Origin: Candidatus Aminicenantes bacterium
Lineage (GTDB): Bacteria > Acidobacteriota > Aminicenantia > Aminicenantales > Saccharicenantaceae
NCBI GenBank assembly: GCA_037447475.1
Contig: JBBIGP010000004.1
Location: forward strand, 7,713-71,712
Direction of reading: 5' to 3'
Length of the DNA stretch: 64,000 nucleotides
Shown: positions 1-64,000 of the stretch, piece by piece
Position numbering within the stretch: the stretch's first letter is position 1
Layout of the letters: each line of letters begins with the position of its first letter
Made by a program: the position numbers and the translations under genes
The notes under the pieces: generated by a model
What the model saw: the letters and a program-made list of their open reading frames with translations, nothing else
What the model was told of the DNA's origin: nothing
The model's database searches: none

Positions 1-2751
<2,751 letters not shown>

Positions 2752-2918
2752 TTATCATCTTCTATCAGAAAGACCCTGGAAAGTCAATTTGCGGCCGCCC
2801 TGGCGCTTTACAGAAGTCCCTGTTTCCCCTATAATTGGACGCCTTGCCCCCTCCCGGAAGAACGGGGCGAACCCCGTCGAGCTCCGAGAGGGAAGGCTGT
2901 ACGGAGAGGAATTTCGGC

Positions 2919-3161
2919 ATGACGCTCATCGAAGCCCCGCTCGGAACCCCCCTTCGGATCGTCGACCTGGCCGGCGGCGAAGGGATCCGGCGCCGGCTCA
3001 TGGCTTTGGGCTTCCACAAGAACGACATCATCGAGCTCGACGGCCAGGCCATCCTCCGGGGCCCGCTCCTCGTCCGCAACGTCACGACTGACACGAAGGT
3101 CGCGCTCGGCCGGGGGGTCGCCCAGAAGGTCGTTGTCGAAGAGGTTCATGAGCGGTCCTAG
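2919..3161 (+). CDS. feoA: ferrous iron transport protein FeoA (start trimmed to internal ATG with RBS)
   Basis: Small SH3-like FeoA: MTLIEAPLGTPLRIVDLAGGEGIRRRLMALGF...; directly upstream of and overlapping feoB. Confidence 0.8.
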   Translation: MTLIEAPLGTPLRIVDLAGGEGIRRRLMALGFHKNDIIELDGQAILRGPLLVRNVTTDTKVALGRGVAQKVVVEEVHERS

Positions 3162-5079
3162 GGTCCCCGTCGTCGTCTTCATCGGCCAGCCGAACAGCGG
3201 CAAGAGCACCCTGTTCAATTCCATCGCCGGGCACAAGGCCGAAACGTCGAATTTCCCGGGCACGTCCATCCAGCATACCCATAGCCGCGTCAACATCGAG
3301 GGCCGGCTCCTCGACATCGTCGACCTGCCCGGCACCTACACCCTCTGCCCCACGGACCGGGCCGAGCAGGTCGTCCTCTCCCACCTTTTCTCCGAGAAGC
3401 CCGACCTCGTCGTCAACGTCGTCGACGCCTCGACGCTCAGCCGGAGCCTCGAGCTGACGCTCGAGCTCGTCGAGCTCGGGTACCCCCTGGTCGTCGCCCT
3501 CAACATGATGGACCTGGCGGAGAGGAAAGGCATCGAGGTCGACGCCGCGAAGCTCGGGTCCCTCCTCGGCGCGCCGGTCGTCCCGATCATTGCCGCCTTC
3601 GGCCGAGGGATCAGGGAGCTCCTGGAACAGGTTTTCTCGGTCCTGGACGGCGGGCAGCGCCTGCAGGGGATACAGGGGTCCGGGGACGTGGAGGACATGA
3701 TCGCCGAGATGGAAAGGCTTGTCCCCCCGGGCTTTCCCATCGTCGGGAACCGCCGGTTCACGGCCGTCAAGCTCATCGAGGCGGGCGGGATGGCCTGCGG
3801 CGACCTGATCGGCGAGGTCGACCCGGAACTGGCCTCCATTCTGGCCGGCATCCGAAAGGGACTCGAAGAGAGCCGCGGCGCGCCGGCCTACGAGATCATC
3901 TCCGCCGAACGCCACCACCTGGCCATGAAGTTCTTCGAGGAGTCGTGCCGCGTCCTGCGCGGCAGGCGCCTGACCTGGGAGACCAAGGCCGACGCCGTCC
4001 TCATGCATCCCGTCCTCGGCTATCTCATCCTGATCGCCGTGTTCCTGGCGTTCTTCTTCATCATCTTCAAGGTCGGCAACCCCCTCGAGGCCCTTCTCCT
4101 CGGGCCCTTCGAGGGCCTCAAGGACACGCTGGCCTCGCGCCTGGGCGACGGATTGGTTTTCTATCTCGCCGAAGGGCTCGTCCAGGGCGTGGGCGGGGGA
4201 GCGGCCATCGTCCTGCCCTATTTCCTCCCCCTGCTGTTCCTGATGGCCCTGCTCGAGGACCTCGGGTACCTGGCCCGGGCCGGCTTTCTCCTGGACACGT
4301 TCATGCACCGCATCGGGCTGCACGGGAAGTCGGTCTCGCCGTTCATCCTGGGCTTCGGTTGCAACGTCCCGGCCATCGTCTCGACGCGCATCCTCGAGTC
4401 GCACCGGGACCGGGTCCTGACTGCGCTGCTCATCCCGTTCATCCCGTGCGCCGCCCGGACGACGATCATCCTGGCCCTAGTGGCCTCCTATCTGGGCCCG
4501 CTCTGGGCCATGGGCTTCTATGTGGCCAACATCGCCGTCGTCGCCCTGGTCGGGGGCCTCCTCAGCCTGTTCCTCAAGGAGCCCTCGCCAGGGCTCATCC
4601 TGGAGATCCCGTCCCTCAAGGCGCCGCGGCCGGGCTCCGTTCTCCGCAAGACATGGCTCCAGATCCAATCGTTCATCAAATTCGCTTGGCCCATCCTCAT
4701 CGCCGGCAGCCTCGTGCTCAGCCTGATGGGTTTTTTCGGCCTCGACCGGCTGGTCAACGACATCCTCGCCCCTCTCGTTTCCAAGGGCCTGGGCCTGCCC
4801 CGCGAGCTGGGGGTCACCCTCGTTTTCGGCTTCCTGCGCAAGGAGCTGTCGCTCATCATGATGCTCCAGGCCCTGGGCGTGGAATACCAGGACCTGCTCT
4901 CGGCGATCACCCGGGAGCAGATCATCGTCTTCACGGTCTTCATCAGCTTTTTCATCCCCTGCCTGTCCACGTTCGCCATCCTCTGGAAGGAGATCGGGAA
5001 GAGATGGGCCTTCGTTTCGGTCGGCCTGAGCGTGTCCGTGGCTTTGGCACTGAGCTGGCTCGTCCGTTTGGTGATCTGA
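3148..5079 (+). CDS. feoB: ferrous iron transporter FeoB (GTPase + membrane permease)
   Basis: G-domain P-loop GQPNSGKSTLFN, then long polytopic membrane domain with 'Gate' motifs; alternative TTG start at 3133. Confidence 0.92.
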   Translation: MSGPRVPVVVFIGQPNSGKSTLFNSIAGHKAETSNFPGTSIQHTHSRVNIEGRLLDIVDLPGTYTLCPTDRAEQVVLSHLFSEKPDLVVNVVDASTLSRSLELTLELVELGYPLVVALNMMDLAERKGIEVDAAKLGSLLGAPVVPIIAAFGRGIRELLEQVFSVLDGGQRLQGIQGSGDVEDMIAEMERLVPPGFPIVGNRRFTAVKLIEAGGMACGDLIGEVDPELASILAGIRKGLEESRGAPAYEIISAERHHLAMKFFEESCRVLRGRRLTWETKADAVLMHPVLGYLILIAVFLAFFFIIFKVGNPLEALLLGPFEGLKDTLASRLGDGLVFYLAEGLVQGVGGGAAIVLPYFLPLLFLMALLEDLGYLARAGFLLDTFMHRIGLHGKSVSPFILGFGCNVPAIVSTRILESHRDRVLTALLIPFIPCAARTTIILALVASYLGPLWAMGFYVANIAVVALVGGLLSLFLKEPSPGLILEIPSLKAPRPGSVLRKTWLQIQSFIKFAWPILIAGSLVLSLMGFFGLDRLVNDILAPLVSKGLGLPRELGVTLVFGFLRKELSLIMMLQALGVEYQDLLSAITREQIIVFTVFISFFIPCLSTFAILWKEIGKRWAFVSVGLSVSVALALSWLVRLVI

Positions 5080-5101
5080 TGCGGCGGAAGGAAAGGACCC
5101 C

Positions 5102-7231
5102 ATGAACCACAGCGCCCCCGTCCCCGAACGCATCGGCCGCTTGGCCGAGCTCGCCGACAATCTCTGGTGGAGCTGGCATCCTCCGGCGAGGGCGCTCTTC
5201 AAGGCCGTCAGCCTGCCGCTCTGGCGGGCAACGCTGCACAATCCCGTCCGGATCCTCCAGACGGTCAGTCCGGAGCGCCTGGACGCCTTGTCCCGGGACC
5301 CGCGGTTCCTCGACCTCTATGACCGGGTCATGACGGCCTTCGACACCGAGCTGAAGAACGGCCATCTCTGGTTCCCGAAAAACCATTCCGAGCTGCGGGA
5401 TCCCGTGGCCTATTTCTCGGCGGAGTTCGGTCTTCACAGCTCCCTGCCGATCTATTCCGGGGGGCTCGGCGTCCTCTCCGGGGACCACTGCAAGGAGGCC
5501 GGCGATCTCGGGCTGCCGCTCGTCGGCGTGGGCTTCATCTATCCGCAGGGCTATTTCCGGCAGATCATGCCGCCCGACGGCTGGCAGCAGGCCGTCTATG
5601 ACACCCTGAATTATGATCATGTCCCCCTCCACCTCGTGACGGGAGCGGACGGCAAGAGGCTGCTCGTCGAAGTGACGCTCAAGGCCGTCCCCATCTACGT
5701 CCAGGTCTGGCGGGTCAACGCCGGCCGGGTCCCCATTTTTCTGATGGACACGAACATCGACCGCAACGCCCCCTGGGACCGGGACCTGACGGCGCGGCTC
5801 TACGGCGGCGACCAGGAGGTCCGCGTCCGCCAGGAGATGGTCCTCGGCCTCGGCGGGGTCCGGGTCCTGCGGGCCCTGGGCATCGATCCGGCCGCCTGGC
5901 ACATGAACGAGGGCCATTCGGCGTTCCTGCTCCTCGAGCGTCTTCGCGAGGCGACCCACAGGGGCCTTCTGTGGGAGCAGGCCATCGACGAAGTCCGGAG
6001 AGCGACCGTCTTCACGACCCACACGCCCGTTCCGGCCGGCCACGACGCTTTCCCGTTCCACCTCATCGACGAATATTTCGGCCGGTTCTGGCAGGACATG
6101 GGCATCAGCCGGGAACAGTTCCTGGCCCTCGGCGAGTTCGACGGCCGGTTCAACATGACCGTGCTGGCCCTGCGCCTGGCCGGACGGTCGAACGGCGTCA
6201 GCCGGCTCCATGGCGAGGTCTCGCGGCGGATGTGGCAGCCCGTCTGGCCCGACAGGCGGCCGGAGGACGTGCCCATCGGGGCCATCACCAACGGCGTCCA
6301 CGCCCCGGGCTGGATCGCGTCGTCCCTGAAATCGGTCTTCGCGGAGCGCTTGGGAGGCGACTGGCTCGACCGCCACGACGATCCGGCCCTCTGGGACAGG
6401 ATCGACGACGTCCCCGACGAGGTCCTATGGGCGGCCCACATGGACCTGAAGGCCAAGCTGTTGGCCAGGATCCACGACCGTTCCCGGCAGCGTTGGACGT
6501 CCGGCTCCATGGACGCCAGCCAGATCATGCCGTCGGGGGCCCTGCTCGACCCCGACGCCCTGACCATCGGCTTCGCCCGGCGATTCGCCACCTACAAGCG
6601 GGCGACGCTCGTGTTCCACGACGAGCGCAGACTGAACCGCATCCTCCAGTCCGAGAGCCGGCCCGTCCAGATCATCTTCACCGGCAAGGCCCACCCCGCG
6701 GACGGCCAAGGCAAGGAGTTCATCCAGAAGGTCTATCACTATGCCCAGTCCACGGAGTTCGGCGGGAGGATCGCCTTCTTGGAGGACTACAACTTGCACA
6801 TCGCCCACTTCCTCGTCCAGGGCGTGGACCTCTGGCTCAACACGCCCCGGCGGCCCAACGAGGCCAGCGGGACGAGCGGCATGAAGGCGGCCATGAACGG
6901 GGTCCCGAACCTGAGCGTCCTCGACGGATGGTGGGCGGAATCCCACCGGCCCGCGGCGGAAGGGCGGGCGGCCAACGGCTGGGCCTTCGGCGAGGCCGAA
7001 TACGGCGACTGGGACACCCAGGACGAGATGGACAGCCAGGCCCTCTACCGCCTCCTCGAGGAGGAGATCGTCCCGCTCTATTACGACCGCGGCGCCGACG
7101 GCATCCCGAGAGGCTGGATCAAGGTCATGAAGGAGGCCATGAGGACCAGCCTGGCCGCCTTCTCCATGCGCCGCATGGTCAAGGAGTACATCGAGCGGAT
7201 GTATCTGCCGGCCATGCGCCGCGAGGGTTGA
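5102..7231 (+). CDS. glgP: alpha-glucan (glycogen/maltodextrin) phosphorylase, GT35 'alpha-glucan phosphorylase' subfamily
   Basis: 709 aa; N-terminal LAELADNLWWSWHP signature of the short bacterial/archaeal alpha-glucan phosphorylase family; PLP-lysine region ...FTGKAHPADGQGKEFIQ...SGTSGMKAAMNG. Confidence 0.85.
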   Translation: MNHSAPVPERIGRLAELADNLWWSWHPPARALFKAVSLPLWRATLHNPVRILQTVSPERLDALSRDPRFLDLYDRVMTAFDTELKNGHLWFPKNHSELRDPVAYFSAEFGLHSSLPIYSGGLGVLSGDHCKEAGDLGLPLVGVGFIYPQGYFRQIMPPDGWQQAVYDTLNYDHVPLHLVTGADGKRLLVEVTLKAVPIYVQVWRVNAGRVPIFLMDTNIDRNAPWDRDLTARLYGGDQEVRVRQEMVLGLGGVRVLRALGIDPAAWHMNEGHSAFLLLERLREATHRGLLWEQAIDEVRRATVFTTHTPVPAGHDAFPFHLIDEYFGRFWQDMGISREQFLALGEFDGRFNMTVLALRLAGRSNGVSRLHGEVSRRMWQPVWPDRRPEDVPIGAITNGVHAPGWIASSLKSVFAERLGGDWLDRHDDPALWDRIDDVPDEVLWAAHMDLKAKLLARIHDRSRQRWTSGSMDASQIMPSGALLDPDALTIGFARRFATYKRATLVFHDERRLNRILQSESRPVQIIFTGKAHPADGQGKEFIQKVYHYAQSTEFGGRIAFLEDYNLHIAHFLVQGVDLWLNTPRRPNEASGTSGMKAAMNGVPNLSVLDGWWAESHRPAAEGRAANGWAFGEAEYGDWDTQDEMDSQALYRLLEEEIVPLYYDRGADGIPRGWIKVMKEAMRTSLAAFSMRRMVKEYIERMYLPAMRREG

Positions 7232-7304
7232 GGCCGGGCAGGCTCATAGAGGGGATATCTATCGAGATCGCGGGGGCATATCTGCCCGGAATCGGCAAAG
7301 GGAG

Positions 7305-9095
7305 CTATTTCTTATTGAGGTTCTCCCGAACCTTGGCGGCGGCCGTTCGGCCGACGATCCTCTCCAGATCGGGGACCGGGGCGGCTTGGACCGCCTCGAG
7401 ACTCCCGTAGCGCGCCAACAGAGCGGCCTTTTTCTTGGGCCCGAGGCCGGGGATCCCATCGAGCTCCGAGGCGAAGCTGCGCTTTTCTCGCCGGCCCCGG
7501 TGGTAGGAGATCGCAAATCGGTGGGCCTCGTCCCGGACGGCCTGGACGAGCTTGAGGGCCGCCGACGTCCGCGGCAGACGGAGACCTTGCGGCGCCCCGG
7601 CGGTGAAGAGGATCTCCTCGCGCTTGGCGATCGAGACGAGCGGAAGGTCTTCGAGGCCGAGGCCGGAGAGGGCCTTGCGGGCGGCCGAGAGCTGGGGCCT
7701 GCCGCCGTCGACCATGACCAGGTCGGGGAGGGGCCCCCGCTCCTCGAGGACCCGGCGGTACCGCCGGATGATGACCTCCTCGAGGCTGGCGACGTCGTTG
7801 GGGCCCTCGACCGTCCGGACCCGATATTTCCTGTAGGCGTCCTTGTCGGGCCGGCCGTCCCGGAAGACGACCAGCGAGCTGACCGGTTCCTCGCCGCCCG
7901 TGTTCGAGACGTCGAAGCCTTCGATCGTCCGCGGCGGTCTTTCCAGGCCGAGCGCCTGTTGCAGGGCTTCGAGAGGGCCCGGCCCCGGGGCCGTCTTGTG
8001 AAGGTGGGCCTCGGCGTTGCGGGCGGCCAGGGCCACGAGCTTGAGGTCCCGGCCGCCCCGGGGGACGTGAAGGGGTGAGCGGCGCCCGGTCCGCCCGCCG
8101 AGGACGGTCTCGAGGGCTTCGGCGTTCGTCGGCCGGAAGGGGAGCAACAGGCGCGGCGGGATCTCGCGGTCCGAAGGGCTCCCGTAGAATCCGGCAAGGA
8201 GCTTGCCCAGGACATCGGCGTCCGGCACCCCGGCGGGAGCCTCGATGAGGGCCGCCTCGGAGCTGCGGATCTTGCCCCGGCGCATGAAGAAGACGTGGAC
8301 GGCGGCCCGGTCCCCCTCCCGGGCGAATCCGGCCGCGTCCTGGTCCTCGAGGGCCACGGAGATCGACCGGGGCCGGTCCCGCATGTCCTCGACGGTCCGC
8401 AGGACGTCGCGCCAGCGGGCCGCCTCCTCGAACCTCTGCTCCCGGGCCGCCCCTTCCATCCGCTCGCGAAGGGTTCTTGCCAGCTCGGGCATGCGGCCTT
8501 CGAGAAAAAGGCATGCGGCCTCGACGTCGCGGCGGTAACCCTCTTCGGAGATGAATCCCACGCAGGGGGCCGAGCAGAGCTTCAGCTCATATTCGAGACA
8601 GGGTCGCTTCCGTCCCCGGAACACGGCATTCTCGCATCCCCGGACGCCGAAGAGCTTGTTGACGAGGTGGATTGACGTCCGGGCCCGGCGGGCGGGGCTG
8701 AACGGGCCGAAGTAGCGGGACGCGTCGCGCTCGACCCGGCGGCTCGAATAGACGCCGGGGAACATCTCGCCGGCCGTCACTTTGAGGCAGGGGAAGCTCT
8801 TGTCGTCCTTGAGCCGGAGGTTGAAGCGCGGCTGGTGGCGCTGGACGTAGTTGTTCTCGAGGAAGGCCGCCTCCTTCTCGGAGCCCGCCAGGACATAGTC
8901 GATGGACGCCGTCTCCCGGAGGATCGCCCGGACCTTGACGTCGGGGTCCGGCAGGAAGTACGACCGGACGCGGTCGCGCAGGGAGCGGGCCTTGCCGATG
9001 TAGACGACCTCGCCGGCGGCGTTCTTGAAGAAGTAGATCCCGGGCTTGGCCGGCATCTCCGCGGCCCGGGCCTTGAGGCGGTCGTCGGCGCTCAT
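7305..9095 (-). CDS. uvrC: excinuclease ABC subunit C
   Basis: 596 aa; GIY-YIG N-terminus (PGIYFFKNAAGEVVYIGKARSLRDR), UvrBC-binding and C-terminal HhH; adjacent to uvrB. Confidence 0.93.
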   Translation of the reverse strand: MSADDRLKARAAEMPAKPGIYFFKNAAGEVVYIGKARSLRDRVRSYFLPDPDVKVRAILRETASIDYVLAGSEKEAAFLENNYVQRHQPRFNLRLKDDKSFPCLKVTAGEMFPGVYSSRRVERDASRYFGPFSPARRARTSIHLVNKLFGVRGCENAVFRGRKRPCLEYELKLCSAPCVGFISEEGYRRDVEAACLFLEGRMPELARTLRERMEGAAREQRFEEAARWRDVLRTVEDMRDRPRSISVALEDQDAAGFAREGDRAAVHVFFMRRGKIRSSEAALIEAPAGVPDADVLGKLLAGFYGSPSDREIPPRLLLPFRPTNAEALETVLGGRTGRRSPLHVPRGGRDLKLVALAARNAEAHLHKTAPGPGPLEALQQALGLERPPRTIEGFDVSNTGGEEPVSSLVVFRDGRPDKDAYRKYRVRTVEGPNDVASLEEVIIRRYRRVLEERGPLPDLVMVDGGRPQLSAARKALSGLGLEDLPLVSIAKREEILFTAGAPQGLRLPRTSAALKLVQAVRDEAHRFAISYHRGRREKRSFASELDGIPGLGPKKKAALLARYGSLEAVQAAPVPDLERIVGRTAAAKVRENLNKK

Positions 9096-9096
9096 G

Positions 9097-11088
9097 TCAC
9101 AGGTCCAGCTCGAGCTCGCGCTTCTTGAGGCGGGTCAGCTCGTCGCGGTAGCCGGCGGCCTTCTCGAACTCGAGGGCCCGGGCCGCCTCCTTCATGAGCT
9201 TTTCGAGCTCCTCCATCCGTTTCTTGCGCTTCTGCGGCGACAGGTAGATCTCCTTGTCCTCGGCGACCCGGGTGTAGTCGAGGTAATCGCGCTCGTAGAC
9301 GCTGGACAGGACGGCGTCGATGCCCTTGACGATGCTCTGGGGCGTGATCCCGCGGGCCGCGTTGTAGTCCCGCTGGAGGAGGCGGCGCCGGTCGGTCTCG
9401 TCGATGGCCGCCCTCATCGAATCGGTCACCGTGTCGGCGTAGAGGATGACCCGGCCGGCGACGTGGCGGGCCGCCCGGCCGAAGGTCTGGACGAGGGCGG
9501 TCGCCGAGCGGAGGAAGCCCTCCTTGTCGGCGTCGAGGATGGCGACCAGGGAGACCTCGGGCAGGTCCAGGCCCTCGCGGAGAAGATTGATGCCGATGAG
9601 GGCGTCGAACTCCCCCTTGCGGAGGTCGCGGAGGACCTTGACCCTGTCCAGGGTCTCGACCTCGGAATGGAGGTAGCGGACGCGCAGGCCGAGCTCGTGA
9701 TAGTGGCGGGCCAGGTCCTCGGCCATCTTCTTGGTCAGGGTCGTGACCAGGACCCGCTCGTTGCGGGCGGCCCGGGCCCGGATCTCGCCCATGAGATCGT
9801 CCACCTGGCCTTTGACGGGCCGGACCTCAAGCTCGGGGTCGGTCAGGCCGGTCGGCCGGATGATCTGCTCCACGACGCGGTCCGGGGCCTTCGCGAGCTC
9901 GTAGGGGCCGGGCGTCGCCGAGACATACAAGACCTGGCCGACGCGCCCTTCGAACTCGTCGAAGTTCAGAGGCCGGTTGTCGAGGGCCGACGGGAGCCGG
10001 AAGCCGTGTTCGACGAGGGTCGTCTTCCGGGAGCGGTCGCCGGAGTACATGCCGCCGATCTGGGGGACGGTGACGTGGGATTCGTCGATGATCGTCAGGA
10101 AGTCCCCGGGGAAATAGTCGAGGAGAACGGCGGGCGGCTCGCCGGGCCGGCGGCCGCTGAGATGCCGGGAGTAGTTCTCGATGCCCGGGCAGTATCCGAA
10201 CTCGCGGAGCATGTCGAGGTCGTAGAGGGTCCGTTCCTCGATGCGCTCGGCCTCGACGGCTTGCCCGCGGCGCAGGAAGTGCGCGACGCGCTCGGCCAGT
10301 TCCGCCTCGATCCCGGCGACGGCGGCGCGGAGGACGTCGGGGGGGGTCGAGAAGAACGTCCGGGGGTGGATCATGACCGACTCGAGGGACTTGAGCGTCG
10401 TGCCGAGCAGGGGATCGACGAACGAGAGGGCCCGGATCGCCCCGTCCTCGAGCTCGATGCGGATGGCCGAGTTCTCGTAGCTCGGGAAGACCTCGACGAT
10501 GTCGCCCCGGACGCGGAAGCTGCCGCGCTTGAAGTCGCCCTCCTGGCGCTCGTACTGGACGGCGACGAGCTTGTCGAGCAGGGCCTTGCGGGTCGTGGGC
10601 CGGCCGACGGCCAGGCTGAAGCTCATCGAGTAGTAGGTCTCGGGGGCCCCGATCCCGTAGATGCAGGAGACCGAAGCGACGACGATGACGTCGCGGCGGG
10701 CGAAAAGGGAGTTCGTGGCGCAGAGGCGGAGACGGTCGATCTCGTCGTTGATGGTCGCTTCTTTGGCGATGTAGACGTTCGAGGCGGGGATGTAGGCCTC
10801 GGGCTGATAATAATCATAGTAGCTGACGAAATACTCGACGGCGTTCTGGGGGAAGAAGCGCCGGAACTCCTGGTAGAGCTGGGCGGCCAGGGTCTTGTTG
10901 TGGGAGATGACCAGGACGGGGCGGCCGACGCGCCCGATGATGTTGGCCATCGTGAAGGTCTTGCCGGATCCGGTCACGCCCTTGAGGACCTGGTGGCGTT
11001 CGCCCTTCTCGAGTCCCTCGGTCAGGCGGTCGATGGCCCGGACCTGGTCGCCCTTGGGTTCGAACTCGGAGCGTAACGTGAAATTCAT
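9097..11088 (-). CDS. uvrB: excinuclease ABC subunit B (start trimmed to Met63 of ORF = [15 protein letters not shown])
   Basis: [14 protein letters not shown] Walker [33 protein letters not shown], helicase C domain and C-terminal UvrB/UvrC interaction coiled coil ...[18 protein letters not shown]. Confidence 0.95.
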
Positions 11089-11146
11089 GGCCGCCGACAG
11101 CGGGTCAAGCCTTCGTCCTTTCCGGCCTTCCGACGGATCTCGAGGC

Positions 11147-11527
11147 CTAGGACTTGGCTCCCGTCCGGATGCCGCCCTTGAATCGGGCTCCGTCCGCGAC
11201 CGTGATCTTCGGGGCGGCGACATCGCCGTCCATCCGGGCGGTATCGAAGATCTGGACGCGTTCGCCGGCGTCAACGTTGCCCGCGAGCTCCCCGTGAAGG
11301 ACGAGGGTCCGGACCTTGATCTCGCCCTCGGCGCGGGCCCCCTTGGCGACGGTCAATGTCCCGGACGGGAGCGTGATCGTTCCTTTGAGCCGGCCTTCGA
11401 TGAGGACGTCCTCGTGGGCCTCGAGATCCCCTTGGACGACGACGCTCGGCCCCAGGCGCGTGGCGCCGGGACGCCCGGTCCGTTCCGAGGATGAGTTCTG
11501 GGCCTGGCTGGCTTTTTCGTCCGACAT
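11147..11527 (-). CDS. bactofilin-family cytoskeletal protein (DUF583)
   Basis: 126 aa, beta-helical repeat pattern ...[66 protein letters not shown]... with N-terminal disordered tail. Confidence 0.75.
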
Positions 11528-11646
11528 GGGTGGTCCTCCCGTCTGGCCGGTCTGAACGGTCCACTGCGATTATAGGGGGGCCTCCGGAGCCTGTCAACGC
11601 TGCTTTGAAACGCCCGGGAAATGTGCTAGAATGCGGCTTTCCGTGA

Positions 11647-11721
11647 GCGGGCATAGCTCAATGGTAGAGTACCGGCTTCCCAAGCCGGGTGTTGTGGGTT
11701 CGAGTCCCATTGCCCGCTCCA
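11647..11721 (+). tRNA. tRNA-Gly (anticodon CCC), CCA encoded
   Basis: gcgggcatagctcaatggtagagtaccggcttCCCaagccgggtgttgtgggttcgagtcccattgcccgctcca: 7-bp acceptor, D-arm, anticodon loop ttCCCaa, T-arm GGTTCGAGTCC; coordinates read by hand, +/-2 nt. Confidence 0.85.
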
Positions 11722-11729
11722 TTTTTTTA

Positions 11730-11819
11730 GAGGGGGTCAAATCTCCACTTATTAAATTTTGGACGGCGCGTCGACCATGAACGAAAAATTCGATAATAAG
11801 TGGAGATTTGACCCCCTCT
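11730..11819. repeat. AT-rich ~90 bp palindromic element, copy A (30-bp inverted arms gagggggtcaaatctccacttattaaatttt around 24-bp spacer)
   Basis: Left arm at 11730-11760 is the near-perfect reverse complement of 11785-11819. Second copy at 46834-46921. Sits between tRNA-Gly 3' end (preceded by T7 run) and the LipB-like gene start. Confidence 0.8.
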
Positions 11820-11863
11820 GGTCTTTGATCGTTGAGCCGGAACCCCTCCCCGGGGCCCGGAAC

Positions 11864-12613
11864 ATGGCCGTCGACGAGCATCTTTTCTTCTTGGCTCAGG
11901 CCCGGCCGCGAACTTTCCTGCGCTTCTACCGCTGGGAGCGGCCGACGGTCTCCCTCGGCTTTTCCCAAGAGGCGGACAGAGTCGCCGACCTCGATTTCTG
12001 CCGGAGGAACGGCATCGATGTCGTCCGGAGGCTGACCGGCGGCAAGCTCGTCCTCCATCACCGAGAGGTGACCTACTCCGTCGCCTCTTCGGACACCGCC
12101 CGCTTTCGCGAGACGGTGCGCGACTCCTACCGGCTCATCTCCCGGGCCCTGCTCGCGGGTCTCGAGCTCCTGGGAATCCCCTCCCGGATGGCCGGCCCGG
12201 CCCCGCCGTCCTACGCCCGGGGGACCATGCCCTGTTTCGCCCACGCGGCCCGCGATGAGATCGAGAGCGGCGGCCGCAAGATCATCGGAAGCGCCCAGAA
12301 AAGGCTCGGGCCGGCCTTTCTCCAGCACGGATCCATCCCCCTCGAGGACGACACCGCCCTCCTGGCGGCCGTGTCGCGTCCCGGCGGAGCGGGGCCCGGC
12401 GGAGGAATGACCTCCCTCTCCGAGGCCGCCGGCCGCCCCGTCGATTTCGCCGCCGCCGTGTCCGCCCTGTCCCGTGGCTTCGCCGATTCTTTCGGGGTGG
12501 AGCTCGTCCCGTTCGCCCTCGGTCTTGCCGACGAGAGCGCCGTCTCCGCCCTCCGATCCGCCAGATACGGCGACGAGGCCTGGACCCTGCGCCGCCCGCC
12601 CGGGCCTCGTTGA
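11864..12613 (+). CDS. lipoate-protein ligase/octanoyltransferase family protein (BPL/LPL catalytic domain)
   Basis: Trimmed to MAVDEHLFFLAQARPRTFLRFYRWERPTVSLGFSQ...RRNGIDVVRRLTGGKLVLHHREVTYSVA; typical LipB/LplA core with conserved Lys in ...GRKIIGSAQKRL... Confidence 0.7.
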   Translation: MAVDEHLFFLAQARPRTFLRFYRWERPTVSLGFSQEADRVADLDFCRRNGIDVVRRLTGGKLVLHHREVTYSVASSDTARFRETVRDSYRLISRALLAGLELLGIPSRMAGPAPPSYARGTMPCFAHAARDEIESGGRKIIGSAQKRLGPAFLQHGSIPLEDDTALLAAVSRPGGAGPGGGMTSLSEAAGRPVDFAAAVSALSRGFADSFGVELVPFALGLADESAVSALRSARYGDEAWTLRRPPGPR

Positions 12614-12663
12614 CTTTTCTTTCGGGGCGGTGTTACACTTCCCTCCGGAGCGAAGACGGTCCC

Positions 12664-13563
12664 ATGAACGAGATCGAAGAACTTTCCAAGGTGGACCCGG
12701 CCAGCCTTCCGCCCCTCCGGGCCATGCTTCTCGACGACCTCTACCAGAGCGTCCTCAAGAACCTCCACCTGGAGCTCGGCAGCGGTCCCGTCCTCTACCT
12801 CCTCTCGCCGAGCTATTCCGTCCTCAATCCGGCCGCCGACGCCCGCATCTCGGATTTCATCACCCGCCACGAGCCCGTCCTCGACTGTCTCAAGGAGTCC
12901 ATCGTCCAGAACCTGGCCGTCCACTCCGTCCTGGTCGATATCAGCAGCTACTTCATCGAGCAGAACAACGGTCTCGTCCTGGCCCGGCTCCGTGACCGCA
13001 ATGCGGAGGGCCGGCGGTTCGAGATCAAGTTCTACACCCATTCCCCGAAGGAGCTTCTCAGCCATTACGAGGACAAGATCTACATCGGGCGCGACTTCCT
13101 CGACCTGTTCACCCCCCACCGGAAATACTTCGGGATCAAGGACTTCATCGTCTCCCTGAAGGCCCAGTTCGACCGCCTCTCCGAACGGGCCGGGGCTAAG
13201 CTCAAGAAGGCCCAAGAGTTCGGGTCCTATTTCCAGGAGATCGGTGAGTCCGTCGGCGAGCTCCACACCGAGAGCCTCCTCATCCTGCAGAGCCTGCCGC
13301 CGCACCTCGACCTGGCCAAGCTCGGGGCCCAGGACCTCATCGACATCAACGCCCAGTACCGGACCATCAACCACTACGTCATCGAGCTCCACGACACGGT
13401 GGCCGAGTTCGAGAATCTGCTGCGGTTCAAAGAGAAGTCGGATTTCGTCCGCTATGTCACGAAATACAAGAAGGACGTGACCAACCTCATCTCCTATTTC
13501 AATATCAAGATCAACGGGGCCATCACCCAGCGGATCTACCAGTGCAGGAACCGCCACGCCTGA
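12664..13563 (+). CDS. hypothetical protein (no recognisable domain)
   Basis: 300 aa from MNEIEELSKVDP...; coding periodicity and GC3 consistent with neighbours; no motif I can name. Confidence 0.4.
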   Translation: MNEIEELSKVDPASLPPLRAMLLDDLYQSVLKNLHLELGSGPVLYLLSPSYSVLNPAADARISDFITRHEPVLDCLKESIVQNLAVHSVLVDISSYFIEQNNGLVLARLRDRNAEGRRFEIKFYTHSPKELLSHYEDKIYIGRDFLDLFTPHRKYFGIKDFIVSLKAQFDRLSERAGAKLKKAQEFGSYFQEIGESVGELHTESLLILQSLPPHLDLAKLGAQDLIDINAQYRTINHYVIELHDTVAEFENLLRFKEKSDFVRYVTKYKKDVTNLISYFNIKINGAITQRIYQCRNRHA

Positions 13564-13572
13564 CGGGCGGGC

Positions 13573-14886
13573 TCAGAATTTCCTTCCCGCCTCCTTGATG
13601 CGGATGTCCGCGTAGGTCGTCTCCAGGTAAAGGGCCGGCCTGTCCGCGCGGTCCTGGAAGGCCTTGAGAACGGACGACCCGTTCGACGTCACGGCGTCGG
13701 GCTTTCCGTCGAGGCCCCAGTCGACGGCCCCGCCCCTGGTGCGGGCCTCGAGCCGGGCGGCCTCTCCGGCCGGCCAGTCGAGGAGGATCATGCCGTGCTC
13801 GTTGCGGACCTCCATCCCGTGCTTCAGATCGATCGGCTTGAGGACGGCGTTGCCGTTGCGCAGGACGACCGACACTTCGGCCGAGAAGCCGTCCAGCTCG
13901 ACGTTCGCGTAGGACGTCCGGACCGAAACGCTCCCGCCGCCGACGCGCGTCGCCGAAACGGAGCCGTTCCGGGAGGCGACTTTGAGATCGCCGCTGACGT
14001 CCGTCGCCCGGACCCTTTGATAGCTCGTTTCGATGTCCAGGTCCCCTCGGACCGTCGCCGCCGTGATCGAGGAGTGGCGGGCCCGGACGACGGCCGGCCC
14101 GACATCCTCGAGCGCGACCTTCTGGTAGCTCGTCTCGACCGAGACGGGGCCCCCGACGCGCCGCGCTTCGACCTCCATGTGGCGCCCGACGATATCGGCC
14201 CGGCCCCCGACATCCTCGACCCGGGCCCGGGCGTAGCTCGTTTCGACCCGCAGGCCGCCCGACACGGATGCCGCCCGGACACTGGCGTGTTTGCTCGTGA
14301 TCGAGCAGTCGCCGTCGACGCCGTCCACGTCCGCGGCTTGATAGCTCGTCTCCAGCGTGCAGGGTCCTCGGATATCCGAGACGAAGAGCTTCCCGTGCCG
14401 GTTCCGGACGACGAGCCCGGCCACGGACTCGACACGGACCGGGCCGTGGGCGTTGACGACCTCGACCGTCATTCTCCGCGGGACCGTCAGGATGAAGCCC
14501 GTCTCGAAGTTCCGCCTGCGGAATTCCTCACGGTTGGTGCCGAGGGCCAGCCGGTCCTCATCCCGGCGGACGGTGTATTGCAGCTGCCCGGCGACGTCTT
14601 GGGCGTCCTCCTCGCTTCGCCGCCGGATGATCTTCTTGAAGGTCAGCTCGATGTGGCCCTGATCGCCGCCCCGCACCTCGACCCATCCGTGGCCGTTTTG
14701 GACCTCGAGCGCCGCGGGCACGGGGGCCTCGAAGACCAGGGTCTCCTCGTAGGAATACTCCCGGCTCAGACCGAACCACTCCTCGTCCCAATCGAACCGG
14801 ATGTCCCAGCCGCCGGTCTGGACCTGGTAGACGACGAACCCGGCGACCAGCAGGACCGCGAGAAGAACGATCTCACGGAATCGCAT
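13573..14886 (-). CDS. DUF4097 'toastrack' beta-helical repeat protein, N-terminal membrane anchor (LiaG/LiaF-C-like putative adhesin fold)
   Basis: 437 aa; N-term TM (MRFREIVLLAVLLVAGFVVY); body is ~8 tandem ~25-aa repeats with recurring (V/L)ETSY(Q/A)xxxxxxV motif ending ...LETTYADIRIKEAG. Confidence 0.7.
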   Translation of the reverse strand: MRFREIVLLAVLLVAGFVVYQVQTGGWDIRFDWDEEWFGLSREYSYEETLVFEAPVPAALEVQNGHGWVEVRGGDQGHIELTFKKIIRRRSEEDAQDVAGQLQYTVRRDEDRLALGTNREEFRRRNFETGFILTVPRRMTVEVVNAHGPVRVESVAGLVVRNRHGKLFVSDIRGPCTLETSYQAADVDGVDGDCSITSKHASVRAASVSGGLRVETSYARARVEDVGGRADIVGRHMEVEARRVGGPVSVETSYQKVALEDVGPAVVRARHSSITAATVRGDLDIETSYQRVRATDVSGDLKVASRNGSVSATRVGGGSVSVRTSYANVELDGFSAEVSVVLRNGNAVLKPIDLKHGMEVRNEHGMILLDWPAGEAARLEARTRGGAVDWGLDGKPDAVTSNGSSVLKAFQDRADRPALYLETTYADIRIKEAGRKF

Positions 14887-14890
14887 GGCC

Positions 14891-15106
14891 TCAATCCTGC
14901 GGCGGGGCCGGCGGCTTCTCGCGCTCGCGCCTCTCCTTAAGACCGAGCATGAGCTTGTTGGCGCCCCAGACGATCAGGATGACCGGCCAGAGCCTCCAGA
15001 CATAGCGCCAGACGGCGACGTCGAATTGCTCGAGCAGGAAGATCCCGCCGAGGACGATGAGGATGATGCCCCAGACGAGCGAATCGCGCTGTCTCTGCTT
15101 TGCCAT
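14891..15106 (-). CDS. small membrane protein with LiaI/LiaF-like TM hairpin
   Basis: 71 aa: WGIILIVLGGIFLLEQFDVAVWRYVWRLWPVILIVWGANKL, paralogous to C-terminal half of the upstream 165-aa protein. Confidence 0.5.
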   Translation of the reverse strand: MAKQRQRDSLVWGIILIVLGGIFLLEQFDVAVWRYVWRLWPVILIVWGANKLMLGLKERREREKPPAPPQD

Positions 15107-15118
15107 GATGGTCCTCCT

Positions 15119-15616
15119 TCAGTTCCCGTTGCCGTTCTTCTTCCTGGCCATGGAGTCGGTGACCAGCTTGAGTCCGATGGCGATGACCGCGACGGGCCAG
15201 AAATCGAAGAGGGTCTCGTAGCGGATGACGTCGAAGTTGGCCAGGATGAGAAGGCCGCCGAGGCCGATGAGAACGGCCCCCCAGAAGATCGAGCCGGATG
15301 GCACGATCTCGGGCAGGCCCTGTATCCCGGCTTCGTCCGGCTTCTCGCCGGCGGCCTTCAGGTTGATGGCCTTGGCGACCTGGACGCTGTCGATGACCTG
15401 GAAGACGTAGAACCCGGCCAGCAGCAGGGCCTTGAAGGGCTGCCCGCCGCCGCTCTCTTGGATAGTGATCAGACCGGCGAAAAGGATCATGTAGAAGATG
15501 CCCTTCGCGATCTGCCCGTTGTAGAGGGCCCCGGTGCCGGGGAAGACGGCCGACAGGATGCCGGCCGCCGCCGGCGACTTGGGCGGCTTCCGCGGGATGA
15601 CGGATCTTTCGTCCAT
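15119..15616 (-). CDS. membrane protein, PspC/LiaF-like N-terminal TM region plus LiaI/LiaF-like TM hairpin
   Basis: 165 aa; FPGTGALYNGQIAKGIFYMILFAGL (PspC/TM2-like motif) and WGAVLIGLGGLLILANFDVIRYETLFDFWPVAVIAIGLKL. Confidence 0.5.
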   Translation of the reverse strand: MDERSVIPRKPPKSPAAAGILSAVFPGTGALYNGQIAKGIFYMILFAGLITIQESGGGQPFKALLLAGFYVFQVIDSVQVAKAINLKAAGEKPDEAGIQGLPEIVPSGSIFWGAVLIGLGGLLILANFDVIRYETLFDFWPVAVIAIGLKLVTDSMARKKNGNGN

Positions 15617-15636
15617 GGAAATGACCTCCGTTGATG

Positions 15637-16152
15637 TTAGGGTTTATCCTCGCCGGCCTTCAAGAGATCGAAATCCTTGAAGGACCTGATGACGTTTCCC
15701 GTGAACTCGCCCAGCCCGCTCTTGATCGAGCCCGCCTCGGCGTAGAGCTTCTCGACCGTGCCGACGCCCCGGTGGAGCTGGACGTCGATCGTTTTCCGGA
15801 CGGCCTGTCCCTCCGGGTGGAAGAGGACGAAGGACAGGGCGACGAGCAGGACGGTGAACGCGGCGTAAACGGGCTGGAGGGCGGGCCGGACCAGGAGGTC
15901 GATCGCCGCCCGGACGCCCCTTTTCCTCCCGGCTCTCTCGCCGGGGATCCCGTACAGACGGGCCATGAGGGCGGGGGAGGGCTCGGCCTCGGGGAAGACG
16001 GCCATGGCCCCGGTCACCTCCCGGAGCGCCTCCAGCAGCCCCGCGCAATCGGGGCAGGCGGCGAGATGGATTTCCGTCTCGGCCCGCTCCGCGGCGCCCA
16101 GCTCGCCCTCGAGGTAGGCGGAGAGAAGCCCTTCGACGCGTTCGCAGGTCAT
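15637..16152 (-). CDS. anti-sigma factor, zf-HC2 type with single TM helix
   Basis: Trimmed to MTCERVEGLLSAYLEGELGAAERAETEIHLAACPDCAGLLEAL...; ATGA start/stop overlap with upstream ECF sigma gene; TM helix YAAFTVLLVALSFVLF. Confidence 0.7.
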   Translation of the reverse strand: MTCERVEGLLSAYLEGELGAAERAETEIHLAACPDCAGLLEALREVTGAMAVFPEAEPSPALMARLYGIPGERAGRKRGVRAAIDLLVRPALQPVYAAFTVLLVALSFVLFHPEGQAVRKTIDVQLHRGVGTVEKLYAEAGSIKSGLGEFTGNVIRSFKDFDLLKAGEDKP

Positions 16153-16703
16153 GACGTCCCTCCCTTGGCTTCCCGGAGGACCCGGGCCAGCTGGATCCGG
16201 GCCCGGTTGACGCGCGACTTGACCGTGCCCAGCGGCAGGCCGAGCAGGCCGGCCATCTCCTCGTAGCTGTGCCCCTGCAGGTCCCTCAGGACGATGACCG
16301 TCCGCATCTCCGGCGACAGGCGATCGAGCCCCTGCCAGACGAAGGCCTTGGTCTCCTTGTCGGCGAGGCTCTCCTCCGGGCCGTCGGCGGCGGCGTGGGC
16401 CAGGACGCGTTCGTCGAACTCGTCCCGCCGGGCGCGCTCCCATTTGGTCCGGCGGTACTCGTCGATGAGGTGATTCTTGGCCAGGGTCAGGAACCAGGCC
16501 TGGAAGTTCTTGGCGGGGTCGTACTTGGGCAGGGCCCCGTGGAGCTTGAGGAAGACCTCCTGGGTCATGTCCTCGGCCTCCTGCCGGCTCCCGCTGAACT
16601 GATAGGCCATGTTAAAGATCCTCCCGGCGAACTGGTCCACCAGCGTTCTCCATGCTCCCTGGCTCCCGGCCAGGCACTGGCTGACGACTTCGCTCAAATC
16701 CAC
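16149..16703 (-). CDS. RNA polymerase ECF-type sigma-70 factor
   Basis: 184 aa; region 2 (...MTQEVFLKLHGALPKYDPAKNFQAWFLTLAKNHLIDEYRR) and region 4 HTH (SYEEMAGLLGLPLGTVKSRVNRARIQL). Confidence 0.9.
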   Translation of the reverse strand: MDLSEVVSQCLAGSQGAWRTLVDQFAGRIFNMAYQFSGSRQEAEDMTQEVFLKLHGALPKYDPAKNFQAWFLTLAKNHLIDEYRRTKWERARRDEFDERVLAHAAADGPEESLADKETKAFVWQGLDRLSPEMRTVIVLRDLQGHSYEEMAGLLGLPLGTVKSRVNRARIQLARVLREAKGGTS

Positions 16704-17052
16704 TCAATCCACCCTGGTTGACGGGACCGGACGGCGAAAAGTTCCGTTTCCGGGCCCATTTTCTTATAAAAACGCCCCCCGGGCAACCCGGAAAGGAGGT
16801 GCTTCTGCCCGGCTCGGGACGTTCCTCTCGCGGCGCACCCCCGTCCGTGCTCGCCGCTCCAAAGGGCTCTTCGGCATCAGCGGCTGCGCACGGGCGGGGG
16901 GCCCCCACGCCGCTGCGTCACTGTCCCTCGCCCTTCCGAGTCCGGCCTCCTCAGGCCCTGGGGCGGGCGTGCCGGGCGGGGGCCGTCTTGCTATAATGAA
17001 AGAGGGGCGGGAACGCAACTTTCCGCCCCCTGAGGAGTTAAAGGTAGTGAGC

Positions 17053-17637
17053 ATGGACGAACAAGAGCTGATCCGGCGCGTCCAGGACGGGGACGAATGG
17101 GCGTTCGGCCGGATCATGGCTCTTTATAAGGACCGCATCGTGAACTACTTGTACCACTTCTCGGGCGATTATCAGAAGGCCGTCGAGCTGGCCCAGGAGA
17201 CGTTCCTGCGGGTCTACTTCAAGGCGGGGAAGTACCGCCCCATCGGTCCCCTGTCCTCGTGGATCTATACGATCGCCTCCAACCTGGCCAAGACCGACGC
17301 CCGCAGGTCCCGGCGGGCGGCCACCGTCTCCCTGGAGGACATCCCCAACGACTTCGCGAGCGGCGCCTACTATGAGGACCCGGTCGATCCCGGGCTCGTC
17401 AGGAACCTTCGGGAGGCCCTCGACGAGCTCCACCCCCGCTACCGGATCCCCGTCGTCCTCAAGGACGTCGAGGGCTTCTCCCAGGAGGAGATCGCCCGGA
17501 TCATCGACCGTCCGGTCGGGACGGTCAAGGCCCGCATCAGCCGGGGCCGCGACCAGCTCAAGCGGAAGCTGGAGAAGGCCCTCGAAGGCCGGGTCACGCA
17601 AGTCGACAGCGAGGTGAGCGAACATGGAAGGGCATGA
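17053..17637 (+). CDS. RNA polymerase ECF-type sigma-70 factor (second copy)
   Basis: MDEQELIRRVQDGDEWAFGRIMALYKDRIVNYLYHFSGDYQKAVELAQETFLRVYF... region 4 SQEEIARIIDRPVGTVKARISRGRDQL. Confidence 0.9.
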   Translation: MDEQELIRRVQDGDEWAFGRIMALYKDRIVNYLYHFSGDYQKAVELAQETFLRVYFKAGKYRPIGPLSSWIYTIASNLAKTDARRSRRAATVSLEDIPNDFASGAYYEDPVDPGLVRNLREALDELHPRYRIPVVLKDVEGFSQEEIARIIDRPVGTVKARISRGRDQLKRKLEKALEGRVTQVDSEVSEHGRA

Positions 17638-18049
17638 CATCCTCGGCAAGATGAGAAAGGTCGGCGCCCCGCCCGACTTCGACCAGAGGGTCTTTTACCG
17701 CCTGCGGGAGGCCCGCAGGGAACGGGCCCGGCGCCGGGCCGTCGCCCGCTATGCCCTGGCCGGCTCGGCGGCCCTGTTCCTGGCCGCGTTCCTGATATTC
17801 GACAGGGGCTTCATGCGGCAAGGGGCCTTTCCGTGGTCAGCGGGGAAGCGTGCCGCCGAGGCCGAACAGAAGCTCGAAACGAAGGATCCGTCCCCATGGC
17901 GGGGGCCGGAGGCAGCCGGCCGGCCGTTCGTCCCGGTCCTCGAGACCCTGGACTACGCGGCCGATGTCCGGCGCGACTCCCCCGGGCCCCGGACGGTTTA
18001 CATACTGGAGCAGGTTTCCGATGTCCGAACGTCGGGAATCATCTACTAG
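17624..18049 (+). CDS. putative membrane-anchored anti-sigma factor
   Basis: 141 aa overlapping sigma stop; charged N-term (RLREARRERARRRAV) followed by TM helix ALAGSAALFLAAFLIF; position is the only basis for the functional call. Confidence 0.45.
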   Translation: MEGHDILGKMRKVGAPPDFDQRVFYRLREARRERARRRAVARYALAGSAALFLAAFLIFDRGFMRQGAFPWSAGKRAAEAEQKLETKDPSPWRGPEAAGRPFVPVLETLDYAADVRRDSPGPRTVYILEQVSDVRTSGIIY

Positions 18050-18064
18050 GAGGTCTTCGCAGCC

Positions 18065-19711
18065 ATGAATATGAAACATGGATCGGCCCTCACGGCAATG
18101 GTCGTCCTTTTCGTCGCAGGCCTCTCGCCGCTCGCCGGGCCGGCGGCGGCGATGGGCGCTCAGCGCGACAGCGCGGATATCGCGAAAAAGGTCTACCCGT
18201 CCGTGGTCCGGGTCGAGGCCCAGAACCACACCCGCAAGGTCGCCACGGGCGTCGTCGTCGAAAAGGGCGGGTACATCGTGACGACGGCCCTCATCTCGCC
18301 GCGCGACCAGAGGATCGTCGTCACCACGGCCGACGGCAAGACGATCGAGGCCGAGTTCCTCGGCTTCGACACCGAGACCCAGCTGGCCCTCGTCCGGGCC
18401 AAGGATGCCGCCGGGCTTCCCGCCCTGGCCGCAGGGAGGGCCGCCGACCTTTCGGCGGGCTCCTGGATCTGTGTCGTCGGGGTCTCCCCCGAGAGCGCGC
18501 CGGCCGTGACCCAGGGCATCGTCAGCTCCATCGCCGAGGACCGGCTGCGGCTCAACGTCTGGGTGACGCCGGGAACGAGCGGCGGCCCCGTCGTCGACGA
18601 CAAAGGCCGGATGGTCGGGCTCCTCCGGGGCATCTACGTCGAGGAGAAGCCCGTCGTCTTCCAGTTCCGCGACCGCGAACAGACGGGCTCCGGTCTCGTC
18701 ATCAGCCGCGGCGAGGCCCCGTCGTCAGGGATGGCCGTGGCCGTACCCGTGGACGTCGTCAAGGACGTCGCCGCCCAGATCAAGGACAAGGGCTGGGTCG
18801 AACGCGGCTGGCTCGGGGTCGGCATCGGGCAGGACGCCGACGGCCGGATCATCATCGGCCAGGTCGACAGGGAAAGCCCGGCCGAGCTGGCCAAGCTCCG
18901 GCCCGGGGATATCATCCTCAAGATCGGGGACAAGGACATCGCCGGACCCGACCAGCTGGCCGCCGAGATCCGCAAACGGAAGCCGGGCCAGGAGGTCACC
19001 CTGAGGATCGAGCGGGACGGAAAGCCCCAGGACGTCAAGGTCAAGCTCGGCGAATACGCCGAGGCCGACGCCAGGCGGGAGCTTGAGTTCCGCTTCCCCC
19101 GGCTCTTCCCTCCGCCGCCGGAACAACCTGCCGCGCCGGCGGCTCCCAAGGGACTGGCGGCGCCGGCCGTGCCGGCCCGTCCGGCTTGGGCCTTCGAACA
19201 GCGGAAATACATCGGGATCTATCCCTTGGAGCTCAACCGGGAGCTGGCCGAGCACTACGGCGTCAAGGATGGCACGGGGCTGCTCGTCTCGCGGCTGACC
19301 GCCGGCGGCCCGGCCGAGAAGGCCGGCCTCAAGGTCGGCGACGTCATCGTCCGGGTGGACGGCCGGCGCGTGGAATCGACCAACGATCTCATCGACCGCA
19401 TCCAGGCCAAGGCCAAGGGCGACAAGGTCAAGGTCGAGGTCCTGCGGGAGAAGAAGACCGTCAGCCTCGAGATCGAGGTCGCCGAGGAGAGCTCGGGGGG
19501 CTTCTTCGGCCCCGAGGGCCTGAGGGACGCGCTCGAGTCCTGGCAGGGCGCCACCGATGCCTTCGAGACCGTCCTCAAGAGATGGCGGTCCGATCATCTC
19601 CCGGAGATCCGGGAGAACCTGAAGAGGATCCAGGAGGAGATGGCAGTCAAGAGCAAGGAGTCAGCCAAAGAGGTCGCCGCTCTCGTCAGGGGGGTCTTGC
19701 GAAGGGTCTAA
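18065..19711 (+). CDS. htrA: periplasmic serine endoprotease DegP/HtrA family (S1C) with two PDZ domains
   Basis: 548 aa; signal peptide; catalytic triad context ...TTADGKTIEAEFLGFDTETQLALV..., GTSGGPVVDDKGRMVGL serine motif; two PDZ-like segments (…GDIILKIGDKDIAG…, …GDVIVRVDGRRVES…). Confidence 0.9.
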   Translation: MNMKHGSALTAMVVLFVAGLSPLAGPAAAMGAQRDSADIAKKVYPSVVRVEAQNHTRKVATGVVVEKGGYIVTTALISPRDQRIVVTTADGKTIEAEFLGFDTETQLALVRAKDAAGLPALAAGRAADLSAGSWICVVGVSPESAPAVTQGIVSSIAEDRLRLNVWVTPGTSGGPVVDDKGRMVGLLRGIYVEEKPVVFQFRDREQTGSGLVISRGEAPSSGMAVAVPVDVVKDVAAQIKDKGWVERGWLGVGIGQDADGRIIIGQVDRESPAELAKLRPGDIILKIGDKDIAGPDQLAAEIRKRKPGQEVTLRIERDGKPQDVKVKLGEYAEADARRELEFRFPRLFPPPPEQPAAPAAPKGLAAPAVPARPAWAFEQRKYIGIYPLELNRELAEHYGVKDGTGLLVSRLTAGGPAEKAGLKVGDVIVRVDGRRVESTNDLIDRIQAKAKGDKVKVEVLREKKTVSLEIEVAEESSGGFFGPEGLRDALESWQGATDAFETVLKRWRSDHLPEIRENLKRIQEEMAVKSKESAKEVAALVRGVLRRV

Positions 19712-19941
19712 GCCTGATTTATTCACGAGTCGAGGCGGCTGCAGATGCCATCCCTTCGCAACGCAGCAGATGCGGCCGGATCGGCTCGCCCGGAGGGTGA
19801 AAATGCCGGTCTTTCTGAGAGGCGCTTGTAAAAAGCCCTGGAAAAATTGGAGAGCTGGATATCCTGCAGATATCGCAAGACTTAGAGAACACATCGGCAT
19901 TTTCATGAATAGGTCAGGTAAGAGACCTGCTCCTGTCTATA

Positions 19942-19975
19942 GGGGGACATGCACTTCTGGTCCCCCTTTCTTTCT
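19942..19975 (+). terminator. putative rho-independent terminator (agggggac...gtccccc stem + TTTCTTTCT)
   Basis: 7-bp GC stem gggggac/gtccccc with 11-nt loop followed by T-rich tract, inside an unusually AT-rich 260-bp intergenic segment between convergent htrA and trmH-like genes. Confidence 0.5.
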
Positions 19976-20558
19976 ATTCGAGCTCCAGCCACTTTCTCCG
20001 CAGCTTCTCAAGGTCCTCGGCGGGCAGGCGGGGCGCGTCTAAATAGCCCTTTTCCGACCTCTGGCGCAGGGCTTCGTAGAGGATGACGGCGACCGAGACC
20101 GACAGGTTGAGGCTCTGGACCATGCCCAGCATGGGGATGCGGACGATCCGGTCGGCGAAGGCCAGGGCCTCTTCCGAGATGCCCTCGGCCTCGCTGCCGA
20201 AGACGACCGCCGTCGGGCGGCAGAAATCGATCTCCGTGTAAGGGACCGAGTCCTTGCGGAGATGGGTGGCCAGGACCTGGAAGCCCGCCGTTTTCAGCGG
20301 TTGAAGGCCCGCGGCCGGCGTGCCGTGGACGCCGATCTCGAGCCACTTGTGGGCCCCCGTCGAGATGGCTTCGCTGAAATGGAGGAGCTCGGGATTCGGC
20401 GAGACGAGGTCGAGATGGAGGACGCCGGCCGCGTCACAGGTCCGCATGACGGCGCTGGCGTTGTGGGCCATGGCCACGCCTTCGAGGACGACCCGCAGGT
20501 CGGGCTGGCGAAGGAATAGGACGCGGTCGACCTTCTTCGTCCGCTCCGGCGTCGGCAT
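19974..20558 (-). CDS. SpoU/TrmH-family RNA 2'-O-methyltransferase
   Basis: Trimmed to MPTPERTKKVDRVLFLRQPDLRVVLEGVAMAHNASAVMRTCDAAGV...; C-terminal SPOUT knot motifs FGSEAEGISEEALAFADRIVRIPMLGMVQSLNLSVSVAVILYE; alternative start at 20594. Confidence 0.8.
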   Translation of the reverse strand: MPTPERTKKVDRVLFLRQPDLRVVLEGVAMAHNASAVMRTCDAAGVLHLDLVSPNPELLHFSEAISTGAHKWLEIGVHGTPAAGLQPLKTAGFQVLATHLRKDSVPYTEIDFCRPTAVVFGSEAEGISEEALAFADRIVRIPMLGMVQSLNLSVSVAVILYEALRQRSEKGYLDAPRLPAEDLEKLRRKWLELE

Positions 20559-20796
20559 GGATGAAATATACCAGAGGGGCGGGGGACGGGGCAACCATTC
20601 GGCCGTGCAGGTCAGGGAGGCATCGGGCCTGGGTAGAACAATCCGGAAGAGCGGGCGAGGTCCGGCCCAATCAGGATTTGGGAAGCCCCGACGGATAGGT
20701 GAAAGTCCTTGGTGAGAAAGGGAATGAAGCCTATTCGATCAACAGAGGTCCCGTTATTGAAAAGAGGCGGCTTTTCCCTTATAGTGAACGGGCCGC

Positions 20797-20882
20797 GCCG
20801 GTGTGGCGGAACTGGCAGACGCGCTGGACTCAAAATCCAGTCCGGAGCAATCTGGGTGTGGGTTCGATTCCCTCCACCGGCA
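20797..20882 (+). tRNA. tRNA-Leu (anticodon CAA), long variable arm, CCA not encoded
   Basis: gccggtg...ctggactCAAaatccag...ggttcgattcc...caccggca: 7-bp acceptor, anticodon loop ctCAAaa, long variable arm, T-loop TTCGATT; one U.U mismatch in T-stem; coordinates +/-2 nt. Confidence 0.75.
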
Positions 20883-21021
20883 TACCGTTCTTTCTCATAG
20901 GCCCCCATTTCTCAAGCCCCCGGCGCCCCTCGTTTGACAACCCTGCCCCGCGGGACTATCATGCTTCCTTCGCCGGCACCCGGTATCCCCCCGGCGTCCG
21001 CCGGCATCCCTTGCGAGGAGA

Positions 21022-21936
21022 GTGACGATGAAGAGACGCGGGATCCTCGGCGGTTTGCTCCTGACGGCCGTTCTCCTGGCGGGCTCGCCCGGCCCGGCCC
21101 AAGAATACGACTGGGAACAGTACAAGAGCTACGACGTGCCCTTCGTGCCGACCCCCATGGAGGTCGTCGACGAGATGCTCCGCCTGGTCGACATCAAGGC
21201 GGGCGACATCCTCTACGACCTGGGCTGCGGCGACGGACGGATCGTCGTCGCGGCGGCCAAGCGATACGGGATCAAGGCCATCGGCATCGACATCGATCCC
21301 GTCCGCATCTCGGAGAGCAAGCAGAACGCCATCGAAGGCGGGGTCGCCGACAAGGTCAAGTTCATGGAGGGCAACCTCTTCGAGGCCGATTTCAAGGACG
21401 CCTCGGTCATCACCATGTACCTCCTGACCTCGGTCAACCTGAGGCTGCGGCCCAAGCTGCTGGCCGAGCTCAAGCCGGGCACCCGGCTGGTCTCCCACAG
21501 CTTCGACATGGGGGACTGGAAGCCGGACAAGACCTCCATCGTCGGAACGGCCTACGATGACGAACGCCACGTGTATTTCTGGATCGTCCCGGCCAACGTC
21601 AGCGGCCGGTGGGATTGGACCGTCGCGGAGGGAGGCAAGAACCGGCGCTACACGTTCCAGGCCGAACAGAAATTCCAGGCCGTCAGCGCAACGGTGACCG
21701 CGAACGAATGGCCGCTGGCCGCCAAGGACATGAAGCTCGTGGGGGACCGGATCTCCTTCCGGCTCGACGTCGATGTCGACGGCAAGATGACGCCCTACTT
21801 GTATGAGGGCCGGGTCCAGGGGCACGCCATCGATGGCACGGCCCGCCCCCTCGGCAACCCCAAGAACTCGGAATTCAAATGGCGGGCCGTCCGCGACCCC
21901 AAGACCGTCGTGCCTCTCGACACCGGCGACGACTGA
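21022..21936 (+). CDS. secreted class I SAM-dependent methyltransferase
   Basis: Signal peptide (MKRRGILGGLLLTAVLLAGSPGPAQE), SAM-binding motif I ILYDLGCGDGRIVVAAAKRYG and motif II/III (VKFMEGNLFEADFKDASVITMY). Confidence 0.7.
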   Translation: MTMKRRGILGGLLLTAVLLAGSPGPAQEYDWEQYKSYDVPFVPTPMEVVDEMLRLVDIKAGDILYDLGCGDGRIVVAAAKRYGIKAIGIDIDPVRISESKQNAIEGGVADKVKFMEGNLFEADFKDASVITMYLLTSVNLRLRPKLLAELKPGTRLVSHSFDMGDWKPDKTSIVGTAYDDERHVYFWIVPANVSGRWDWTVAEGGKNRRYTFQAEQKFQAVSATVTANEWPLAAKDMKLVGDRISFRLDVDVDGKMTPYLYEGRVQGHAIDGTARPLGNPKNSEFKWRAVRDPKTVVPLDTGDD

Positions 21937-21964
21937 GCCTGCCTCGGGCGTTGCGGGGGCATCC

Positions 21965-22666
21965 GTGAAGCGGATCGGCCTCATCGGCGGCATGACCTGG
22001 GAGTCGACGCTCGAGTATTACCGGATCATCAACGAACAGGTCAAGGCCCGGCTCGGAGGCTTCCACTCGGGCCGGATCCTGATGGATTCCCTCGATTTCG
22101 ATGAGATCGAGGCCTGCCAGAGCCGGGGCGACTGGGACGGATCCGCCCGCATCCTCGGCGACTCGGCCGAACGCCTGGAGAGGGCGGGCGCCGACCTCCT
22201 CCTCATCTGCACGAACACGATGCACAAGGTCGCCGACGCCGTGGCCGCGAGTGTCCGCATCCCGCTCCTCCATATCGTCGACGTCACGGCCCGCAGGATC
22301 CTGGCCGCCAGCTTGAGGACGGTCGGTCTCCTGGGCACGCGCTTCACCATGGAACAGGACTTTTACAAGGGCCGGCTCGCGGCGAAGTTCGGCGTGACGG
22401 CCCTGGTCCCCGGTCCCGAGGAGCGGGCCGTCGTGGACGGCGTCATCTACAACGAGCTGACCTTCGGGATCATCTCGCCGGAGTCGAGACGAAAGTACGT
22501 CCGGACGATCGAGGGTCTGGCCGAAAGGGGGGCCCAAGGCGTCATCCTCGGCTGCACGGAGATCCCGCTGCTCGTCCGGCAGGAGGACGTCCGAGTCCCG
22601 GTCTTCGACACGACCCGCATCCACGCGGAAGCCGCCGTCGAAGCCGCTCTCGGGATCAGGGATTGA
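21965..22666 (+). CDS. aspartate/glutamate racemase family protein (GTG start)
   Basis: VKRIGLIGGMTWESTLEYYRIINEQV... and second catalytic Cys region GVILGCTEIPLLV; typical Asp/Glu/hydantoin racemase fold. Confidence 0.8.
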   Translation: MKRIGLIGGMTWESTLEYYRIINEQVKARLGGFHSGRILMDSLDFDEIEACQSRGDWDGSARILGDSAERLERAGADLLLICTNTMHKVADAVAASVRIPLLHIVDVTARRILAASLRTVGLLGTRFTMEQDFYKGRLAAKFGVTALVPGPEERAVVDGVIYNELTFGIISPESRRKYVRTIEGLAERGAQGVILGCTEIPLLVRQEDVRVPVFDTTRIHAEAAVEAALGIRD

Positions 22667-22693
22667 AGACCCGCCCGGGCCGGGAGGGGGGCT

Positions 22694-23062
22694 TCAGGAG
22701 ACCGAGGAGGGGATGCCTTCCCGTTCGCTGTAGAGGTGCCGGATCAGCGACAGAAGGGTCTGGGATATGCTGTGAAGGAACTCCACGCCGATCTCGAAAC
22801 GCTCCCCGTCCTCGCTCTTGCGGGTCCATTTGACCTCGCCGTCGATCTTCAGGGACTGGTGGGTCCTCTCGAGGTCGATGACGATCCGGATGACGCTGCC
22901 CACGGGGAAATCCTGCTGGCTCGAGATCCGGGCCCCGGACAGGGACAGATCCCGGGTGCAGGCGTTGATGCCGCGGTTGCCGGCCGCTTCCCGGGGTTCC
23001 AACGCCCCCTTGATGACGACGTTGTTCTCTTCCACGAAACGCTTATCTTTGCGGTGTTCCAT
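22694..23062 (-). CDS. PilZ domain protein (c-di-GMP receptor)
   Basis: 122 aa; RKDKRFVEENNVVIKG (RxxxR) and DLSLSGARISS (D/NxSxxG) motifs. Confidence 0.65.
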   Translation of the reverse strand: MEHRKDKRFVEENNVVIKGALEPREAAGNRGINACTRDLSLSGARISSQQDFPVGSVIRIVIDLERTHQSLKIDGEVKWTRKSEDGERFEIGVEFLHSISQTLLSLIRHLYSEREGIPSSVS

Positions 23063-23212
23063 GTCAAGGTCCTCCGGGCGCCTTCACGGCGATCGTTCCA
23101 AGCGGCATTCTCATACGACCCCTTCGAGGGGTCAATCACCCCTAAAGGTGATTCGAAGGGTGATATCTCACCCCCTCGAGGTCACCCCGTCACCCGATCC
23201 TTTTTCTATCCT

Positions 23213-24283
23213 TCACTTCCTCCTTGTCAAGCTGAATGCGAGGAGGGTTTCCAGGACCTGGCGATAGCGGCGGTCGACAGGCAGGTCCCGGATGGCTGCC
23301 CCCGCGAGGCGCCCGTGACGGTCCATGGTCCGGCGGACGTCGTCGTCGATCCCATAGCGCCTGGCGAGCTCCCTGACGGCCCCGATGTCCTCTTCGGAGG
23401 CGTCCCGGCATCCGAGGATGGCCGTCAATCTCCTCCGTTCGCCGGCCGTGGCCTTCTCGAGCAGCTGGAGATGGATGAGCGTTTTCTTGCCCTGCCGGAT
23501 ATCGGACCCCACCGGCTTGCCCAGGACCTCCTCCTCGCCGAACAGCCCGAGCTCGTCGTCCTTGATCTGGAAGATCAGCCCCATGGCCTCGCCCAGGCGC
23601 TCCAATCGCCTCCGGACGGGGACTTTCCCGCCTCCGAGGACCCATCCCGCGGCCAGGGGGAGAGAGAAGGAATAGCGGGCCGTCTTGAACCGGTAGATGT
23701 CCAGGATCTCCTTTTCCGCGACGGACCGGGAGGAGGCCCCGGCGTGGATGTCCCGCATCTGGCCCAGGCCGACGAGGGCGAACGTGCTGGCGAAGAGCCT
23801 CTGAACGGCGGACGCCCGGTAGGGCGGGAGGCGGGGCGAGAGACCGGCCAGGGCCTCGAAGGCCAGGAAAATGGCGATCTCGCCGGCGCAGACGCCCATG
23901 CTGACCCCGAAGTGATCGGCGTCGGGAAGCCCCTCCTTTTCGGCCAGGAGGGCGTATTGGCGGTGGAGGGAGGGGGCGCCGCGCCTCCGGGGATCCCTGT
24001 CCATGATGTCGTCGTGGACGAGGAGGGCCGACTGGATGAGCTCCAGCGCGGCCCCCGTCCGGACCGCGTCCGCGGAGACGCGTCCTCCAGCCATCTCGCA
24101 TCCGAGGCAGACCAGCCCGCCGCGGATGAGCTTGCCTTTGCGGGTGAAGCCGGCCAGACGCCCGACGACGTCCTTCCCCCAGGGCCCGAGCCGGGCCATT
24201 TCGGCCTTCTTGCCTTCCAGGAAGCCGTCGAGGAACCTCAGCAGCCTCTTTCGGGTCCGCTCGAAATAGGTCTCGAAGGCCAT
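23213..24283 (-). CDS. polyprenyl diphosphate synthase (GGPP/FPP synthase, CrtE/IdsA-like); start trimmed to MAFETYFERTRK
   Basis: First DDxxD LVHDDIMDRDPRRRGAPSLH and second DDxxD FQIKDDELGLFGEEE motifs; start overlaps stop of upstream gene (TGATG). Confidence 0.85.
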   Translation of the reverse strand: MAFETYFERTRKRLLRFLDGFLEGKKAEMARLGPWGKDVVGRLAGFTRKGKLIRGGLVCLGCEMAGGRVSADAVRTGAALELIQSALLVHDDIMDRDPRRRGAPSLHRQYALLAEKEGLPDADHFGVSMGVCAGEIAIFLAFEALAGLSPRLPPYRASAVQRLFASTFALVGLGQMRDIHAGASSRSVAEKEILDIYRFKTARYSFSLPLAAGWVLGGGKVPVRRRLERLGEAMGLIFQIKDDELGLFGEEEVLGKPVGSDIRQGKKTLIHLQLLEKATAGERRRLTAILGCRDASEEDIGAVRELARRYGIDDDVRRTMDRHGRLAGAAIRDLPVDRRYRQVLETLLAFSLTRRK

Positions 24284-25128
24284 CAGATGCCTCCCCGCGG
24301 CTCGAGGACGTTGCGCAGCCCCGTGACGAAGATCCTGGCCCTCGACGGCCGGACCTTGCGGCGGAAGACGATGAACGGGTCGGCCGCGATGCGCCCGGCG
24401 GTCCATTCATACATCCGGGCGGCCGTCCGGACCGGGGCCCGAAAACGCCGGGGGATGAAGGCGTATCCTTTTTCGGCCTCGGCCTGCCAGGTCCTGTACC
24501 TGCCGATCTGCCCACCGACGAACTCCCGGAAGGCTTGCGGCCGGGACCTGGCCTCCTCTTCCGCCAGGGAGGACAATCCCGCCGCCCGCATCTCGTCCCG
24601 GGGGAAATAGATCCGGCCGAGGGCCAGGTCCTCCCGGATGTCCCGGAGGAAGTTGATGTACTGCATGGCCCGCCCCAGGAGACGGGCGCAGGGAAAAGCC
24701 TCGGGGGCGAGCCCCAGGATGCGCGACATCATCAGGCCGACGACCTCCGCCGACCCATAAACGTAGGACAGCGTCTCGCCGAGGGTCGCGTATTCCGTCT
24801 TGACGAGGTCCATGGACATCGAATCCAGGAAGGCCTCCGTCCAGGCCGGATCGAATCCGCGTCGCAGGGAGAGGTCGACGAAGCGGTCGATGACCGGCCC
24901 GGCCGAGGCCGTCTTCCCGTCCCGGCGGCCGGCATAGGCCTCCCGGAGCTTTCGGAATCCCGCCGCGTCCTGGGGCACGCGGTCGACAAGATCGTCGGCC
25001 GTCCGGACGAACCCGTAGAGGATCCCGACGTCCTCGCGGACGGGCCTCGGGAAGAAGCGGGAGCTGCGGAAGTAGGTCCGGCTCCCGCTCCGGAAGATGC
25101 CCGAGAAGACGCGGCCGTCAGTCTTCAT
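24283..25128 (-). CDS. phytoene/squalene synthase family protein (CrtB/HpnD-like)
   Basis: 281 aa; ILYGFVRTADDLVD (first Asp-rich motif), ...GRAMQYINFLRDIREDLALGRIYFP (second motif region). Confidence 0.8.
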   Translation of the reverse strand: MKTDGRVFSGIFRSGSRTYFRSSRFFPRPVREDVGILYGFVRTADDLVDRVPQDAAGFRKLREAYAGRRDGKTASAGPVIDRFVDLSLRRGFDPAWTEAFLDSMSMDLVKTEYATLGETLSYVYGSAEVVGLMMSRILGLAPEAFPCARLLGRAMQYINFLRDIREDLALGRIYFPRDEMRAAGLSSLAEEEARSRPQAFREFVGGQIGRYRTWQAEAEKGYAFIPRRFRAPVRTAARMYEWTAGRIAADPFIVFRRKVRPSRARIFVTGLRNVLEPRGGI

Positions 25129-25991
25129 GGACGACCCGTTCCGCGGCGGGCCCGGGCCTCCAGCCGCTCGACGACCTCGGAGATCAGGCTCTCGGGCGTC
25201 GAGGCGCCGGAGGCGATGAACACGGCCGCGTCGTCAGGGATGTCGATCGTCTCGACGCTCTCCGCGCTGTCGACGAGGTGAGTGCGGGGATTGATCCTCT
25301 CGGCGATGTGGAAGAGGTGCATGGTGTTGGCGCTGCGGCGGGAGCCGATGACGATGACGCAGTCGGCCGACCGGGTGTGCCGCTCCACCTCTTGCTGCCG
25401 GCTCTTTGTCGGCTGACAGATGGTGTCGTGGAAGACGACCTCAGGGACGACCTCGCGGATGCGCTCCAGGATGCGCCGGGCGTCCGCCTCGACGAACGTC
25501 GATTGGACGACGACGCCCGCCCTCGCGACGCCCTCGAAGAGCTCCGGGGTCACCTCCTCGGGCCTTCGAACGACCAGGGCCCGCCGGACCTGGCCGACGA
25601 TGCCCTGGACCTCCTCATGGCCGACCTGCCCGATGACGACAGGGGTGAGGCCCTCGGCTTCGATCTCCCGTATCCGTTCGTGGATGATGCGGACCATGGG
25701 ACAGGTCGCGTCGATGAACTCAAGCCCGCGCTCCCGGAGCTCCAGGTAACGGCGCAGGGGAGACCCGTGGCTCTGGAGGAGGACGACCCCGCCGGGCGGG
25801 ACCTCCTCCAGGGTCTGGACGATCTCCAGCCCCTTGGACCGCAGGGCCTCGATGACGTGCTCGTTGTGGACGAGCTCCCCGAGCATGTAATAGGAACGGT
25901 CCTGGTTCTCCGCCAGCAGCCGCTCGGTCAGGTCGAGCGTCTTCCGGACGCCGAAGCAATAGCTCAACGTCTCGGAAAGCACGATCTTCAT
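25125..25991 (-). CDS. ispH: 4-hydroxy-3-methylbut-2-enyl diphosphate reductase
   Basis: 288 aa; MKIVLSETLSYCFGVRKTLDL..., conserved Cys (SYCFGV, IDATCPMV, HDTICQPT) coordinating the 4Fe-4S cluster, ...ANTMHL... Confidence 0.92.
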   Translation of the reverse strand: MKIVLSETLSYCFGVRKTLDLTERLLAENQDRSYYMLGELVHNEHVIEALRSKGLEIVQTLEEVPPGGVVLLQSHGSPLRRYLELRERGLEFIDATCPMVRIIHERIREIEAEGLTPVVIGQVGHEEVQGIVGQVRRALVVRRPEEVTPELFEGVARAGVVVQSTFVEADARRILERIREVVPEVVFHDTICQPTKSRQQEVERHTRSADCVIVIGSRRSANTMHLFHIAERINPRTHLVDSAESVETIDIPDDAAVFIASGASTPESLISEVVERLEARARRGTGRP

Positions 25992-26009
25992 GACGGCACA
26001 GGACCTCTC

Positions 26010-26258
26010 TCAGGCGTTCCGGACGTCGAAACGCCGCGGGGCGTAAAGGAACCCGAAAGACCGGGCTTGGCCCTTGCCGAAGCTCTGGTGGCGGTCGGCA
26101 TGCGCCCGGACGATTCGCTTGAGGTAGAACGTCCAGGGCTTGAGACGGAGCCCCCGGACCCGCTTATGGAACATGACATGCTTGTGGGTGGCCCAAGCCA
26201 CGCCCTCCATGAGGACGGCGACGGACAGAGCGAGCAGAATGGCGGCCGCGGCGATCAT
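26010..26258 (-). CDS. miniature fatty-acid-hydroxylase/CrtZ-like membrane protein (82 aa, two His boxes only)
   Basis: MIAAAAILLALSVAVLMEGVAWATHKHVMFHKRV...RAHADRHQSFGKGQARSFGFLYAP - resembles the first His box and the C-terminal HxxHH...FGF(I/L)YAP end of beta-carotene hydroxylase CrtZ, but half the length; ORF-track start at 26414 adds a TM-like leader. Confidence 0.45.
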   Translation of the reverse strand: MIAAAAILLALSVAVLMEGVAWATHKHVMFHKRVRGLRLKPWTFYLKRIVRAHADRHQSFGKGQARSFGFLYAPRRFDVRNA

Positions 26259-26419
26259 CGGTGTTCCCTTGGAGAGGCTATCTTGGCAGAAGTCCGAAGG
26301 CCTGTCAACGCGCGAAAAACTCGAGGAGCCGCTCGTTCGGCCTCGCTCCCAGCGGAACATCCTGGCGGAGAGCAGGACGCCGATGACCAGGGGCCCGGCG
26401 AGGACGGCGATCACCGTAG

Positions 26420-27430
26420 TTACCGGGAGAGGGGGTTGCCGAACGTACGCCTATAATGCTCCCAGCCGTCGCGGACCGTCTTTTCGATAGGGGTGTACGC
26501 GTGCTCGAACCCCAGCCGGCTCTTGGCGTTGTCGTAATAGGCCGTCCATCCGCTCAACCGCCCGTACGCGGCCGTGAGCAGCGGCCGTCGCCTGCTCACC
26601 CGGCTGACCCCTTCGAGGAGGCCGCCGAGGGCGGCGAGCAGGCCGGCCGGCAGCGGGAAGGGATGCGCCCGGCGTCCGCAGGCCCCGGCGATGAGGCGGA
26701 TGACCTCCCGATAGGGCAGGTTGGCCCCGACGACGAGGTAGCTTTCGCCGCACCGGCCGCGCCCCTCGAGCGCCTTGAGGATGACGGCGACGAGATCGCG
26801 GACATCGACCACGGCCAGTCCTCCCGAGAACGAGCCGAAGAGGCGTCCGTTCGAGATCCGGCGATAGAGCTCGTTGTGCGGGCTTTTCAAGTTATGGTCG
26901 CCCGGGCCCATGATGGAGGCCGGGTTGAGGATGACGGCGGGAAGCCCGTTTTCACGGACGGCCCGTTCGACGAGGTCCTGTCCGCGCCGCTTCGAGCCCA
27001 TGTAAAGGATATCCGGCGGCCAGTTGAAGGGGGTCGATTCGTCCGCGGGCCGGCCGGACCTGTCGAAACCGATCGCGCCCACCGAAGAGATATGGATGAG
27101 CCGGCTCACGCGGGCGGCCAGGCAGGCCTCGATGATCGACCGGACGCCGTCGACATTGATCTCGTCCAGCCAGCCGGCGTCCCCCTTCCAGTACGAGATG
27201 AACCCGGCCAGATGGACGACATGGGTCTGCCCGTCGACGGCCCGTGCGACGGAGGGACGGTCCCGAATGTCGCCTTCGAACAGGCGGATCCCCGACCGCC
27301 TCCAGGCGTCGGACAAGGGGTCGCCGGGCAGAGCGAGAGCGGAAACGCTCTCCCGACCGTAACGGTCGACGAGTTCCGGGACCAGGACGGAACCGACGAA
27401 ACCCGTCGCCCCGGTGACGAGGACCTTCAC
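26420..27430 (-). CDS. NAD(P)-dependent epimerase/dehydratase (extended SDR)
   Basis: MKVLVTGATGFVGSVLVPEL Rossmann motif, YxxxK region (YMGSKRRGQ). Confidence 0.8.
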   Translation of the reverse strand: MKVLVTGATGFVGSVLVPELVDRYGRESVSALALPGDPLSDAWRRSGIRLFEGDIRDRPSVARAVDGQTHVVHLAGFISYWKGDAGWLDEINVDGVRSIIEACLAARVSRLIHISSVGAIGFDRSGRPADESTPFNWPPDILYMGSKRRGQDLVERAVRENGLPAVILNPASIMGPGDHNLKSPHNELYRRISNGRLFGSFSGGLAVVDVRDLVAVILKALEGRGRCGESYLVVGANLPYREVIRLIAGACGRRAHPFPLPAGLLAALGGLLEGVSRVSRRRPLLTAAYGRLSGWTAYYDNAKSRLGFEHAYTPIEKTVRDGWEHYRRTFGNPLSR

Positions 27431-28134
27431 GGCCTCTTTTCCCGCCTTCGCAGAAAGAGAATGGTGTCCGTGGCCACCCCCGCCGCGGCGTGGAGGATGA
27501 ATGGATAGAGGAACGAGCCCGTCAGCCAGGCGATGATCCCGAAAACGAGCCCCGCTCCGGCCGCGGCGAAGACCTCGGTGTCGGGGTGCCCGATATGAAG
27601 GAGAGTGGAGATCATCGTCTGCACGGCGAGGGCCGGGATGAGCCCGATGGCCGGGACGAGCGGCAGGAAGAGGACGCCCCGGAAGACGAATTCCCAGGGG
27701 AGGTAGTAAAGGACGACGAACGCGGCCTCATAGGCCACGAAGGTCCGGGCCGAGGCGCAGGCGTCCTTGGCGAAGGGGTACATGCGGGCCATCCCGGGAT
27801 CGCGGGCGCCGATGGCGCTGGCCGCGACAGCCACGGGGATGCCGACCGCGGCGATGAGCGCTCCCAGGTCCGCCCGCCCGAAGGTCCAGCCCCAGGAGGC
27901 CAGCGTGATCATGGGTTCGGCTGCGGCCAGGCACACGATGAGCAGGGGAGCGGCCAGGGCGAGGCCGAAGAACGAGACGAAATAGAGCCGGACGGCGCGC
28001 AGCTCGGGCCTCTTCTCCCGGAGGCGCCGGAAGTGAAGCCCCGTCGCGAGCAGGGTCAAGGCCAGAACCAGCTCCAGATAGACCAAAGACAGAGGCCATT
28101 TCAAGCCGGCGGCTTCATCGATCCACGCGCCCAC
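27427..28134 (-). CDS. CPBP family intramembrane glutamic endopeptidase (CAAX protease/Abi-like)
   Basis: Polytopic; EFVFRGVL (EExxxR-like motif 1) and ...STLLHIGH... / FILHAAAG (His motifs) typical of CPBP. Confidence 0.7.
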   Translation of the reverse strand: MGAWIDEAAGLKWPLSLVYLELVLALTLLATGLHFRRLREKRPELRAVRLYFVSFFGLALAAPLLIVCLAAAEPMITLASWGWTFGRADLGALIAAVGIPVAVAASAIGARDPGMARMYPFAKDACASARTFVAYEAAFVVLYYLPWEFVFRGVLFLPLVPAIGLIPALAVQTMISTLLHIGHPDTEVFAAAGAGLVFGIIAWLTGSFLYPFILHAAAGVATDTILFLRRREKRP

Positions 28135-29119
28135 GGTCCCTCCCTTCGAGATACCAGGCGACGATCTCCGCGAACTGCCGCTCGACGTCGTCGTCCGGAT
28201 CGTAGCCGAGCTCGGCGATCGTCTTCGAGATGTCGTAGGTCGTCTCGGTGGTGATCCGCTTGATCCGGTAGTAATTCAACTGCCGCTCCATCCGCGGGAA
28301 GATCTTGGACATGAACCCGGAGGCCCCGGCGACCGCGAAGGCGAACCAAACGGGGATATAAACGCGCTGTCGCCGCCCGAGCCCGGCCTGCAGGGCCCCG
28401 AAGAAATCCCGCCACGTCGGCATGACGCGGTTGGTCACGGTGTAGGCTCGGCCCTCGATCCCGTCCCGGGTCAGGGCCAGCTCCACGGCCCGGCAGAGGT
28501 TGCCGACATGGCAATAGCCGAACCGCCAGCGGCCGTTCCCGACGATGAGCGGCGCACCCCGTTCGCATCCCCGAAGAAGTTTGGCGCAAGTGACCCGGTC
28601 GTTGGGACCGAAAACGTCACCCGGGCGGAGGAGGACGAGAGGCAGCCGGCCGGCGGCATGTTCGGCCAGCAGCTCCCTCTCGGTCCGGATCTTGTGGCGG
28701 ACGTAGGGCATGAACTCGGCGGATTCCCCCGGCCGCCCTTCGGAGATGTCGAGGCCGTTGTACCCGAGGGTCAGGGCCGAGGAGAGATAGACGAAACGCC
28801 GCAGAGGGGCCCCGGCCGAACGCAGGCCGTCGACGAGGTTCCGGCTCGTGTCGAAGATGTTCGACCTGCATTCTTCGTCGTCCGCCATGTCGGAGACGAG
28901 GGCCGCGGCGTGGACGACGTACGGGACATCGCCGGGGAAAGCGATCCCCGCAGGCTCCCGGAGATCGCCGCGGATGAGACGGACATCGAGACCCTCGAGG
29001 AAACCGAGGTCCGAGGACTCCCGGACGAGGCCTTCGACGCGCCAGCCCCGTTCGATGAGGAAACGGCAGAGGTTGGAGCCGATGAAGCCGTTGGCGCCGG
29101 TGATCAGGACGCGCTTCAT
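28115..29119 (-). CDS. NAD(P)-dependent epimerase/dehydratase (extended SDR); trimmed to MKRVLITGANGFIG
   Basis: Rossmann motif ITGANGFIGSNL, YxxxK (YVRHKIRTE); ORF-track 681-aa frame is a spurious N-terminal extension across the PAP2 gene; ATGA overlap with upstream stop. Confidence 0.8.
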   Translation of the reverse strand: MKRVLITGANGFIGSNLCRFLIERGWRVEGLVRESSDLGFLEGLDVRLIRGDLREPAGIAFPGDVPYVVHAAALVSDMADDEECRSNIFDTSRNLVDGLRSAGAPLRRFVYLSSALTLGYNGLDISEGRPGESAEFMPYVRHKIRTERELLAEHAAGRLPLVLLRPGDVFGPNDRVTCAKLLRGCERGAPLIVGNGRWRFGYCHVGNLCRAVELALTRDGIEGRAYTVTNRVMPTWRDFFGALQAGLGRRQRVYIPVWFAFAVAGASGFMSKIFPRMERQLNYYRIKRITTETTYDISKTIAELGYDPDDDVERQFAEIVAWYLEGRDRGRVDR

Positions 29120-30039
29120 GGCCCCTCGCCGGCCCGCCGGCTGGCCCGGGAGTCCCATGCCTTCCGGACGACCGGCGACACGAGCAGGACGGGAACGGCC
29201 ACGGCGATGCCGATGACGGCATCGGTGAAATAATGGAAACGGCCGTAAACGGTCGAAACGTAGACGGACAGGACGATGGGGGCCAGCACCCAGAATCCCC
29301 ACCGGGCGTGTCTCTTGGCCATGAACCACATGACCGTGGCCGCGGCGCAGTGGGGGCTGGGGATGGTCCCGCCCGGGGCGTGGAAATGCGTCCGGATGTA
29401 CTCGGCGGCCTGTCCGAATCCGCGGACGGGGAGAGGCTCCGTCAAAAGGCCCCGGACGCTGTCCCAGTGCAGCGGGCCCTTGACGGGAAACAGGATGAAG
29501 CCCCATCCGCAGAGGAGGTTCACGAGCCCCAACCCGAAGAGATAATCCTCGTTGGCGGACTCGCCGCGCCGGAAATAGATGACCGCCCCGAGCAGGGGAT
29601 AGATGACGACGTAGGCGACGTAGACGAAGAACATCCAATCGGAGAGCAGGGGAGAATAGAGCTTCTGGATCCAGACGAGCGGCTGGGTCTTGAAGAGCGC
29701 GCTTTCCCAGCGGAGCACGGCGTTGTCGTTCCAGCCGAAGAACAGCAGCTGGAGATCGCGGCTCATGAGGTAGATCTGCAGCAAAAGGATCTGGACCGAT
29801 CCCGTCCGGACCAGGAATCGCAGCCAACGGGGACGCAGGCTGGGAAGAACGGCGACGGCGGCCAGATAGGGGAAAAGGAAGAGGAGGTGCCGCCCGATGA
29901 TCGGCCAGGGATCGGCCAGCCTCGCACGGAACACGACGGCCAGGAGGACGAGCACCGCGCTCCCGCCGAGGACCACGGCGTCGGCGGGCCTCAGGCCTAG
30001 CCCCAGGATGCGGACGGAGAGTGGACCGCCCTTGGTCAA
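29116..30039 (-). CDS. PAP2-superfamily membrane phosphatase/phosphotransferase (IPC-synthase-like)
   Basis: 307 aa polytopic; PAP2 motifs ...PSPHCAAATVMW (PSGH-like) and GRFHYFTDAVIG (SRxxxxxHxxxD-like). Confidence 0.6.
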   Translation of the reverse strand: MTKGGPLSVRILGLGLRPADAVVLGGSAVLVLLAVVFRARLADPWPIIGRHLLFLFPYLAAVAVLPSLRPRWLRFLVRTGSVQILLLQIYLMSRDLQLLFFGWNDNAVLRWESALFKTQPLVWIQKLYSPLLSDWMFFVYVAYVVIYPLLGAVIYFRRGESANEDYLFGLGLVNLLCGWGFILFPVKGPLHWDSVRGLLTEPLPVRGFGQAAEYIRTHFHAPGGTIPSPHCAAATVMWFMAKRHARWGFWVLAPIVLSVYVSTVYGRFHYFTDAVIGIAVAVPVLLVSPVVRKAWDSRASRRAGEGP

Positions 30040-31034
30040 GCGCTTTCTCCCCGGCGACGTGGCCTTCCGGGCACGACCGCGTCCGCCGCCCGCCGGACGG
30101 AGTCCCGCATGGTCCTCTCCGCCCGGAAACCCAGGTCCCGTTCGAACCTCGAGCCGTCATAGATCCAATGATAGGCCCGGCCGGACCTTACGATCTCCCG
30201 GGTCAGAAGGGGCGGGCGGCGGCTGAGGCGGGCGGTCTTCTCGGACAGCCAGGCGGCCATGATCTGGACGATATAGGGCACGCGCAGGACCGGTCCTCGG
30301 AGCCCGAGCTCGTCACGGACGGCCTCGAGGATGTCCTTCCAGGCATAGGCCCGGCCGTCGGTCACAAAGAAAGTCTTTCCGACGCTGCGGGGGTCCTCGG
30401 CCGCGAGGATGAGGGCTCTGACGAGGTCCTCGACGTCGATGAGGCTCGTCCGGGGGCGGCCGTTCCCGAGCGAGGGGACGATCCGCCGGCGCATCATCCT
30501 GACGGCTTCCTCGAGCTCGGGCTGCCCCGGGCCGAGCACGTTCGGCGGGCGGAGGATGGTCGCCGGGAGGCGGTCGAAGGCGGCCCTGACCAGCTTTTCG
30601 GCCTCGAGCTTGCTGCGGCCGTAGGGCGAGACCGGCCGGGGCTCGGCGTCCTCGTCGAGGATCCCGCCCTCCGGGCTCGGGCCCGCGGCGGCGATGCTGG
30701 AGACGAAGACGAAGCGTTCGAGACCAGGGGCGGCCCGCAGGCAGGCTTCGAGAAGGTTTGACGTCCCCCGGACGTTGGCCGCATCATAGGCCTCCCAGCT
30801 CGGGGCGCTGATGGCACCGGCCAGGTGGAAGACGACATCCCGACCCTTGACGGCCGGGAGCAAGGAAGCGGCGTCCCGGAGATCGCCTTCGATAAGGGAG
30901 ACCGGGAGGTCCCGAAGCCTGGTCGTCCGGCTCGTCGGGCGGACGAGGCAGGAAACGTCGGCGCCCCTGCGGACCAAGGCTTCGACGAGATGACCGCCGA
31001 TGTAGCCGCTGGCGCCCGTGACCAGCGCCTTCAT
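30036..31034 (-). CDS. NAD(P)-dependent epimerase/dehydratase (extended SDR); trimmed to MKALVTGASGYIG
   Basis: Rossmann VTGASGYIGGHLV, catalytic YGRSKLEAE. Confidence 0.8.
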   Translation of the reverse strand: MKALVTGASGYIGGHLVEALVRRGADVSCLVRPTSRTTRLRDLPVSLIEGDLRDAASLLPAVKGRDVVFHLAGAISAPSWEAYDAANVRGTSNLLEACLRAAPGLERFVFVSSIAAAGPSPEGGILDEDAEPRPVSPYGRSKLEAEKLVRAAFDRLPATILRPPNVLGPGQPELEEAVRMMRRRIVPSLGNGRPRTSLIDVEDLVRALILAAEDPRSVGKTFFVTDGRAYAWKDILEAVRDELGLRGPVLRVPYIVQIMAAWLSEKTARLSRRPPLLTREIVRSGRAYHWIYDGSRFERDLGFRAERTMRDSVRRAADAVVPGRPRRRGESA

Positions 31035-31202
31035 GCCGCCCTCTCTGACAATCGCCCTCCGGTCGGGATGGAATGAAATGGGTTTGATTCTAGCAAAAGC
31101 CGAGGGCCGAGCCAAGCCCCCCCGGCGCCGGCCCCCGGCGCCGGACGCCCCGTCGGATGACCTCGCCCGGCCTCGGGCCAAGGACCGGCGGGAATGCCCC
31201 GG

Positions 31203-31688
31203 TCAATCCGTTCTATGGATCGGTTGACTCGTGGCCCGCAGGAGAAACGAGCGGCCTGCCCGGGTGACGGCCCGGACCACGACCTCGGCCCGGGTCCCCG
31301 TTTCCCACTTGGGACCGCCCCTTGCGATCTTCTCGAGCTGATGGGGATGGAGGCCGTCGCGGGGCCTGTTCTCTCCCGAGAACGCCGTCTCCCAGACGTC
31401 CCGGCCGTTGATGACCCAGAGGCGGTCGGCGTCGAGGTCGGAGGGGAAAGGCTGGAGGTCGACGGCCGTGATCCGCACGACGGCCCTGAGATCGGAGCCA
31501 TCGGGAGGGCTGACCGGCATGAAGTCGCGCCAGAGAAAGGTCTCTAGAACGTACTTTCGCCCGGCGACCTCGATCTCCAGCGGGGCGGACAGCAGTTCCT
31601 CCAGAGGAACGGAAGGGACGGTCGGGCCGGGGCAGCCGACGGCCAAGAAGACCGCCGCGGCGGCGATCCTAGGGAACGGCTTCCTCAT
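31203..31688 (-). CDS. hypothetical lipoprotein
   Basis: Trimmed to MRKPFPRIAAAAVFLAVGCPG (lipobox L-A-V-G-C); no recognisable domain. Confidence 0.4.
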   Translation of the reverse strand: MRKPFPRIAAAAVFLAVGCPGPTVPSVPLEELLSAPLEIEVAGRKYVLETFLWRDFMPVSPPDGSDLRAVVRITAVDLQPFPSDLDADRLWVINGRDVWETAFSGENRPRDGLHPHQLEKIARGGPKWETGTRAEVVVRAVTRAGRSFLLRATSQPIHRTD

Positions 31689-31867
31689 GGGACGGACACC
31701 TTCAATAAAAATAGGGCCATCGAGGGAGGCTGTCAAGCGCACCCTCTGATCTGTCAGCGCTCATGTCCGCACACAGAGCCCTTCCGGGCCTTGACTTGCG
31801 AAGGGGAAATGATTAATTATCTGAATATCGAGAATCCGAAACTCATATTGTCAAAGGAGGGAAAGAA

Positions 31868-34576
31868 ATGAAAAAGCCGCTCATCGCGCTGGGCATGATA
31901 GCCCTGTTCCTCATGACGGCCGCCGTCTCCGCGCAGGAGCGCGGCTCGGTCCGCGGCGTCGTCAAGGACCAGGACGGGAACGCCATCCAAGGCGCCACCG
32001 CGACGATCGCGGGGGCATTCCTTCCGCGGGGGAGGGAGTTCGTCACCGGCCGTGACGGGATCTTCCTCTTTCAGGCCCTGCCGCCGGGCAATTATACGCT
32101 TCTCATCATCCATCCGCAGATGATGGACTATACGTCCGATGTCATCGTGGCCCTCGACCGGCAGACGGCCGTCAACGTCACGATGTCCGCCGTCGGCCGG
32201 GTCCAGGAGGAGATCACGGTCATGGCCGCCTCGCCCATCGTGGACCTGAAATCGACGTCGATCTCCGCGAGCTGGCACAAGGACCTCGTCGAGAAGCTGC
32301 CCATGGGCCGGTCCTACGCCTCGCTCTTCCAGCTGGCCCCCGGGGTCGCGGACAACCGCGATTTCGCGCCCAATGCCGGGGGGAACAAGCAGGACAACGT
32401 CTATCTCTACGACGGCTCGAACATCACGAATCCCCTTTTCGGGTATCTCGGGGCGAACTTCTCCGAGCTCGACATCCAGGAGGTCAACATCAAGAGGGGA
32501 GGCGTCACCGCCGAGTTCGGGCGGGCCGCGGGAATGGTCACCAACGCCGTCACTAAATCGGGCTCGAACACGGTCTCAGGCTCGATGCGGTTCATCTTCG
32601 AGCCCGCCGCGTTCACGGCCGGCTTCGTCGACCCCAACATCGTCACTAAATACAACCAGTACCAGCCGGCCGTCGGCGTCGGCGGCCCTCTCGTCAAGGA
32701 CAAGCTGTTCTGGTACGTCTCGGGGAACCTCCCTTACTCCCTGACCACGGGCCGGGTCAACAACTTAGGCAGCGTCCCGGATTCCAAGAGGACCTCGAAC
32801 GAGTTCTTCGGCAAGATCACCGCCAACCCCCACAAGGCCCACACGATCACCCTGAGCATCCGCAACAACGACTACAAGAACAGAGACGCGGGGATCGGCG
32901 TCAACGACCATCCGAGCGCCGCCTACGACAGCGAAGGATTGAACCGGATCATCTACGGATCTTGGGTCTGGACGATCTCCCAGAACACGATCCTCGAGAC
33001 CCGCTACAACCACGTCAACGAGGACTATTCCGCTGTTCCCATTACGGATCTCGGCTACCGCCCGGCCTTCGACATCAACAACCTTCCGGCCATGGGCTAT
33101 TTCCGGACGGCGACAGGCTATATCGTCGGCGGGGCCACGGCCAGCGGCCAGTTCGTCGGCGGCTATTCAATGAAAGACACCCAGAACTTTTTCCGGGATG
33201 AGCTCAAGTTCGTCCTGAGCCACTATGCGGATTTCCGCGGGCACTCCCATGTGCTGAAGGCGGGATTCTCTTACGACGACGGCGGGGAGTACCTGGACAG
33301 GATCGCCAACGGTTGGGGCTCCATCACCGTGACCACCTACGGAGGCCAGCCCGTTTTCCGGGCCGCGTATTACTCCGAGCAGGCCCCCCAGGATTCCCGG
33401 GGCCGGACCTATTCCATCTTCATACAGGACACGGCCACGATCGGCGAGCGCTTGACCCTGACCGCGGGCCTGCTCTTCAACCGGGACGAGTTCAGCGCCA
33501 AAACGGCCGCCGAAAAGAACACCTTCCTCAGATTCAGTTTCGAGCAGGAAGTCCAGCCGCGCATCGGGCTCGCGTTCACCCTCGACCCCAAAGCCGGCGA
33601 CAAGATCTACGCCAACTGGGGCCGTTACAACAACATGGACAACCGCAGCCTGTCCCGGGCCGCAGCCCCTATCCGGATCTTTCTGTCCGATGCCTATTTC
33701 CTCCGCTCGGACGGCTCCCTGATCGCCGACCTTCCCCGCACCGCGGAGACCGGCAAGGTCATCCTGCCAGGCCTCAAACCGACCTACACGGATGAGGTCG
33801 TGGGCGGATACAGCCGGCCGCTCGGCCGCGTCTGGAGCATCGATGTCTGGGGCCAGTATCGGACCATGAAGAACGTCATCGAGGATTTCCCGACCCGTAA
33901 CAGGGAAACCTCCCCAAGCCAGTATGTTTACGCAAACCTCAACGGGCAAACCATCTCTTATGGCGGGAACCCTGCGTTCGAAGCCGGCAAGGCCCGCCGC
34001 GTCTACAAAGCCGCCAGCTTCGAGCTCAAGAAGCAGTACGCGGACCGCTGGTCGATGACGTTCATGTACACCTGGAGCCGTCTCGAGGGGAACTGGGACC
34101 TCGACTATGCCGCGTCGGCGTTGTTCTACGCCTCTTCCGCTCTCGAGGATGGCCCCGGCCTGTACGTCAGCGACCCCAACCGCGACGGGCTCCTTATCGG
34201 GCACAGGACCCACGTCCTCAAGTTCTTCGGAAGCTGGGAATTCTACAAGAACTTCACCCTGGGCTGGTTCAGCCGGATCCAGAGCGGCCGTCCTTGGGAA
34301 TCGCGGGGCTTGGATTACGTCAACAGCTACCGCAGATACCTGGAGCCGGCCGGATCGAACACCCTCAAGGACTGGGGCAACCTCGACCTACAGGTGTCCT
34401 ACGCAATCCCCATTGGCCGGACGTTCCACGGCATAATTGAGGCCCGCATCATGAACCTCTTCAACGACCAGACGGCGCTGACCATCGACCAGCGCGCAGA
34501 CCAGCCCACTTTCAAGAACCCGACATCCTATGCGCCGCCGAGGAAGTTCGCACTCTCGTTCCACCTCAACTTCTGA
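31868..34576 (+). CDS. TonB-dependent-receptor-like outer-membrane beta-barrel with N-terminal carboxypeptidase-regulatory (CarbopepD_reg) domain
   Basis: 902 aa; signal peptide MKKPLIALGMIALFLMTAAVSAQE; VRGVVKDQDGNAIQGATATIAG...GNYTLLIIHP Ig-like domain; C-terminal ...FALSFHLNF beta-barrel terminus; AT-rich promoter region upstream. Confidence 0.75.
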   Translation: MKKPLIALGMIALFLMTAAVSAQERGSVRGVVKDQDGNAIQGATATIAGAFLPRGREFVTGRDGIFLFQALPPGNYTLLIIHPQMMDYTSDVIVALDRQTAVNVTMSAVGRVQEEITVMAASPIVDLKSTSISASWHKDLVEKLPMGRSYASLFQLAPGVADNRDFAPNAGGNKQDNVYLYDGSNITNPLFGYLGANFSELDIQEVNIKRGGVTAEFGRAAGMVTNAVTKSGSNTVSGSMRFIFEPAAFTAGFVDPNIVTKYNQYQPAVGVGGPLVKDKLFWYVSGNLPYSLTTGRVNNLGSVPDSKRTSNEFFGKITANPHKAHTITLSIRNNDYKNRDAGIGVNDHPSAAYDSEGLNRIIYGSWVWTISQNTILETRYNHVNEDYSAVPITDLGYRPAFDINNLPAMGYFRTATGYIVGGATASGQFVGGYSMKDTQNFFRDELKFVLSHYADFRGHSHVLKAGFSYDDGGEYLDRIANGWGSITVTTYGGQPVFRAAYYSEQAPQDSRGRTYSIFIQDTATIGERLTLTAGLLFNRDEFSAKTAAEKNTFLRFSFEQEVQPRIGLAFTLDPKAGDKIYANWGRYNNMDNRSLSRAAAPIRIFLSDAYFLRSDGSLIADLPRTAETGKVILPGLKPTYTDEVVGGYSRPLGRVWSIDVWGQYRTMKNVIEDFPTRNRETSPSQYVYANLNGQTISYGGNPAFEAGKARRVYKAASFELKKQYADRWSMTFMYTWSRLEGNWDLDYAASALFYASSALEDGPGLYVSDPNRDGLLIGHRTHVLKFFGSWEFYKNFTLGWFSRIQSGRPWESRGLDYVNSYRRYLEPAGSNTLKDWGNLDLQVSYAIPIGRTFHGIIEARIMNLFNDQTALTIDQRADQPTFKNPTSYAPPRKFALSFHLNF

Positions 34577-34799
34577 TCCGGCGTTTCGTTCGGGAAGAAA
34601 AGGGCGGCGACGTCTTCTTTTCGGCGGCGAGCACCCCGGCGGCCATGAACCCCCGGGGGGACATCTCCTGGATCCAGACCCGGATCGTCTCGAGAGGGGC
34701 GCCGATGGATTCGTGGACGGCCTCCGTGACGGCCGCGAGCAGGGCCTTCTTCTGATCGTCCGTCCGGCCTTCGAGGAGGTGGATCTCGATGAGCGGCAT
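34566..34799 (-). CDS. 4-oxalocrotonate tautomerase family protein
   Basis: MPLIEIHLLEGRTDDQKKALLAAVTEAVHESIGAPLETIRVWIQEM, catalytic Pro1 after Met. Confidence 0.7.
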   Translation of the reverse strand: MPLIEIHLLEGRTDDQKKALLAAVTEAVHESIGAPLETIRVWIQEMSPRGFMAAGVLAAEKKTSPPFSSRTKRRIRS

Positions 34800-34906
34800 G
34801 GGCGGCTCCTTTCGGGCCTATTCTATCAAAAAAGGGGCAGTGATTCCGGCGCGCGGTTGACTTTGGCCAGGGCTTCTGATAAACAAATGAGCGAAGGCGG
34901 GCCATC

Positions 34907-35254
34907 ATGACCATAGCGACCCGAGACACGGACGGCGTTGTCATTTTCGACATCACGGGCGAGATCCGGCGCTCCGACAACATGGAAACGACTCTCCATC
35001 ACCTCGTCAAGTCCCACCTCGACCGGGGCAAGCGCAGGATCATGCTCAACTTGGAGAAGGTCGATTTCATCGACAGCTTCGGCGTCGGCGAGATCCTCGC
35101 TAGCTACATCTCCACCCAGAACCTGGGCGGGAGGTTCAAGCTCTTCAGCATCTCGAAAAAGCTCCTCCTCATCTTCCAGATCACGATGCTGACCAAGGTC
35201 CTCGACATCTACGAGGACGAGGGCTGCGCCCTGCGGAGTTTCGAACAGGCGTGA
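34907..35254 (+). CDS. STAS-domain anti-sigma-factor antagonist (SpoIIAA/RsbV-like)
   Basis: 115 aa; ...VVIFDITGEI...LNLEKVDFIDSFGVGEILASY... with phosphorylatable Ser in DSFGVG context. Confidence 0.8.
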   Translation: MTIATRDTDGVVIFDITGEIRRSDNMETTLHHLVKSHLDRGKRRIMLNLEKVDFIDSFGVGEILASYISTQNLGGRFKLFSISKKLLLIFQITMLTKVLDIYEDEGCALRSFEQA

Positions 35255-35281
35255 CCGGGCCGGCGCTGAGCGCGACGCTCC

Positions 35282-37849
35282 ATGCCTGACGACGGCCGGC
35301 TGAACAGGTTCCTGAACCGTTTCGGCTTCGCCGATGTCCGCGTCCCCGAAACGCGGGCCGTGTCCTATCTCTTCGCCCTCTTCTTCCTGACGACATTCTC
35401 GTTCTACATCATCAAGCCGGTCAAGGAGACCTTCCTCATCGGGGTGACTCCCGCCTGGTGGCCGTACGCGGACCTGGCCACGGCCCTGCTCATCGGCTTC
35501 GTCGTGGCCCTCAACGCCAGGCTCCTCAACCGCCTTCCGCGGCGGGCCTACTTGACGGGGACCGTCCTGTTCTTCGCCGCCTGCTTGTTCGTCTTCTGGT
35601 ACGTTTTCGACGCCGCCCTGCAGCTCCAGATCCGGACGCCCGTGATCCACTCCTCGGCCATTTTCGGCGTCATTCCCTTCCAGGTCGCCGTCCGCAACAT
35701 CTGGCCCCTTCCGGTGTTCGCCTTCAGCTTCTTTTCCGATGTCTTCATCGCCATGTCCGTCACCCAGTTCTGGATCGCGGTCAACGATACCCTCGATCCC
35801 TACCAGGCGAAGAGGACGGTCGGCCTGTTCGTCTCGGGGGGGCTGTTGGGCGGGATCGCCGGCGCCCTCCTGACGTCCCTCCTCGTCCGCGTCGTCGGCC
35901 CCGAGAACCTTCTCCTCGCCTGCCCCGGCATCCTCCTCGTCGTCCTGGCCGCCGTCCGCCTCGTCTACGGCGAGCAGAAAAAGCACAGGGGGGAGGCCGA
36001 GCCCTCGGCATCCCCGCCCAAGGCCCGGGTCGGCTACCTGGAGAGCTTCGGCGCCGTCCGGAGGAACAGGTATCTCCTGCTCCTGGCCGGGCTCCTGGCC
36101 TCGGCCATGGTCGCCGGGTCGCTCATCAACTATCAGTTCAAGATCGTCGTCAAGAGCGTCTTCGCGAGCAGCGTCGACCGGACCTCGTTCCTGGGCTCGT
36201 TCTTCTTCGCCATTCTCGTCCTCTCGACCCTTTTCCATCTGGCCGCCACGCGCCTCGTCCTGAAGAATTTCGGCATCCGGCTGGCCCTCCTCGTGGCCCC
36301 CGTGGTCCTGCTCCTCGGCTCGCTCTCGGTCTTCCTCCTCCCGGCCGGCGCCCTGATGGCCTGGGCCAGTCTCGTCAGGGGCGGCGACAAGATCTTCGAC
36401 AACACGATCGGCCAGTCGGTCCGGGAGCTGCTCTACATCCCCGTCCCGGACGAGATCAAGTACAAGGCCAAGATCTTCATCGACATGTTCGTCAACAAGT
36501 TCGCCGTCGGGCTCGGGGCCGGGCTGTTCCTCCTGCTCTACCACGCGTCGCGCTTCGCCTACAAGGCCGAACCGGCGCAGGTCCGGGAGGTCGGCGTCCT
36601 GGCCGTCGCCTTCATCGCCCTCTGGATGGTTCTCACGGGCGTCGTCTACGGGGAGTACCCGAGCGTCGTGAAGAAGGACCTGGCCCGCAAGTGGAAGGAC
36701 GCCGACAAGGTCGTCGAGGAGAGCGTGGACGTCGATGTGACCCGCCGCGTCTTCGACACCGTCCAGAGCCGGGAGCGGAGCGCGACCCTGTACGTCATGA
36801 ACGTCTTCGACCTCATGCGCCGCGGCCGCCTCAGCCCCGAGCTCAAGGAGCTCTTGGGATCCCAGAGGGACGAGCTCAGGGCCCGGTCCATGGACTGCTT
36901 GTTCGACGTCGGGGGAGAGGTCTTCTTCCAGGGGTTCGAGGAGGCCATCGCCGACGAGGACTTCGGGAAAGAGGTCGAGAAGGTCATCCAGTCGGACGAT
37001 TACAAGGCCCTCATGGAGGGACGCCTCGAGACGGTCGCCGGGTCCGCGTCGGAGATCGAGCGCATGGAAGCGGCCAGGCTCATCGGGATGATGGACCCGA
37101 CGCCCCGGGCCATGAGGGTCCTGAGCGTCCTTCTCCAGGACCCCTCGTCCGAGGTCGCAACGTACGCCCTCGACAGCGCGGCGATCCACCGGAGGAAAGA
37201 GCACATCCCCCTGGCTCTCTCCCAGCTGAGCAATCCCTTGACCTGCCAGGGCGCCCAGGCCGCCTTGGCCGCCTACGGCCCGGCCGCCGAGGAGGCCCTG
37301 AGAGCGGCCCTCCAGGACGAAGACCTGCCCCCCGGCGTCCGCCGGGCCATCCCCGATGTCCTGGGCCGGATCGGGACCCAGCGGGGGGCCGACATCCTTC
37401 TCGCCGAGCTCGGGAGGTGCGGCGAGGACATGGAGCCGGAGATTGTCGGAGCCCTTTACAGGATCCGCTCCGCCCGGCCGGGCGTTCTGTTCAAGGAGAA
37501 GAAGGTCCGTCCCGAGATCCTCCGCCTGGTCAGGAAAGCGGGGGAGATCTTCCTCGAGAGGGTCCTGGACGGACAGGACCCCGGCGCCACGGCGGCCCTC
37601 GACCTTCATGTCAAGCGGATTTTCGACCTGCTGACGCTCGTCCAACCGGCCGAGGACGTCGTCAAGGCCTACCAGAACATCCTTCAAGGGACGAAGCGGT
37701 CTGTCGATTATTCCCTCGAGCTTCTCGACAACCTGCTCGATCGGGAGCTCAAGAGGGCCCTCTTCCCGCTCCTCGAGGACCTCCCGCCCGAGGACAGGAG
37801 CGTCCGGCTGAGAAAGGCCCTTCGGGGCCTCGGCCGGGGCCGGGGTTGA
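35282..37849 (+). CDS. TLC/AAA-family (ATP:ADP antiporter-like) nucleotide transporter homologue fused to C-terminal HEAT/PBS-lyase-like repeats
   Basis: N-terminal ~480 aa polytopic with TLC-like signature FALFFLTTFSFYIIKPVKETFLI; C-terminal ~350 aa of repeated helical pairs (...QGAQAALAAYGPAAEEALRAALQDEDLPPGVRRAIPDVLGRIG...). Confidence 0.6.
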   Translation: MPDDGRLNRFLNRFGFADVRVPETRAVSYLFALFFLTTFSFYIIKPVKETFLIGVTPAWWPYADLATALLIGFVVALNARLLNRLPRRAYLTGTVLFFAACLFVFWYVFDAALQLQIRTPVIHSSAIFGVIPFQVAVRNIWPLPVFAFSFFSDVFIAMSVTQFWIAVNDTLDPYQAKRTVGLFVSGGLLGGIAGALLTSLLVRVVGPENLLLACPGILLVVLAAVRLVYGEQKKHRGEAEPSASPPKARVGYLESFGAVRRNRYLLLLAGLLASAMVAGSLINYQFKIVVKSVFASSVDRTSFLGSFFFAILVLSTLFHLAATRLVLKNFGIRLALLVAPVVLLLGSLSVFLLPAGALMAWASLVRGGDKIFDNTIGQSVRELLYIPVPDEIKYKAKIFIDMFVNKFAVGLGAGLFLLLYHASRFAYKAEPAQVREVGVLAVAFIALWMVLTGVVYGEYPSVVKKDLARKWKDADKVVEESVDVDVTRRVFDTVQSRERSATLYVMNVFDLMRRGRLSPELKELLGSQRDELRARSMDCLFDVGGEVFFQGFEEAIADEDFGKEVEKVIQSDDYKALMEGRLETVAGSASEIERMEAARLIGMMDPTPRAMRVLSVLLQDPSSEVATYALDSAAIHRRKEHIPLALSQLSNPLTCQGAQAALAAYGPAAEEALRAALQDEDLPPGVRRAIPDVLGRIGTQRGADILLAELGRCGEDMEPEIVGALYRIRSARPGVLFKEKKVRPEILRLVRKAGEIFLERVLDGQDPGATAALDLHVKRIFDLLTLVQPAEDVVKAYQNILQGTKRSVDYSLELLDNLLDRELKRALFPLLEDLPPEDRSVRLRKALRGLGRGRG

Positions 37850-37850
37850 A

Positions 37851-40034
37851 ATGGCCGGACGCGTCGTCTACAATGAGGGCGCAGGGGATGACATGCCCGA
37901 CTTCTACGTCTATCCCAAGACGGGCGATCCGTTCACCGTGCCGCTGAAGCCCGGCAAGATCACCATCGGCCGGGCGCCGACGAACGACCTCGTCCTTTCC
38001 GACCAGTTCAGCTCGGGATGTCACGCCTCCGTCTATCCGACGACAAGCGGATTCGTCCTTCTCGATCACGGCAGCAAGAACGGCACGTTCGTCAACGGCA
38101 AGAAGGTCACGGGGGAGATCCTCCTGGCCCGGGGGGACGAGATCCTCATCGGCTCGACGAGGATCTACTTCGACCGGGAGTTCCAGAGCAGCATCGAGAT
38201 GGTCGAGGGGACGACCTTCACCCACAGCTCGAACACCATCATCCAGGTCAAGGACATCCTGAAGAAGGCCCCCACGGCCGGCGACTACAGGACGCCCGGA
38301 GGGGAGCTCGACCTGGGGAAGCTCCAGCAGGAGCAGAAGATGATCGCGGTCATGGGGGAGGTCAGTCAGGCCCTCATCTACCACATGCCCCTCGACAAGC
38401 TGCTCAACCACATCATGGACGTTCTCATCCAATACCTGCCCATGGACCGGGGCGTCCTGATGCTCAAGGACCCGGCGACGGGCGAGCTCGCCCACAAGGT
38501 CGTCCGCGTCCAGAGCGGGTCCCTGAGGACGCAGAACATCGCCATCAGCAAGACCATCGTCCAGACCGCCGTCGAGAAGAACTCGGCCATCCTGCTGTCC
38601 GACATCCGGTCGGACGAGAGGTTCGGCGGCCAGGCCAGCGTCATCCAGGCCCAGATCCATTCGGCCATGTGCATCCCCCTCTGGAACAACCAGAACATTC
38701 TCGGGCTCATCTACGCCGACCGGGCCTCCCTCGTCGAGCAGTTCACGGAAGACGATCTGAAGCTGCTGACCCTGCTCGCCAACCTGGCCGCGGTCAAGAT
38801 CGAGAACGCCCGGCTCTACGAGAATTCCCTCAAAATGGAGCAGATGGAGCGCGAGATGGCGATGGCCGTCCAGATCCAGAAGAACTTCCTGCCCCGGGGG
38901 AACCCGTGGTTCGAACCCTACGACGTCAGCGGCAGCATGCGGGCCTGCCACCACGTCGGCGGGGACTACTACGATTTTCTGCCCGAGGCCGACGACCGGC
39001 TGGGCATCGTCATCGCCGACGTCTCGGGGACGGGGGTCAGCGCGGCCCTCCTCATGGCCAACCTGAGGGGGGCCCTGACCGAGAAGTTCCCGGTCACGCC
39101 GGACCTGGGCGAGCTGGTCGCCAAGCTCAACGACTTCGTCCATTCGAGCTCGGACAGCCATTGCTTCATTTCTTTTTTCCTGGCCGTCCTGGACCGCGCC
39201 CGGGACAGGCTGACCTACGTCAATGCCGGCCACAACCCCCCCCTGCTCGCGGACGATCGCGGCCGGATCAGCCGGCTCGAGAGCACGGGTCTCTGTCTCG
39301 GCATGTTCCCGGCCCGGGCCTACGAGCAGCGGACGATCGACCTCGGGCCGGGGGACGTGCTGTGCCTCTACACGGACGGGATCGTCGAGGGCCGGAACAA
39401 GGGCGGGGAGGAATTCGGGGAGGAGAGGCTCGCGGGGATCCTCCGGTCCGCCGCGGCCATGCCGGCCCGGGGGATCATGGAAAGGATCTACGAGGAGGTC
39501 CTCGCCTTCACGGACTGCTCCGCGGCCGGCGACGACATGACCCTCGTCGTCGTCCGGAAGAACCCGCGGCGGGAGGACGGCGAACGGTCTTCGACGGAAA
39601 GGGACGTGCGGGAGATCCGGGTCCCCGCCGCTCTCGAAGCCGTCGACCGCGTCAGGGAGTTCCTCCGGGCCTACATGGGCGAGCAACGGGTCCCCGACGA
39701 GGAGGCCCTGGCCGTCGAGCTCTCGCTCCACGAGATCTGCGTCAACATCGCGATGTACGCCTACTCCGGGGGTCCGGCGGGAGAGATGGCCGTCCGGATC
39801 TGGAACGATGACGGCATGCTGTTCCTCGAGATCCGCGACCGGGGCGTCCCCTTCGACCCCGCGGGAAAGCCGGACCCCGACCTTCTCGTCAAGGTCCGCC
39901 GCGGGCAGCGGGGCGGATTAGGCGTCTTTTTCTTCAAGACCCTCATGGACGGCTTCACTTACCGCCGGGAGAACGGGGAGAACGTCCTGACCGTCCGCAA
40001 GCGGATCCCGCCCCGGCCCGCTCCGGTTCAGTAG
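37851..40034 (+). CDS. FHA - GAF - PP2C(SpoIIE/RsbU-like phosphatase) - HATPase_c(RsbW-like anti-sigma kinase) four-domain partner-switching protein
   Basis: FHA: ITIGRAPTNDLVLSDQFSSGCHASVY...GSKNGTFVNGKKV; GAF region ~aa 170-330; PP2C motifs GGDYYDF, IADVSGTGVSAALLMANLRGAL, YVNAGHNPPLL, LYTDGIVEG; C-terminal ATPase ...ELSLHEICVNIAMYAY...GMLFLEIRDRGVPFDP. Confidence 0.8.
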   Translation: MAGRVVYNEGAGDDMPDFYVYPKTGDPFTVPLKPGKITIGRAPTNDLVLSDQFSSGCHASVYPTTSGFVLLDHGSKNGTFVNGKKVTGEILLARGDEILIGSTRIYFDREFQSSIEMVEGTTFTHSSNTIIQVKDILKKAPTAGDYRTPGGELDLGKLQQEQKMIAVMGEVSQALIYHMPLDKLLNHIMDVLIQYLPMDRGVLMLKDPATGELAHKVVRVQSGSLRTQNIAISKTIVQTAVEKNSAILLSDIRSDERFGGQASVIQAQIHSAMCIPLWNNQNILGLIYADRASLVEQFTEDDLKLLTLLANLAAVKIENARLYENSLKMEQMEREMAMAVQIQKNFLPRGNPWFEPYDVSGSMRACHHVGGDYYDFLPEADDRLGIVIADVSGTGVSAALLMANLRGALTEKFPVTPDLGELVAKLNDFVHSSSDSHCFISFFLAVLDRARDRLTYVNAGHNPPLLADDRGRISRLESTGLCLGMFPARAYEQRTIDLGPGDVLCLYTDGIVEGRNKGGEEFGEERLAGILRSAAAMPARGIMERIYEEVLAFTDCSAAGDDMTLVVVRKNPRREDGERSSTERDVREIRVPAALEAVDRVREFLRAYMGEQRVPDEEALAVELSLHEICVNIAMYAYSGGPAGEMAVRIWNDDGMLFLEIRDRGVPFDPAGKPDPDLLVKVRRGQRGGLGVFFFKTLMDGFTYRRENGENVLTVRKRIPPRPAPVQ

Positions 40035-40921
40035 AGGACCTTCTCTTCTCCGTTCATCCTGACGAGCCTGTCGATCTCCTTGAGGACGAGGTCCCTGCGG
40101 ACGAGCACGGCCTTGATCTCCTCGTCCGTGAGGTACTCGCCCACGACGCCCTTGACGGCCTCGGCATCGAGCGTCTTGATCTTGTCGACGATGGCCCGGG
40201 GCAGCTCGCTCATGAGCTTGGGGCCTTCCTTGTGCTTTTCCGTGTAGATCAGGCTCTTCGTGAACTTCCCCGAGGCCCGGAAGGACCGGGAGTGGTCGAT
40301 GAGGATCATCCGCCAGTCGGGCTGGGTGATGAGGATCTGGTTCTGGTGGCGGTCCTCGTTGGCGATGAGATTGTCCCAGAACCGCTGCAGGTAGGTCGCC
40401 CGGTTCCAATAATAGACCCTGATGGGCGGGACCTTGAGGTTCTTCTGCTCCTTGTCGCGGAGCGTGATGCAGTCCTCGACCCAGAGCTGGCAGGACCCGC
40501 GCTCCGCGCGGTAACGTCGCTCGACGGTCGGGGGGACCATGTTGAGCCCGAGGTGCTTGTCGAGGAGATAGGCGGCGACCTCGTAGTTCCAACCCTCCCA
40601 ATACCCGCCCATCCGGCCTTGGGCGTTCTTCCACAGGGCCCGGTGGGACACGTCGTCCTTTTTCAGGGTCAGGACCCAGGGGCTGGTCACGGATTCCCTT
40701 CCTGTCATCTGCCGGCTGTCGACGACCTCGGCCGTCCTCAGGAACTCCTCCCACTTCTCCCGCTCGGCCAGGTCTTCGGGCGTGAACTGGGCGGCGCCGA
40801 GTCGCGGGGCCGGCCCTCCGGGGCCGTTGGCCGGGCTCATGGCGTGGCCCAGGAGGACCACGGACAAGACGCCGGCGGCGATGGCGCCGGACACGATGGA
40901 TACGATCGCGGACTTTTTCAT
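40028..40921 (-). CDS. secreted protein with atypical kinase-like domain (HipA/CtkA/PI3-4K-like motifs), paralog 1
   Basis: Signal peptide/anchor MKKSAIVSIVSGAIAAGVLSVVLL; conserved EEFLRTAE, WKN, YEVAAYLLDKHLGLNMVPPT, catalytic-loop-like ANEDRHQNQIL (NxDxHxxN), metal-binding-like ILIDHSRSF; shares ~45% identity by eye with the next gene. Confidence 0.5.
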   Translation of the reverse strand: MKKSAIVSIVSGAIAAGVLSVVLLGHAMSPANGPGGPAPRLGAAQFTPEDLAEREKWEEFLRTAEVVDSRQMTGRESVTSPWVLTLKKDDVSHRALWKNAQGRMGGYWEGWNYEVAAYLLDKHLGLNMVPPTVERRYRAERGSCQLWVEDCITLRDKEQKNLKVPPIRVYYWNRATYLQRFWDNLIANEDRHQNQILITQPDWRMILIDHSRSFRASGKFTKSLIYTEKHKEGPKLMSELPRAIVDKIKTLDAEAVKGVVGEYLTDEEIKAVLVRRDLVLKEIDRLVRMNGEEKVLY

Positions 40922-40970
40922 TCTTCCCTCCCTGATCTATCCGGTCGATGGCCCAGCCATCTCCTCTCCC

Positions 40971-41807
40971 TCAGTAGAGGACGGCGGCTTCGCCCTGTTC
41001 CCGGACCATCTGGCGGATCTCCTTGAGCAGGAGGTCGCGGCGGGCCAGTACGGCCCGGATCTCCTCGTCCGTGAGGTACTCTCCCACAGCGGCCCGGATG
41101 GTCTCGAACGATAACTCCCGGATCCGGTCCACGAACGAGCGTGGCAGGCGCCGGAAGAGGAACGGCGTCCCCTGCATGGACGTCTGCAGGCCCCGCTGTC
41201 CGAACATCAGCCTTTTCGTGTGCTCCTTCGTCGCGCGGAACGACCGCGAGTGGTCGATGAGGATCATCCGCCAGTCCTCGGTGTAGAGGATGTTCTGCTG
41301 GTTCCGGTCCTCGTTGGCGATGAGACTGTCCCAGGCGCGGGTCAGCCACTTCATCTTTTCCGTGTGTTCCGTCACGGAGTCGGGAATGCGGATGTTGTTG
41401 TCGACGATCTTTTCCAGGCTGTGCTTGTTCTCGGCCCAGAGGACGAGGGCGCCGCTCTGTCCCTGGAACTCCCGCTCGACGGCCGGTGGGATCATGTTCA
41501 AGCCGATGAGCTTGTCGAGGCGGTAGGCGGCGATCTCGAATCGCCAGCCCTCGTAGAAGCCCAGCTGCATGCCGCTCGGGTTCTTCCAGCAGGCCGCCGC
41601 CTCGCGGTCTCCCTGTTTGAGAGTGAGCTTGAAGGGCTTGGTCACCCCTTCGCCGATCTCCTTGAAGCCGGCGATCTCGGCCGTCCTCAGGAACTCCTCG
41701 AACGCTTCTCTCGCGGCGATCTCGTCCGGGGTGAATTGCCCGAACAGGGCGGCCGGAGCCGCTATGAGCAGGAGAAGGCAAACGGCGGCCCGAAACGCAC
41801 ATATCAT
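40971..41807 (-). CDS. secreted protein with atypical kinase-like domain, paralog 2
   Basis: Trimmed to MICAFRAAVCLLLLIAAPAALFGQ signal peptide; same motifs: EEFLRTAE, WKN, FEIAAYRLDKLIGLNMIPPA, ANEDRNQQNIL, ILIDHSRSF, C-term ...GEYLTDEEIRAVLARRDLLLKEI...VLY. Confidence 0.5.
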   Translation of the reverse strand: MICAFRAAVCLLLLIAAPAALFGQFTPDEIAAREAFEEFLRTAEIAGFKEIGEGVTKPFKLTLKQGDREAAACWKNPSGMQLGFYEGWRFEIAAYRLDKLIGLNMIPPAVEREFQGQSGALVLWAENKHSLEKIVDNNIRIPDSVTEHTEKMKWLTRAWDSLIANEDRNQQNILYTEDWRMILIDHSRSFRATKEHTKRLMFGQRGLQTSMQGTPFLFRRLPRSFVDRIRELSFETIRAAVGEYLTDEEIRAVLARRDLLLKEIRQMVREQGEAAVLY

Positions 41808-41915
41808 CGAATCTTCCTCCGATGGCACCCTGATGCTCCTATCATAAGGAGGGTCAAGGGGGAAATCAAGCCCAGCCCGAGCCCCGTTTCCGCTTCGTGT
41901 GGCCGTCGAGGGGGA

Positions 41916-43406
41916 TCAGGCTTTGGCAAGGGCATCCTGGGCGGTCTTCCGCCTTCGGTAGGCGGGAATGATCTTGAGACAGATGCCGATCAGGACGGCC
42001 ACGGCGAAGACGTTGAGGAGAGCGTAGTTTTCGATGTGAAGTCCGAGAAGGTGGACGCCGATGAGGACGGCCAGCGCTGAAAGCGTGTCTCCCCCCCTGA
42101 CAAAGAAGGTGTCGATAGCCGCCTTGGCTTTATACTTCTCCTCCCGCTTGGTGACCAGGAACAGCGCGGCCTTGGTCGTATTCTGAAGGGAATAGTCGGT
42201 GCCGTTCTCGAAGGCCTTGACCCAGCGGACGAGCACGAGAACGGCTCCGAAGGAAATCAGCGTGTAGCCGCCCAGGGCGATGAGAGGAAGGAAGAGCAAG
42301 GCCCCTCCCACGCCGATCCACTTGAAGATGCGCGAGACCAGGAAGAGCTGGATGATGAGGGCGATCAGATTGGTCAGGAACTGGTAGTTCATGAATGCGC
42401 TGTGAATGGCCTTGCTCTCCGTTCCGGCGGGCAAGGCCGGGGACGCCGCCGGGCGCTTCCGATCGGCTCCATCGTCGGGAAGCGGGACGAGCCGGCCCCG
42501 CGGGCCTCCCGCGGCTCCATCGGCTATCGACTCCCTGACCGTGACGGCGGTGATGATATATTCCCCGGTCGCATTGATGAAATTATAGAGGCCGATCATG
42601 GCCGCGATGAGAAGAAGGTAGCGGCTCTTGAAGATCAGCCGGAACCCTCCTCCCGCTCTTAGCGGCTGTTCACTGGCGACGCTTTCCTCCTCGGCCTTGG
42701 CCAGGCCCTTTTCGCGGGCCTCGCGGGTGTCCCGGACGGCCCGGTTGTGGATATGCCAGGCCAAGGCGATGCAGAGCAGCAGGATGAGGCCCGCGATGAG
42801 CATGAGCTCGTATTCCCAGTTCTCCCCCAGGATATCCCTCAACCGCTTCATGATCGGCAAGGTCGCGACGAGCCATCCGAGCGTGGCTCCCAGGGCGACG
42901 AGCGGAAACGTGCGCTTTCCGACCTCGTCCGAATAGAGGTCGTTCGCGAAGCCCCAGAACTGGGCGATCACGAAATAATTGAATATGCCGATCCAGATGA
43001 AGAACATGATCCCCATGGGCTTGACGGCCATCCCGCTCAAGTTGAGGAAATAGAAGACGACGAGGTTGGAGATGAAGAATGATGTTGTCCAAGTGATAAG
43101 GATATGCCGAGGCACCCTGGAAGCGAGGCGACTGAATGCCTTGATGACGAAGATGAAGAGAACGGCTTGGGCCCCGCTCAGGTAGCTCTTGACTTGAGGG
43201 GAACCCTGGTCAACAAGGAGAAGCGACTCGCGCAGCGGCTTGAGGATGTAGTAGGCCAGAAGCAAAAGAAAGATGTTGAGGGCGAGCAGGAGGGCCTTCA
43301 GGGCTTCCCCCTTGCGGACGTCGGCGAACAGCCTGAGGAAGCCGTAGCCGATGTTCGAAGTAGCGCCGCCCGACGGCGGGATCCCCCCGCGGATTCTATC
43401 CCCCAT
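41916..43406 (-). CDS. TLC/AAA-family ATP:ADP antiporter-like nucleotide transporter (Npt/Tlc homologue)
   Basis: 496 aa, ~12 TM; TLC signature LKALLLALNIFLLLLAYYILKPLRESLLLV; internal Gly/Pro/Ala-rich ~40-aa loop insertion (…ADGAAGGPRGRLVPLPDDGADRKRPAASPALPAGTE…). Confidence 0.65.
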   Translation of the reverse strand: MGDRIRGGIPPSGGATSNIGYGFLRLFADVRKGEALKALLLALNIFLLLLAYYILKPLRESLLLVDQGSPQVKSYLSGAQAVLFIFVIKAFSRLASRVPRHILITWTTSFFISNLVVFYFLNLSGMAVKPMGIMFFIWIGIFNYFVIAQFWGFANDLYSDEVGKRTFPLVALGATLGWLVATLPIMKRLRDILGENWEYELMLIAGLILLLCIALAWHIHNRAVRDTREAREKGLAKAEEESVASEQPLRAGGGFRLIFKSRYLLLIAAMIGLYNFINATGEYIITAVTVRESIADGAAGGPRGRLVPLPDDGADRKRPAASPALPAGTESKAIHSAFMNYQFLTNLIALIIQLFLVSRIFKWIGVGGALLFLPLIALGGYTLISFGAVLVLVRWVKAFENGTDYSLQNTTKAALFLVTKREEKYKAKAAIDTFFVRGGDTLSALAVLIGVHLLGLHIENYALLNVFAVAVLIGICLKIIPAYRRRKTAQDALAKA

Positions 43407-43427
43407 GTCGACCTCCCTCCGGGACGC

Positions 43428-45311
43428 TCAGATCAGGACATGGCCCTCCCCGCGGGTCTCGATGAGCCTTTTGATGATCCGGATGATGAGGTCACGGCGG
43501 GAATGGAGGGCTTCGATCTCTTCTTTGTCGAGATGGGGCGACAGAAGGAGGAAGACCGCCTTCCTGTCCCACCCCAGGAGCTTGCCGAAGAGGTCTTTCG
43601 AGCACTTGCGGATCTCGCATCCGGGCGGAAGGCTCTTCCGGGGCGCGAAGGCTTCCGAGAAATCGACGCGGTAGATCCGCTGGTCGTCGCGGCTGACGAG
43701 CACGTCCCGGTCGTTGTCGCACTCTTCGTGGACGAGCATCTCGAAGAGCCGCAGGTCTTCCCGGTCCCGCTCGAAGGCCGCGGGCCGGGCCGGGGCGAGC
43801 TTCTGCTCCTTCCAGTCGAATTCCGAGATGGCGTTCTCGACGAAGACCTGCAGGGAGCCGGGGATCCCGTCGATCTCCCGCTCGATGACAGGCGGGACGA
43901 ACGCCAGCTTGAGGTACTTGGCGAGGTCGTAAGCGGCCAGCTCGTAGCGGTAGCTGTCGGGGAGCGGGTGAGGGCGGCGCCGGTCGATGTACTTGAACAT
44001 GGCCCTGCGCGTGACGCCGTCCTTCTCGAGGGTCACCCGCCAAGGCTCCGTCCGCCCGGCGGCGGCCGTCTTGCGGGCCATGGCCTTGGCCGTCCTGAGG
44101 AACTCCTCGACGGCTTTGGCCGAAGCGAGCGGTTCCGGGCGGGTGACGACCGGAGAGCTGCGGGCGGCGGCCTCTTCCGTCTCGCCCCAGAGCTCGAACC
44201 GTCCGTCCTCGTAGATGAGGGCCGCGGGCAGGCCGCCGTAAAACTCGGAGATCCCGGTGTCGATGACGAAGACCTTGCCGCCGAAGCGGCTGACGGTCTC
44301 GAGGGTCGCGATGGGGCTCGACCCGGCGTTGTTGACAGGCAGATAGCTGTGGCCGACGACGATGGCCCGGGCCCCGAGGTTGTCCAGGATACGGTCGACC
44401 TCGGCCTGAGCGGTGCCTTCGATATGGGTCGTCAGGCCCCGGAACCAGACCGGGCCGTCCGGCGCGTAGACGAGCTTGGGCTTGAAGGGCCTAAAATAGC
44501 GATGAGGGGACTTGATCCTCTCCCGGAACTCCTCGAGCTCCTTTCTCATGAGGTCGTTCGTCTCGCGCAACGGCCGTTTCGAGTAGTGCTCGTTGACGCC
44601 CCCGTGGAGGTAGACGACGTCGTTGATCTTGATGATGGTGTTCTTCGTCAGCAGCCAGCTTCCGTACAGGTCGTTGAAGGCGTTGACATAGGCCAGGCGG
44701 GCCTCCCGGTCGTGGCGGATGACACGCTGCCAGTAGGCCCGCAGAGCTTCGTCCGTCCCGAGATCCAGGCCCTCGGCCTCGGCCTGGCGGCGCCGGTCGC
44801 GGGGGAGCCTGGCGATGTAGGCCGCTTCCAGGGACCTGCGGACGCCGTCCGGGAGGAAGGAGACGAACTGCTCGGGCGTGACGTACTGAGGATAGTCCAG
44901 GGCGATGCCGGTGATGTTCATCTCCTCGTGGTTGCCGATGAGGACGTGGACCAAGCCGCCGGCCGCCTCGGCTTCCTTTTCGAGGCGCATGAGAAGGTCC
45001 ATGATCTTCCTGGCGTCGGGGCCGCGGTCCATGATGTCGCCGAGCTGGACGAGGTGGGCCGTCCCGGCGGTCCATCGGAGGTCCGCGTCGATGACGCCGA
45101 CCTCGGGGTTCGAGAGGATGAAGACGAACCGGTCGTAGTCGCCGTGCAGGTCGCCGACGGCGACGACGCGGCCGACGCCGGACCAGGCATAGGGGATCTC
45201 GGAGGCGGGAGAGAGCGGGACATGGAGCAGGATGAGCAGGAGAAGAATAAACAGACCTTTGAGGGGCCGACATGGGGCCTGTCGCGACCATCCCCTGCTG
45301 CGTTCGGGCAT
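43428..45311 (-). CDS. secreted calcineurin-like metallophosphoesterase fused to divergent atypical-kinase-like domain (paralog 3)
   Basis: Signal peptide ...LFILLLLILLHVPLSPA; MPE motifs VVAVGDLHGDYDRF, LVQLGDIMDRGPDARKIM, VLIGNHEEMN, ...IVVGHS...; C-terminal 250 aa aligns with paralogs 1/2 (EEFLRTAK, YELAAYDLAKYLKLAFVPP, ...GHVLI) but catalytic-loop region altered (HEECDNDRDVLV; YRVDFSEAF). Confidence 0.6.
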   Translation of the reverse strand: MPERSRGWSRQAPCRPLKGLFILLLLILLHVPLSPASEIPYAWSGVGRVVAVGDLHGDYDRFVFILSNPEVGVIDADLRWTAGTAHLVQLGDIMDRGPDARKIMDLLMRLEKEAEAAGGLVHVLIGNHEEMNITGIALDYPQYVTPEQFVSFLPDGVRRSLEAAYIARLPRDRRRQAEAEGLDLGTDEALRAYWQRVIRHDREARLAYVNAFNDLYGSWLLTKNTIIKINDVVYLHGGVNEHYSKRPLRETNDLMRKELEEFRERIKSPHRYFRPFKPKLVYAPDGPVWFRGLTTHIEGTAQAEVDRILDNLGARAIVVGHSYLPVNNAGSSPIATLETVSRFGGKVFVIDTGISEFYGGLPAALIYEDGRFELWGETEEAAARSSPVVTRPEPLASAKAVEEFLRTAKAMARKTAAAGRTEPWRVTLEKDGVTRRAMFKYIDRRRPHPLPDSYRYELAAYDLAKYLKLAFVPPVIEREIDGIPGSLQVFVENAISEFDWKEQKLAPARPAAFERDREDLRLFEMLVHEECDNDRDVLVSRDDQRIYRVDFSEAFAPRKSLPPGCEIRKCSKDLFGKLLGWDRKAVFLLLSPHLDKEEIEALHSRRDLIIRIIKRLIETRGEGHVLI

Positions 45312-45477
45312 CTGTATCCCTTATACACGTTTTTGTGGTGGGAATCAACGGCTTGGCCGTCCACGATGCGTGTCATCGATAGACACCACGGGACCGGTCG
45401 TTTCCCATCAGGGGAGTGGAGCCGAAAGAATTGACTCCGCCGCCGGGCCCCTGATATCCTGAGGCGCGCGGGCAAGG

Positions 45478-46830
45478 GTGACGAAAGGACGGTGGACCGT
45501 GCGTTTCGGATCGTTCGTTGGTGTCATAGGGCTTGTGGGAATGTTTGTCGTTCTTGCCGGGGTTTCCGGCTGCAGGGGAGGCGGGCGGCCGGTCCCCTCC
45601 GAGGATGTCGCTGTGACGGTCAAGCCGGGCGTCGAGGTCTTCCTCGAGAGATATGTCGGGCTCGTGGAGGGCAAGCGCGTCGGCCTGATCACCAACCCGA
45701 CGGGAGTGGATGGGCGCCTGCGGTCGACGGTGGACCTGTTCGCCGGGAGCCCCGATATCGACCTGGTCGCGCTCTATGGCCCCGAACACGGCGTCAGGGG
45801 GAACGCGCAAGCCGGCGAATACGTGCCGTTCTACATCGACGACAAGTACGGTTTGCCCGTTTTCAGCCTCTACGGACAGTCGTTCAAGCCCCCGCCGGGC
45901 ATGCTCAAGGACATCGACGAGCACATGCGGTCGTTCGACACGGACATCGCCGGGAAGGTCCCCGAGAAAGCCATGGTCGAGAGCGTCGACGTCCTCGTCT
46001 TCGACGTCCAGGACGTGGGGACGAGGGTCTACACCTATATCGCCACCATGGCTTACGCGATGCAGGCGGCGGCCGAGAGCGGCATCGAGGTCATCGTCCT
46101 GGACCGCCCGAACCCCGTCAACGGCGTGGACATGGAGGGGCCGATCCTGGAGTATCCCGCATTCAGCTCGTTCGTCGGGCTCTATCCCGTCCCTGAGCGC
46201 TTCGGCATGACGATGGGCGAGCTGGCCCTGCTCTTCAACGACAGGTTCCTGGAGAAGAAGGCCCGTCTGACGGTCGTCGCCATGGAGGGCTGGAAGAGGC
46301 CGATGTGGTTCGACGATACGGGACTGCCCTGGATCATCCCTTCGCCCAACATGCCGACCCTCGACACGGCCACGGTCTATCCGGGCCAGGTCTATATCGA
46401 GGGGACGAACATGTCGGAAGGCCGGGGTACGACCCGGCCGTTCGAGCTGTTCGGAGCGCCTTGGATCGACGGCCACGAGCTGGCGAAAAGGCTCAACGGG
46501 CTCGGCTTGCCGGGCGTCGTCTTCCGGGAGACCTGGTTCACGCCGTGGTTCTCCAAGTTCCAAGGGCAGCTCTGCGGAGGCTGCCAGGTCCATGTCACGG
46601 ACAGGGAGGCATACCGGTCGTTCGGGACCGCGCTGCACGTCATCAAGACGGTCCGGGACATGTATCCGGACAAGTTCGCCTTCCATGCGGACTACTTCGA
46701 CAAGGTCATGGGGACGGACAAGGTCCGCCGGGCTCTCGAAGCGGGGGAGACCGTCCCAGCGATCCTCGAGAGACTGGAGCCCGGGCTGGCCGCCTTCGCC
46801 GCGCTCCGCCGCCCGTATCTGCTCTATTAG
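45478..46830 (+). CDS. DUF1343 family protein (exo-beta-N-acetylmuramidase NamZ-like), lipoprotein
   Basis: 450 aa; lipobox VLAGVSGC; conserved ...VGLITNPTGVD...VALYGPEHGVRG...VLVFDVQDVGTRVYTYI...LDRPNPVNG... Confidence 0.75.
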   Translation: MTKGRWTVRFGSFVGVIGLVGMFVVLAGVSGCRGGGRPVPSEDVAVTVKPGVEVFLERYVGLVEGKRVGLITNPTGVDGRLRSTVDLFAGSPDIDLVALYGPEHGVRGNAQAGEYVPFYIDDKYGLPVFSLYGQSFKPPPGMLKDIDEHMRSFDTDIAGKVPEKAMVESVDVLVFDVQDVGTRVYTYIATMAYAMQAAAESGIEVIVLDRPNPVNGVDMEGPILEYPAFSSFVGLYPVPERFGMTMGELALLFNDRFLEKKARLTVVAMEGWKRPMWFDDTGLPWIIPSPNMPTLDTATVYPGQVYIEGTNMSEGRGTTRPFELFGAPWIDGHELAKRLNGLGLPGVVFRETWFTPWFSKFQGQLCGGCQVHVTDREAYRSFGTALHVIKTVRDMYPDKFAFHADYFDKVMGTDKVRRALEAGETVPAILERLEPGLAAFAALRRPYLLY

Positions 46831-46833
46831 CAA

Positions 46834-46921
46834 GAAGGGGTCAAATCTCCACTCATTAAATTTTCAGCTGCCATGTCGTCGGGAAATCGAAAAATTTAAT
46901 GAGTGGAGATTTGACCCCCTC
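46834..46921. repeat. AT-rich ~88 bp palindromic element, copy B (arms gaaggggtcaaatctccactcattaaatttt / revcomp, 25-bp spacer)
   Basis: Arms 46834-46864 and 46890-46921 are reverse complements with a single mismatch; the same element is at 11730-11819. Both copies carry compensatory substitutions (cttatta vs ctcatta) that keep each copy self-complementary. Confidence 0.8.
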
Positions 46922-47002
46922 TTGTTGCATCCTTGCCGCTGTTCCCATAAAATGAATGCTCTTGCCTTACGGAGCCACAATCATAAAAAGGAGAGCGACG
47001 AG

Positions 47003-48574
47003 ATGGCGAACAAGACCCTTCACTACGCCCTGGTCAACCCGCTGTCCAAGTTCCTCGATAAGCCGGCCGCCGACTTCACCCGGGCCGACCTGCTCAGGGT
47101 CATCGAGGACCGGCAGATCGAGCGCATCACCTTCCACTACACGGCGGTCGACGGCAAGCTCAAGGAGCTCAAGATCCCGGTCGCCGGCCGGTCCCAGATC
47201 GAGGCCATCCTGGCCGAAGGCGAGCGGGCCGACGGCTCCTCGCTCTTCAAGGGCATGGTCGATATGGCTCTGTCGGACGTCTATATCGTGCCCCAGTACC
47301 GGTCGGCCTTTTTCAATCCGTTCGACGAGGGCAGCCTGGACTTCGTCTGCCGCTATCTGACCAAGGAGGGCGACCTCGCCCCGTTCACCCCGGACAACAT
47401 CCTGGCCCGGGCCGCTGCGATGTTCCGCCGGACGACCGGCCTCGAGTTCAACGCCCTGGGCGAGCTCGAGTTCTTCCTGCTCCTCGAGCCGTCGGACCGG
47501 AGGTACCCGGCCGAGCCTCAGCGCGGCTACCACGGCTCGTCTCCCTTCGTCCGCGGCGGCCCCATCCTCGACGAGATGCTGCGCCACATCGCCCGCGTCA
47601 CCGGGGCCGTCAAGTACGCCCACAGCGAGGTCGGCCTTGTGGACAGCCTGAAGAGCGACCTCGACGAGATCCGCGGCCGCCGGGCCGAGCAGATGGAGGT
47701 CGAGTACCTGCCCAAGCCCGTCGAGGACATGGCCGACGACCTGGTCATCGGCCGCTGGATCATCCGCAACACGGCCTACCGCCACAACGCGATCGCTACC
47801 TTCGCCCCCAAGCTCGAGGAAGGGGTGGCCGGCAGCGGCCTCCATTTCCATCTCGAGTTCACCAAGGACGGCCGCAACGTCATGGCCGGCCCCGACGGCA
47901 AGCTCACCGAGGCCGCCCGCAGGCTCGTCGGAGGCCTTTGCGAATACGCCGACTCGCTGACGGCTTTCGGCAACACGGTCTCTTCGGCCTACCTCCGCTT
48001 GGTCCCCCACCAGGAGGCCCCGACCCGCATCTGCTGGAGCGACCTCAACCGCAGCGCCCTCATCCGGGTGCCCCTCGGCTGGCACGGCCTCGGAAACCTG
48101 GCCCGGCGCGTCAATCCCCAAGAGACGGGGGAATTCGTCGACCCGCGCGGCGGCCGCCAGACCGTCGAGATCCGCAGCCCCGACGGCAGCGCCAACATCC
48201 ATCTGACCCTGGCCGGCATCTGCATGGCCGCCAACTGGGCTTTCGCCTCCGACCAGGACCTCCACAAGGACCATGGCCCTCTCGACCTCGCCGAGCGCCT
48301 CTACGTCAAGGGCAATATCTTCGCCGACAAGGAGCTCCTCAAGCGCCTGCCGACCCTGCCGTCGAGCTGTGTGGAATCGAGCCGCCTCCTCCTCAAGAAG
48401 CGGGCGCTTTACGAGCGCGACGGGATCTTCCCCCCGAGCGTCATCGACTGCGTCGCCCGCATGCTCCAGGCCGAGGACGACGAGGCCATGAACAAGAAGC
48501 TCGCCGGCCTGCCGGCCCACGAGCGGCTTCACGAGATCCGCAAGATCATGCACAAGGACCTCCACAAGCATTGA
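47003..48574 (+). CDS. glutamine synthetase catalytic-domain family protein (GS-like, divergent/type-III-like)
   Basis: Trimmed to MANKTLHYAL with AAAGGAG RBS; GS-like motifs GSGLHFHLEF and ...ICWSDLNRSALIRVP...; ~520 aa with extra N- and C-terminal regions. Confidence 0.7.
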   Translation: MANKTLHYALVNPLSKFLDKPAADFTRADLLRVIEDRQIERITFHYTAVDGKLKELKIPVAGRSQIEAILAEGERADGSSLFKGMVDMALSDVYIVPQYRSAFFNPFDEGSLDFVCRYLTKEGDLAPFTPDNILARAAAMFRRTTGLEFNALGELEFFLLLEPSDRRYPAEPQRGYHGSSPFVRGGPILDEMLRHIARVTGAVKYAHSEVGLVDSLKSDLDEIRGRRAEQMEVEYLPKPVEDMADDLVIGRWIIRNTAYRHNAIATFAPKLEEGVAGSGLHFHLEFTKDGRNVMAGPDGKLTEAARRLVGGLCEYADSLTAFGNTVSSAYLRLVPHQEAPTRICWSDLNRSALIRVPLGWHGLGNLARRVNPQETGEFVDPRGGRQTVEIRSPDGSANIHLTLAGICMAANWAFASDQDLHKDHGPLDLAERLYVKGNIFADKELLKRLPTLPSSCVESSRLLLKKRALYERDGIFPPSVIDCVARMLQAEDDEAMNKKLAGLPAHERLHEIRKIMHKDLHKH

Positions 48575-48582
48575 CCCGCGAC

Positions 48583-49629
48583 ATGATGACCCCGCTCGAG
48601 CGTTGGCGGGCCGTACTCGAGGGCCGCAAGCCCGACCGCGTCCCCATGGACTACTGGGGCACCGAAGAAGCCACCCGCAACCTCATGCGCCACCTCGGCT
48701 GCCGGACCCGGCGCGAGGCCCTCCGCAGGCTCCGCGTCGACTACGAAGTGCGCGTCAAGCCGCGCTATATCGGCCCGCGCCTGCCCCGCATGACGGACGA
48801 GTTCGGCCGCCGCTTCCGGAAGGTCGACTACGGGACCGGCGCCTACCGGGAATGCATCCATTTTCCGCTGGCCGGCTTCCGGTCGGTCGCCGAAATCGAG
48901 CGCGGGTATATCTGGCCCTGCCCCGACTGGTGGGACTACTCCGATATCGCCGCCCAGGTCCGCGGCCACGAGGAGTATCCCATCCGCGGCGGAGGGTCGG
49001 AGCCGTTCCTCATCTACAAGGAGCTCCGGGGCCAGGAACAGGCCTTCGTCGACCTCATCGAGAACCCGGAGATCGTCCGCTATGGCCTGGGGAAGCTCTT
49101 CTATCTGGCCTACGAGAACACGGTCCGGATCTTCGAGCGCCTCCCCGGCCGGGTGACCATCTGCTACATCGCCGAGGACATGGGCGGCCAGACCGACATG
49201 ATGATCTCGGTCCGCCATGTCCGCGAATTCCTCCTGCCCGGCATGAAGCGGATGATCGACCTCGTCCACTCGGCGGGCGCCTACGTCTTCCACCACAACG
49301 ACGGCAGCTGCTGGCGCATCGTCCCCGACATGATCGCGCTCGGCATCGACATCCTCAATCCCCTCCAGTGGCGATGCCCCGGCATGGAACGTGAGCGGCT
49401 CAAGGCCGAGTTCGGCCCGAAGGTCGTCCTCCACGGGGGAGTGGACAATCAGTTCACGCTCCCGTTCGGAACGGTCGAGGACGTCCGCCGCGAGGTCGAG
49501 GACAACCTGCGCATCCTGGGCGCGGGCGGCGGCTACATCCTGGCCCCCTGCCACAACATCCAGGCCAACACCCCCCCGGAGAACGTCGTGGCCATGTACG
49601 AAGCCGGCCTCGAGCTCGGCCGGACCTAG
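48583..49629 (+). CDS. uroporphyrinogen decarboxylase (URO-D) superfamily protein (UroD/MtaA-like)
   Basis: 348 aa; ...RVPMDYWGTEE...ICYIAEDMGGQTDMMIS...GIDILNPLQW...GGGYILAPCHNIQANTPPENV, the (Glu/Asp)...pattern of URO-D/MtaA-CmuA TIM barrels. Confidence 0.7.
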   Translation: MMTPLERWRAVLEGRKPDRVPMDYWGTEEATRNLMRHLGCRTRREALRRLRVDYEVRVKPRYIGPRLPRMTDEFGRRFRKVDYGTGAYRECIHFPLAGFRSVAEIERGYIWPCPDWWDYSDIAAQVRGHEEYPIRGGGSEPFLIYKELRGQEQAFVDLIENPEIVRYGLGKLFYLAYENTVRIFERLPGRVTICYIAEDMGGQTDMMISVRHVREFLLPGMKRMIDLVHSAGAYVFHHNDGSCWRIVPDMIALGIDILNPLQWRCPGMERERLKAEFGPKVVLHGGVDNQFTLPFGTVEDVRREVEDNLRILGAGGGYILAPCHNIQANTPPENVVAMYEAGLELGRT

Positions 49630-49647
49630 GTCTTTTTCCGCAGAAGC

Positions 49648-51207
49648 TTAGTCTGCGCCGCCGGGCTTCAGTCCCCCGCGCTGGGCCTTGAACTCGGGGA
49701 TGAGGCGCTTCCACAGGGAATTGAACCGGTCTTGAAGTTCGGCGTAAGTCGCCGCGTTGGCCGGGTCGGTCACGGCCGCCAACTTGCCCAGCGAAACGCG
49801 TTCGTCGGTGATCTCGGCGATCGTCACTTTCTCGCCCTTCTCCCGGAGGAAGCACCAGATCGATTGGAGGGCCGCCCCGAAAGCGGCCGCCTCCTGTTCC
49901 TGGAGCGTGACGACCGGCGCGCCCAGGACGTCGGCCGCGATCTGCAGCCAGAGCCGGCTCTTGGCGCCGCCTCCCGTGGCCCGGATCTCGCTCGGCTCGA
50001 GCCCGAGCTTTCGCATCCTGGCCATCCCGTACCCGAGGTTGAGGATGGCCCCTTCCATGACGGCCCGGGCGATATGGGCCGCGTCGAAGCTCCGGCGGTC
50101 GAGTCCGAAAAGAACGGCGCACGCGAAGGGCAGCGCCGGGACCCGCTCGCCGTCGACGAACGGCAGGAAGAGAAGCCCGCCGGCCCCGGCCGGCGCCGAA
50201 CGGGCCAGGGCCTCGAGGCGGACGTTGTCGATCCTGAAGAGCGGCTTGACGAGCTCGGTCGTGTTGGTGACGTTCATCGTGCAGAGGAGCGGGAGCCAGC
50301 CCCCCGTGCTGTCGCAGAAGGATGCGATCTCGCCCCGGGGATCGACGAACGGCTTTGCGGAATACGAATAGACCGTCCCCGACGTCCCCAGGCTCAGCGT
50401 GCAGGCGCCGGGCTTGACATTGCCGCTGCCGACGGCGCCCATCATGTTGTCGCCGCCGCCGCCCGAGACGAGGACCTTGCCGAACCCGAAGCGGGCCGCA
50501 ACGCTCTTCTTTATCAGGCCCGCCGGCTCGGCCGGGTGGCTGAGGCGCGGGAGCTTGACGGCCAGGCCGGGATCGACGGTCCGGACGGCCTGCGGGCTCC
50601 ATCGTCGCCGCCGGACATCCATGAGACCGGTCCCCGACGCGTCGCCGTATTCCATATGGATGCGGCCGGTCAGGTGGTAGTTCAGATAATTGTGGGGCAG
50701 GAGAACGGCCGCGAGCTTCGCGAAGTTTTCAGGCTCGCGGCGCTTGAGCCAGAGGATCTTTGAGATCGTGTAGCCGACCGCCGGGGCGATGCCCAGCTTC
50801 TTGATCCAGCCTTTCGCCCCGCCGAGCCGGGCCAGCAGCTCCTCGGTCTCCTCGATGGTCGAGGTGTCGTTCCAGAGCTTGGCCGGCCGGATGGGCCGGC
50901 CCTTGCCGTCGAGCGGAACGAACCCATGCTGTTGCCCGGAAACGCCCAGCGAGACGACGCTCCGGGGCTCGACCCGGGACTCCCGGAGGGCCGCGGCCAG
51001 CGCCTTGTCCATGGCCCGGACCCAGGTCGCCGGGTCCTGCTCGCTGGCCCCCGGGCCGAGCCCGGCGATCATTTCGTGGGGCGCGTATCCGCGGCCGAGG
51101 ACGCGGCCCGAATCGAAGTCGACGACGAGGGCTTTCGTGCCTTGGGTGCCGGAATCGATGCCGACGGCGCATCTCGCGCTTTTCGCCCGCGACGGTATAT
51201 TTTTCAT
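49648..51207 (-). CDS. FGGY-family carbohydrate kinase (xylulokinase-like)
   Basis: Trimmed to MKNIPSRAKSARCAVGIDSGTQGTKALVVD (N-terminal ATPase phosphate-1 motif); ...GVSGQQHG..., ...LSLGTSGTVY..., ...GGGAKSRLWLQIAADVLGAPV. Confidence 0.85.
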   Translation of the reverse strand: MKNIPSRAKSARCAVGIDSGTQGTKALVVDFDSGRVLGRGYAPHEMIAGLGPGASEQDPATWVRAMDKALAAALRESRVEPRSVVSLGVSGQQHGFVPLDGKGRPIRPAKLWNDTSTIEETEELLARLGGAKGWIKKLGIAPAVGYTISKILWLKRREPENFAKLAAVLLPHNYLNYHLTGRIHMEYGDASGTGLMDVRRRRWSPQAVRTVDPGLAVKLPRLSHPAEPAGLIKKSVAARFGFGKVLVSGGGGDNMMGAVGSGNVKPGACTLSLGTSGTVYSYSAKPFVDPRGEIASFCDSTGGWLPLLCTMNVTNTTELVKPLFRIDNVRLEALARSAPAGAGGLLFLPFVDGERVPALPFACAVLFGLDRRSFDAAHIARAVMEGAILNLGYGMARMRKLGLEPSEIRATGGGAKSRLWLQIAADVLGAPVVTLQEQEAAAFGAALQSIWCFLREKGEKVTIAEITDERVSLGKLAAVTDPANAATYAELQDRFNSLWKRLIPEFKAQRGGLKPGGAD

Positions 51208-51401
51208 GCTCCCGCCTTTCGTCCGAGGAACACATCGTGATGAAGAATCGGCTTCATTGTAAGGAAGCCCGCGCGGAGGTGTCAACCGCGCTCGATATCA
51301 ATGGGCGGCAATCTCATAGCTTTGTCAGCGGCCGGACCTTGACATGCCATGAAGGGAGCCATAGAATGGCTCAACCCGAGCGTCGTGATAGCGAGAGACC
51401 G

Positions 51402-51965
51402 ATGAAGAGAACACACCTTAGGTTGTTGATCGCGGCGATCTTGGTCCTGACGGCCGGCAAAGCATGGGGGGCCGGGTTTTCGCTGACGCTCAAAGGCGGC
51501 TATTTCATGCCCGCCGACCAGGTATTCAAGGACGTCTACGGGAGCGGCCCCATCTTCGGGGCGGAGTTCGCGGCCCCGCTCGCCGGCGGCCTCCACGTCT
51601 GGACCGGGGCCGAGATCTTCACGAAGAAGGGCCTTCTCCCGGTGACCGAGGAGGAGACGAGCGCCCGCATCGTGCCCGTCTTCGCCGGGCTCCGCTATCA
51701 CGTCGGGTCCTCTTCCGTCCGGCCCTATCTCGGCGCCGCCGCCGGCTATTTCATGCTCCACGAGGAGAACCCCCTGGGCACGGCCAACGAGAGCGGCTTC
51801 GGGTTCCTCGTCCGCGGGGGCCTGCTCGTCAAGATCGCCGGCCCTCTCTCGCTCGACCTGCACGGGAATTATTCCGGGTGCACCATCAAGTCCGACGATC
51901 CCGACCCGCTCGAGGCCAAGATCGGCGGGCTCCAGGCCGGCGGCAGCCTGGTCATCCGGTTCTGA
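51402..51965 (+). CDS. small outer-membrane beta-barrel protein (OmpW/OmpA-beta-barrel-like)
   Basis: Trimmed to MKRTHLRLLIAAILVLTAGKAWG signal peptide; alternating amphipathic beta strands; C-terminal ...GGSLVIRF. Confidence 0.55.
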   Translation: MKRTHLRLLIAAILVLTAGKAWGAGFSLTLKGGYFMPADQVFKDVYGSGPIFGAEFAAPLAGGLHVWTGAEIFTKKGLLPVTEEETSARIVPVFAGLRYHVGSSSVRPYLGAAAGYFMLHEENPLGTANESGFGFLVRGGLLVKIAGPLSLDLHGNYSGCTIKSDDPDPLEAKIGGLQAGGSLVIRF

Positions 51966-52041
51966 CCGGCCTCCGCCGCTTGAAAAACCGCGGCTGGCCC
52001 GCTACACTGGATTCCCACGGAACGAAGATCCTGGAGAAGCC

Positions 52042-52671
52042 ATGAGCACCGTCCTCAGATCCCTTGGCGCCGCCGCCGCCCTGTTCATGCTAACCGTCTC
52101 CTCCTTCGCCGTCCTCAGCCCGGGAGATACGCTCATCCCGTTCTCCCTGCTCGACGTCGACAACAGGGAATACACGGTCTTCCTGGAGGACGGCAGGCTG
52201 ACCCTGACCGTCTCCGAGACGGCGGTGGGCGGGACCCGGACTGTCAAGTCCTATCCGGACGCGGTCCTCGTCGATTTCTGGGCGACATGGTGCGTCCCTT
52301 GCCGCAAGGCCATGCCCCACCTGCAAAGCCTCTTCGAGAAGTTCGGGCCGGCCGAGGGCCAGGAAGAGGGCGGGCTGTGGGTCATCGGCATCGCCCTCGA
52401 CGACGCCGGCTCGAAGGTCGTCCGGCCGTTCTATCGCAAGCTCAAGATCACCTACCCCATCCTCGCCGACTCTTCCAAGGGGGGAGCCGCCGCCGGGACG
52501 GTCATCTCGGCCAAGGATATGATGAGCCGCTACAAGGTCCAGGAGATCCCCGTCGTCTATCTCATCGACGCCCGAGGCCGCATCACCCATGTCCATGTCG
52601 GGTTCAAGGAGGAGTTCGTCGCCGAGCTCGATCACGCCGTGATGGGTCTGGTCAAGGGCAAGACGCCATGA
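52042..52671 (+). CDS. TlpA/ResA-like thiol:disulfide oxidoreductase (thioredoxin fold, exported)
   Basis: Signal peptide; WATWCVPCRKAMPHL CxxC active site in TlpA-like context. Confidence 0.8.
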   Translation: MSTVLRSLGAAAALFMLTVSSFAVLSPGDTLIPFSLLDVDNREYTVFLEDGRLTLTVSETAVGGTRTVKSYPDAVLVDFWATWCVPCRKAMPHLQSLFEKFGPAEGQEEGGLWVIGIALDDAGSKVVRPFYRKLKITYPILADSSKGGAAAGTVISAKDMMSRYKVQEIPVVYLIDARGRITHVHVGFKEEFVAELDHAVMGLVKGKTP

Positions 52672-52802
52672 AGCGCAAGCTCCCCTGGGTCCTGCTGGCG
52701 CTCTTTTCGGGGCTCATGGTCGCCGGTCTCCTGCTCGGCGAATACAAGGTCGTCTTGGAGAAGGCCGTCATGGTCTGTCTCGACTGCATCGGGATCGGAT
52801 GA
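52668..52802 (+). CDS. 44-aa membrane mini-protein with C-terminal CxxC (MKRKLPWVLLALFSGLMVAGLLLGEYKVVLEKAVMVCLDCIGIG)
   Basis: ATGA overlap with tlpA stop; one TM helix then VCLDCIG; sits between thioredoxin-like and polyferredoxin genes; could also be a non-coding spacer. Confidence 0.35.
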   Translation: MKRKLPWVLLALFSGLMVAGLLLGEYKVVLEKAVMVCLDCIGIG

Positions 52803-53695
52803 AAAAGCCCAGGGACAGAAGAGCTTGGTACCAGGCGGCGAGCGCCCTGGCCATGAACGCCTGGCTCCCGGGCTGGCTCAAGGGCCGCATCTTCCAGGGC
52901 GGAATCAAGGGCGTCTGCGTCCCGGTCCTCAACTGCTACTCGTGCCCTTCGGCCCTCGGCGCGTGTCCCATCGGGGCCATGCAGACCTCGTTCGGAGGGC
53001 TGCGCTTCAACCTGTCGATCGCCGAGAAGAAGTTCGGGCTCTACGTCATCGGCTTCCTCGGCGCGGTCGGCGCTCTGGTCGGCCGGCTGCCCTGCGGTTG
53101 GCTCTGCCCCTTCGGCTTTTTCCAGGAGCTCGTCCACAAGATCCCCTCGCCCAAGGTCCGGATGCCGTCGTTCTTCTCCTATTTCCGGTACGTCTTCCTG
53201 GCCGTCTTCGTCGTCGCGCTGCCCCTCCTCGTCGTCGACGAGTTCGGCTTCGGGGAGACCTGGTTCTGCAAATGGATCTGCCCGGCCGGGACCCTCGAGG
53301 CCGGCCTGCCCCTCGTCGCCCTCAACGCCAACCTGCGGGCCCTCGTCGGCTTCATGTATTACTGGAAGGTCGGGCTGCTCGTCCTGTTCATGGCCGCCAT
53401 GGTCCTCGTCCGCAGGCCCTTCTGCCGGGCCGTCTGCCCGCTGGGCGCGATCCTCGGCCTGTTCAACAAGGCGAGCATCTTCCGGATGGCCGTGGACGAC
53501 GAGAAGTGCACGCGATGCGACCAGTGCCTGAAGGACTGCCCCGCCGGCATCCGGATCTACGAGTCGGCCGACACTCCGGATTGCGTCCGCTGCCTCAAGT
53601 GCGTCTCCTCGTGCAAGTACGGGGCCGTGAGCTACTCGTTCCTCAAGAAGCGCGAGGTCGCCGAGGACTTGAGGGCCGCCCGCGGCCGGGCCTGA
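52799..53695 (+). CDS. membrane-bound polyferredoxin (NapH/MauN-like 4Fe-4S protein)
   Basis: 298 aa; TM helices carrying CxxC pairs (CYSCPSALGACP, CGWLCPFG, CKWICPAG, CRAVCPLG) and C-terminal 2x CxxCxxCxxxCP ferredoxin motifs (CTRCDQCLKDCP; CVRCLKCVSSC). Confidence 0.75.
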   Translation: MKKPRDRRAWYQAASALAMNAWLPGWLKGRIFQGGIKGVCVPVLNCYSCPSALGACPIGAMQTSFGGLRFNLSIAEKKFGLYVIGFLGAVGALVGRLPCGWLCPFGFFQELVHKIPSPKVRMPSFFSYFRYVFLAVFVVALPLLVVDEFGFGETWFCKWICPAGTLEAGLPLVALNANLRALVGFMYYWKVGLLVLFMAAMVLVRRPFCRAVCPLGAILGLFNKASIFRMAVDDEKCTRCDQCLKDCPAGIRIYESADTPDCVRCLKCVSSCKYGAVSYSFLKKREVAEDLRAARGRA

Positions 53696-53723
53696 GATCC
53701 GGGACTCTCCCCGCCCTTGGTCC

Positions 53724-56162
53724 CTACTTGACGACGACCTTGTCCCGCCAAACGGGATCGGACCGCCCGTCGCCGTCGGCGTCAACATAAATGGGGTTTG
53801 TCAGGGCGTAGGGAAGTGCGGCGTTCTCCGCCTGCCCGTCGCCGGAGCGGCGCTGGACGAGAGGGAAGAGCGACGCCCGGCCGACGACCTCGACGGCGAT
53901 CCAGGCGTCGCGCCCGAGCGTGAGCCGGACGCGGTCGCGGAACTTGACGACCGCGCCGGGCCTCGTCCGGACGGCCAGCGGTTCCCGCCGCAGGCCGTCG
54001 ACGACAACCCGGACCTCCGAGACATCCATCCACGGCGCTCCCGTCACTGTGATGTCCAGGTCGACGCGCCCGTTCCGGGCCGTCACGAGGTCCCCGAACG
54101 TCGCCCGGCCGTTGGCCCGGACGGCGACGACCGGCCCGGTGCTGACGAAGGACCGGCCCGCCTTGACGGCCTCGACGAGGGCCCCGGCGTCGAGCCCGGC
54201 GCCCTTGGGCCCCTTGTAGAGAACGTAGGTCCGGGCGTATCCCGGCTCGCCGCCGTCGATCGTGTGGGCGTCGGAGGTCCCGACGATCCGGATGGGATAA
54301 CCCCGATTGAGCAGGTGGAACCAGTCCTCGATGGACTGGCGGTTGGCCTCGTTGACGGCCGGCCCGTTCATGGCCTCCATGACGTCGAACCTCAGGTCGA
54401 AGGGCGCGGCCGCGGTCGCCGCGAACTCGGGGTCCAGCTGATAGGACGCGAAATAGTCCAGGCCGGGCGTGCGGGGATGGTTGACGTGGATGAGCGTCCC
54501 GGGGTTCTTCTCCCGGCTGAGGGAGAACAGCGTGCCCGGGGTCTCGTCCCGGACGCTGACAGCCCCGCGGCCGGGTTCGCCGGGCCTGACGGCGTCGGGG
54601 AAGGTGTTGTAGTGGAGGCTGCCCGTCCGGGCCGTGACCTCGTTCCCCGGGATGACCGCGAGGAACGCGTCCAATCCCAGGGCCTTCAAGTCGGGCTCGT
54701 AGTCCGTGACGAAATTGTGATCGGAGGCCACGGCGACCTCGATGCCCTCGGCGATGACGCTCCGCAGGCGCTCGGGGATGCCAACGGCCCCGTCCGAGTT
54801 CCGGGTGTGCATGTGGGAGTCGAGGGAGATGAGCCCCCGGGTGTCGACCGCTTTCTCGATCGTCAGGTCGAGCTGAAGGTTCTCGCCGTTGAGGACCTCG
54901 ATGACCCTCGTTTCCCGCGTGTATTCGGGGCCCCGGGAGCAGGCCACGAGATAGGTCCCGACGGGCAGCTGGACTTCGAGGACGTCATTCATCGGGAAGA
55001 CGGAGTTCTTGAAGGTCTCCCAGCTCCGGCCGGTCTCGATCGGGTCGTCGGGTTCGAAATAGGGGGAGGGGATCGGAGCCAACCCGATGAACGAGACTTT
55101 GCCCGGCACGTGCCTGCCGCGTCCGTCCCTTATCGCGATCTTGAGGCTGCCGAACGCCGGGACGGCCAGCTTCCATGACCGGCTCTCCGGCCGGCCGTCA
55201 ATCGCGAAGACCCGCTCGACGACCGCCGGGAAGAAATGGGCCTGAGCGCGGTACGTCCCTTTCGGCGCCGGGAACGAGATGGGGGCCGCCCGGCCGAGGA
55301 ACGTCCGGAAGAAAACGGCTCCGGTGGCGGGCTCCCGGACCAGGATCTCGACCGGGCCGTCGAACTCGCCGAGGTCGAGCTTGACTATCTCGGTCGCGGC
55401 GCCCGCCAGCCGGTAGATGCGCTCGAGGACGTCCGCGATGTCCGTGCCGGTCAGAAGACCGTAGGCGACCTTGTGGACCTGGCCGGGGCGCAGGGTGCCT
55501 GGCAACGGCTTGTCCGAGGTTTCTACAGGGTTCGGATTGAACCAGGCCAGAACATGGTCGGGCCGCTCCCAGACGCGGAAATTCAGCTTCGGAAAGGCCT
55601 CGGCATGGAAGGGGCTGAAATTGAAGTTCTGGGCGGCGCTGGCCCCCAAGCCGAAGCTCAAGTCCTCGACCACCGCCTTGCCTGCGTTCCGGATCTCGGA
55701 CGTGACGGAGATCCTGCCGGCGTCGAAGGCAAAATCGTAGCGGGTCCTGATCTCGAGCCGGGCCCCGCCGGGGCCTTCGCAGGAGGAGAGCGCGACGATG
55801 CCCGTGCCGGACCGCTCGACCGACCGGGTCGAAGCGGCCAGCGCCTTCCCGGCGATCCGCACAGCCGGCGCCCCGAACTGGGCCATGAGCCTTTTCTCGG
55901 CGCCTTTCGGCGCGAAGGCCAGCACGAAGCCGTTGATCTCGGGGTGGTCGTAGTTGATGGTCGAGAACATCGTCCGCGGCGAGCCGGCGACGACGGCCGT
56001 GTATTTCCCGTCGGTGACCAGGAGATCGCCTTTCCGGACGAACTCCCGCCACGGGGCAGGGAGCTCTCCCGTGTCCTCGACGGTCTTGATCTCGAGGCTC
56101 GCGGCGAGGACCGGGCCGCAAAGGAGCAGGACGAGGATGGCCAGACGGGCGGCTTTTTTCAT
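53724..56162 (-). CDS. large secreted protein with C-terminal PHP-type (CehA/McbA-like) metal-dependent hydrolase domain
   Basis: Trimmed to MKKAARLAILVLLLCGPVLAAS; PHP motifs ISLDSHMHTRNSDG, VAVASDHNFV, IVGTSDAHT; N-terminal ~450 aa without recognisable motifs. Confidence 0.55.
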   Translation of the reverse strand: MKKAARLAILVLLLCGPVLAASLEIKTVEDTGELPAPWREFVRKGDLLVTDGKYTAVVAGSPRTMFSTINYDHPEINGFVLAFAPKGAEKRLMAQFGAPAVRIAGKALAASTRSVERSGTGIVALSSCEGPGGARLEIRTRYDFAFDAGRISVTSEIRNAGKAVVEDLSFGLGASAAQNFNFSPFHAEAFPKLNFRVWERPDHVLAWFNPNPVETSDKPLPGTLRPGQVHKVAYGLLTGTDIADVLERIYRLAGAATEIVKLDLGEFDGPVEILVREPATGAVFFRTFLGRAAPISFPAPKGTYRAQAHFFPAVVERVFAIDGRPESRSWKLAVPAFGSLKIAIRDGRGRHVPGKVSFIGLAPIPSPYFEPDDPIETGRSWETFKNSVFPMNDVLEVQLPVGTYLVACSRGPEYTRETRVIEVLNGENLQLDLTIEKAVDTRGLISLDSHMHTRNSDGAVGIPERLRSVIAEGIEVAVASDHNFVTDYEPDLKALGLDAFLAVIPGNEVTARTGSLHYNTFPDAVRPGEPGRGAVSVRDETPGTLFSLSREKNPGTLIHVNHPRTPGLDYFASYQLDPEFAATAAAPFDLRFDVMEAMNGPAVNEANRQSIEDWFHLLNRGYPIRIVGTSDAHTIDGGEPGYARTYVLYKGPKGAGLDAGALVEAVKAGRSFVSTGPVVAVRANGRATFGDLVTARNGRVDLDITVTGAPWMDVSEVRVVVDGLRREPLAVRTRPGAVVKFRDRVRLTLGRDAWIAVEVVGRASLFPLVQRRSGDGQAENAALPYALTNPIYVDADGDGRSDPVWRDKVVVK

Positions 56163-56191
56163 GGATTCGGACCTCCTCAAGGAAGAATGAC

Positions 56192-56776
56192 CTACTTGCC
56201 GGATGTCCGGAAGACGATCTTCTCGAAGACTTCGGCGTGGGTGTCGACGGTTGTCCGCGAGGCCCGGACGACGGGCACGGCGACCGTAAAGGCGATCTCC
56301 GCGGGCGGCAGGCAGGTCGCGTCGTCGCACGCTTGGTAGCTCAGGGTCCCCTGGAGCTCGATGGTCCCCGGGGCGATCTTGCCGGCCGCCTTGAGAAGCA
56401 GGCCGAGGATGACCCGGCCCTCGTAGACGGCGACCTCGACGTCGGAATAGTCGACCTTCGTCCGGCGTCCGGCCGGGTAGAAGGTCTCGAGGAGCTCGAT
56501 CCCGGCCGCGTCTTCGATGTCCAGGGACGTAGGGTACAGGAATTCGTCCAGGGGGGCGCTGTCGTTGATGTGGAAGCCGGGCTTGACCTCGAGGATGACG
56601 GCGGCCTTGAAGGTCTCGCCGGGCCGGACGGCGTCGCGCGAGAGGAGGACTTCGATGGAGGTGATGACCTGGACCTCCTGGCCGGCGGCGCCCGGACCGG
56701 CGCCTGCGGCGAGCGTCAGAATGATAAGGGCGGCCCGGGGTCGGACCAGCGATCCCTTTCTCACGTGATCCCTCAT
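56192..56776 (-). CDS. DsbD-N-terminal (alpha) domain-like periplasmic protein
   Basis: Signal peptide; ...GTLSYQACDDATCLPP resembles the Cys pair of the DsbD alpha domain (YQ[AG]C...C.PP). Confidence 0.55.
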   Translation of the reverse strand: MRDHVRKGSLVRPRAALIILTLAAGAGPGAAGQEVQVITSIEVLLSRDAVRPGETFKAAVILEVKPGFHINDSAPLDEFLYPTSLDIEDAAGIELLETFYPAGRRTKVDYSDVEVAVYEGRVILGLLLKAAGKIAPGTIELQGTLSYQACDDATCLPPAEIAFTVAVPVVRASRTTVDTHAEVFEKIVFRTSGK

Positions 56777-56777
56777 C

Positions 56778-58550
56778 TCAGACCTTCACTTCCTTGACCC
56801 AGAGCTTCGGCAGGAGTTTGACGAGCCCGAGCCCGCTCGCGACGAAGACCGCCGTCCAGACGAGCCCGAGCGTCGTTTTGCCGTAGATGTAGCTTCCGGC
56901 CCCGAACAGGGCGGCATAGACGAAGGCGATGCCCGTCACCCAGCACAGGAGGGCGTTCGGCAGGCTGTCGGGGGAGGCCTCGACGCCGGCCTCGGCCCGG
57001 ACGGGCTCCCAGCCGCGGCCGCCAGGCCGGACCAGCCGGTAAAAGCTCACGAGGGTCATCCGGTCCGCGGGCTTGGTCAGGAAGGTCACCGTGAGCCAGA
57101 CGACCGTCGTCACGGCGATGGTCAGGACGAGCGAGACGTGCGTGGGCACGGGATGGCCCGTCCTGCCCAGGATGAAGAAGGTGAAAGCCATCAGGAAGGA
57201 GCTGGTCATGGCCGCGATCTCGCTCCAGGCGTTGATCCGCCACCAGAACCAGCGCAGGAGGTAGATGAGCCCCGTGCCGGCCCCGACCGACAGGAGCAGG
57301 TCGAAGCTCGTCTTGGCCGTGTCCAGGACGTAGGTCAGCAGGGCCGCCAGGACCATCAGCAGGGCCGTCATGACCCGGCCGGCCAGGACGTAGTGCTTCT
57401 CGCCGGCGTCCTTCTTGATGAACCGGCGGTAGAAGTCGTGGACGACGTAGGAGCTGCCCCAATTGAGGTGGGTGATCAGGGTCGAGACATAGGCGGCCAG
57501 GAGCCCGGCGACCATCAGCCCCAACAGACCCGCCGGCAGGAACCGGAGCATGGCCGGGTAGGCCATGTCGGGCCCGACGAGCTTGGGATCGACGCCGGGG
57601 AAGGCCGCCTGGATGTCCGAGAGCTCGGGGTAAACGATGAGCGAGCAGAGCCCGACGAGGATCCAGGGCCAGGGCCTCAAGGCGTAGTGCATGGCGTTGA
57701 AGAGCAGGGTCCCGCCGAGCGCGTCCTTCTCCGACTTGGCGGCCAGCATGCGCTGGGCGATGTAGCTGCCGCCGCCCGGCTCGGCGCCCGGGTACCAGAC
57801 CGACCACCACTGGACGGCGACGGGGATGATGAAGATGGACAAGGCCAGCCCCCAGTCGCCGAAGTCGGGCAGGATGCTGATCATCTTCGGGTCGAGCTTC
57901 TCGAACAGGCCCGAGAGGCCCCCGATCTGGGGCTGCTTGACGGCGAAGTAGGCCGCCGAGAAGGCCCCGGTCATGGCGATGCCGAACTGGATGAGGTCGA
58001 TGACCAGGACCCCCCAGAGTCCCGACGAGACGGCGAAGAAGATGTTGATGGCCGCGCAGATGAGCAGGGTCTTGGTCATCGGCCAGCCCAGGAGGACGTT
58101 GGCGATCTTGACCGCGGCCAGGTTGACGGTGGCCATGATGACGCAGTTGAAGAGCAGTCCCAGATAGACGGCCCGGAAGCCGCGGACGAAGCTCGCCGGC
58201 TTCCCCGAGTAGCGGATCTCGTAGAACTCGAGGTCGGTCAGGACCCCCGAGCGGCGCCACATCCGGGCGTAGAAGAAAACGGTCATCATGCCGGTCAGCA
58301 GGAAGGCCCACCAGACCCAGTTGCCCGCGACTCCCTGGGTCCGGACGATGTTCGTCACCAGGTTCGGCGTGTCGGTGCTGAAGGTCGTCGCGACCATGGA
58401 GACGCCGACCAGCCACCACGGCGCGGCCCGGCCCGAGGTGAAGAACTCGGCCGTGTTCTTCCCGGCCCGCCGGCTGAAGAGAAGAGCGGGCACGAAGCAG
58501 ATGGAAACGGAGGCGGCGATGATGATCCAGTCGATCAAGACAAGTCGCAT
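56778..58550 (-). CDS. sodium:solute symporter (SSS family)
   Basis: 590 aa, 13-14 TM; N-term ...FFTSGRAAPWWLVGVSMVATTFSTDT... typical of SSF. Confidence 0.85.
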   Translation of the reverse strand: MRLVLIDWIIIAASVSICFVPALLFSRRAGKNTAEFFTSGRAAPWWLVGVSMVATTFSTDTPNLVTNIVRTQGVAGNWVWWAFLLTGMMTVFFYARMWRRSGVLTDLEFYEIRYSGKPASFVRGFRAVYLGLLFNCVIMATVNLAAVKIANVLLGWPMTKTLLICAAINIFFAVSSGLWGVLVIDLIQFGIAMTGAFSAAYFAVKQPQIGGLSGLFEKLDPKMISILPDFGDWGLALSIFIIPVAVQWWSVWYPGAEPGGGSYIAQRMLAAKSEKDALGGTLLFNAMHYALRPWPWILVGLCSLIVYPELSDIQAAFPGVDPKLVGPDMAYPAMLRFLPAGLLGLMVAGLLAAYVSTLITHLNWGSSYVVHDFYRRFIKKDAGEKHYVLAGRVMTALLMVLAALLTYVLDTAKTSFDLLLSVGAGTGLIYLLRWFWWRINAWSEIAAMTSSFLMAFTFFILGRTGHPVPTHVSLVLTIAVTTVVWLTVTFLTKPADRMTLVSFYRLVRPGGRGWEPVRAEAGVEASPDSLPNALLCWVTGIAFVYAALFGAGSYIYGKTTLGLVWTAVFVASGLGLVKLLPKLWVKEVKV

Positions 58551-58566
58551 GCGGGAGTCCTTTCGG

Positions 58567-59349
58567 TCAGTATCTCTGCCAGTCGGGCTTGTTGTCGTAG
58601 ACCCATCGGTAGTAGGGGGCCATCTCGAGCTCCGAGGCCGCGTCCTCGTCGAGGATGACCACGGTCCGGGGATGCATCTGGAGGACCGAGCCGGGGACCA
58701 TGGCCGTGACCGGACCTTCGACGGCCTTGGCCACGGCCCGGGCCTTCTTGCGGCCGAAGGCGAGGAGGAGGCACATCCGGCTGTCCATGATCGTTCCGAG
58801 GCCCATGGTGATGACGTGGGCCGGGACCCCTCCGGGCCCGCCGAAGCCGGCCGCGGCGTTCCGCCGGGACTCCTCGGTCAGCGTCTTGATCCTCGTGCGC
58901 GAGGACAGGGAGGAAGTCGGCTCGTTGAAGCCGATATGGCCGTTCGTCCCGATGCCGAGGATCTGGGCGTCGATCCCGCCGGCCGACCGGATGGCCTGCT
59001 CGTACTGCCGGCAGAAGGCCGGGATGTCCCGGGCCAGGCCGTCCGGGATGTGGATGCGCTCCTTGGGAACGTTGATGCGGCTGAACAGATGGGCCCACAT
59101 GTAGCTGTGATAGGAGGACGGGTGGGAGGGAGATATGCCGACGTACTCGTCGAGGTTGAAGGTCGTGACGGCGCCGAAATCGAGCCCGTTCTCCCGATGC
59201 ATGCGGACGAGCTCCCGATAGAGCGACAGGGGAGTGTTGCCTGTGGCGAGGCCGAGGACGGCGTGGGGCTTGTCCTCGACGAGCCGGGCGACGATGCGGG
59301 CCGCGACCCCGCTCGCTTCGCGGCCGTCCCGCTGGATGACGATCTCCAT
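58567..59349 (-). CDS. nagB: glucosamine-6-phosphate deaminase
   Basis: 260 aa; ...VLGLATGNTPLSLY..., ...TFNLDEYVG..., ...GIGTNGHIGFNEP..., full NagB fold. Confidence 0.92.
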   Translation of the reverse strand: MEIVIQRDGREASGVAARIVARLVEDKPHAVLGLATGNTPLSLYRELVRMHRENGLDFGAVTTFNLDEYVGISPSHPSSYHSYMWAHLFSRINVPKERIHIPDGLARDIPAFCRQYEQAIRSAGGIDAQILGIGTNGHIGFNEPTSSLSSRTRIKTLTEESRRNAAAGFGGPGGVPAHVITMGLGTIMDSRMCLLLAFGRKKARAVAKAVEGPVTAMVPGSVLQMHPRTVVILDEDAASELEMAPYYRWVYDNKPDWQRY

Positions 59350-59376
59350 CTCTTCCTCCTCCGGACCGGGGCCCTT

Positions 59377-60237
59377 TCAGGGCTTCTTGACCCAGTATCG
59401 CTCGATCGCGCCGGCGACGCTCCGGCGGAACTTGTCGACGTGCGACAGGACGAAATCCGGCACGTCCAGGGAGGCGTCCCGGACGACCGGGGTCAGGTCT
59501 ATGGCGAACCAGAGCTGTTCGGCCGCGTCGGTGTGATGGGACTGGAAGTAAGAGGCGTTGGCCCGGCGGCGGCCCATTGTCGCCAGGTCGTACCTTTTGC
59601 CGCCGGCCACTTGCGAGTCGTAAACGCCGATAAGGGCCATGGCCAGTCCCTCCCGTGCCCCGACGTCGAAAGCGACCTTGTCGCCGTCGTCCATCCAATC
59701 CAAGCCCCTCCAGACCTCGCAGCCGTAGACGGCCCGGGGACGCTCTTCGGCCGGGAGCTCGCGGAGGGCGGCCAGGGCCGTGAAGACGACGGCCAGATGG
59801 GTTTCGTGCTTGTCGATGGGATTGTGAGTATAGACGAACTCCGGCCGGGCGGCCCGGAGGGCTTCGACGAGATCGGCTTTGAGCCTGCCGTTCGCGACAT
59901 CCTTGACGGCGGCGCTCGGATGGTTGAGCTGGATGAGGATACCGTAATTGCCGAGAGCGGCCGCCTTCTCCTGTTCGCGCCGTCTCAGGGCCGCCATTTC
60001 CCCGTCCGTATAGGAGGCGTACTCGCCGGACCGGGGGCTGCCGCCGCCGTTCGTGCAGATCACGGCCCCGAACCACAGGTCCCGGCGATGGAAGCACTGC
60101 TCGATGCCGTGGAAGGCCATGATCTCCAGGTCGTCCTGGTGGGCGCCGATGCCTAGATGGGTGGTCCGGCGGACGGCCTCCGGGACCGCCGCGCCGTCGG
60201 GCACGAAGATCGAGGCTTCGGAGTTGCGGAACTTCAT
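59377..60237 (-). CDS. PIG-L/LmbE-family N-acetylglucosaminyl deacetylase; trimmed to MKFRNSEASIF
   Basis: ...HLGIGAHQDDLEIMAFHG... (AHPDDE-like zinc-binding motif), ...VYTHNPIDKHETHLAV... (second His/Asp motif); ATGA overlap with upstream ROK gene. Confidence 0.8.
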   Translation of the reverse strand: MKFRNSEASIFVPDGAAVPEAVRRTTHLGIGAHQDDLEIMAFHGIEQCFHRRDLWFGAVICTNGGGSPRSGEYASYTDGEMAALRRREQEKAAALGNYGILIQLNHPSAAVKDVANGRLKADLVEALRAARPEFVYTHNPIDKHETHLAVVFTALAALRELPAEERPRAVYGCEVWRGLDWMDDGDKVAFDVGAREGLAMALIGVYDSQVAGGKRYDLATMGRRRANASYFQSHHTDAAEQLWFAIDLTPVVRDASLDVPDFVLSHVDKFRRSVAGAIERYWVKKP

Positions 60238-61676
60238 GGGCGCGCTCCTTGAGGATCTGGGGGGCCTTCGAGCTCGGGGAGGCTGGCCGCGGCCACGGCC
60301 TGGCCCACCCTCCGGCTCTTCTCGTCCAGGAGGTGGATCCGGACCCGGGCGGCCGTTCCGGGGTAAGAGGACTCCAGGACCTGGCCCGCCTTGCGGACGA
60401 TGATCTCGCCCCCGGGGCCCGACATGACCCGGCCCAGGACGAGCAGGTTCCTGAACCGGTAGAAGACCTCGTACCACGGGACCGTGTGCCCCAGGTAGAT
60501 GCCGATGGATTCGTAGACGCGGGCCGCCCGCTCGTCGCCGGCGTCCATGCGGGCCTGGATCTCCTTCAGCCGTTCGGGGAGGGGTCGATCCGGGGAAAAG
60601 ACGAAGCCCGCGGCGACGGCCAGGCGGTCGGCGGCCTGCTGCGAGAAATAGTTGGCCCCGACGCCCCTGTCTCCCGACCATTCGTCCATGGGGGCCAGGG
60701 GATTCAGGTCGACGGGCGCGAAGGCCAGCTCGTCGAGCCAGTCCATGAGATGCCCGTCCTCGTTGAGGAAGCCCGCCGCCTGGCTGGAGCCCATGGCGAT
60801 CCCCAGGACGGCTTTCTCGCCGAGCGAGAGCATCCCGGCCAGGGCCGTGACCTCGCCGTCGTTGAGGACCTCCAAGGGGACGCCCCATTCCCGTCCGAGG
60901 CGACGGAACATGCCCTTGACCTTGTCCTCGAAGACGTCCTCGGGCACGGCCCGGAAGAGCGAGGCGATGCGGACCTGGTTGTTGATGAAGACGCCCGCCG
61001 AGCTCCCGCCGATGGCGTCGACGCGGGGGAGATGGGCGGCCGCTCTCTTCAAGCCGTCCTGGATGCGCCGGTAATGATAATCGGGATCGGCCTCGACCGC
61101 GGGCGTCCAGGGGAGCTCCGCGCAGAAGACGGGCTCTCCGTCCTTGACGGCGGCGATCTTGTAATCGCTCGCCCCGAGGTCGAACCCGATCCGGCAGCCG
61201 TCGAGAAAGCCGCCCAGGTGGCGCCGGCTTTCCCTCGCTTCGGGGAATGTCCCATCGCGATGAAGGACGACCTCGAAGGGCCGCTCGTAGATGCGGCCCA
61301 TGAGGCGGATGTCGAAATCCCGCGGGCCGCCGGCGGCATATATGGCCCGAAGGCGCTCGCCGGTCCCGTCCGGGCCCAGGAAATGGATGCGCCAGCCGCC
61401 GCGCGACCAAAGCAGGAACTTGACGAGCCGTTCGACGACTTGCCGCGTCTCTTCCCCTCGAGGGTCCCCGGCCGGGTCCGGAATGGATGTCTCGAACGTC
61501 GAGACCTGACCGTCCTCGCGCTCGACCCCGATCTTGACCCGGATCTGCCCGACGCGGGCGGCCCGGTCCAGCATGTCCCGATAGGCGAAGACGATCGGAC
61601 GGAATCCGGGATCGCAGGGGGGGGCGATCGGCGGCGGCCCAGGCCCGCGGGCGTTCGAGGAACCGGGAACGGTCAT
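60234..61676 (-). CDS. ROK/BadF-type sugar kinase (N-acetylglucosamine kinase-like) with ~130-aa N-terminal extension
   Basis: ATPase phosphate-1 motif CRIGFDLGASDYKIAAV, ...DAIGGSSAGVF..., ...LGIAMGSSQAAG...; true start may be an internal Met. Confidence 0.7.
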   Translation of the reverse strand: MTVPGSSNARGPGPPPIAPPCDPGFRPIVFAYRDMLDRAARVGQIRVKIGVEREDGQVSTFETSIPDPAGDPRGEETRQVVERLVKFLLWSRGGWRIHFLGPDGTGERLRAIYAAGGPRDFDIRLMGRIYERPFEVVLHRDGTFPEARESRRHLGGFLDGCRIGFDLGASDYKIAAVKDGEPVFCAELPWTPAVEADPDYHYRRIQDGLKRAAAHLPRVDAIGGSSAGVFINNQVRIASLFRAVPEDVFEDKVKGMFRRLGREWGVPLEVLNDGEVTALAGMLSLGEKAVLGIAMGSSQAAGFLNEDGHLMDWLDELAFAPVDLNPLAPMDEWSGDRGVGANYFSQQAADRLAVAAGFVFSPDRPLPERLKEIQARMDAGDERAARVYESIGIYLGHTVPWYEVFYRFRNLLVLGRVMSGPGGEIIVRKAGQVLESSYPGTAARVRIHLLDEKSRRVGQAVAAASLPELEGPPDPQGARP

Positions 61677-61689
61677 GGGCGCGGACCGT

Positions 61690-62889
61690 TCAGCGGGCCT
61701 TGAACTCCACCGTGACCGGGGCGAGAAGGCGGGCGGCGAGATTCTCGATCCGCAGGGCCCAGTTCTGGGCGGCCGGCACGCCGGGCGAGGTGGTGCCCCT
61801 CTCCCAGGAACCCGCGACCCAGAATGTCAACACCTGGGAGGCCTGAGCCTTGAGCTTGACGGCCCGGTCGACGGCTCCTTCCTCCAATCCGGCGAACCGG
61901 GCAGGGGGGAAGATCACGGCCAATCCGATCTCGCCGGCGCCTGGCGCCTTGCCCCACCCGGCGATAAACCCCTTGGCTTCCTTGAGGGCCCGGGTCTCGG
62001 AAGCGAGCTTCTTGAGGCCGGGGCCGGCATGGATCGGCCCCTCGGCCTTCGTGTCGATGGTGACGTCATGACGGGACCAGGCGTTGTCGGCGAACGCCGA
62101 GAAGCGGACGGTCACGCCGGCCGGCACGCCGCCGGCCAGCTTGACCGTCCCGAATTCCGCCTTGACCATGGCCCGGAGGGGCCCGGAGGCGACCACGCTC
62201 AGCTTGGCCTCGGGCGCGGACGGGCCGAAGAGAGGCCGCCGCGTGTCCCCGTCCCACAGGGACAACCCGCCGAGACCGCCCGAGTCGCCGGCGTCGAGGA
62301 CGTTCATGCCCCATTCCTGCAGGCGCCTCTCGTCGGCCGGGAGCTTCTTCAGCATGAGCTCGTCGTAGGACTTGCCGTAGAACTCGATCCGGCCGTTCAC
62401 GAACTTGTAGGCGGCGAGGTTCGACTCCCAGCCGGCCGTGGACGAGCCGGGCTCCCAGCCGATGCGGGCGCCTGCCTTGGCGACCGGCATGAGCTGGAAG
62501 CTCCGGGTGGGGGAGTAGTAGCAGATCAGCCTCGTCTTGGACCGCGGCCCGAGGCTGCGGAGGAAGACGATCTCGTCGTGATAGCGGTCCCCGTCCAGGT
62601 CGTCGGCCTGGGTGACGACGAGGTTATAATCGCCGCCGGCCTCGTCGAATACGGCGTAATTGTAGCTGTTGAAATCGGGAGCGAAGGCGCGGACGGCCGC
62701 GACATCGACCACGATGGGGTGGTTGTCGAGGGCCGCGGGCCCGGGATTGGAAAGCTCGATGACGAACCGTTTCTTGAACCCGAGGACCGAGGGGTCCTGG
62801 CCCTGGGCGGCGGCCCACCCGGCCGTGAGCCAGGCCAGGGCGAGGAGGCCGGCCGGCGCGCGGACGGCCTTATGGGCGGGACGGAACAT
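61690..62889 (-). CDS. secreted hypothetical protein (possibly DUF4861-like)
   Basis: Trimmed to MFRPAHKAVRAPAGLLALAWLTAGWAAAQG signal peptide; ...FVIELSNPGPAALDNHPIVVDVAAV... reminiscent of DUF4861 N-termini; weak. Confidence 0.4.
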   Translation of the reverse strand: MFRPAHKAVRAPAGLLALAWLTAGWAAAQGQDPSVLGFKKRFVIELSNPGPAALDNHPIVVDVAAVRAFAPDFNSYNYAVFDEAGGDYNLVVTQADDLDGDRYHDEIVFLRSLGPRSKTRLICYYSPTRSFQLMPVAKAGARIGWEPGSSTAGWESNLAAYKFVNGRIEFYGKSYDELMLKKLPADERRLQEWGMNVLDAGDSGGLGGLSLWDGDTRRPLFGPSAPEAKLSVVASGPLRAMVKAEFGTVKLAGGVPAGVTVRFSAFADNAWSRHDVTIDTKAEGPIHAGPGLKKLASETRALKEAKGFIAGWGKAPGAGEIGLAVIFPPARFAGLEEGAVDRAVKLKAQASQVLTFWVAGSWERGTTSPGVPAAQNWALRIENLAARLLAPVTVEFKAR

Positions 62890-63002
62890 CGGCGTCTCCT
62901 TTCCGTGACGGTGGCGAGATGACCATTCTACCTCAATTCCGCGGAAACGGGTAGGCGCGACGACGGACTGGTCGGGCGCCGGGCCGGGTGGCGGCAGCGG
63001 GC

Positions 63003-63998
63003 TCAGCGGCACCCGTCAGGGACGGCGACCGGCCCTTTCCCGCCGCGGAGAACGCCGGCGATCTCCTCGACGAGCGGCTTCGAGCCGAGGTAGAGGGCCG
63101 TCCGCTGATGGTGATGTTCCGGGACGATGTCGAGAATGGGCCGGCCGCTCTCGTCCACGGCCGCGCCCCCGGCCTCGCAGCACATGAAGGCCACGACGGC
63201 CGCCTCGTACATCAGCCGGAGCTTGCCCTGGGGGCGGTTCTTCTTGGGGTTGGGGTGGTTGACGATGGCCGGGTACATGAACAGGCCGCCGTTGAGGAGG
63301 ATGCGATGGAAGTCGCCGGCCAGGGCCCCGAGATAGCGGAAGACGAAGGACGTCTCGTTCTTCCGGACCCACTCCTGGATGCCCGCGGCGCAGTGTTCGA
63401 GGTTGGCGGCGTTGAAGGACAGCTCCCATGTCTTGCGGTCCTCGGGCAGGACCATCCGACGGGGCTTGACGTAGTTCATCATCTCGTCGATGTGGAACCG
63501 CCAGCAGCCCGCGTCGCGCAGGGCCAGGGTGAAGGTTCCCGTGGGGATGACGAACATCCCGGCCGCCCGGAACTCGTTGCCGGCCCGGAGGTGGTTGTCC
63601 TCCGGGCCTTCGAGGTTCCGCTTGCCGATCCCGAAGAGGAACCCCACCGGCAGGTTGTGGGGGACGTTGGACGTGCCGTCCATCGGGTCGTAGTAGAGGA
63701 AGTAGCGCCCCCCCTCGACGTTCATGGGGATGATGTCCTCCTCCTCCTCGGAGACGGCGTGGATGACCCGGCCCGACCTCAGGAGGTAATGCTTGACGAC
63801 CTCGTTGGCGATGTCGTCCATCTTCATGACGTCCTCGCCCTGGACGTTGACCGAGCCGGCCAGGCCGAGGTTCCCGTGCAGGGCCCCGGTCAGATAGTAG
63901 TACTGGATGCGCTTGGCGGCGTTGAGGATGGAGTTCATGAGGATGAGGAAGTGATAGGTCCGGTGATGGCGCTCCTGGTGCTCGAGAAGGAAATCCAT
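63003..63998 (-). CDS. fbp: fructose-1,6-bisphosphatase class 1
   Basis: 331 aa; ...LYYDPMDGTSNV... metal-binding motif, ...GKLRLMYEAAVVAFMCCEAGGAAVD..., start codon at window edge. Confidence 0.9.
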   Translation of the reverse strand: MDFLLEHQERHHRTYHFLILMNSILNAAKRIQYYYLTGALHGNLGLAGSVNVQGEDVMKMDDIANEVVKHYLLRSGRVIHAVSEEEEDIIPMNVEGGRYFLYYDPMDGTSNVPHNLPVGFLFGIGKRNLEGPEDNHLRAGNEFRAAGMFVIPTGTFTLALRDAGCWRFHIDEMMNYVKPRRMVLPEDRKTWELSFNAANLEHCAAGIQEWVRKNETSFVFRYLGALAGDFHRILLNGGLFMYPAIVNHPNPKKNRPQGKLRLMYEAAVVAFMCCEAGGAAVDESGRPILDIVPEHHHQRTALYLGSKPLVEEIAGVLRGGKGPVAVPDGCR

Positions 63999-64000
63999 GA

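Follow-up and report, generated by a model that had tools for sequence, protein, structure and literature searches.

In a 64,000-nucleotide stretch of a Candidatus Aminicenantes genome (hereafter the window), we have found two persistently linked, convergent operons, each centred on a transporter that diverges within the TLC/NTT nucleotide-transporter family (Table 1). The plus-strand operon 1 encodes, in order, a STAS protein, a TLC transporter fused to HEAT repeats (NTT-HEAT) and an FHA-GAF-PP2C protein fused to an RsbW-like serine kinase; the minus-strand operon 2 begins with a predicted exported PPP-type phosphoesterase carrying a pseudokinase-like domain and continues with the unfused transporter TLC496 and two predicted exported kinase-fold proteins resembling Fam20C and PI4KII (K285 and K297). 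From gene context, the two operons taken as a whole are best read as a system of regulated adenine-nucleotide traffic serving extracytoplasmic phospho-enzymes, an interpretation to which we assign a probability of about 0.42; the gene neighbourhoods suggest that ATP is moved into the periplasm by the cell itself and drives phosphorylation there. The genomic context of NTT-HEAT is new information; its architecture is not, because the fusion was published in 2017 as a clade widespread among bacteria and without known function, in which one Aminicenantes sequence was already counted (Major, Embley & Williams 2017, Genome Biol Evol; PMC5381601).

Table 1. Features of the two convergent operons (positions in the window)
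Feature	Position	Strand	Evidence
STAS-domain anti-sigma-factor antagonist, 115 aa, first gene of the NTT-HEAT operon	34907..35254	+	Pfam, NCBIfam, Ser57 in orthologues
NTT-HEAT transporter domain, residues 1-483, 12-TM TLC/NTT-type MFS fold	35282..36730	+	Pfam, AF2, Foldseek, motifs
NTT-HEAT C-terminal cytoplasmic HEAT/alpha-solenoid domain, residues 484-855, same ORF	36731..37849	+	Pfam HEAT_2, PDB matches, AF2
FHA-GAF-PP2C(SpoIIE)-RsbW-like kinase fusion	37893..40034 (likely start; longest ORF from 37851)	+	Pfam, conserved start
K297, predicted exported Fam20C/PI4KII-like kinase-fold protein, 297 aa	40028..40921	-	
K285, predicted exported paralogue of K297	40971..41828 (ATG probably 41807)	-	47% identity to K297, shared motifs
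TLC496, unfused TLC-family transporter, 496 aa	41916..43406	-	Pfam TLC, motifs
TLC496 Gly/Pro/Ala-rich variable insert, TM7-TM8 loop, ~residues 291-335	42402..42536	-	
Predicted exported PPP-type metallophosphoesterase with pseudokinase-like domain, 627 aa, first gene of the TLC496 operon	43428..45311	-	Pfam Metallophos, motifs

The assignment of both transporters to the TLC family in an initial annotation of this DNA is upheld by Pfam, PF03219 matching NTT-HEAT with 47.2 bits (E 2e-12) and TLC496 with 60.3 bits (E 2e-16), above the gathering cut-off of 21; NTT-HEAT also matches MFS_1. As was likewise proposed, the HEAT domain belongs to the 855-residue protein, which is encoded by a single unbroken ORF (35282-37849, plus strand). 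A frameshift or assembly artefact as the origin of this fusion is ruled out by the existence of hundreds of full-length homologues of ~850 aa. In the AlphaFold2 model (mean pLDDT 78.6), residues 21-481 form 12 long membrane helices and residues 484-849 an all-alpha solenoid of continuous helical repeats; this second region matches AlphaRep/HEAT entries in the PDB and contains a Pfam HEAT_2 domain (650-708, E 6e-9); from the 12-TM topology it follows that the HEAT domain is cytoplasmic, in agreement with the earlier claim. The nearest structures found by Foldseek are AtNTT1 and CpNTT1 (entries 9j3l and 9j3n; TM-scores of 0.76 and 0.71, normalised to the target), and the NTT-HEAT motifs FWxAVND, AKR, RELLYIP and KYKAKxFID align to CpNTT1.

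TLC496, to which a protein in a public collection is 100% identical, has about 12 hydrophobic segments, and its motifs AQFWGFAND, GKR and REEKYKAKAAID also align to CpNTT1. Over 166 aa the transporter domains of the two proteins share 30% identity (E 1e-11), which makes them distant paralogues. The Gly/Pro/Ala-rich insert of ~40 aa described previously is indeed present; however, it lies between TM7 and TM8, in a predicted periplasmic loop, and not in the central TM6-TM7 loop, and a functional meaning for it is not supported, since it varies in length and sequence among orthologues, many of which have no insert. Against nucleotide exchange in our functional model count the scores of the two TLC proteins with TIGR00769, the NCBIfam model for bona fide NTP/NDP exchangers, at 35 and 49 bits far under the trusted cut-off of 387.

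The STAS gene directly upstream of NTT-HEAT, overlooked in the initial annotation, identifies operon 1 as a partner-switching module. Its product matches Pfam STAS (E 4.7e-11) and TIGR00377 (59.9 bits, cut-off 53.45), and the phosphorylatable Ser57 of its DSxG motif is invariant in all 65 of 65 orthologues. For the protein downstream of NTT-HEAT, the domain order foreseen earlier is recovered by Pfam: FHA (37-101), GAF (181-317), SpoIIE-type PP2C (381-569, 172.6 bits) and HATPase_c_2 (591-717, 90 bits). The N, G1 and G2 boxes of the RsbW-like kinase are conserved; in most relatives PP2C and kinase are encoded by separate, overlapping genes, which are fused in this genome. Judging from sequence conservation, this protein likely starts at 37893 and not at the longest-ORF ATG (37851): there is no conservation upstream of MPDFYVYP, even in a relative with a 90% identical NTT-HEAT, and more distant relatives begin at the Met equivalent to that of MPDFYVYP. 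The gap after NTT-HEAT is therefore 43 nt (23-40 nt in relatives), which speaks against the 1-2 bp spacing and translational coupling suggested before. The later start is also favoured by a promoter-like TTGAAA-17-TACAAT at 37846-37874. No sigma factor gene was found by Pfam among the genes from 28115 to 48574. Directly upstream of operon 1, an outer-membrane TonB-dependent-receptor-like protein is encoded at 31868-34576.

In operon 2, K285 and K297 share the motifs DRNQQN and LIDHSRSF, and their catalytic residues and motifs are conserved and intact; K297 bears as much resemblance to the lipid kinase PI4KII as to Fam20C. The metallophosphoesterase carries the motifs GDxHG, GDxxDRG and GNHE and weakly matches ApaH, PrpE and PrpA/B. 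Its C-terminal domain can be aligned with both kinase-fold proteins and keeps the Lys, Glu and DFS, but the DRH..N loop is absent. By a heuristic based on hydropathy and lipobox, and not a trained predictor, both kinase-fold proteins have signal-like N-termini and the phosphoesterase a strong predicted signal peptide.

The synteny of operon 1 was followed through 79 Aminicenantes loci (38-91% identity), with loci having enough flank as denominators. The FHA-GAF-PP2C gene is downstream of NTT-HEAT in 68/68 loci and the STAS gene upstream in 62/67, and RsbW is present in 35/63. In the single-copy loci that have 6-kb flanks, K297 (25/25), TLC496 (24/25) and the phosphoesterase (23/25) are almost always present. 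A rearranged tandem clade (~31/79 loci) has neither an RsbW-like kinase nor an active K297-type kinase adjacent, which counts against the model; TLC496 and the phosphoesterase are still adjacent in most of its loci, flanking the operon on the opposite side. In about 7 of 23 such loci, which likewise count against the model, these two genes are also missing from the vicinity.

Outside Aminicenantes, a cNMP_binding-domain protein is the downstream neighbour of NTT-HEAT in 46 of 66 distant loci, an association already reported (PMC5381601), and a REC-PP2C protein neighbours it in two loci (L102 and L109). Orthologues of TLC496 (~400 bits) lie directly upstream of distant NTT-HEAT genes in nine or ten loci; these pairs share a strand and have another gene order than here, on unrelated metagenome contigs of 35-66% GC. 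Between lineages NTT-HEAT is only 25-30% identical, TLC496 40-43%. A lipoprotein with kinase-like motifs precedes an unfused TLC gene in seven distant loci, four with a TLC496 orthologue, one (L157) with another unfused TLC and two with truncated copies without export signal; such lipoproteins are putatively kinase-like, from motifs and weak HipA-like matches only. Exported Metallophos or PAP2 phosphatases are interspersed with the TLC and lipoprotein genes. For instance, L136 has a PAP2 lipid-phosphatase gene between TLC496 and NTT-HEAT, a gene arrangement of its own. In L106, a K297-like exported protein is encoded together with Metallophos, NTT-HEAT and cNBD. A second TLC gene is absent from the vicinity of many NTT-HEAT genes.

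The two transporters thus occur in different functional contexts, as anticipated: regulatory in operon 1, with exported kinase-like and phosphatase genes in operon 2. The transporter is the sole non-regulatory protein of operon 1, and we therefore infer that the HEAT solenoid is a docking platform. Docking of the FHA-GAF-PP2C-HATPase protein, as first proposed, is consistent with the synteny; no less likely as partners are the STAS protein and the RsbW-like kinase. Operon 1, with no sigma factor in its vicinity, would then act as a partner-switching phospho-relay, in which the RsbW-like kinase would phosphorylate STAS Ser57, the FHA/GAF-controlled PP2C would remove the phosphate, and the phosphorylation state of Ser57 would, via the solenoid, open or close the transporter or read its state; in other phyla the cNMP-binding protein may take over this regulatory job. 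TLC496 would be an adenine-nucleotide exchanger of the inner membrane, in the simplest case sending ATP out and taking ADP (plus Pi) in. The earlier guess of such an exchanger beside a regulatory copy agrees with the gene neighbourhoods. Exported ATP would provide a phosphoryl donor for the kinase-fold proteins in a compartment normally without one, and the phosphoesterase would reverse or limit their reaction.

Alternatively, both TLC proteins may take up nucleotides that sediment necromass releases, such as ATP, other NTPs or NAD, like the class I/II NTTs of parasites, with the metallophosphoesterase trimming external nucleotides or dinucleoside polyphosphates and the partner switch tuning uptake to energy status. 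Every characterised member of the family imports nucleotides or cofactors (PMC5381601; PMC1951785), the weakly matched ApaH and PrpE are nucleotide hydrolases, and the TonB-like gene stands upstream; yet that gene is not a conserved neighbour among relatives, PAP2 and PPP-type phosphatases are atypical for nucleotide salvage, and neither the two exported proteins with intact catalytic motifs nor the lipoproteins adjoining TLC496 orthologues would have a role. We regard such scavenging as unlikely, if the least so of the alternatives.

Also unlikely is a role of NTT-HEAT as a transceptor, a sensor that transports nothing: its TLC domain would bind a nucleotide or metabolite, and its HEAT domain would signal occupancy to the STAS/PP2C/kinase module or, in other phyla, to cNMP-binding proteins, with TLC496 alone transporting and the true output, e.g. 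a sigma factor or enzyme, encoded elsewhere. The partner switch without an obvious output gene, the constant pairing of NTT-HEAT with signalling proteins, often with a second, unfused TLC, and its much weaker conservation between lineages than that of TLC496 would all fit. However, the charged signature residues (AKR, RELLY, K..K.FID) are near-invariant across the NTT-HEAT clade, as expected of an active carrier, and at many loci no companion TLC gene lies close to NTT-HEAT.

It is improbable that the cargo of these divergent, TLC-like MFS proteins is an envelope lipid or phospho-sugar, which the PI4KII-like exported proteins would phosphorylate, with a donor from elsewhere, and the PAP2 or metallophosphatases dephosphorylate. 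The lysolipid/S1P transporters SPNS2 and MFSD2A are the next-best structural matches of NTT-HEAT after the NTTs, with similar TM-scores, and the likeness of K297 to PI4KII, the PAP2 gene in L136 and the very low TIGR00769 scores point the same way; but any MFS folds superpose about equally well, the sequence profiles specifically select TLC and the solved NTTs, charged family motifs included, and this model does not explain how a periplasmic kinase would obtain its phosphoryl donor, which must be imported in any case. That the two operons are adjacent without functional meaning, as neighbours by common inheritance in Aminicenantes with TLC proteins that work independently, is more improbable still: sampling is dense mostly in one phylum and some tandem-clade genomes (e.g. 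L053) have no TLC496 beside the NTT-HEAT operon, but the pair remains adjacent after rearrangement and recurs in distant, divergent contigs together with phosphatases and kinase-like exported proteins.

The locus recalls several known systems. NTT-HEAT has the TLC/NTT domain and C-terminal HEAT repeats of the published clade and is homologous over its full length to hundreds of 800-1100-aa proteins, NTT-HEAT-cNBD forms included; here, however, no cNMP-binding protein is downstream or fused, and STAS and FHA-GAF-PP2C(-RsbW-like kinase) genes bracket the gene instead. The description of the clade (PMC5381601) contains no report of this context, of a recurrent unfused TLC partner or of genes for exported kinase-like proteins and phosphatases. 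Canonical ATP/ADP translocases (Rickettsia Tlc1, Chlamydia Npt1/NTT1, plastid AtNTT1; 9j3j-9j3o) share the 12-TM fold and charged motifs and are the best structural match, but identity is only ~20% and the host here is a free-living, fermenting sediment bacterium, neither parasite nor organelle. Export-biased exchange is not known from bacterial members of the TLC family, which counts against our model, as does import by all characterised members. The eukaryotic ER/Golgi lumen has ATP importers, e.g. SLC35B1/AXER, whereas the transporter here is of the TLC family; to the secretory-pathway kinases Fam20C/Fam20B and PI4KII, sequence identity is 14-22%, and the setting is the bacterial periplasm. 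Partner switches of the Rsb/SpoII type (RsbV-RsbW-RsbU; SpoIIAA-SpoIIAB-SpoIIE) likewise combine a phospho-serine STAS protein, a HATPase_c_2 GHKL serine kinase and a SpoIIE-type PP2C with sensory N-terminal domains, and variants with non-sigma outputs exist (HsbA/HsbR, BtrV/W/U, SypA/SypE); in our locus, a HEAT-scaffold membrane transporter sits between STAS and phosphatase, and phosphatase and kinase are fused, the kinase not being adjacent in the tandem clade. Coupling of STAS to membrane transporters is familiar from the C-terminal STAS of SulP/SLC26 and from MlaB with MlaFEDB, whereas the STAS protein here is a separate RsbV-type protein, genetically coupled to the transporter, with its own kinase and phosphatase, and the TLC-type transporter presents a HEAT domain in place of an ATPase or SulP core.

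From the domain content, order and recurrence of the genes at this locus, we propose that its two TLC-family transporters, NTT-HEAT (the 855-aa protein, a transporter domain fused to a HEAT solenoid) and TLC496 (the unfused 496-aa protein), take part in regulated nucleotide traffic for extracytoplasmic phospho-enzymes; we give this composite explanation a probability of about 0.4. The initial annotation had recognized two TLC homologues, one of them carrying HEAT repeats, and in this it identified a known architecture correctly. The TLC-HEAT fusion was already published in 2017: NTT-HEAT proteins are monophyletic, widespread in free-living bacteria and sometimes fused to a cNBD or followed by one encoded next in line (Major, Embley and Williams 2017, PMC5381601). 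The conserved regulatory and extracytoplasmic context of NTT-HEAT and TLC496 was not described in the literature searched.

The assignment of both proteins to the TLC family (Pfam PF03219; AAA nucleotide transporters, TC 2.A.12) is supported by the profile check suggested at the outset, since they score 47.2 bits (855-aa protein) and 60.3 bits (496-aa protein) against a gathering cut-off of 21. Their charged signature motifs (FW.FAN[DE], [AG]KR, [KR]E..Y[IL]P and K.K.K..ID) align to CpNTT1 and are nearly invariant throughout the NTT-HEAT and TLC496 subfamilies. For both transporters, the sole solved structures matched by sequence are the 2025 cryo-EM entries of AtNTT1 and CpNTT1, and the same two proteins account for the top five Foldseek matches of the AlphaFold2 model of NTT-HEAT (pLDDT 78.6), in which 12 membrane helices are followed by an alpha-solenoid at residues 484-849; about 12 segments are predicted by hydropathy in TLC496. 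Against TIGR00769, the NCBIfam profile of bona fide NTP/NDP exchangers, both fail (35.2 and 48.8 bits, cut-off 387.2), and thus neither should be filed as an ATP/ADP antiporter by homology alone. Judged by sequence, both are remote from characterized NTTs, and their transporter domains are only distantly paralogous. Candidatus Aminicenantes metagenome-assembled genomes contain the closest homologues of the two, which carry the annotations 'AAA family ATP:ADP antiporter', 'ATP/ADP translocase/HEAT repeat protein' or 'MFS transporter'.

The fusion itself is borne out by full-length homology of the 855-aa protein to the NTT-HEAT clade, with TLC and HEAT (HEAT_2 by Pfam, in the C-terminal part) in one polypeptide; translation of the HEAT region from a separate ORF is ruled out by the continuous frame and the conservation of the fusion. 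A search of 1.84 billion representative proteins returned 7358 relatives of NTT-HEAT at E <= 1e-3, most of them 800-1100 aa long; distant members contain TLC, HEAT_2 and in some cases cNMP_binding, the extra cNMP-binding domain being found in the longest. About 25 extra residues between TM3 and TM4 (residues about 113-139), modelled with low confidence, are present in the window protein and its closest relatives and absent from most NTT-HEAT proteins. The Gly/Pro/Ala-rich insert of TLC496, formerly placed in a central loop, sits instead between TM7 and TM8; being variable or absent among orthologues, it was rejected as a functional module.

NTT-HEAT belongs to a plus-strand operon (operon 1) in a window of 62-70% G+C, where ORF calling around the locus was guided by GC3 (see the table). 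Its first gene, overlooked in the initial annotation, lies 27 nt upstream of NTT-HEAT and encodes a 115-aa RsbV/SpoIIAA-type STAS protein (Pfam; above the TIGR00377 cut-off), whose phosphorylatable residue, Ser57, is the same in 65/65 orthologues. A SpoIIE-type PP2C and an RsbW-like kinase (HATPase_c_2) are encoded downstream, so that operon 1 has all three parts of a partner switch. A sigma-factor domain was sought in every gene between 28115 and 48574 and none was found; we infer that the target of the switch is NTT-HEAT. This organization was compared in 79 Aminicenantes loci from different genomes, with NTT-HEAT proteins 38-91% identical to that of the window and with denominators restricted to loci with enough flank: FHA-GAF-PP2C follows NTT-HEAT in 68/68 loci, STAS precedes it in 62/67, and the RsbW-like kinase is present in 35/63. 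The kinase is usually encoded separately, with a 4-bp overlap with the PP2C gene, as in the more distant loci L003-L006 that were inspected closely; in the window genome and its closest relative L001, whose NTT-HEAT is 90% identical, the two are fused, which places the antagonistic activities of the switch within one polypeptide. The 1-2 bp gap between NTT-HEAT and this fused gene, and with it the translational coupling first proposed, is unlikely to be real. The nucleotides from 37851 to 37892 are not conserved even in the relative with the 90% identical NTT-HEAT, other relatives begin at a Met equivalent to position 37893, and a promoter-like TTGAAA-17-TACAAT lies within the stretch; the short gap is therefore a longest-ORF artefact, and 37893 is the likely start.

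Features of the locus and of the relative loci compared (window: contig JBBIGP010000004.1 stretch; L numbers: relative loci)
Locus	Feature	Positions	Strand
Window	tRNA gene	11647-11718	
Window	tRNA gene	20797-20882	
Window	NAD-dependent epimerase/dehydratase gene run	28115-31181	-
Window	TonB-dependent-receptor-like outer-membrane protein	31868-34576	+
Window	Small tautomerase	34566-34799	-
Window	STAS protein	34907-35254	+
Window	855-aa protein (NTT-HEAT)	35282-37849	+
Window	Extra TM3-TM4 segment of NTT-HEAT	35600-35700	
Window	FHA-GAF-PP2C-HATPase_c_2 protein	37851/37893-40034	+
Window	Unconserved stretch with promoter-like element	37851-37892	
Window	Overlap of convergent 3' ends	40028-40034	
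Window	Unannotated protein, 297 aa (K297)	40028-40921	-
Window	Unannotated protein, 285 aa (K285)	40971-41828	-
Window	496-aa protein (TLC496)	41916-43406	-
Window	627-aa metallophosphoesterase	43428-45311	-
Window	NamZ	45478-46830	+
L001	Epimerase/dehydratase gene run	1394-6002	
L003	PP2C with separate RsbW-like kinase	12590-14712	
L005	PP2C with separate RsbW-like kinase	12586-14711	
L053	Tandem NTT-HEAT, first copy	3490-5985	
L053	Tandem NTT-HEAT, second copy	6001-8499	
L053	Shortened FHA-GAF gene	8543-9871	
L102	Omp85-superfamily protein	3-1118	
L102	A10 family	1102-2850	
L157	Omp85-superfamily protein	58-1167	
L157	A10 family	1170-2834	
L129	A10 family	1-1428	
L136	A10 family	2-1912	
L141	A10 family	3-1124	
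L149	A10 family	2-1525	
L158	A10 family	488-2221	

In 31/79 of the Aminicenantes loci NTT-HEAT is tandemly duplicated. In this tandem subclade (e.g. L034, L037, L038, L041, L044, L051-L057) two NTT-HEAT genes, whose products share about 33-36% and about 40-43% identity with the window protein, lie between STAS and FHA-GAF-PP2C, and there is neither an adjacent RsbW-like kinase gene nor a K297 or K285 gene (the putatively exported kinase-fold proteins discussed below). On one complete chromosome of this subclade (L053, CP070825.1), the FHA-GAF gene ends about 50 residues into PP2C (442 aa, no SpoIIE match) and is overlapped by a TonB-plug ORF on the opposite strand; the copy may be truncated or in decay, or the assembly may be wrong here. 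Further genes border operon 1. A divergent gene for a 77-aa 4-oxalocrotonate-tautomerase-like protein upstream of STAS keeps its position across the Aminicenantes loci examined (L001-L006), and may thus share a regulatory region with STAS. The gene for a 902-aa outer-membrane beta-barrel with a CarboxypepD_reg domain adjoins operon 1 in the window and in L001/L002, and not in more distant relatives. The epimerase/dehydratase run just upstream of the locus has a counterpart in L001 that includes PAP2 and Rce1-like genes, and an epimerase gene follows NTT-HEAT in the distant locus L129; such neighbours may connect the locus with the modification of envelope glycans or lipids.

A first locus search had kept 80 loci, all from Aminicenantes, and a metagenome scan was then run with a distant NTT-HEAT subgroup, yielding a second set of 80 loci (G+C 35-68%) with NTT-HEAT proteins 25-30% identical to that of the window. 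In this distant set, the gene directly downstream of NTT-HEAT encodes a cNMP-binding protein in 46/66 loci, and genes for REC-PP2C phosphatases and histidine kinases also often lie nearby. A cNMP-binding partner is frequent and not universal in the NTT-HEAT clade; in the window such a domain is neither fused to NTT-HEAT nor encoded directly after it, where FHA-GAF-PP2C-HATPase_c_2 is found. NTT-HEAT would thus always be coupled to a cytoplasmic signalling protein, to which the HEAT solenoid appears the only plausible interface, and the input in Aminicenantes would be a STAS phospho-switch gated by the FHA and GAF domains. The solenoid would most likely bind STAS or the kinase directly, in preference to the phosphatase protein as a whole, a suggestion that agrees in spirit with the 'scaffold' idea of the initial annotation.

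On the minus strand, TLC496 is encoded among kinase-fold and phosphoesterase genes with short gaps (operon 2). The 3' ends of the convergent PP2C-kinase and K297 genes overlap by 7 bp; no convincing intrinsic terminator was found between the two operons, and an Rfam scan matched only two tRNA genes in the 64-kb window, and thus neither riboswitches nor other RNA elements within the locus. K297, K285 and the last 240 residues of the 627-aa phosphoesterase are paralogous; they have no Pfam family, and NCBIfam gives a weak match to the SCO1664 family only. The AlphaFold2 model of K297 (pLDDT 82) resembles zebrafish Fam20C (fold-comparison score 18.9), Hydra Fam20 (18.7), C. elegans Golgi casein kinase (18.2), PI4KII-alpha (18.1) and Helicobacter CtkA (14.8), a secreted protein, and Foldseek agrees. 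K297 and K285 both retain the ATP-binding Lys and Glu, a D-R-H-x-N catalytic loop and the metal-binding Asp, and thus share with the Fam20 / PI4KII-like atypical kinases the fold, the Lys-Glu pair, the D-x-x-x-x-N loop and the Asp. The domain fused to the phosphoesterase keeps Lys, Glu and DFS and is missing the catalytic loop in every lineage; it looks like a pseudokinase. The N-terminus of all three proteins is positively charged and leads into a hydrophobic segment; signal-like N-termini were found in 86/91 homologues and a lipobox-like motif in 53, by a heuristic and not a trained predictor. The phosphoesterase domain has the PPP-family motifs GDxHG, GDxxDRG and GNHE, with weak matches to ApaH, PrpE and PrpA/B. 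Of the single-copy Aminicenantes loci that have flanks of 6 kb, 25/25 contain K297, 24/25 TLC496 and 23/25 the phosphoesterase. The tandem clade has a rearranged gene order, with TLC496 and the phosphoesterase divergent and upstream of STAS, and the pair is still adjacent in roughly two thirds of the loci; some genomes are without part of the gene set.

An extracytoplasmic kinase needs a phosphoryl donor, and a TLC-family gene is the only one in the operons that could supply it. In the simplest model TLC496 would export cytoplasmic ATP and take up periplasmic ADP (plus Pi) in return. Envelope proteins, glycans or lipids would then be phosphorylated by the exported Fam20/PI4KII-like proteins, and PPP, PAP2 or Metallophos enzymes would reverse that phosphorylation; NTT-HEAT would be a regulated paralogue, acting as a valve, return path or sensor under partner-switch or cyclic-nucleotide control. 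The same transporters might instead scavenge nucleotides by import, a direction compatible with TLC membership, with the genes for putatively exported kinase-fold proteins around TLC496 pointing the other way. NTT-HEAT might also be a pure sensor, as its signalling neighbours would allow; the charged motifs that it retains speak for transport. A non-nucleotide substrate such as a lipid could accommodate the low TIGR00769 scores, and must be set beside the alignment of those motifs to CpNTT1.

That the adjacency of operons 1 and 2 is meaningless is argued against by the distant set, in which paired TLC genes recur with genes for putatively exported kinase-like and phosphatase proteins, as expected of a functional module rather than of chance. 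The pairing of TLC paralogues noted initially therefore extends well beyond Aminicenantes: in 9-10 distant loci the gene directly before NTT-HEAT, in the same orientation, encodes a TLC496 orthologue (40-43% identical, scoring about 400 bits against the TLC496 HMM), and a different unfused TLC occupies that slot in another 5-7. In seven distant loci, the unfused TLC gene (in six of them the TLC496 orthologue, in L157 a different unfused TLC) is directly preceded by a gene for a conserved 560-640-aa protein, here called A10, with the motifs YLxKFD, HxDxRxxN and IDFGS. Copies with an intact N-terminus have a lipoprotein-type signal, or a hydrophobic segment in L157. A10 has no Pfam family, no PDB sequence match and only weak HipA_2 matches, and its homology to K297 is not significant by hhalign; its kinase nature thus stays motif-based. 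Exported Metallophos or PAP2 phosphatases are interleaved in L129, L136, L097, L106 and L163-165; for instance, L106 unites genes for a PPP-like Metallophos protein, NTT-HEAT, a cNBD protein and an exported protein of the K297 type. On two unrelated contigs (L102 and L157), the lipoprotein-TLC-NTT-HEAT cluster comes after a gene for an outer-membrane protein of the Omp85 superfamily, a hint that the module may extend to the outer membrane.

Textbooks treat TLC/NTT transporters as a hallmark of energy parasitism. The conserved neighbourhoods described here offer a testable explanation for their presence in free-living bacteria and for the role of NTT-HEAT, namely that nucleotide traffic would be regulated for non-cytoplasmic enzymes and that the HEAT domain would contact STAS, the kinase or a cNMP-binding protein. 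Even without periplasmic ATP, the locus would clearly exemplify a partner switch that probably acts on a transporter and not on a sigma factor. A more specific reading, which we regard as unlikely, is that free-living bacteria (Aminicenantes and unrelated metagenome lineages) carry out ATP-dependent phosphorylation in the periplasm, with a TLC carrier moving ATP out and ADP in, exported kinases, opposing phosphatases, and the HEAT paralogue as a regulated valve or sensor that may be controlled by a partner switch in this phylum and by cyclic nucleotides elsewhere. Our searches of the literature on periplasmic ATP, bacterial Fam20 or NTTs with exported kinases found nothing relevant. If true, this reading would overturn the working assumption of a periplasm without ATP-driven phosphorylation and would account for 'parasite-type' nucleotide transporters in free-living bacteria; the system would then be a bacterial counterpart, or possibly an ancestor, of the eukaryotic secretory-pathway kinases and their luminal ATP supply.

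Follow-up and report, generated by a model that had tools for sequence, protein, structure and literature searches.

The operon at 40028–45311 of the window, by which we mean the whole 64,000-nucleotide stretch of Candidatus Aminicenantes DNA that was analyzed, raises the question of what kinase-like proteins with export signals could do in the bacterial periplasm or at the cell surface, where to our knowledge there is no ATP. It is a single minus-strand operon with gaps of 21, 87–108, and 49 bp between its genes. It encodes a 627-aa phosphatase-pseudokinase fusion (43428–45311), two kinase paralogues termed K2 (40971–41807, 278 aa from the ATG, or 285 aa from an alternative GTG at 41828) and K1 (40028–40921, 297 aa), and, between the fusion and K2, a 496-aa homologue of the NTT/TLC nucleotide transporters (41916–43406) that carries no HEAT tail. 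An earlier note had described a triplicated kinase-like family here and left out the phosphatase domain of the 627-aa protein as well as the TLC/NTT gene between the paralogues; the three copies sit in a conserved operon that also encodes a nucleotide transporter.

Pairwise BLASTP recovers the three paralogues at the positions where that note had placed them. K1 and K2 align over 259 aa at 49% identity (E 2e-87), and residues 392–626 of the fusion align with K1 at 33% (E 5e-26) and with K2 at 25% identity (E 9e-18). Aligned together, the three sequences are collinear from EEFLRTA through to the C-terminal VLY/VLI, and all motifs quoted previously are present when re-read at exact minus-strand coordinates. 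K1 carries Lys-98 (40628–40630) in a WK pair (40628–40633), the loop NEDRHQNQ (40337–40360), and DHSRSF (40280–40297); K2 has the loop NEDRNQQN (41292–41315) and the same DHSRSF (41238–41255). Catalytic roles are assigned to these residues by alignment and conservation. The Lys, the Glu, the NxDR loop, and the DH(S)R aspartate are retained by K1 and K2 in ~100% of 57–67 orthologues, with the catalytic columns of K2 conserved in 56–57 of 57. The third copy, K3, occupies fusion residues 392–627 (43431–44138) and has Lys-440 in MFKY (43989–44000), an altered loop HEECDNDRDVLV (43695–43730), and RVDFSEAF (43647–43670). Across 42 orthologues of K3 the Lys and second Asp are retained and the loop Asp is consistently absent, with Cys in its place in 29. 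Because the altered site is conserved across these 42 orthologues, K3 is best read as a conserved pseudokinase-type copy rather than a decaying one, in agreement with the pseudokinase suggested before. The complete phosphotransfer site is also kept by most fusions outside Aminicenantes.

To which kinases the paralogues belong is indicated by a 74-sequence family profile, which matches PDB sequences of Fam20A (E 4.9e-13), Fam20B (2e-10), Fam20C (2e-9), and the type II PI4-kinase PI4K2B (1.5e-5) in an alignment that starts at the N-terminal helix and extends as far as the C-terminal helices. Solved Fam20 structures are nearest in both homology and predicted fold. The NEDRH/NEDRN loop and the IDHSRSF segment of K1 and K2 align with the "LIGNxDRHHYE" loop and the "HLDNxRGF" Asp of Fam20; besides this catalytic loop (LI.N.DRH) and the second Asp (D-N/H-x-R-x-F), the N-terminal helix and the C-terminal helical bundle are common to both. 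These comparisons place K1 and K2, as predicted kinases with an intact and strictly conserved active site, in the Fam20/type II PI4K branch of the protein-kinase-like superfamily. Fam20C is a protein kinase, Fam20B a xylose kinase, and PI4KII a lipid kinase. Fam20 proteins bear signal sequences and act outside the cytosol, a site that for the window proteins is predicted from their N termini. In both families a kinase that is active (Fam20C) or predicted to be so (K1 and K2) is paired with a conserved pseudokinase paralogue (Fam20A; K3); within Fam20, the pseudokinase Fam20A activates its partner Fam20C (PMC7948968). The two families differ in that the bacterial minimal domain is ~250 aa compared with ~350–400 aa in Fam20, that K3 has lost the catalytic-loop Asp whereas the Fam20 pseudokinase loses the metal-binding Glu instead, and that the window kinases have an NTT transporter and the PPP phosphatase as operon partners. 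Type II PI4Ks and bacterial PI3/4K-like proteins of the SCO1664 type are known as cytoplasmic proteins, in contrast to the window paralogues, which are predicted to be exported.

No window protein reaches the threshold of a curated kinase family in Pfam or NCBIfam. The best curated match is TIGR03843 (SCO1664 family, E 9e-12), where K1, K2, and the fusion score 44.8, 36.6, and 21 bits, far below the equivalog cut-off of 172.4. For PF00454 (PI3_PI4_kinase) K1 scores 17.0 bits (E 0.006) and K2 16.1 bits (E 0.011), both below the gathering score of 27.1, and the fusion gives no match; the model is matched by 7 of 26 distant relatives, with a best E of 8.5e-13. K1, K2, and the fusion have no match at E ≤ 1 to PF06702, the Pfam Fam20C model, which is reached by just 2 of the 26 distant long relatives (29.4 bits versus 26.8).

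To judge export, N termini were scored with a simple heuristic for hydrophobicity and inspected by eye. K1, K2, and the fusion each begin with a basic stretch that leads into a hydrophobic segment: the signal or anchor of K1 covers residues 1–27, and that of the fusion, read from the sequence as MPERSRGWSRQAPCRPLKGLFILLLLILLHVPLSPAS, lies at 45201–45311. The hydrophobic segment is found in 91% of K1, 96% of K2, 82% of K3, and 98% of phosphatase/fusion orthologues, compared with 0% for a cytoplasmic SpoIIE control, and in 80–86% of family members outside Aminicenantes; many K1 orthologues have lipoboxes. We infer that the soluble proteins of the module, kinase paralogues and phosphatase alike, bear signal peptides or lipoprotein signals.

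The partner domain of K3, fusion residues 48–377 (44181–45170), matches PF00149 (Metallophos) above the cut-off and contains the GDxHG, GDxxDRG, and GNHE motifs as GDLHGD (45138–45155), GDIMDRG (45021–45041), and GNHE (44925–44936). Its closest structure is a Shelph, and we assign it by homology as a Shelph (Shewanella-like) phosphatase of the PPP protein-phosphatase family. It differs from Shelphs such as the Shewanella cold-active protein-tyrosine phosphatase (1v73) in being fused to a kinase-fold domain, which in sister lineages is an adjoining separate gene. The Metallophos fusion is carried by 17 of the 26 long family representatives.

Two window genes are NTT/TLC nucleotide-transporter homologues, as judged from PF03219 scores of 60.3 (E 2e-16, the 496-aa protein) and 47.2 bits against a cut-off of 21. 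Their similarity to characterized NTTs is weak but significant (E 1e-5 to 1e-8; 1e-5 for the 496-aa protein with solved NTT1, PDB 9j3n), and their TIGR00769 scores of 48.8 and 35.2 bits lie far below the superfamily cut-off of 387.2, making them very divergent from the characterized importers. The second copy carries a HEAT tail and belongs to a convergent plus-strand operon (34907–40034) that consists, by Pfam, of STAS (34907–35254), NTT-HEAT (35282–37849), and FHA-GAF-SpoIIE-HATPase_c_2 (37851–40034) genes; its stop overlaps that of K1 at 40028–40034. This operon remains beside the kinase operon in Aminicenantes despite a rearranged order and is probably a cytoplasmic regulatory arm, a membership suggested by position. 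The HEAT tail, and the cNBD genes or domains that follow in other lineages, resemble the NTT-HEAT(-cNBD) proteins, which are common in free-living bacteria and whose function is unknown (Major et al. 2017, PMC5381601).

The association of these genes recurs. Among 53 Aminicenantes species loci with enough flanking sequence, the phosphatase and K3 are present in 46 and K2 in 39; 38 have an NTT, for which up to 6.5 kb upstream of K1 and up to 5 kb downstream were considered. The combination of a phosphatase, a kinase-like protein, and an NTT(-HEAT/cNBD) recurs across the group. In loci L087/L088, L090, and L091, which lie outside Aminicenantes, an NTT-HEAT(-cNBD) gene directly adjoins the fusion gene or overlaps it. 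In a metagenome set from unrelated lineages, made up of 80 loci with 35–47% identity to the query plus one identical to it (L092), an NTT, HEAT, or cNBD gene lies ≤600 bp away at 15 of the 17 fusion loci that have ≥300 bp on each side and at 10 of 12 with ≥1 kb, and such a neighbor is found at just 5 of 15 non-fusion loci. No NTT was found within 8–10 kb of the Myxococcota fusion (L089/L152) or of the stand-alone kinases L084, L114, L118, L138, and that of the P0207 contig. The linkage is recurrent in distant lineages and not universal. A partnership of NTTs with exported kinase/phosphatase genes was found neither in Major et al. 2017 nor in a wider literature search. Separately, a phytase-like lipoprotein gene lies within the operon in many Aminicenantes, and two non-Aminicenantes loci are flanked by glycosyltransferases or a GH18 enzyme.

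We put the probability that the operon encodes an extracytoplasmic phospho-transfer module at about one half. In such a module K1 and K2 would work at the cell surface or in the periplasm, the co-encoded NTT would supply them with ATP from the cytoplasm in exchange for periplasmic ADP, and the Shelph phosphatase would undo the modification. K3 could target the phosphatase or allosterically regulate K1/K2, as Fam20A does with Fam20C, and the STAS/NTT-HEAT/SpoIIE-RsbW-like operon would gate the module from the cytoplasm. In the eukaryotic secretory pathway Fam20 kinases are fed by nucleotide carriers; we know of no description of a bacterial phosphorylation system that runs on ATP outside the cytoplasmic membrane. 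As the partner phosphatase is of the PPP type, a protein is our first guess for the K1/K2 substrate, with a glycan or lipid as the other options. The complete proposal, in which Fam20-like kinases write, a pseudokinase-guided Shelph erases, and a dedicated NTT exports ATP, is more tentative and somewhat likelier to be wrong than right. The direction it gives the NTT is opposite to the known one: characterized NTTs are all importers (PMC5381601, PMC1951785), and PamNTT1 has an intrinsic preference for importing ATP, with the reverse exchange suppressed (PMC1951785), whereas the model requires export.

The importer role of characterized NTTs favors nucleotide scavenging or sensing, in which the NTT would import while the phosphatase and kinase-like domains, once exported, would bind extracellular nucleotides or dinucleoside polyphosphates and process them ahead of uptake, or would signal nucleotide availability through the HEAT/cNBD tail. 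The NTT is also linked most tightly to the phosphatase-containing fusion and not to stand-alone kinases. We nevertheless regard scavenging as unlikely, since it leaves unexplained the complete phosphotransfer site in 100% of K1/K2 orthologues and its retention in most non-Aminicenantes fusions, and a kinase outside the membrane would need a phosphate donor anyway. An exported module acting on envelope glycans or lipids (a sugar of surface polysaccharide, peptidoglycan, or lipopolysaccharide, or an outer-leaflet lipid) would fit the substrates of the two nearest structural relatives, Fam20B and PI4KII, the view that Fam20B activity is ancestral for Fam20 (PMC7948968), the membrane tethering that predicted lipoproteins among K1 orthologues imply, and the phytase-like and glycan-enzyme neighbors above. 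The PPP-family partner phosphatase speaks against it, and no glycan-biosynthesis gene consistently accompanies the module across lineages, which leaves this reading doubtful.

The kinase fold might instead serve AMPylation (as in SelO), glutamylation (as in SidJ), or nucleotide binding only, as a regulator or adaptor of the phosphatase or transporter. Other activities are documented for kinase-fold proteins (refs 119 and 120 as cited in PMC7948968), K3 is conserved although it lacks the catalytic Asp, and curated kinase thresholds go unreached; yet the Lys, Glu, NxDR(H/N)xxN loop, and second Asp of K1/K2 form the set that aligns with the Fam20 phosphotransfer residues, making this quite improbable. 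A triplicated HipA-type cytoplasmic toxin kinase of a toxin-antitoxin system is hardly credible. Fam20 has been described as a distant relative of HipA (PMC6829671), and weak HipA_2 (PF20613) matches occur (E 0.01–0.12), but these are under the cut-off, HipA_C (PF07804) gives no match, no HipB-like antitoxin gene adjoins the kinase operon, and the predicted signal peptides are conserved. The HipA/CtkA/PI3-4-kinase likeness proposed earlier holds as a significant profile relationship to kinases and for type II PI4K, and needs correction for HipA: the nearest relatives by profile are Fam20, the closest, and type II PI4K, with HipA/CtkA more distant. Unlike effectors, the window genes form a conserved chromosomal operon of free-living sediment bacteria.

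The Fam20 family has been described as confined to animals (PMC7948968), with HipA until now the sole cited bacterial relative of this supposed invention; the signal-peptide-bearing family described here is bacterial, appears much closer to Fam20, and by prediction repeats its pairing of active kinase and pseudokinase. The NTTs of free-living bacteria, chiefly NTT-HEAT-cNBD, are recognized as puzzling (Major et al. 2017, PMC5381601); their repeated occurrence beside genes for exported kinases and phosphatases suggests the hypothesis of ATP supply to the periplasm. If this is true, the rule that no ATP-driven chemistry occurs in the periplasm would be overturned, the orphan NTT-HEAT(-cNBD) transporters that are widespread among free-living bacteria would gain a function, and the animal secretory-pathway kinases would gain a prokaryotic sister or ancestor. 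If ATP is not exported, it is still to be explained why kinases with intact sites are sent where their co-substrate is thought to be absent. No Pfam or NCBIfam model names the kinase family; the database names met are "hypothetical protein" or "metallophosphoesterase," the latter being the only annotation of the fusion. Clustered at 50% identity, the family is large, with 4601 clusters at E ≤ 1e-3, and the stricter E ≤ 1e-30 leaves 701.

Four co-directional minus-strand ORFs occupy positions 40028-45311, encoding a 627-aa fusion of a phosphatase to a kinase-like C-terminal domain termed K3 (43428-45311), a 496-aa homologue of TLC-type nucleotide transporters, NTT (41916-43406), which lies between the fusion and the next gene, and the kinase-like proteins K2 (40971-41807; 278 aa, or 285 aa from a GTG at 41828) and K1 (40028-40921; 297 aa), with gaps of 21, 87-108, and 49 bp separating the four. 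The earlier note described three kinase-like paralogues here, which is confirmed: K1 and K2 share 49% identity (E 2e-87), residues 392-626 of the 627-aa protein match K1 at E 5e-26 and K2 at E 9e-18, the three-way alignment is collinear, and all of the motifs quoted were re-read at the expected codons. The phosphatase domain and the transporter gene had been missed. As judged from sequence, the operon comprises two intact Fam20/PI4KII-like kinases, a conserved pseudokinase paralogue, a Shewanella-like (Shelph) protein phosphatase, and an NTT homologue, with predicted export signals on the soluble parts. The promoter/terminator scan was uninformative; a sigma-70-like match, TTGATT-17-TATGAT, closely precedes K2, within the 87-108-bp gap that separates it from NTT (41841-41869, minus strand), and from this consensus-level match K2-K1 may have a promoter of its own. 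In some Saccharicenans-like Aminicenantes (loci L031, L032, L035, L037, and L040) a tandem K2 pair gives four kinase-fold genes per operon. Two loci with identical K1 (L001 and L002; GCA_041304185.1 and GCA_041304085.1) differ in upstream context, one with the full phosphatase-NTT-K2-K1 order and the other with only a K2-like gene after unrelated genes, as the result of a rearrangement or of an assembly join.

Searches with single sequences lacked the power to settle the kinase family. They gave sub-threshold matches only in Pfam, to PI3_PI4_kinase (E 0.006-0.011), HipA_2, and FAM198, a match to the SCO1664 family in NCBIfam (E 9e-12) far under the cut-off, and Fam20B at E 0.14 with phmmer against PDB sequences, and a profile of close homologues (A2) reached only E 0.0015. 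A diverse profile was needed, and that built from 74 diverse family members (A4) matched, among PDB sequences, Fam20A (4.9e-13), Fam20B (2e-10), Fam20C (2e-9 to 5e-9), C. elegans Fam20 (4.7e-6), and PI4K type II beta and alpha (1.5e-5 and 2.8e-5), with no HipA among these matches. The alignment extends from an N-terminal helix (EEFLRTA) through 'FK', 'E(I/V)AAY.LD..LG....PPT', 'LI.N.DR', and 'ID..R.F' to the C-terminal 'LT..E..AL..RR' helices. The fold/family comparison gave values of 19.4 for Fam20C, 19.1 for Fam20B, 18.6 for PI4KIIa, 18.4 for C. elegans Fam20, 15.7 for CtkA, 12.7 for actin-fragmin kinase, 12.4-12.6 for HipA, and 11.5 for CotH, and Foldseek put Fam20C and PI4KIIb at the top. 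The kinase reading of the earlier note is thus upheld at the superfamily level and not for HipA as the relative, the nearest being Fam20 and type II PI4K. Because the window proteins all stay below the curated kinase-family thresholds of Pfam and NCBIfam, they are assigned to an unnamed family of the kinase superfamily. A HipA toxin-antitoxin system was rejected, as HipA_C gave no match, HipA_2 is below cut-off, there is no adjacent HipB-like antitoxin, and the signal peptides are conserved. None of the 3376 homologues of K1 in a set of 5.8 billion proteins has a name or a Pfam domain, and most come from Candidatus Aminicenantes MAGs; a profile search of the same set again returned mainly Aminicenantes. 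When a profile was run exhaustively against 1.84 billion cluster representatives, 4601 clusters fell within E<=1e-3 and 701 within E<=1e-30; the few taxon names from cluster look-ups were Myxococcota, Acidobacteriota, and Bacteriovoracaceae. One 671-aa member (P0124) has two tandem kinase-like regions, with Pfam kinase-family matches at ~200-300 and the family-profile match at 386-623, and two of 1611-1612 aa from Bacteriovoracaceae (P0255/P0367) carry the kinase-like domain mid-protein.

Conservation was counted in species-level orthologues from 80 GTDB genomes, using K1 numbering. Lys-98, Glu-114, Asn-188, Asp-190, Arg-191, Asp-209, His-210, and Arg-212 are invariant in K1 (n = 67) and kept in 56-57 of 57 K2 sequences, and these residues align with the Fam20 catalytic loop and the second, metal-site Asp. 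K3 (n = 42) keeps Lys-98 (40/42) and Asp-209 (42/42), with Asp-190 replaced by Cys (29), Ser (6), or Arg (4), His-210 by Phe in all 42, Arg-212 by Glu in 38, and residue 195 being Asp in 41. The suggestion that the third copy is a pseudokinase is thereby borne out, and since the altered site is conserved across 42 orthologues K3 is not in decay; it is a distinct pseudokinase-type paralogue under selection. A decaying pseudogene was rejected on this conservation and on the signal peptide that K3 itself carries where it is a separate gene. Phosphatase-fused kinase domains outside Aminicenantes are mostly canonical, with N.DRN.GN and IDH(S/T)R(S/A)F. The Cys that replaces the loop Asp in 29/42 K3 sequences (43695-43730, fusion residues 528-539) is accompanied in the fusion alignment by an invariant Cys-565 and a nearly invariant Cys-570 (43596-43619, residues 565-572), and in an exported protein these cysteines may be disulfide-bonded or act as a redox-sensitive site.

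Residues 48-377 of the 627-aa protein form a PPP-family phosphatase domain of the Shelph group, as indicated by PF00149 (E 1e-10), a match to the Shewanella cold-active protein-tyrosine phosphatase 2z72/1v73 (E 1.3e-35), and the motifs GDLHGD, GDIMDRG, and GNHE. A Metallophos domain is present in 17 of 26 long family representatives, and none of the 1089 homologues of the fusion has an annotation beyond metallophosphoesterase or hypothetical. The lineage of the window has one fused protein; in about half of Aminicenantes species the phosphatase (~350-400 aa) and K3 (~270 aa, with its own signal peptide) are separate, overlapping genes, the difference being a fusion or fission event inside one class. 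Split loci include L015, L024-L028, L031, and L034-L037, among others (e.g. L025:1166-3050).

K1, K2, and the fusion all have a basic N-terminal stretch and then a hydrophobic segment, and a lipobox (..LLLAC.., for example) is present in many K1 orthologues. Using a heuristic other than SignalP (an 11-residue window ahead of the domain with a Kyte-Doolittle mean of at least 2.2), such a segment was found in 91% of K1, 96% of K2, 82% of K3, and 98% of phosphatase/fusion orthologues, in 80% of kinases and 86% of phosphatases/fusions from outside Aminicenantes, and in 0% of the cytoplasmic SpoIIE control, a signal consistent over hundreds of sequences. As basic residues precede the segment, the catalytic domains are predicted to lie outside.

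The 496-aa ORF scores 60.3 bits with PF03219 (TLC ATP/ADP transporter; cut-off 21) and matches NTT1 carriers of solved structure at E 1e-5. A second copy with a HEAT-repeat tail, NTT-HEAT (35282-37849, plus strand; PF03219 47.2 bits, NTT1 E 1e-8), shows only distant kinship to it. It sits in the middle of a partner-switching-type operon (34907-40034, plus strand), between a STAS gene (34907-35254) and a FHA-GAF-SpoIIE-HATPase_c_2 gene (37851-40034), which converges on K1 with stop codons overlapping at 40028-40034; SpoIIE and HATPase_c_2 are fused in the window and separate genes in most relatives. Across Aminicenantes this operon remains next to the kinase operon even after moving to its other side (L028, L038, and L070). 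NTT-HEAT(-cNBD) proteins are reported to be common among free-living bacteria, with no function assigned to them (PMC5381601), and the only NTT studied for direction favors ATP import, with the reverse exchange suppressed (PMC1951785).

The A6 family-profile search retained 80 loci, all of them Aminicenantes K1 orthologues, which bear on that group alone. Among the 53 with at least 6 kb upstream of K1, phosphatase and K3 are present in 46, K2 in 39, NTT in 38, and the convergent HATPase_c_2 gene in 40, and as protein identities drop to ~40-45% this linkage exceeds recent synteny. In loci from outside Aminicenantes, an NTT-HEAT gene comes after an 803-aa fusion (L087/L088), an NTT-HEAT gene plus a cNMP-binding gene precedes an Acidobacteriota 685-aa fusion with overlapping stops and starts (L090), and an overlapping NTT-HEAT-cNBD gene precedes a 701-aa fusion (L091); the Myxococcota fusion has no NTT within 8 kb. 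A metagenome scan seeded with non-Aminicenantes fusion kinase domains, in which TLC, HEAT-tail, or cNBD pieces were counted, gave 80 loci, 79 at 35-47% identity to the query and one identical to it (L092). Of the fusion loci flanked by at least 300 bp on each side, 15/17 have a transporter gene within 600 bp, as do 10/12 of those flanked by at least 1 kb on each side and only 5/15 stand-alone kinase loci. As NTT genes are few per genome, we consider the fusion-NTT adjacency very unlikely to be chance. Three layouts recur: fusion then NTT-HEAT, NTT-HEAT(-cNBD) then fusion, and a kinase converging on NTT-HEAT followed by phosphatase(-kinase). All-against-all clustering of neighboring ORFs, polluted by off-frame ORFs of GC-rich DNA, returned only cNBD, HEAT tails, and a Peptidase_M14 lineage marker.

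Kinases require a nucleotide triphosphate, the periplasm is conventionally regarded as ATP-free, and nucleotide carriers supply the lumen where Fam20 works. Our main reading, with a probability of roughly 0.5, is an exported phosphorylation module fueled by ATP. NTT would deliver ATP to the exported kinases in exchange for ADP, which would most simply explain why a nucleotide carrier is tied to kinase/phosphatase genes across phyla, and the phosphatase would erase the mark. K3 could serve to target the phosphatase, or it could regulate K1/K2 in the way that Fam20A activates Fam20C (PMC7948968). The HEAT/cNBD tails and the STAS/SpoIIE/RsbW-like genes would gate the supply from the cytoplasm.

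The ATP-export step through NTT, considered separately, falls somewhat short of an even chance. Counting against the full model are the import preference of the one NTT studied for direction, the divergence of the window NTTs (too far from known carriers for substrate inference), the weaker linkage of stand-alone kinases, and the inclusion of Ap4A hydrolases among PPP-fold enzymes. Nucleotide scavenging or sensing with inward transport, one of the two main rivals, would accord with the import preference, and against it stands the complete phosphotransfer site kept in K1 and K2. The other main rival takes the substrates to be glycan or lipid and not protein; the kinship to type II PI4K can be set beside it, and the placement of the phosphatase in the PPP protein-phosphatase family points toward protein.

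Published accounts treat Fam20 as a family of animals (PMC7948968) and bacterial HipA as a distant relative of it (PMC6829671). The literature search returned nothing on exported bacterial Fam20-like kinases or their link to NTTs, or on periplasmic ATP-dependent kinases or NTT-HEAT function. All of the parts fall within known superfamilies; no description seems to exist of the family, of its export, or of the three-part module, and there is a sizeable, though less than even, chance that they amount to a categorically new bacterial process.

The wider neighborhood includes a TonB-dependent-receptor-like outer-membrane protein with a carboxypeptidase-regulatory domain (31868-34576, plus), a NamZ exo-N-acetylmuramidase lipoprotein divergent from the fusion gene (45478-46830, plus), glutamine synthetase (46592-48574, plus), and an FGGY sugar kinase (49648-51285, minus). 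Synteny of NamZ, GlnA, URO-D, and FGGY is limited to close relatives, and a functional link to the divergent NamZ gene was rejected, this neighbor being retained in close relatives only. A contig labelled 'Candidatus Hydrothermarchaeota archaeon' (L029, JBHIEG010000043.1) carries K2-K1-HATPase_c_2 at 55-67% identity to the window; rather than an archaeal occurrence, it is almost certainly an Aminicenantes contig placed in the wrong bin. A ~277-aa lipoprotein, absent from the window, is encoded on the opposite strand between NTT and K2 at L025:4592-5425 (minus) and at the same position in ~25 other loci; its matches are to SdiA-regulated PF06977 (E 1e-14) and to Phytase-like PF13449, a beta-propeller family annotated as esterase/phytase-like.

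Follow-up and report, generated by a model that had tools for sequence, protein, structure and literature searches.

Several enzymes combine opposing phosphoryl-transfer activities in one polypeptide, among them HPr kinase/phosphorylase, AceK, PFK-2/FBPase-2 and bacterial Pnkp, which contains a calcineurin-like phosphoesterase domain. All of these are cytoplasmic, none is exported, and their kinase folds (P-loop or others) are unrelated to the one described here. In metazoans, the secretory kinase Fam20C is paired with the pseudokinase Fam20A. Helicobacter pylori CtkA, HipA and type II PI4K belong to the same structural neighbourhood, and have neither a phosphatase fusion nor a link to a TLC transporter. 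Among phosphatases, the prototype of the Shewanella-like (Shelph/SLP) clade is the cold-active protein-tyrosine phosphatase PPI/CAPTPase of Shewanella (PDB 1v73, 2z72), a single-domain enzyme. This clade is recognized by the bacterial-type (I/L/V)D(S/T)G in place of SAPNY and by extra residues inserted between GNHE and H(A/G)G; the substrate ranges of bacterial PPP-family phosphatases are broad and not reliably protein-specific (PMC535813). Lastly, genes for NTT-HEAT and NTT-HEAT + cNBD transporters occur in free-living bacteria (Major, Embley & Williams 2017, PMC5381601); that work describes a small cNMP-binding gene, and gives no function for NTT-HEAT and no link to a phosphatase or kinase.

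Here we analysed a 64,000-nucleotide stretch of a Candidatus Aminicenantes genome (contig JBBIGP010000004.1; hereafter, the window) that encodes a phosphatase joined to a kinase-fold domain (PKL-C). The evidence supports well a description of this product as a probably exported two-domain protein: an active-looking phosphatase, a flexible linker of ~25 residues and a pseudokinase (C-type) of the Fam20/PI4KII fold. Unlike PPI/CAPTPase, the phosphatase is followed by a kinase-fold domain at its C-terminus and is encoded within a kinase/transporter cluster; unlike the bifunctional kinase/phosphatases, the fusion has a kinase half that is predicted to be inactive; and the phosphatase tether of PKL-C has no counterpart in the Fam20 system, whose hosts are animals rather than Acidobacteriota. 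Literature on secreted or periplasmic bacterial kinases, bacterial Fam20 homologs, SLP–kinase fusions and follow-ups of NTT-HEAT yielded no description of the PKL family.

The four-gene cluster and its proposed role

The fusion gene heads a minus-strand cluster of four genes, with the TLC transporter gene 21 nt downstream; an earlier note on this DNA had already placed it first in a minus-strand operon, directly before the TLC transporter. The features are as follows (coordinates are those of the window):

45312..45477 (no strand), divergent intergenic region of 166 bp between the fusion gene and namZ, holding a Shine-Dalgarno-like AAGGGA
43428..45311 (−), whole fusion ORF, 627 aa: signal peptide, Shewanella-like PPP phosphatase, linker and Fam20/PI4KII-fold PKL-C
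45204..45311 (−), Sec signal peptide predicted by a heuristic, aa 1–36 (MPERSRGWSRQAPCRPLKGLFILLLLILLHVPLSPA, followed by SE)
44196..45197 (−), Shewanella-like (Shelph/SLP) PPP-family phosphatase domain, aa 39–372 (1v73/2z72, Pfam Metallophos, intact motifs)
44121..44195 (−), interdomain linker, aa 373–397 (ELWGETEEAAARSSPVVTRPEPLAS), of low model confidence and at the position of the stop in split loci
43431..44120 (−), PKL-C, Fam20/PI4KII-like kinase-fold domain, aa 398–627, predicted pseudokinase
43704..43727 (−), degenerate catalytic loop EECDNDRD, aa 529–536, from comparison with PKL-A/B
43656..43664 (−), DFS, aa 550–552, with the DFG-equivalent metal-binding Asp, from alignment of the paralog types
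41916..43406 (−), TLC/NTT-family membrane transporter (PF03219), 496 aa
40971..41828 (−), PKL-A, standalone paralog, predicted exported, 285 aa from GTG, loop NEDRNQQN plus IDHS
40028..40921 (−), PKL-B, standalone paralog, predicted exported or membrane-anchored, 297 aa, loop NEDRHQNQ plus IDHS

The ATG of the fusion ORF lies 5 nt past the AAGGGA sequence, and PKL-A probably starts at an ATG at 41807 (MICAF...) rather than at the GTG. The cluster promoter presumably lies within 45312..45477, where a promoter scan returned no convincing minus-strand sigma-70-like site upstream of the fusion gene; terminator-like matches were at background level. A NamZ gene and a gene for an FHA-GAF-SpoIIE-HATPase protein are conserved nearby in related genomes; we rejected them as members of the system and regard them as local synteny, given their opposite strand and the restriction of NamZ to the close clade.

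A homology search recovered >120 full-length homologs of the fusion protein at 54–87% identity, and two other contigs encode a protein identical to it (P0001). Its N-terminus contains five Lys/Arg residues, then GLFILLLLILL, then SPA/SE, with the cut placed after residue 36 by a hand-made hydropathy/AXA check; the basic–hydrophobic–SPAAD pattern is kept in 40 homologs, and the structure model shows an isolated helix there (residues 17–29). By hydropathy heuristic only, similar N-termini are found in PKL-A, PKL-B, the split C-type genes and 23 of 28 distant fusions. This simple heuristic is the sole basis on which the fusion protein is called probably exported by a Sec-type route, and it agrees with the earlier proposal that both halves leave the cytoplasm. 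In the structure model, linker residues 383–393 have pLDDT <50 and the full-length pTM is 0.56 despite both domains being well modelled, which together indicate a flexible tether between the two domains.

Our preferred reading, to which we assign about an even chance, is that phosphorylation runs as a cycle outside the cytoplasm, with the fusion protein as targeted eraser, PKL-A and PKL-B as writers and the TLC carrier handling nucleotides. PKL-A and PKL-B would phosphorylate an envelope substrate (Ser/Thr/Tyr of a protein, or a hydroxyl of a glycan or lipid), the TLC/NTT-family carrier would fuel them by swapping cytoplasmic ATP for periplasmic ADP, and the fusion protein would erase the phosphorylation, so that the cycle outside the cytoplasmic membrane would be reversible. 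PKL-C, which shares the kinases' fold and whose pocket has become more basic (R420, R444, R446), would bring the phosphatase to the phosphorylated product or to PKL-A and PKL-B themselves, in the way that Fam20A docks on Fam20C. Against this reading, the periplasm is generally held to be ATP-free, and ATP can leak through porins. To our knowledge, all characterised NTTs import nucleotides into a cell or organelle, and we know of none that exports ATP from a free-living bacterium.

If this reading is correct, a conserved cluster of catalytically intact exported kinases, a dedicated relative of ATP/ADP carriers and a matching phosphatase would constitute direct genetic evidence of energised envelope phosphorylation. 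For the first time, the NTT and NTT-HEAT transporters found in free-living bacteria would also have a function that can be put to the test, a question left open in PMC5381601.

Phosphatase domain and transporter

The phosphatase domain is matched by the Shewanella phosphatase structures 1v73, 2z72 and 2zbm at E-values of 7e-35 to 2e-34, the match to PPI/CAPTPase (E = 7e-35) taking in the catalytic domain in both its halves; the next PPP in PDB, the Rhizobiales-like phosphatase 5vjv, reaches only 3.5e-4. Pfam Metallophos matches this half of the protein at 1e-10. The metallophosphoesterase motifs that the earlier note had read in the N-terminal half (GDLHGD, GDIMDRGPD, GNHE and GHS) are present and invariant across 40 homologs. 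They are located, with two further motifs, at residues 53–57 (GDLHG), 91–97 (GDIMDRG), 126–129 (GNHE), 236–238 (HGG), 320–321 (GH) and 350–353 (IDTG), and the invariant residues comprise D54, H56, D92, R96, N127, H128, H236, H321 and D351, as well as G353. GNHE and HGG are separated by 107 residues, an interval modelled as helices (residues 146–220). The domain shares GDXHG, GDXXDRG, GNHE, HGG, GH, (I/L/V)D(S/T)G and the long GNHE–HGG insert with PPI/CAPTPase, and was assigned to the Shelph/SLP clade based on its PPP motifs, the combination of IDTG with the insert, and its closest relatives, which are of the Shewanella/Colwellia type. With every catalytic and metal-binding motif intact, its prediction as an active-looking phosphatase is well supported. 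The earlier idea that a substrate-binding pseudokinase guides a phosphodiesterase comes near our preferred reading, except that the enzyme is a PPP-type (Shewanella-like) phosphatase rather than a demonstrated phosphodiesterase.

The transporter scores 60.3 bits against PF03219 (cut-off, 21), matches the ADP,ATP carriers 9j3n and 9j3j in PDB at 1e-5, and displays 13 partly overlapping hydrophobic peaks (hydropathy, 19-residue window). Against TIGR00769, which represents characterised NTP/NDP exchangers, it scores 48.8 bits, below the cut-off of 387.2. Of 78 informative Aminicenantes loci, 62 have TLC adjoining the genes for phosphatase and PKL-C, and about 16 have no TLC next to the module; its presence there is thus not obligatory, which counts against the preferred reading. 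Thirty-one loci have exactly the gene order phosphatase/PKL-C, TLC, PKL-A, PKL-B, and a standalone PKL gene lies downstream wherever the flank allows. In about 20 Aminicenantes loci, the module is neighboured by a gene for a phytase-like/SdiA-regulated beta-propeller lipoprotein.

An alternative that we consider unlikely is that the cluster serves nucleotide or organophosphate scavenging, with TLC as importer, the exported phosphoesterase trimming nucleotides or other phosphoesters in the periplasm, and the kinase-fold proteins acting mainly as periplasmic accessories that bind or convert nucleotides for the carrier. It would fit a TLC family defined by nucleotide importers (PF03219; the ADP,ATP carriers in PDB) and the broad substrate ranges of bacterial PPPs (PMC535813), as well as neighbours such as the phytase-like/SdiA-regulated lipoprotein and, at one distant locus (L090), a Phosphodiest/ENPP-like protein. 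NCBIfam models of Ap4A hydrolases (ApaH-type) also match the phosphatase motifs, but weakly (1e-3 versus 7e-35 for the Shelph-clade protein-tyrosine phosphatase, by far the best esterase match). Moreover, the catalytic and metal-binding Asp residues of PKL-A and PKL-B are 98–100% conserved, as is the Asn in PKL-A, and these would be needless for mere binding. A phosphate donor would still be required by an extracellular kinase.

The kinase-fold domain, a predicted pseudokinase

The C-terminal ~250 residues had been taken for a third copy of a kinase-like domain, and this was borne out: the domain shares 27% identity with PKL-A and 31% with PKL-B, and an HMM of it found exactly three copies in the window. 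Its fold was identified solely by structure comparison, which places it in the Fam20-type atypical kinase fold; searches of Pfam, NCBIfam and PDB (phmmer) returned nothing above threshold for the C-domain. The Fam20C profile (PF06702) left the window domain unmatched and reached 3 of 55 relatives at E ~0.1; it was passed only by a distant tandem-PKL protein, P0243 (29.4 bits; cut-off, 26.8). Curated cut-offs were likewise not reached for PI3/PI4-kinase (PF00454) or TIGR03843 (SCO1664 family), the latter matching PKL-B at 9e-12, far under its cut-off, and all Pfam scores for the neighbourhood of CtkA, HipA and type II PI4K fell below gathering thresholds. Sequence identity to the Fam20 kinases is only 15–20%; the likeness may reflect homology or convergence of a shared ancient fold. 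The family comprises 1,329 clusters at 50% identity, has no Pfam model and is annotated only as 'metallophosphoesterase' or 'hypothetical protein'; if the preferred reading is right, it would be a large unannotated bacterial addition to the Fam20/PI4KII structural neighbourhood.

Residue frequencies come from 78 copies of the C-type, 60 of the A-type and 64 of the B-type. All A-type and 98% of B-type copies have the catalytic-loop Asp, whereas in the C-type its position is occupied by Cys (79%; C531 in the window protein), Arg (13%) or, in the remainder, Pro, Ala, Lys, Gly or a gap. Five positions further, the metal-binding residue is Asn in all A-type copies, Gln (75%) or Asn (23%) in the B-type and Asp in all C-type copies; this residue, D536, lies immediately before the strand 537–540 in the model, at the catalytic-loop Asn position of canonical kinases. 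The beta3 Lys is universal in A- and B-type copies and is Lys (83%) or Arg (16%) in the C-type. Every copy of each of the three types has the DFG-like Asp (D550). Other C-type residues are also retained, including G419/R420/T421 and R446/P447 (>92%), K/R440 and E/D457. On a tree of PKL domains, none of the 61 C-clade members sampled has the catalytic Asp, which A, B and the distant fused domains keep.

PKL-A and PKL-B thus have the active-kinase residue set of catalytic Asp and metal binders, and PKL-C does not. Because the catalytic Asp has been lost while the standalone paralogs keep canonical D..N..D motifs, and since the loss extends across orthologs with a kinase fold, we read the C-terminal domain as a predicted pseudokinase that has lost its catalytic base and kept metal- and nucleotide-binding residues. 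This differs from Fam20A, which was inactivated by a Glu-to-Gln change together with inverted ATP binding.

The same conservation of D536, D550, K/R440 and E/D457 would also fit unconventional catalysis, which counts against the eraser reading. PKL-C could then be an atypical enzyme with a relocated base or another chemistry (for example, SelO-like AMPylation or SidJ-like glutamylation), and the protein would be bifunctional. Purifying selection on active-site-like residues (these four together with G419/R420/T421 and R446/P447), precedents for active 'pseudokinases' cited in PMC7948968, and distant fusions with an apparently active kinase domain all point that way, yet we judge it quite improbable: the residue at the base position varies and is therefore no new nucleophile under conservation, 16% of copies have Arg in place of the beta3 Lys, and intact paralogs in the same cluster are the usual setting of a regulatory pseudokinase. 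C531 itself was ruled out as a new catalytic nucleophile, as its position varies within the C clade. Under the preferred reading of PKL-C as a docking pseudokinase, the clean natural split between kinase and pseudokinase, and the fused and unfused versions that occur naturally, would be useful for studying how pseudokinases target partner enzymes.

Fused, split and distant loci

Phosphatase and PKL-C form a single ORF in 40 of 79 Aminicenantes loci and two adjacent genes in the other 39, where a stop codon and a predicted signal peptide, that of the second gene, occur at the linker position. Half of the related genomes therefore encode the phosphatase and pseudokinase as separate adjacent proteins, both predicted to be exported, so the fusion would make an existing partnership covalent. 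Fused and split states require about three changes on neighbor-joining (NJ) trees of either domain, and their history may be one of fusion or of fission. The tree of all PKL domains was midpoint-rooted on the long C-type branch; under this rooting the C-type may or may not descend from fused active kinases.

The earlier note's central observation, a phosphoesterase fused to a kinase-like domain, is therefore real and conserved, with the same fusion carried as a single ORF by >100 database proteins or clusters. It is extremely improbable that the fusion is an artefact (frameshift, assembly error or mis-called start) or that the N-terminus is no export signal and the protein an ordinary cytoplasmic phosphatase: export is predicted only and one locus of the fused clade (L041) resembles a frameshifted copy, but the artefact part is effectively refuted by 40 independent genomes, the database clusters and the identical protein on independent contigs, the n–h–c signal-peptide pattern is kept in fused, split and distant versions, and the Cys residues of the mature protein occur only in the predicted exported C-domain, where C531, C565 and C570 are conserved.

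The phosphatase–kinase architecture recurs in Terriglobia, at 27–34% identity over the whole phosphatase domain, in fusions that keep an intact kinase loop (NDRNxxN...DH[ST]). The suggestion of a self-contained phosphorylation/dephosphorylation switch found no support for the window protein, whose kinase-fold domain lacks the catalytic Asp (C531); it may fit these distant fusions, which by analogy probably operate like the bifunctional kinase/phosphatases. A TLC-HEAT gene adjoins the Terriglobia-type fusion in seven of nine loci examined, and an eighth (L088) has TLC-like fragments only. The window transporter has no HEAT domain and is a HEAT-less relative of the TLC-HEAT proteins (23–27% identity).

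The module is thus a conserved gene set of Acidobacteriota that hints at ATP-driven phosphorylation outside the cytoplasm. We put forward only tentatively, and with low confidence, the wider proposal that Acidobacteriota run ATP-fuelled reversible phosphorylation outside the membrane, in which an NTT/TLC protein, of a family so far known only for import in parasites and plastids, would export ATP and take in ADP, with exported Fam20-like kinases as writers and the phosphatase–pseudokinase as eraser. That would assign a function to the NTT(-HEAT) genes of free-living bacteria and reveal in prokaryotes a counterpart, perhaps related by descent, of the Fam20 kinase/pseudokinase system that metazoans use in secretion. 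Among the distant loci, the fusion is neighboured by a Phosphodiest/ENPP-like gene in L090, and in L085 and L086 a small cNMP-binding gene also lies beside it.

The fusion protein and its two domains

The fusion gene is real and conserved, and it forms one component of a phylum-wide, uncharacterised module, represented in the window by the following genes. We hold this structural description of the fusion protein and its cluster with high confidence.

43428..45311, minus strand: fusion ORF, 627 aa, with an ATG start five bases 3' of a ribosome-binding-like AAGGGA
41916..43406, minus strand: TLC, an NTT/TLC-family membrane transporter
40971..41828, minus strand: PKL-A, a standalone paralog of the fusion C-terminal domain (C-domain, PKL-C)
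40028..40921, minus strand: PKL-B, a second standalone paralog of the C-domain

The earlier note had described a full set of phosphoesterase motifs, a third kinase-like copy at the C terminus and a TLC transporter directly after the gene. All three observations hold: the complete motif set is found in the ORF, its last ~250 residues share 27% and 31% identity with the PKL-A and PKL-B ORFs, and the transporter gene, matching PF03219 at 60.3 bits, lies 21 nt downstream. Pfam places Metallophos at residues 48–322 (E 1e-10), and an alignment of 40 homologs leaves D54, H56, D92, R96, N127, H128, H236 and H321 invariant, together with D351 and G353 of the IDTG motif; (I/L/V)D(S/T)G is the bacterial-type PPP motif (PMC535813). 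The best PDB matches, 1v73, 2z72 and 2zbm (E 7e-35 to 2e-34; residues 39–135 and 216–322), are entries of the Shewanella cold-active protein-tyrosine phosphatase, and the second-best PPP in this search of solved structures reached only 3.5e-4. Shewanella-like phosphatases carry an insert separating GNHE from H(A/G)G (PMC535813), and in the fusion protein the GNHE-to-HGG insert spans 107 residues and is helical in the model. Because the PPP motifs, the bacterial-type motif and the insert are all present, and every testable feature of the Shelph clade is found, we assign the N-terminal half on sequence grounds to the Shewanella-like (Shelph/SLP) PPP phosphatases, with an intact active site. Divergent from the fusion gene lies a homolog of the exo-beta-N-acetylmuramidase NamZ (PF07075/PF20732; window 45478–46830, plus strand), which is kept upstream in 38 of 80 loci, chiefly in the close clade.

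A profile search of the 64-kb window with an HMM of the C-domain found exactly three copies. The fusion C-domain had no Pfam match and no PDB match by phmmer, and scored only 21 bits against TIGR03843 (cut-off 172); PKL-A and PKL-B gave sub-threshold Pfam matches to PI3_PI4_kinase, HipA_2 and FAM198. Structure comparison ranked the Hydra Fam20 xylosylkinase first (18.5), followed by zebrafish Fam20C1 (18.2), the C. elegans Golgi casein kinase (17.2), PI4K type II alpha (16.5), human Fam20C and the secreted H. pylori kinase CtkA (14.5 each), HipA (12.0), actin-fragmin kinase (11.6) and CotH (10.3). The Foldseek ranking agrees, with Fam20C, Fam20A and Fam20B at the top and PI4KII next. As modelled, the C-domain adopts an atypical, Fam20/PI4KII-type protein-kinase-like fold; its fold is alike, but its sequence lies outside the Pfam Fam20C family and likewise failed to place it in PI3_PI4_kinase or TIGR03843. 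Two related database proteins carry two kinase-fold domains each in tandem: P0243 (671 aa; locus L086, 7001–9016), in which residues 204–298 exceed the Pfam Fam20C gathering score (29.4 versus 26.8 bits), and P0452 (1038 aa), which matches Metallophos as well as PI3_PI4_kinase, HipA_2 and Fam20C.

Searching 5.8 billion proteins yielded >120 full-length homologs of the fusion protein (~620 aa, 54–87% identity), which are named as MAG proteins of Candidatus Aminicenantes or Acidobacteriota and whose only annotations are 'metallophosphoesterase' or 'hypothetical protein'; an identical protein, with the same neighbours, was found on an independent contig. We also scanned one genome per species, finding relatives in 230 genomes, and examined 80 loci. 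Phosphatase and PKL-C share a single uninterrupted ORF in 40 of these, so that the fusion recurs well beyond the window and is no artefact; in 39 each has a gene of its own, the two lying side by side and mostly out of frame with each other, and the second gene starts with its own signal peptide (for example MRIATNPILILLLFLVLGSSLFVWSQTP... at L077 8058..8852). Neighbour-joining trees of the phosphatase and of the kinase-like domain each call for about three changes between fused and split states (the main fused clade, a second fused clade comprising L032 and L034–L037, and L041), and the two proteins are therefore a conserved pair, joined or separated more than once. Such repeated joining and separation is a classic signature of a phosphatase and a kinase-like protein that probably work together. 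L041 (7001–8774) is the sole 'split' locus within the main fused clade (58% identity); its halves lie in different frames, the second without its own signal peptide, and the split looks like a frameshift or pseudogene. The AlphaFold model of the whole protein agrees: each domain is modelled reasonably well, yet the pTM reaches only 0.56 and pLDDT is <50 at residues 383–393, which indicates that the two domains are flexibly linked and do not form one rigid unit.

Substituted catalytic residues in the phosphatase-linked domain

The loci yielded 78 C-type domains (fused or phosphatase-adjacent), 60 of A-type and 64 of B-type, the latter two types corresponding to PKL-A and PKL-B, and we aligned them all.

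Residues at active-site positions of the three domain types (position in the fusion protein: A-type; B-type; C-type)
Beta3 Lys (440): K 100%; K 100%; K 83%, R 16%
AlphaC Glu (457): E 100%; E 100%; E 70%, D 29%
Catalytic-loop Asp (531): D 100%; D 98%; C 79%, R 13%
Five residues on (536): N 100%; Q 75%, N 23%; D 100%
DFG-equivalent Asp (550): D 100%; D 100%; D 100%

In the model of the fusion protein a strand directly follows D536, and D550 comes after the next strand, a placement that matches the geometry of the catalytic-loop Asn and DFG Asp of canonical kinases and puts C531 at the catalytic-base position. A tree of all PKL domains resolves the C-type as its own clade, with the Asp missing in 61 of 61 sampled members. 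Within this clade residue 531 may also be Pro, Ala, Lys, Gly or a gap, and this variation rules out C531 as a conserved new nucleophile. The C-type has gained conserved R420, R444, R446 and P447 at positions held by Val or Gly in A and B, and its conserved Cys 531, 565 and 570 are the sole cysteines of the mature fusion protein. The fused C-type domain is a predicted pseudokinase, and the standalone PKL-A and PKL-B are not; PKL-C would transfer no phosphate and would still bind metal, nucleotide or an anionic ligand.

Gene context in Aminicenantes and Terriglobia

The exact order phosphatase/PKL-C, TLC, PKL-A, PKL-B occurs in 31 Aminicenantes loci; 62 of 78 informative loci include a TLC gene, and at least one standalone PKL lies downstream wherever the flank is long enough. 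A simple hydropathy/AXA check gave each of the window's three kinase-fold proteins a signal-peptide-like N-terminus. In about 20 loci an additional gene on the opposite strand separates TLC from PKL-A (for example L032 10340–11176 and L077 8891–9874, both minus strand) and encodes a beta-propeller lipoprotein of 278–327 aa (Pfam SdiA-regulated 1e-14, Phytase-like 9.5e-8); the window has no such gene.

Several features vary around this core. Nine loci (L010, L046, L055, L061, L063, L066–L068 and L074) hold only phosphatase, PKL-C and PKL-B, and the joint absence of TLC and PKL-A suggests that these are gained or lost as a unit. Further divergent TLC-like paralogs (22–34% identity to the window TLC) lie on the minus strand a few kb upstream of the phosphatase gene in L030, L032, L051, L052, L058, L060, L062, L064, L071–L073, L076 and L079, and are seen in many split-clade loci. 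The 87-nt TLC/PKL-A spacer of the window contains a sigma-70-like pair, TTGATT-17-TATGAT (41841–41869, minus strand), a consensus match that could serve as an internal promoter for both standalone kinase genes. A 727-aa FHA-GAF-SpoIIE(PP2C)-HATPase_c_2 protein (37851–40034, plus strand) converges on the cluster end; 47 of 80 loci have a homolog no more than 7 kb from the module, its placement and orientation differing between loci, and this proximity may be mere local synteny.

An exhaustive phmmer search with the C-domain against 1.84 billion cluster representatives returned 1329 clusters with E <= 1e-3, of which 781 reached E <= 1e-10. Many matches (31–37% identity) are proteins of 590–900 aa with the domain C-terminal; nine of ten long relatives tested have an N-terminal Metallophos, and the N-terminal domain of these distant fusions aligns with the entire window phosphatase (27–34% identity, E 1e-24 to 1e-50). 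Those relatives that carry a name belong to Terriglobia, Terriglobales, Acidiferrales or 'Acidobacteria bacterium', and signal-peptide-like N-termini were seen in 23 of 28 distant fusions. Their kinase domain scores nearer to the window PKL-A and PKL-B than to PKL-C, and the canonical NDRNxxN...DH[ST] residues are found in 27 of 35 long representatives.

The gene context of the distant fusions is the strongest linkage evidence. Transporter genes with a HEAT domain (TLC-HEAT, 880–926 aa) were located as follows.

L082/L083, 9510–12281: TLC-HEAT
L084, 9217–11997: TLC-HEAT
L089, 8546–11317: TLC-HEAT
L090, 8161–10926: TLC-HEAT
L091, 8236–10995: TLC-HEAT
L085, 3805–6570: TLC-HEAT
L086, 1286–3928: TLC-HEAT

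In the first five the TLC-HEAT gene (919–926 aa) directly follows the fusion; L085 has the order TLC-HEAT, cNMP-binding protein, fusion, standalone PKL, and in L086 a split phosphatase and tandem PKL are closely preceded by TLC-HEAT and a small cNMP-binding gene. L088 has only TLC-like fragments beside the fusion, and L087, on a short contig, is without a TLC gene. The NTT-HEAT architecture (TLC-HEAT with or without a cNBD gene) is widespread in free-living bacteria, and Major, Embley & Williams gave it no function (PMC5381601). Because TLC-HEAT genes adjoin the Terriglobia-type fusions, the pairing of a phosphatase-kinase, predicted to be exported, with a TLC-family carrier holds phylum-wide, despite altered gene order and domain composition. 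Both activities appear to reside in one protein in Terriglobia; in Aminicenantes, kinase function is predicted to lie in the standalone paralogs, the phosphatase-linked copy having turned non-catalytic.

A candidate extracytoplasmic phosphorylation cycle

Full-text literature searches found no description of bacterial Fam20-like exported kinases, of a phosphatase-kinase-fold fusion of this kind or of a link between an NTT gene and a kinase, and a 2022 kinome survey took FAM20 as metazoa-specific (PMC9758233). The folds are known, but the architecture and the system are undescribed, and an ATP-fuelled extracytoplasmic phosphorylation system, a reading that would be categorically new, is conceivable.

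We tentatively propose an extracytoplasmic phosphorylation cycle with the fusion protein as eraser, a mechanism for which, taken whole, our belief and doubt are nearly balanced. The fusion protein, PKL-A and PKL-B would act outside the cytoplasmic membrane, where the two kinases would phosphorylate an envelope substrate, fed by a TLC carrier that swaps cytoplasmic ATP for ADP; nucleotide carriers likewise supply the lumen in which Fam20C works. The fusion protein would take the phosphate off again, its pseudokinase domain docking it onto either the phospho-substrate or the kinases, much as the secreted pseudokinase Fam20A binds Fam20C and activates it (PMC7948968). Counting against this mechanism, TLC is missing beside the module in ~16 loci. 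The periplasm is moreover thought to be without ATP, characterised NTTs import nucleotides, and we know of no NTT acting as an ATP exporter in a free-living bacterium.

That known transport direction would fit nucleotide or organophosphate scavenging with TLC as importer, as would ENPP-like and phytase-like neighbours at some loci and weak Ap4A-hydrolase-type matches; we nevertheless consider scavenging unlikely, given that PKL-A and PKL-B, both predicted to be exported, strictly conserve their catalytic residues and that the esterase is allied to the Shelph clade. Since D536, D550 and the G-R-T loop are strongly conserved, PKL-C could be an unconventional enzyme and not a dead domain, which the variable residue at the base position makes quite improbable. 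It is highly improbable that the fusion is an artefact or the protein cytoplasmic, as single-ORF homologs, the identical protein on an independent contig and signal-peptide-like N-termini in fused, split and distant versions all contradict this.
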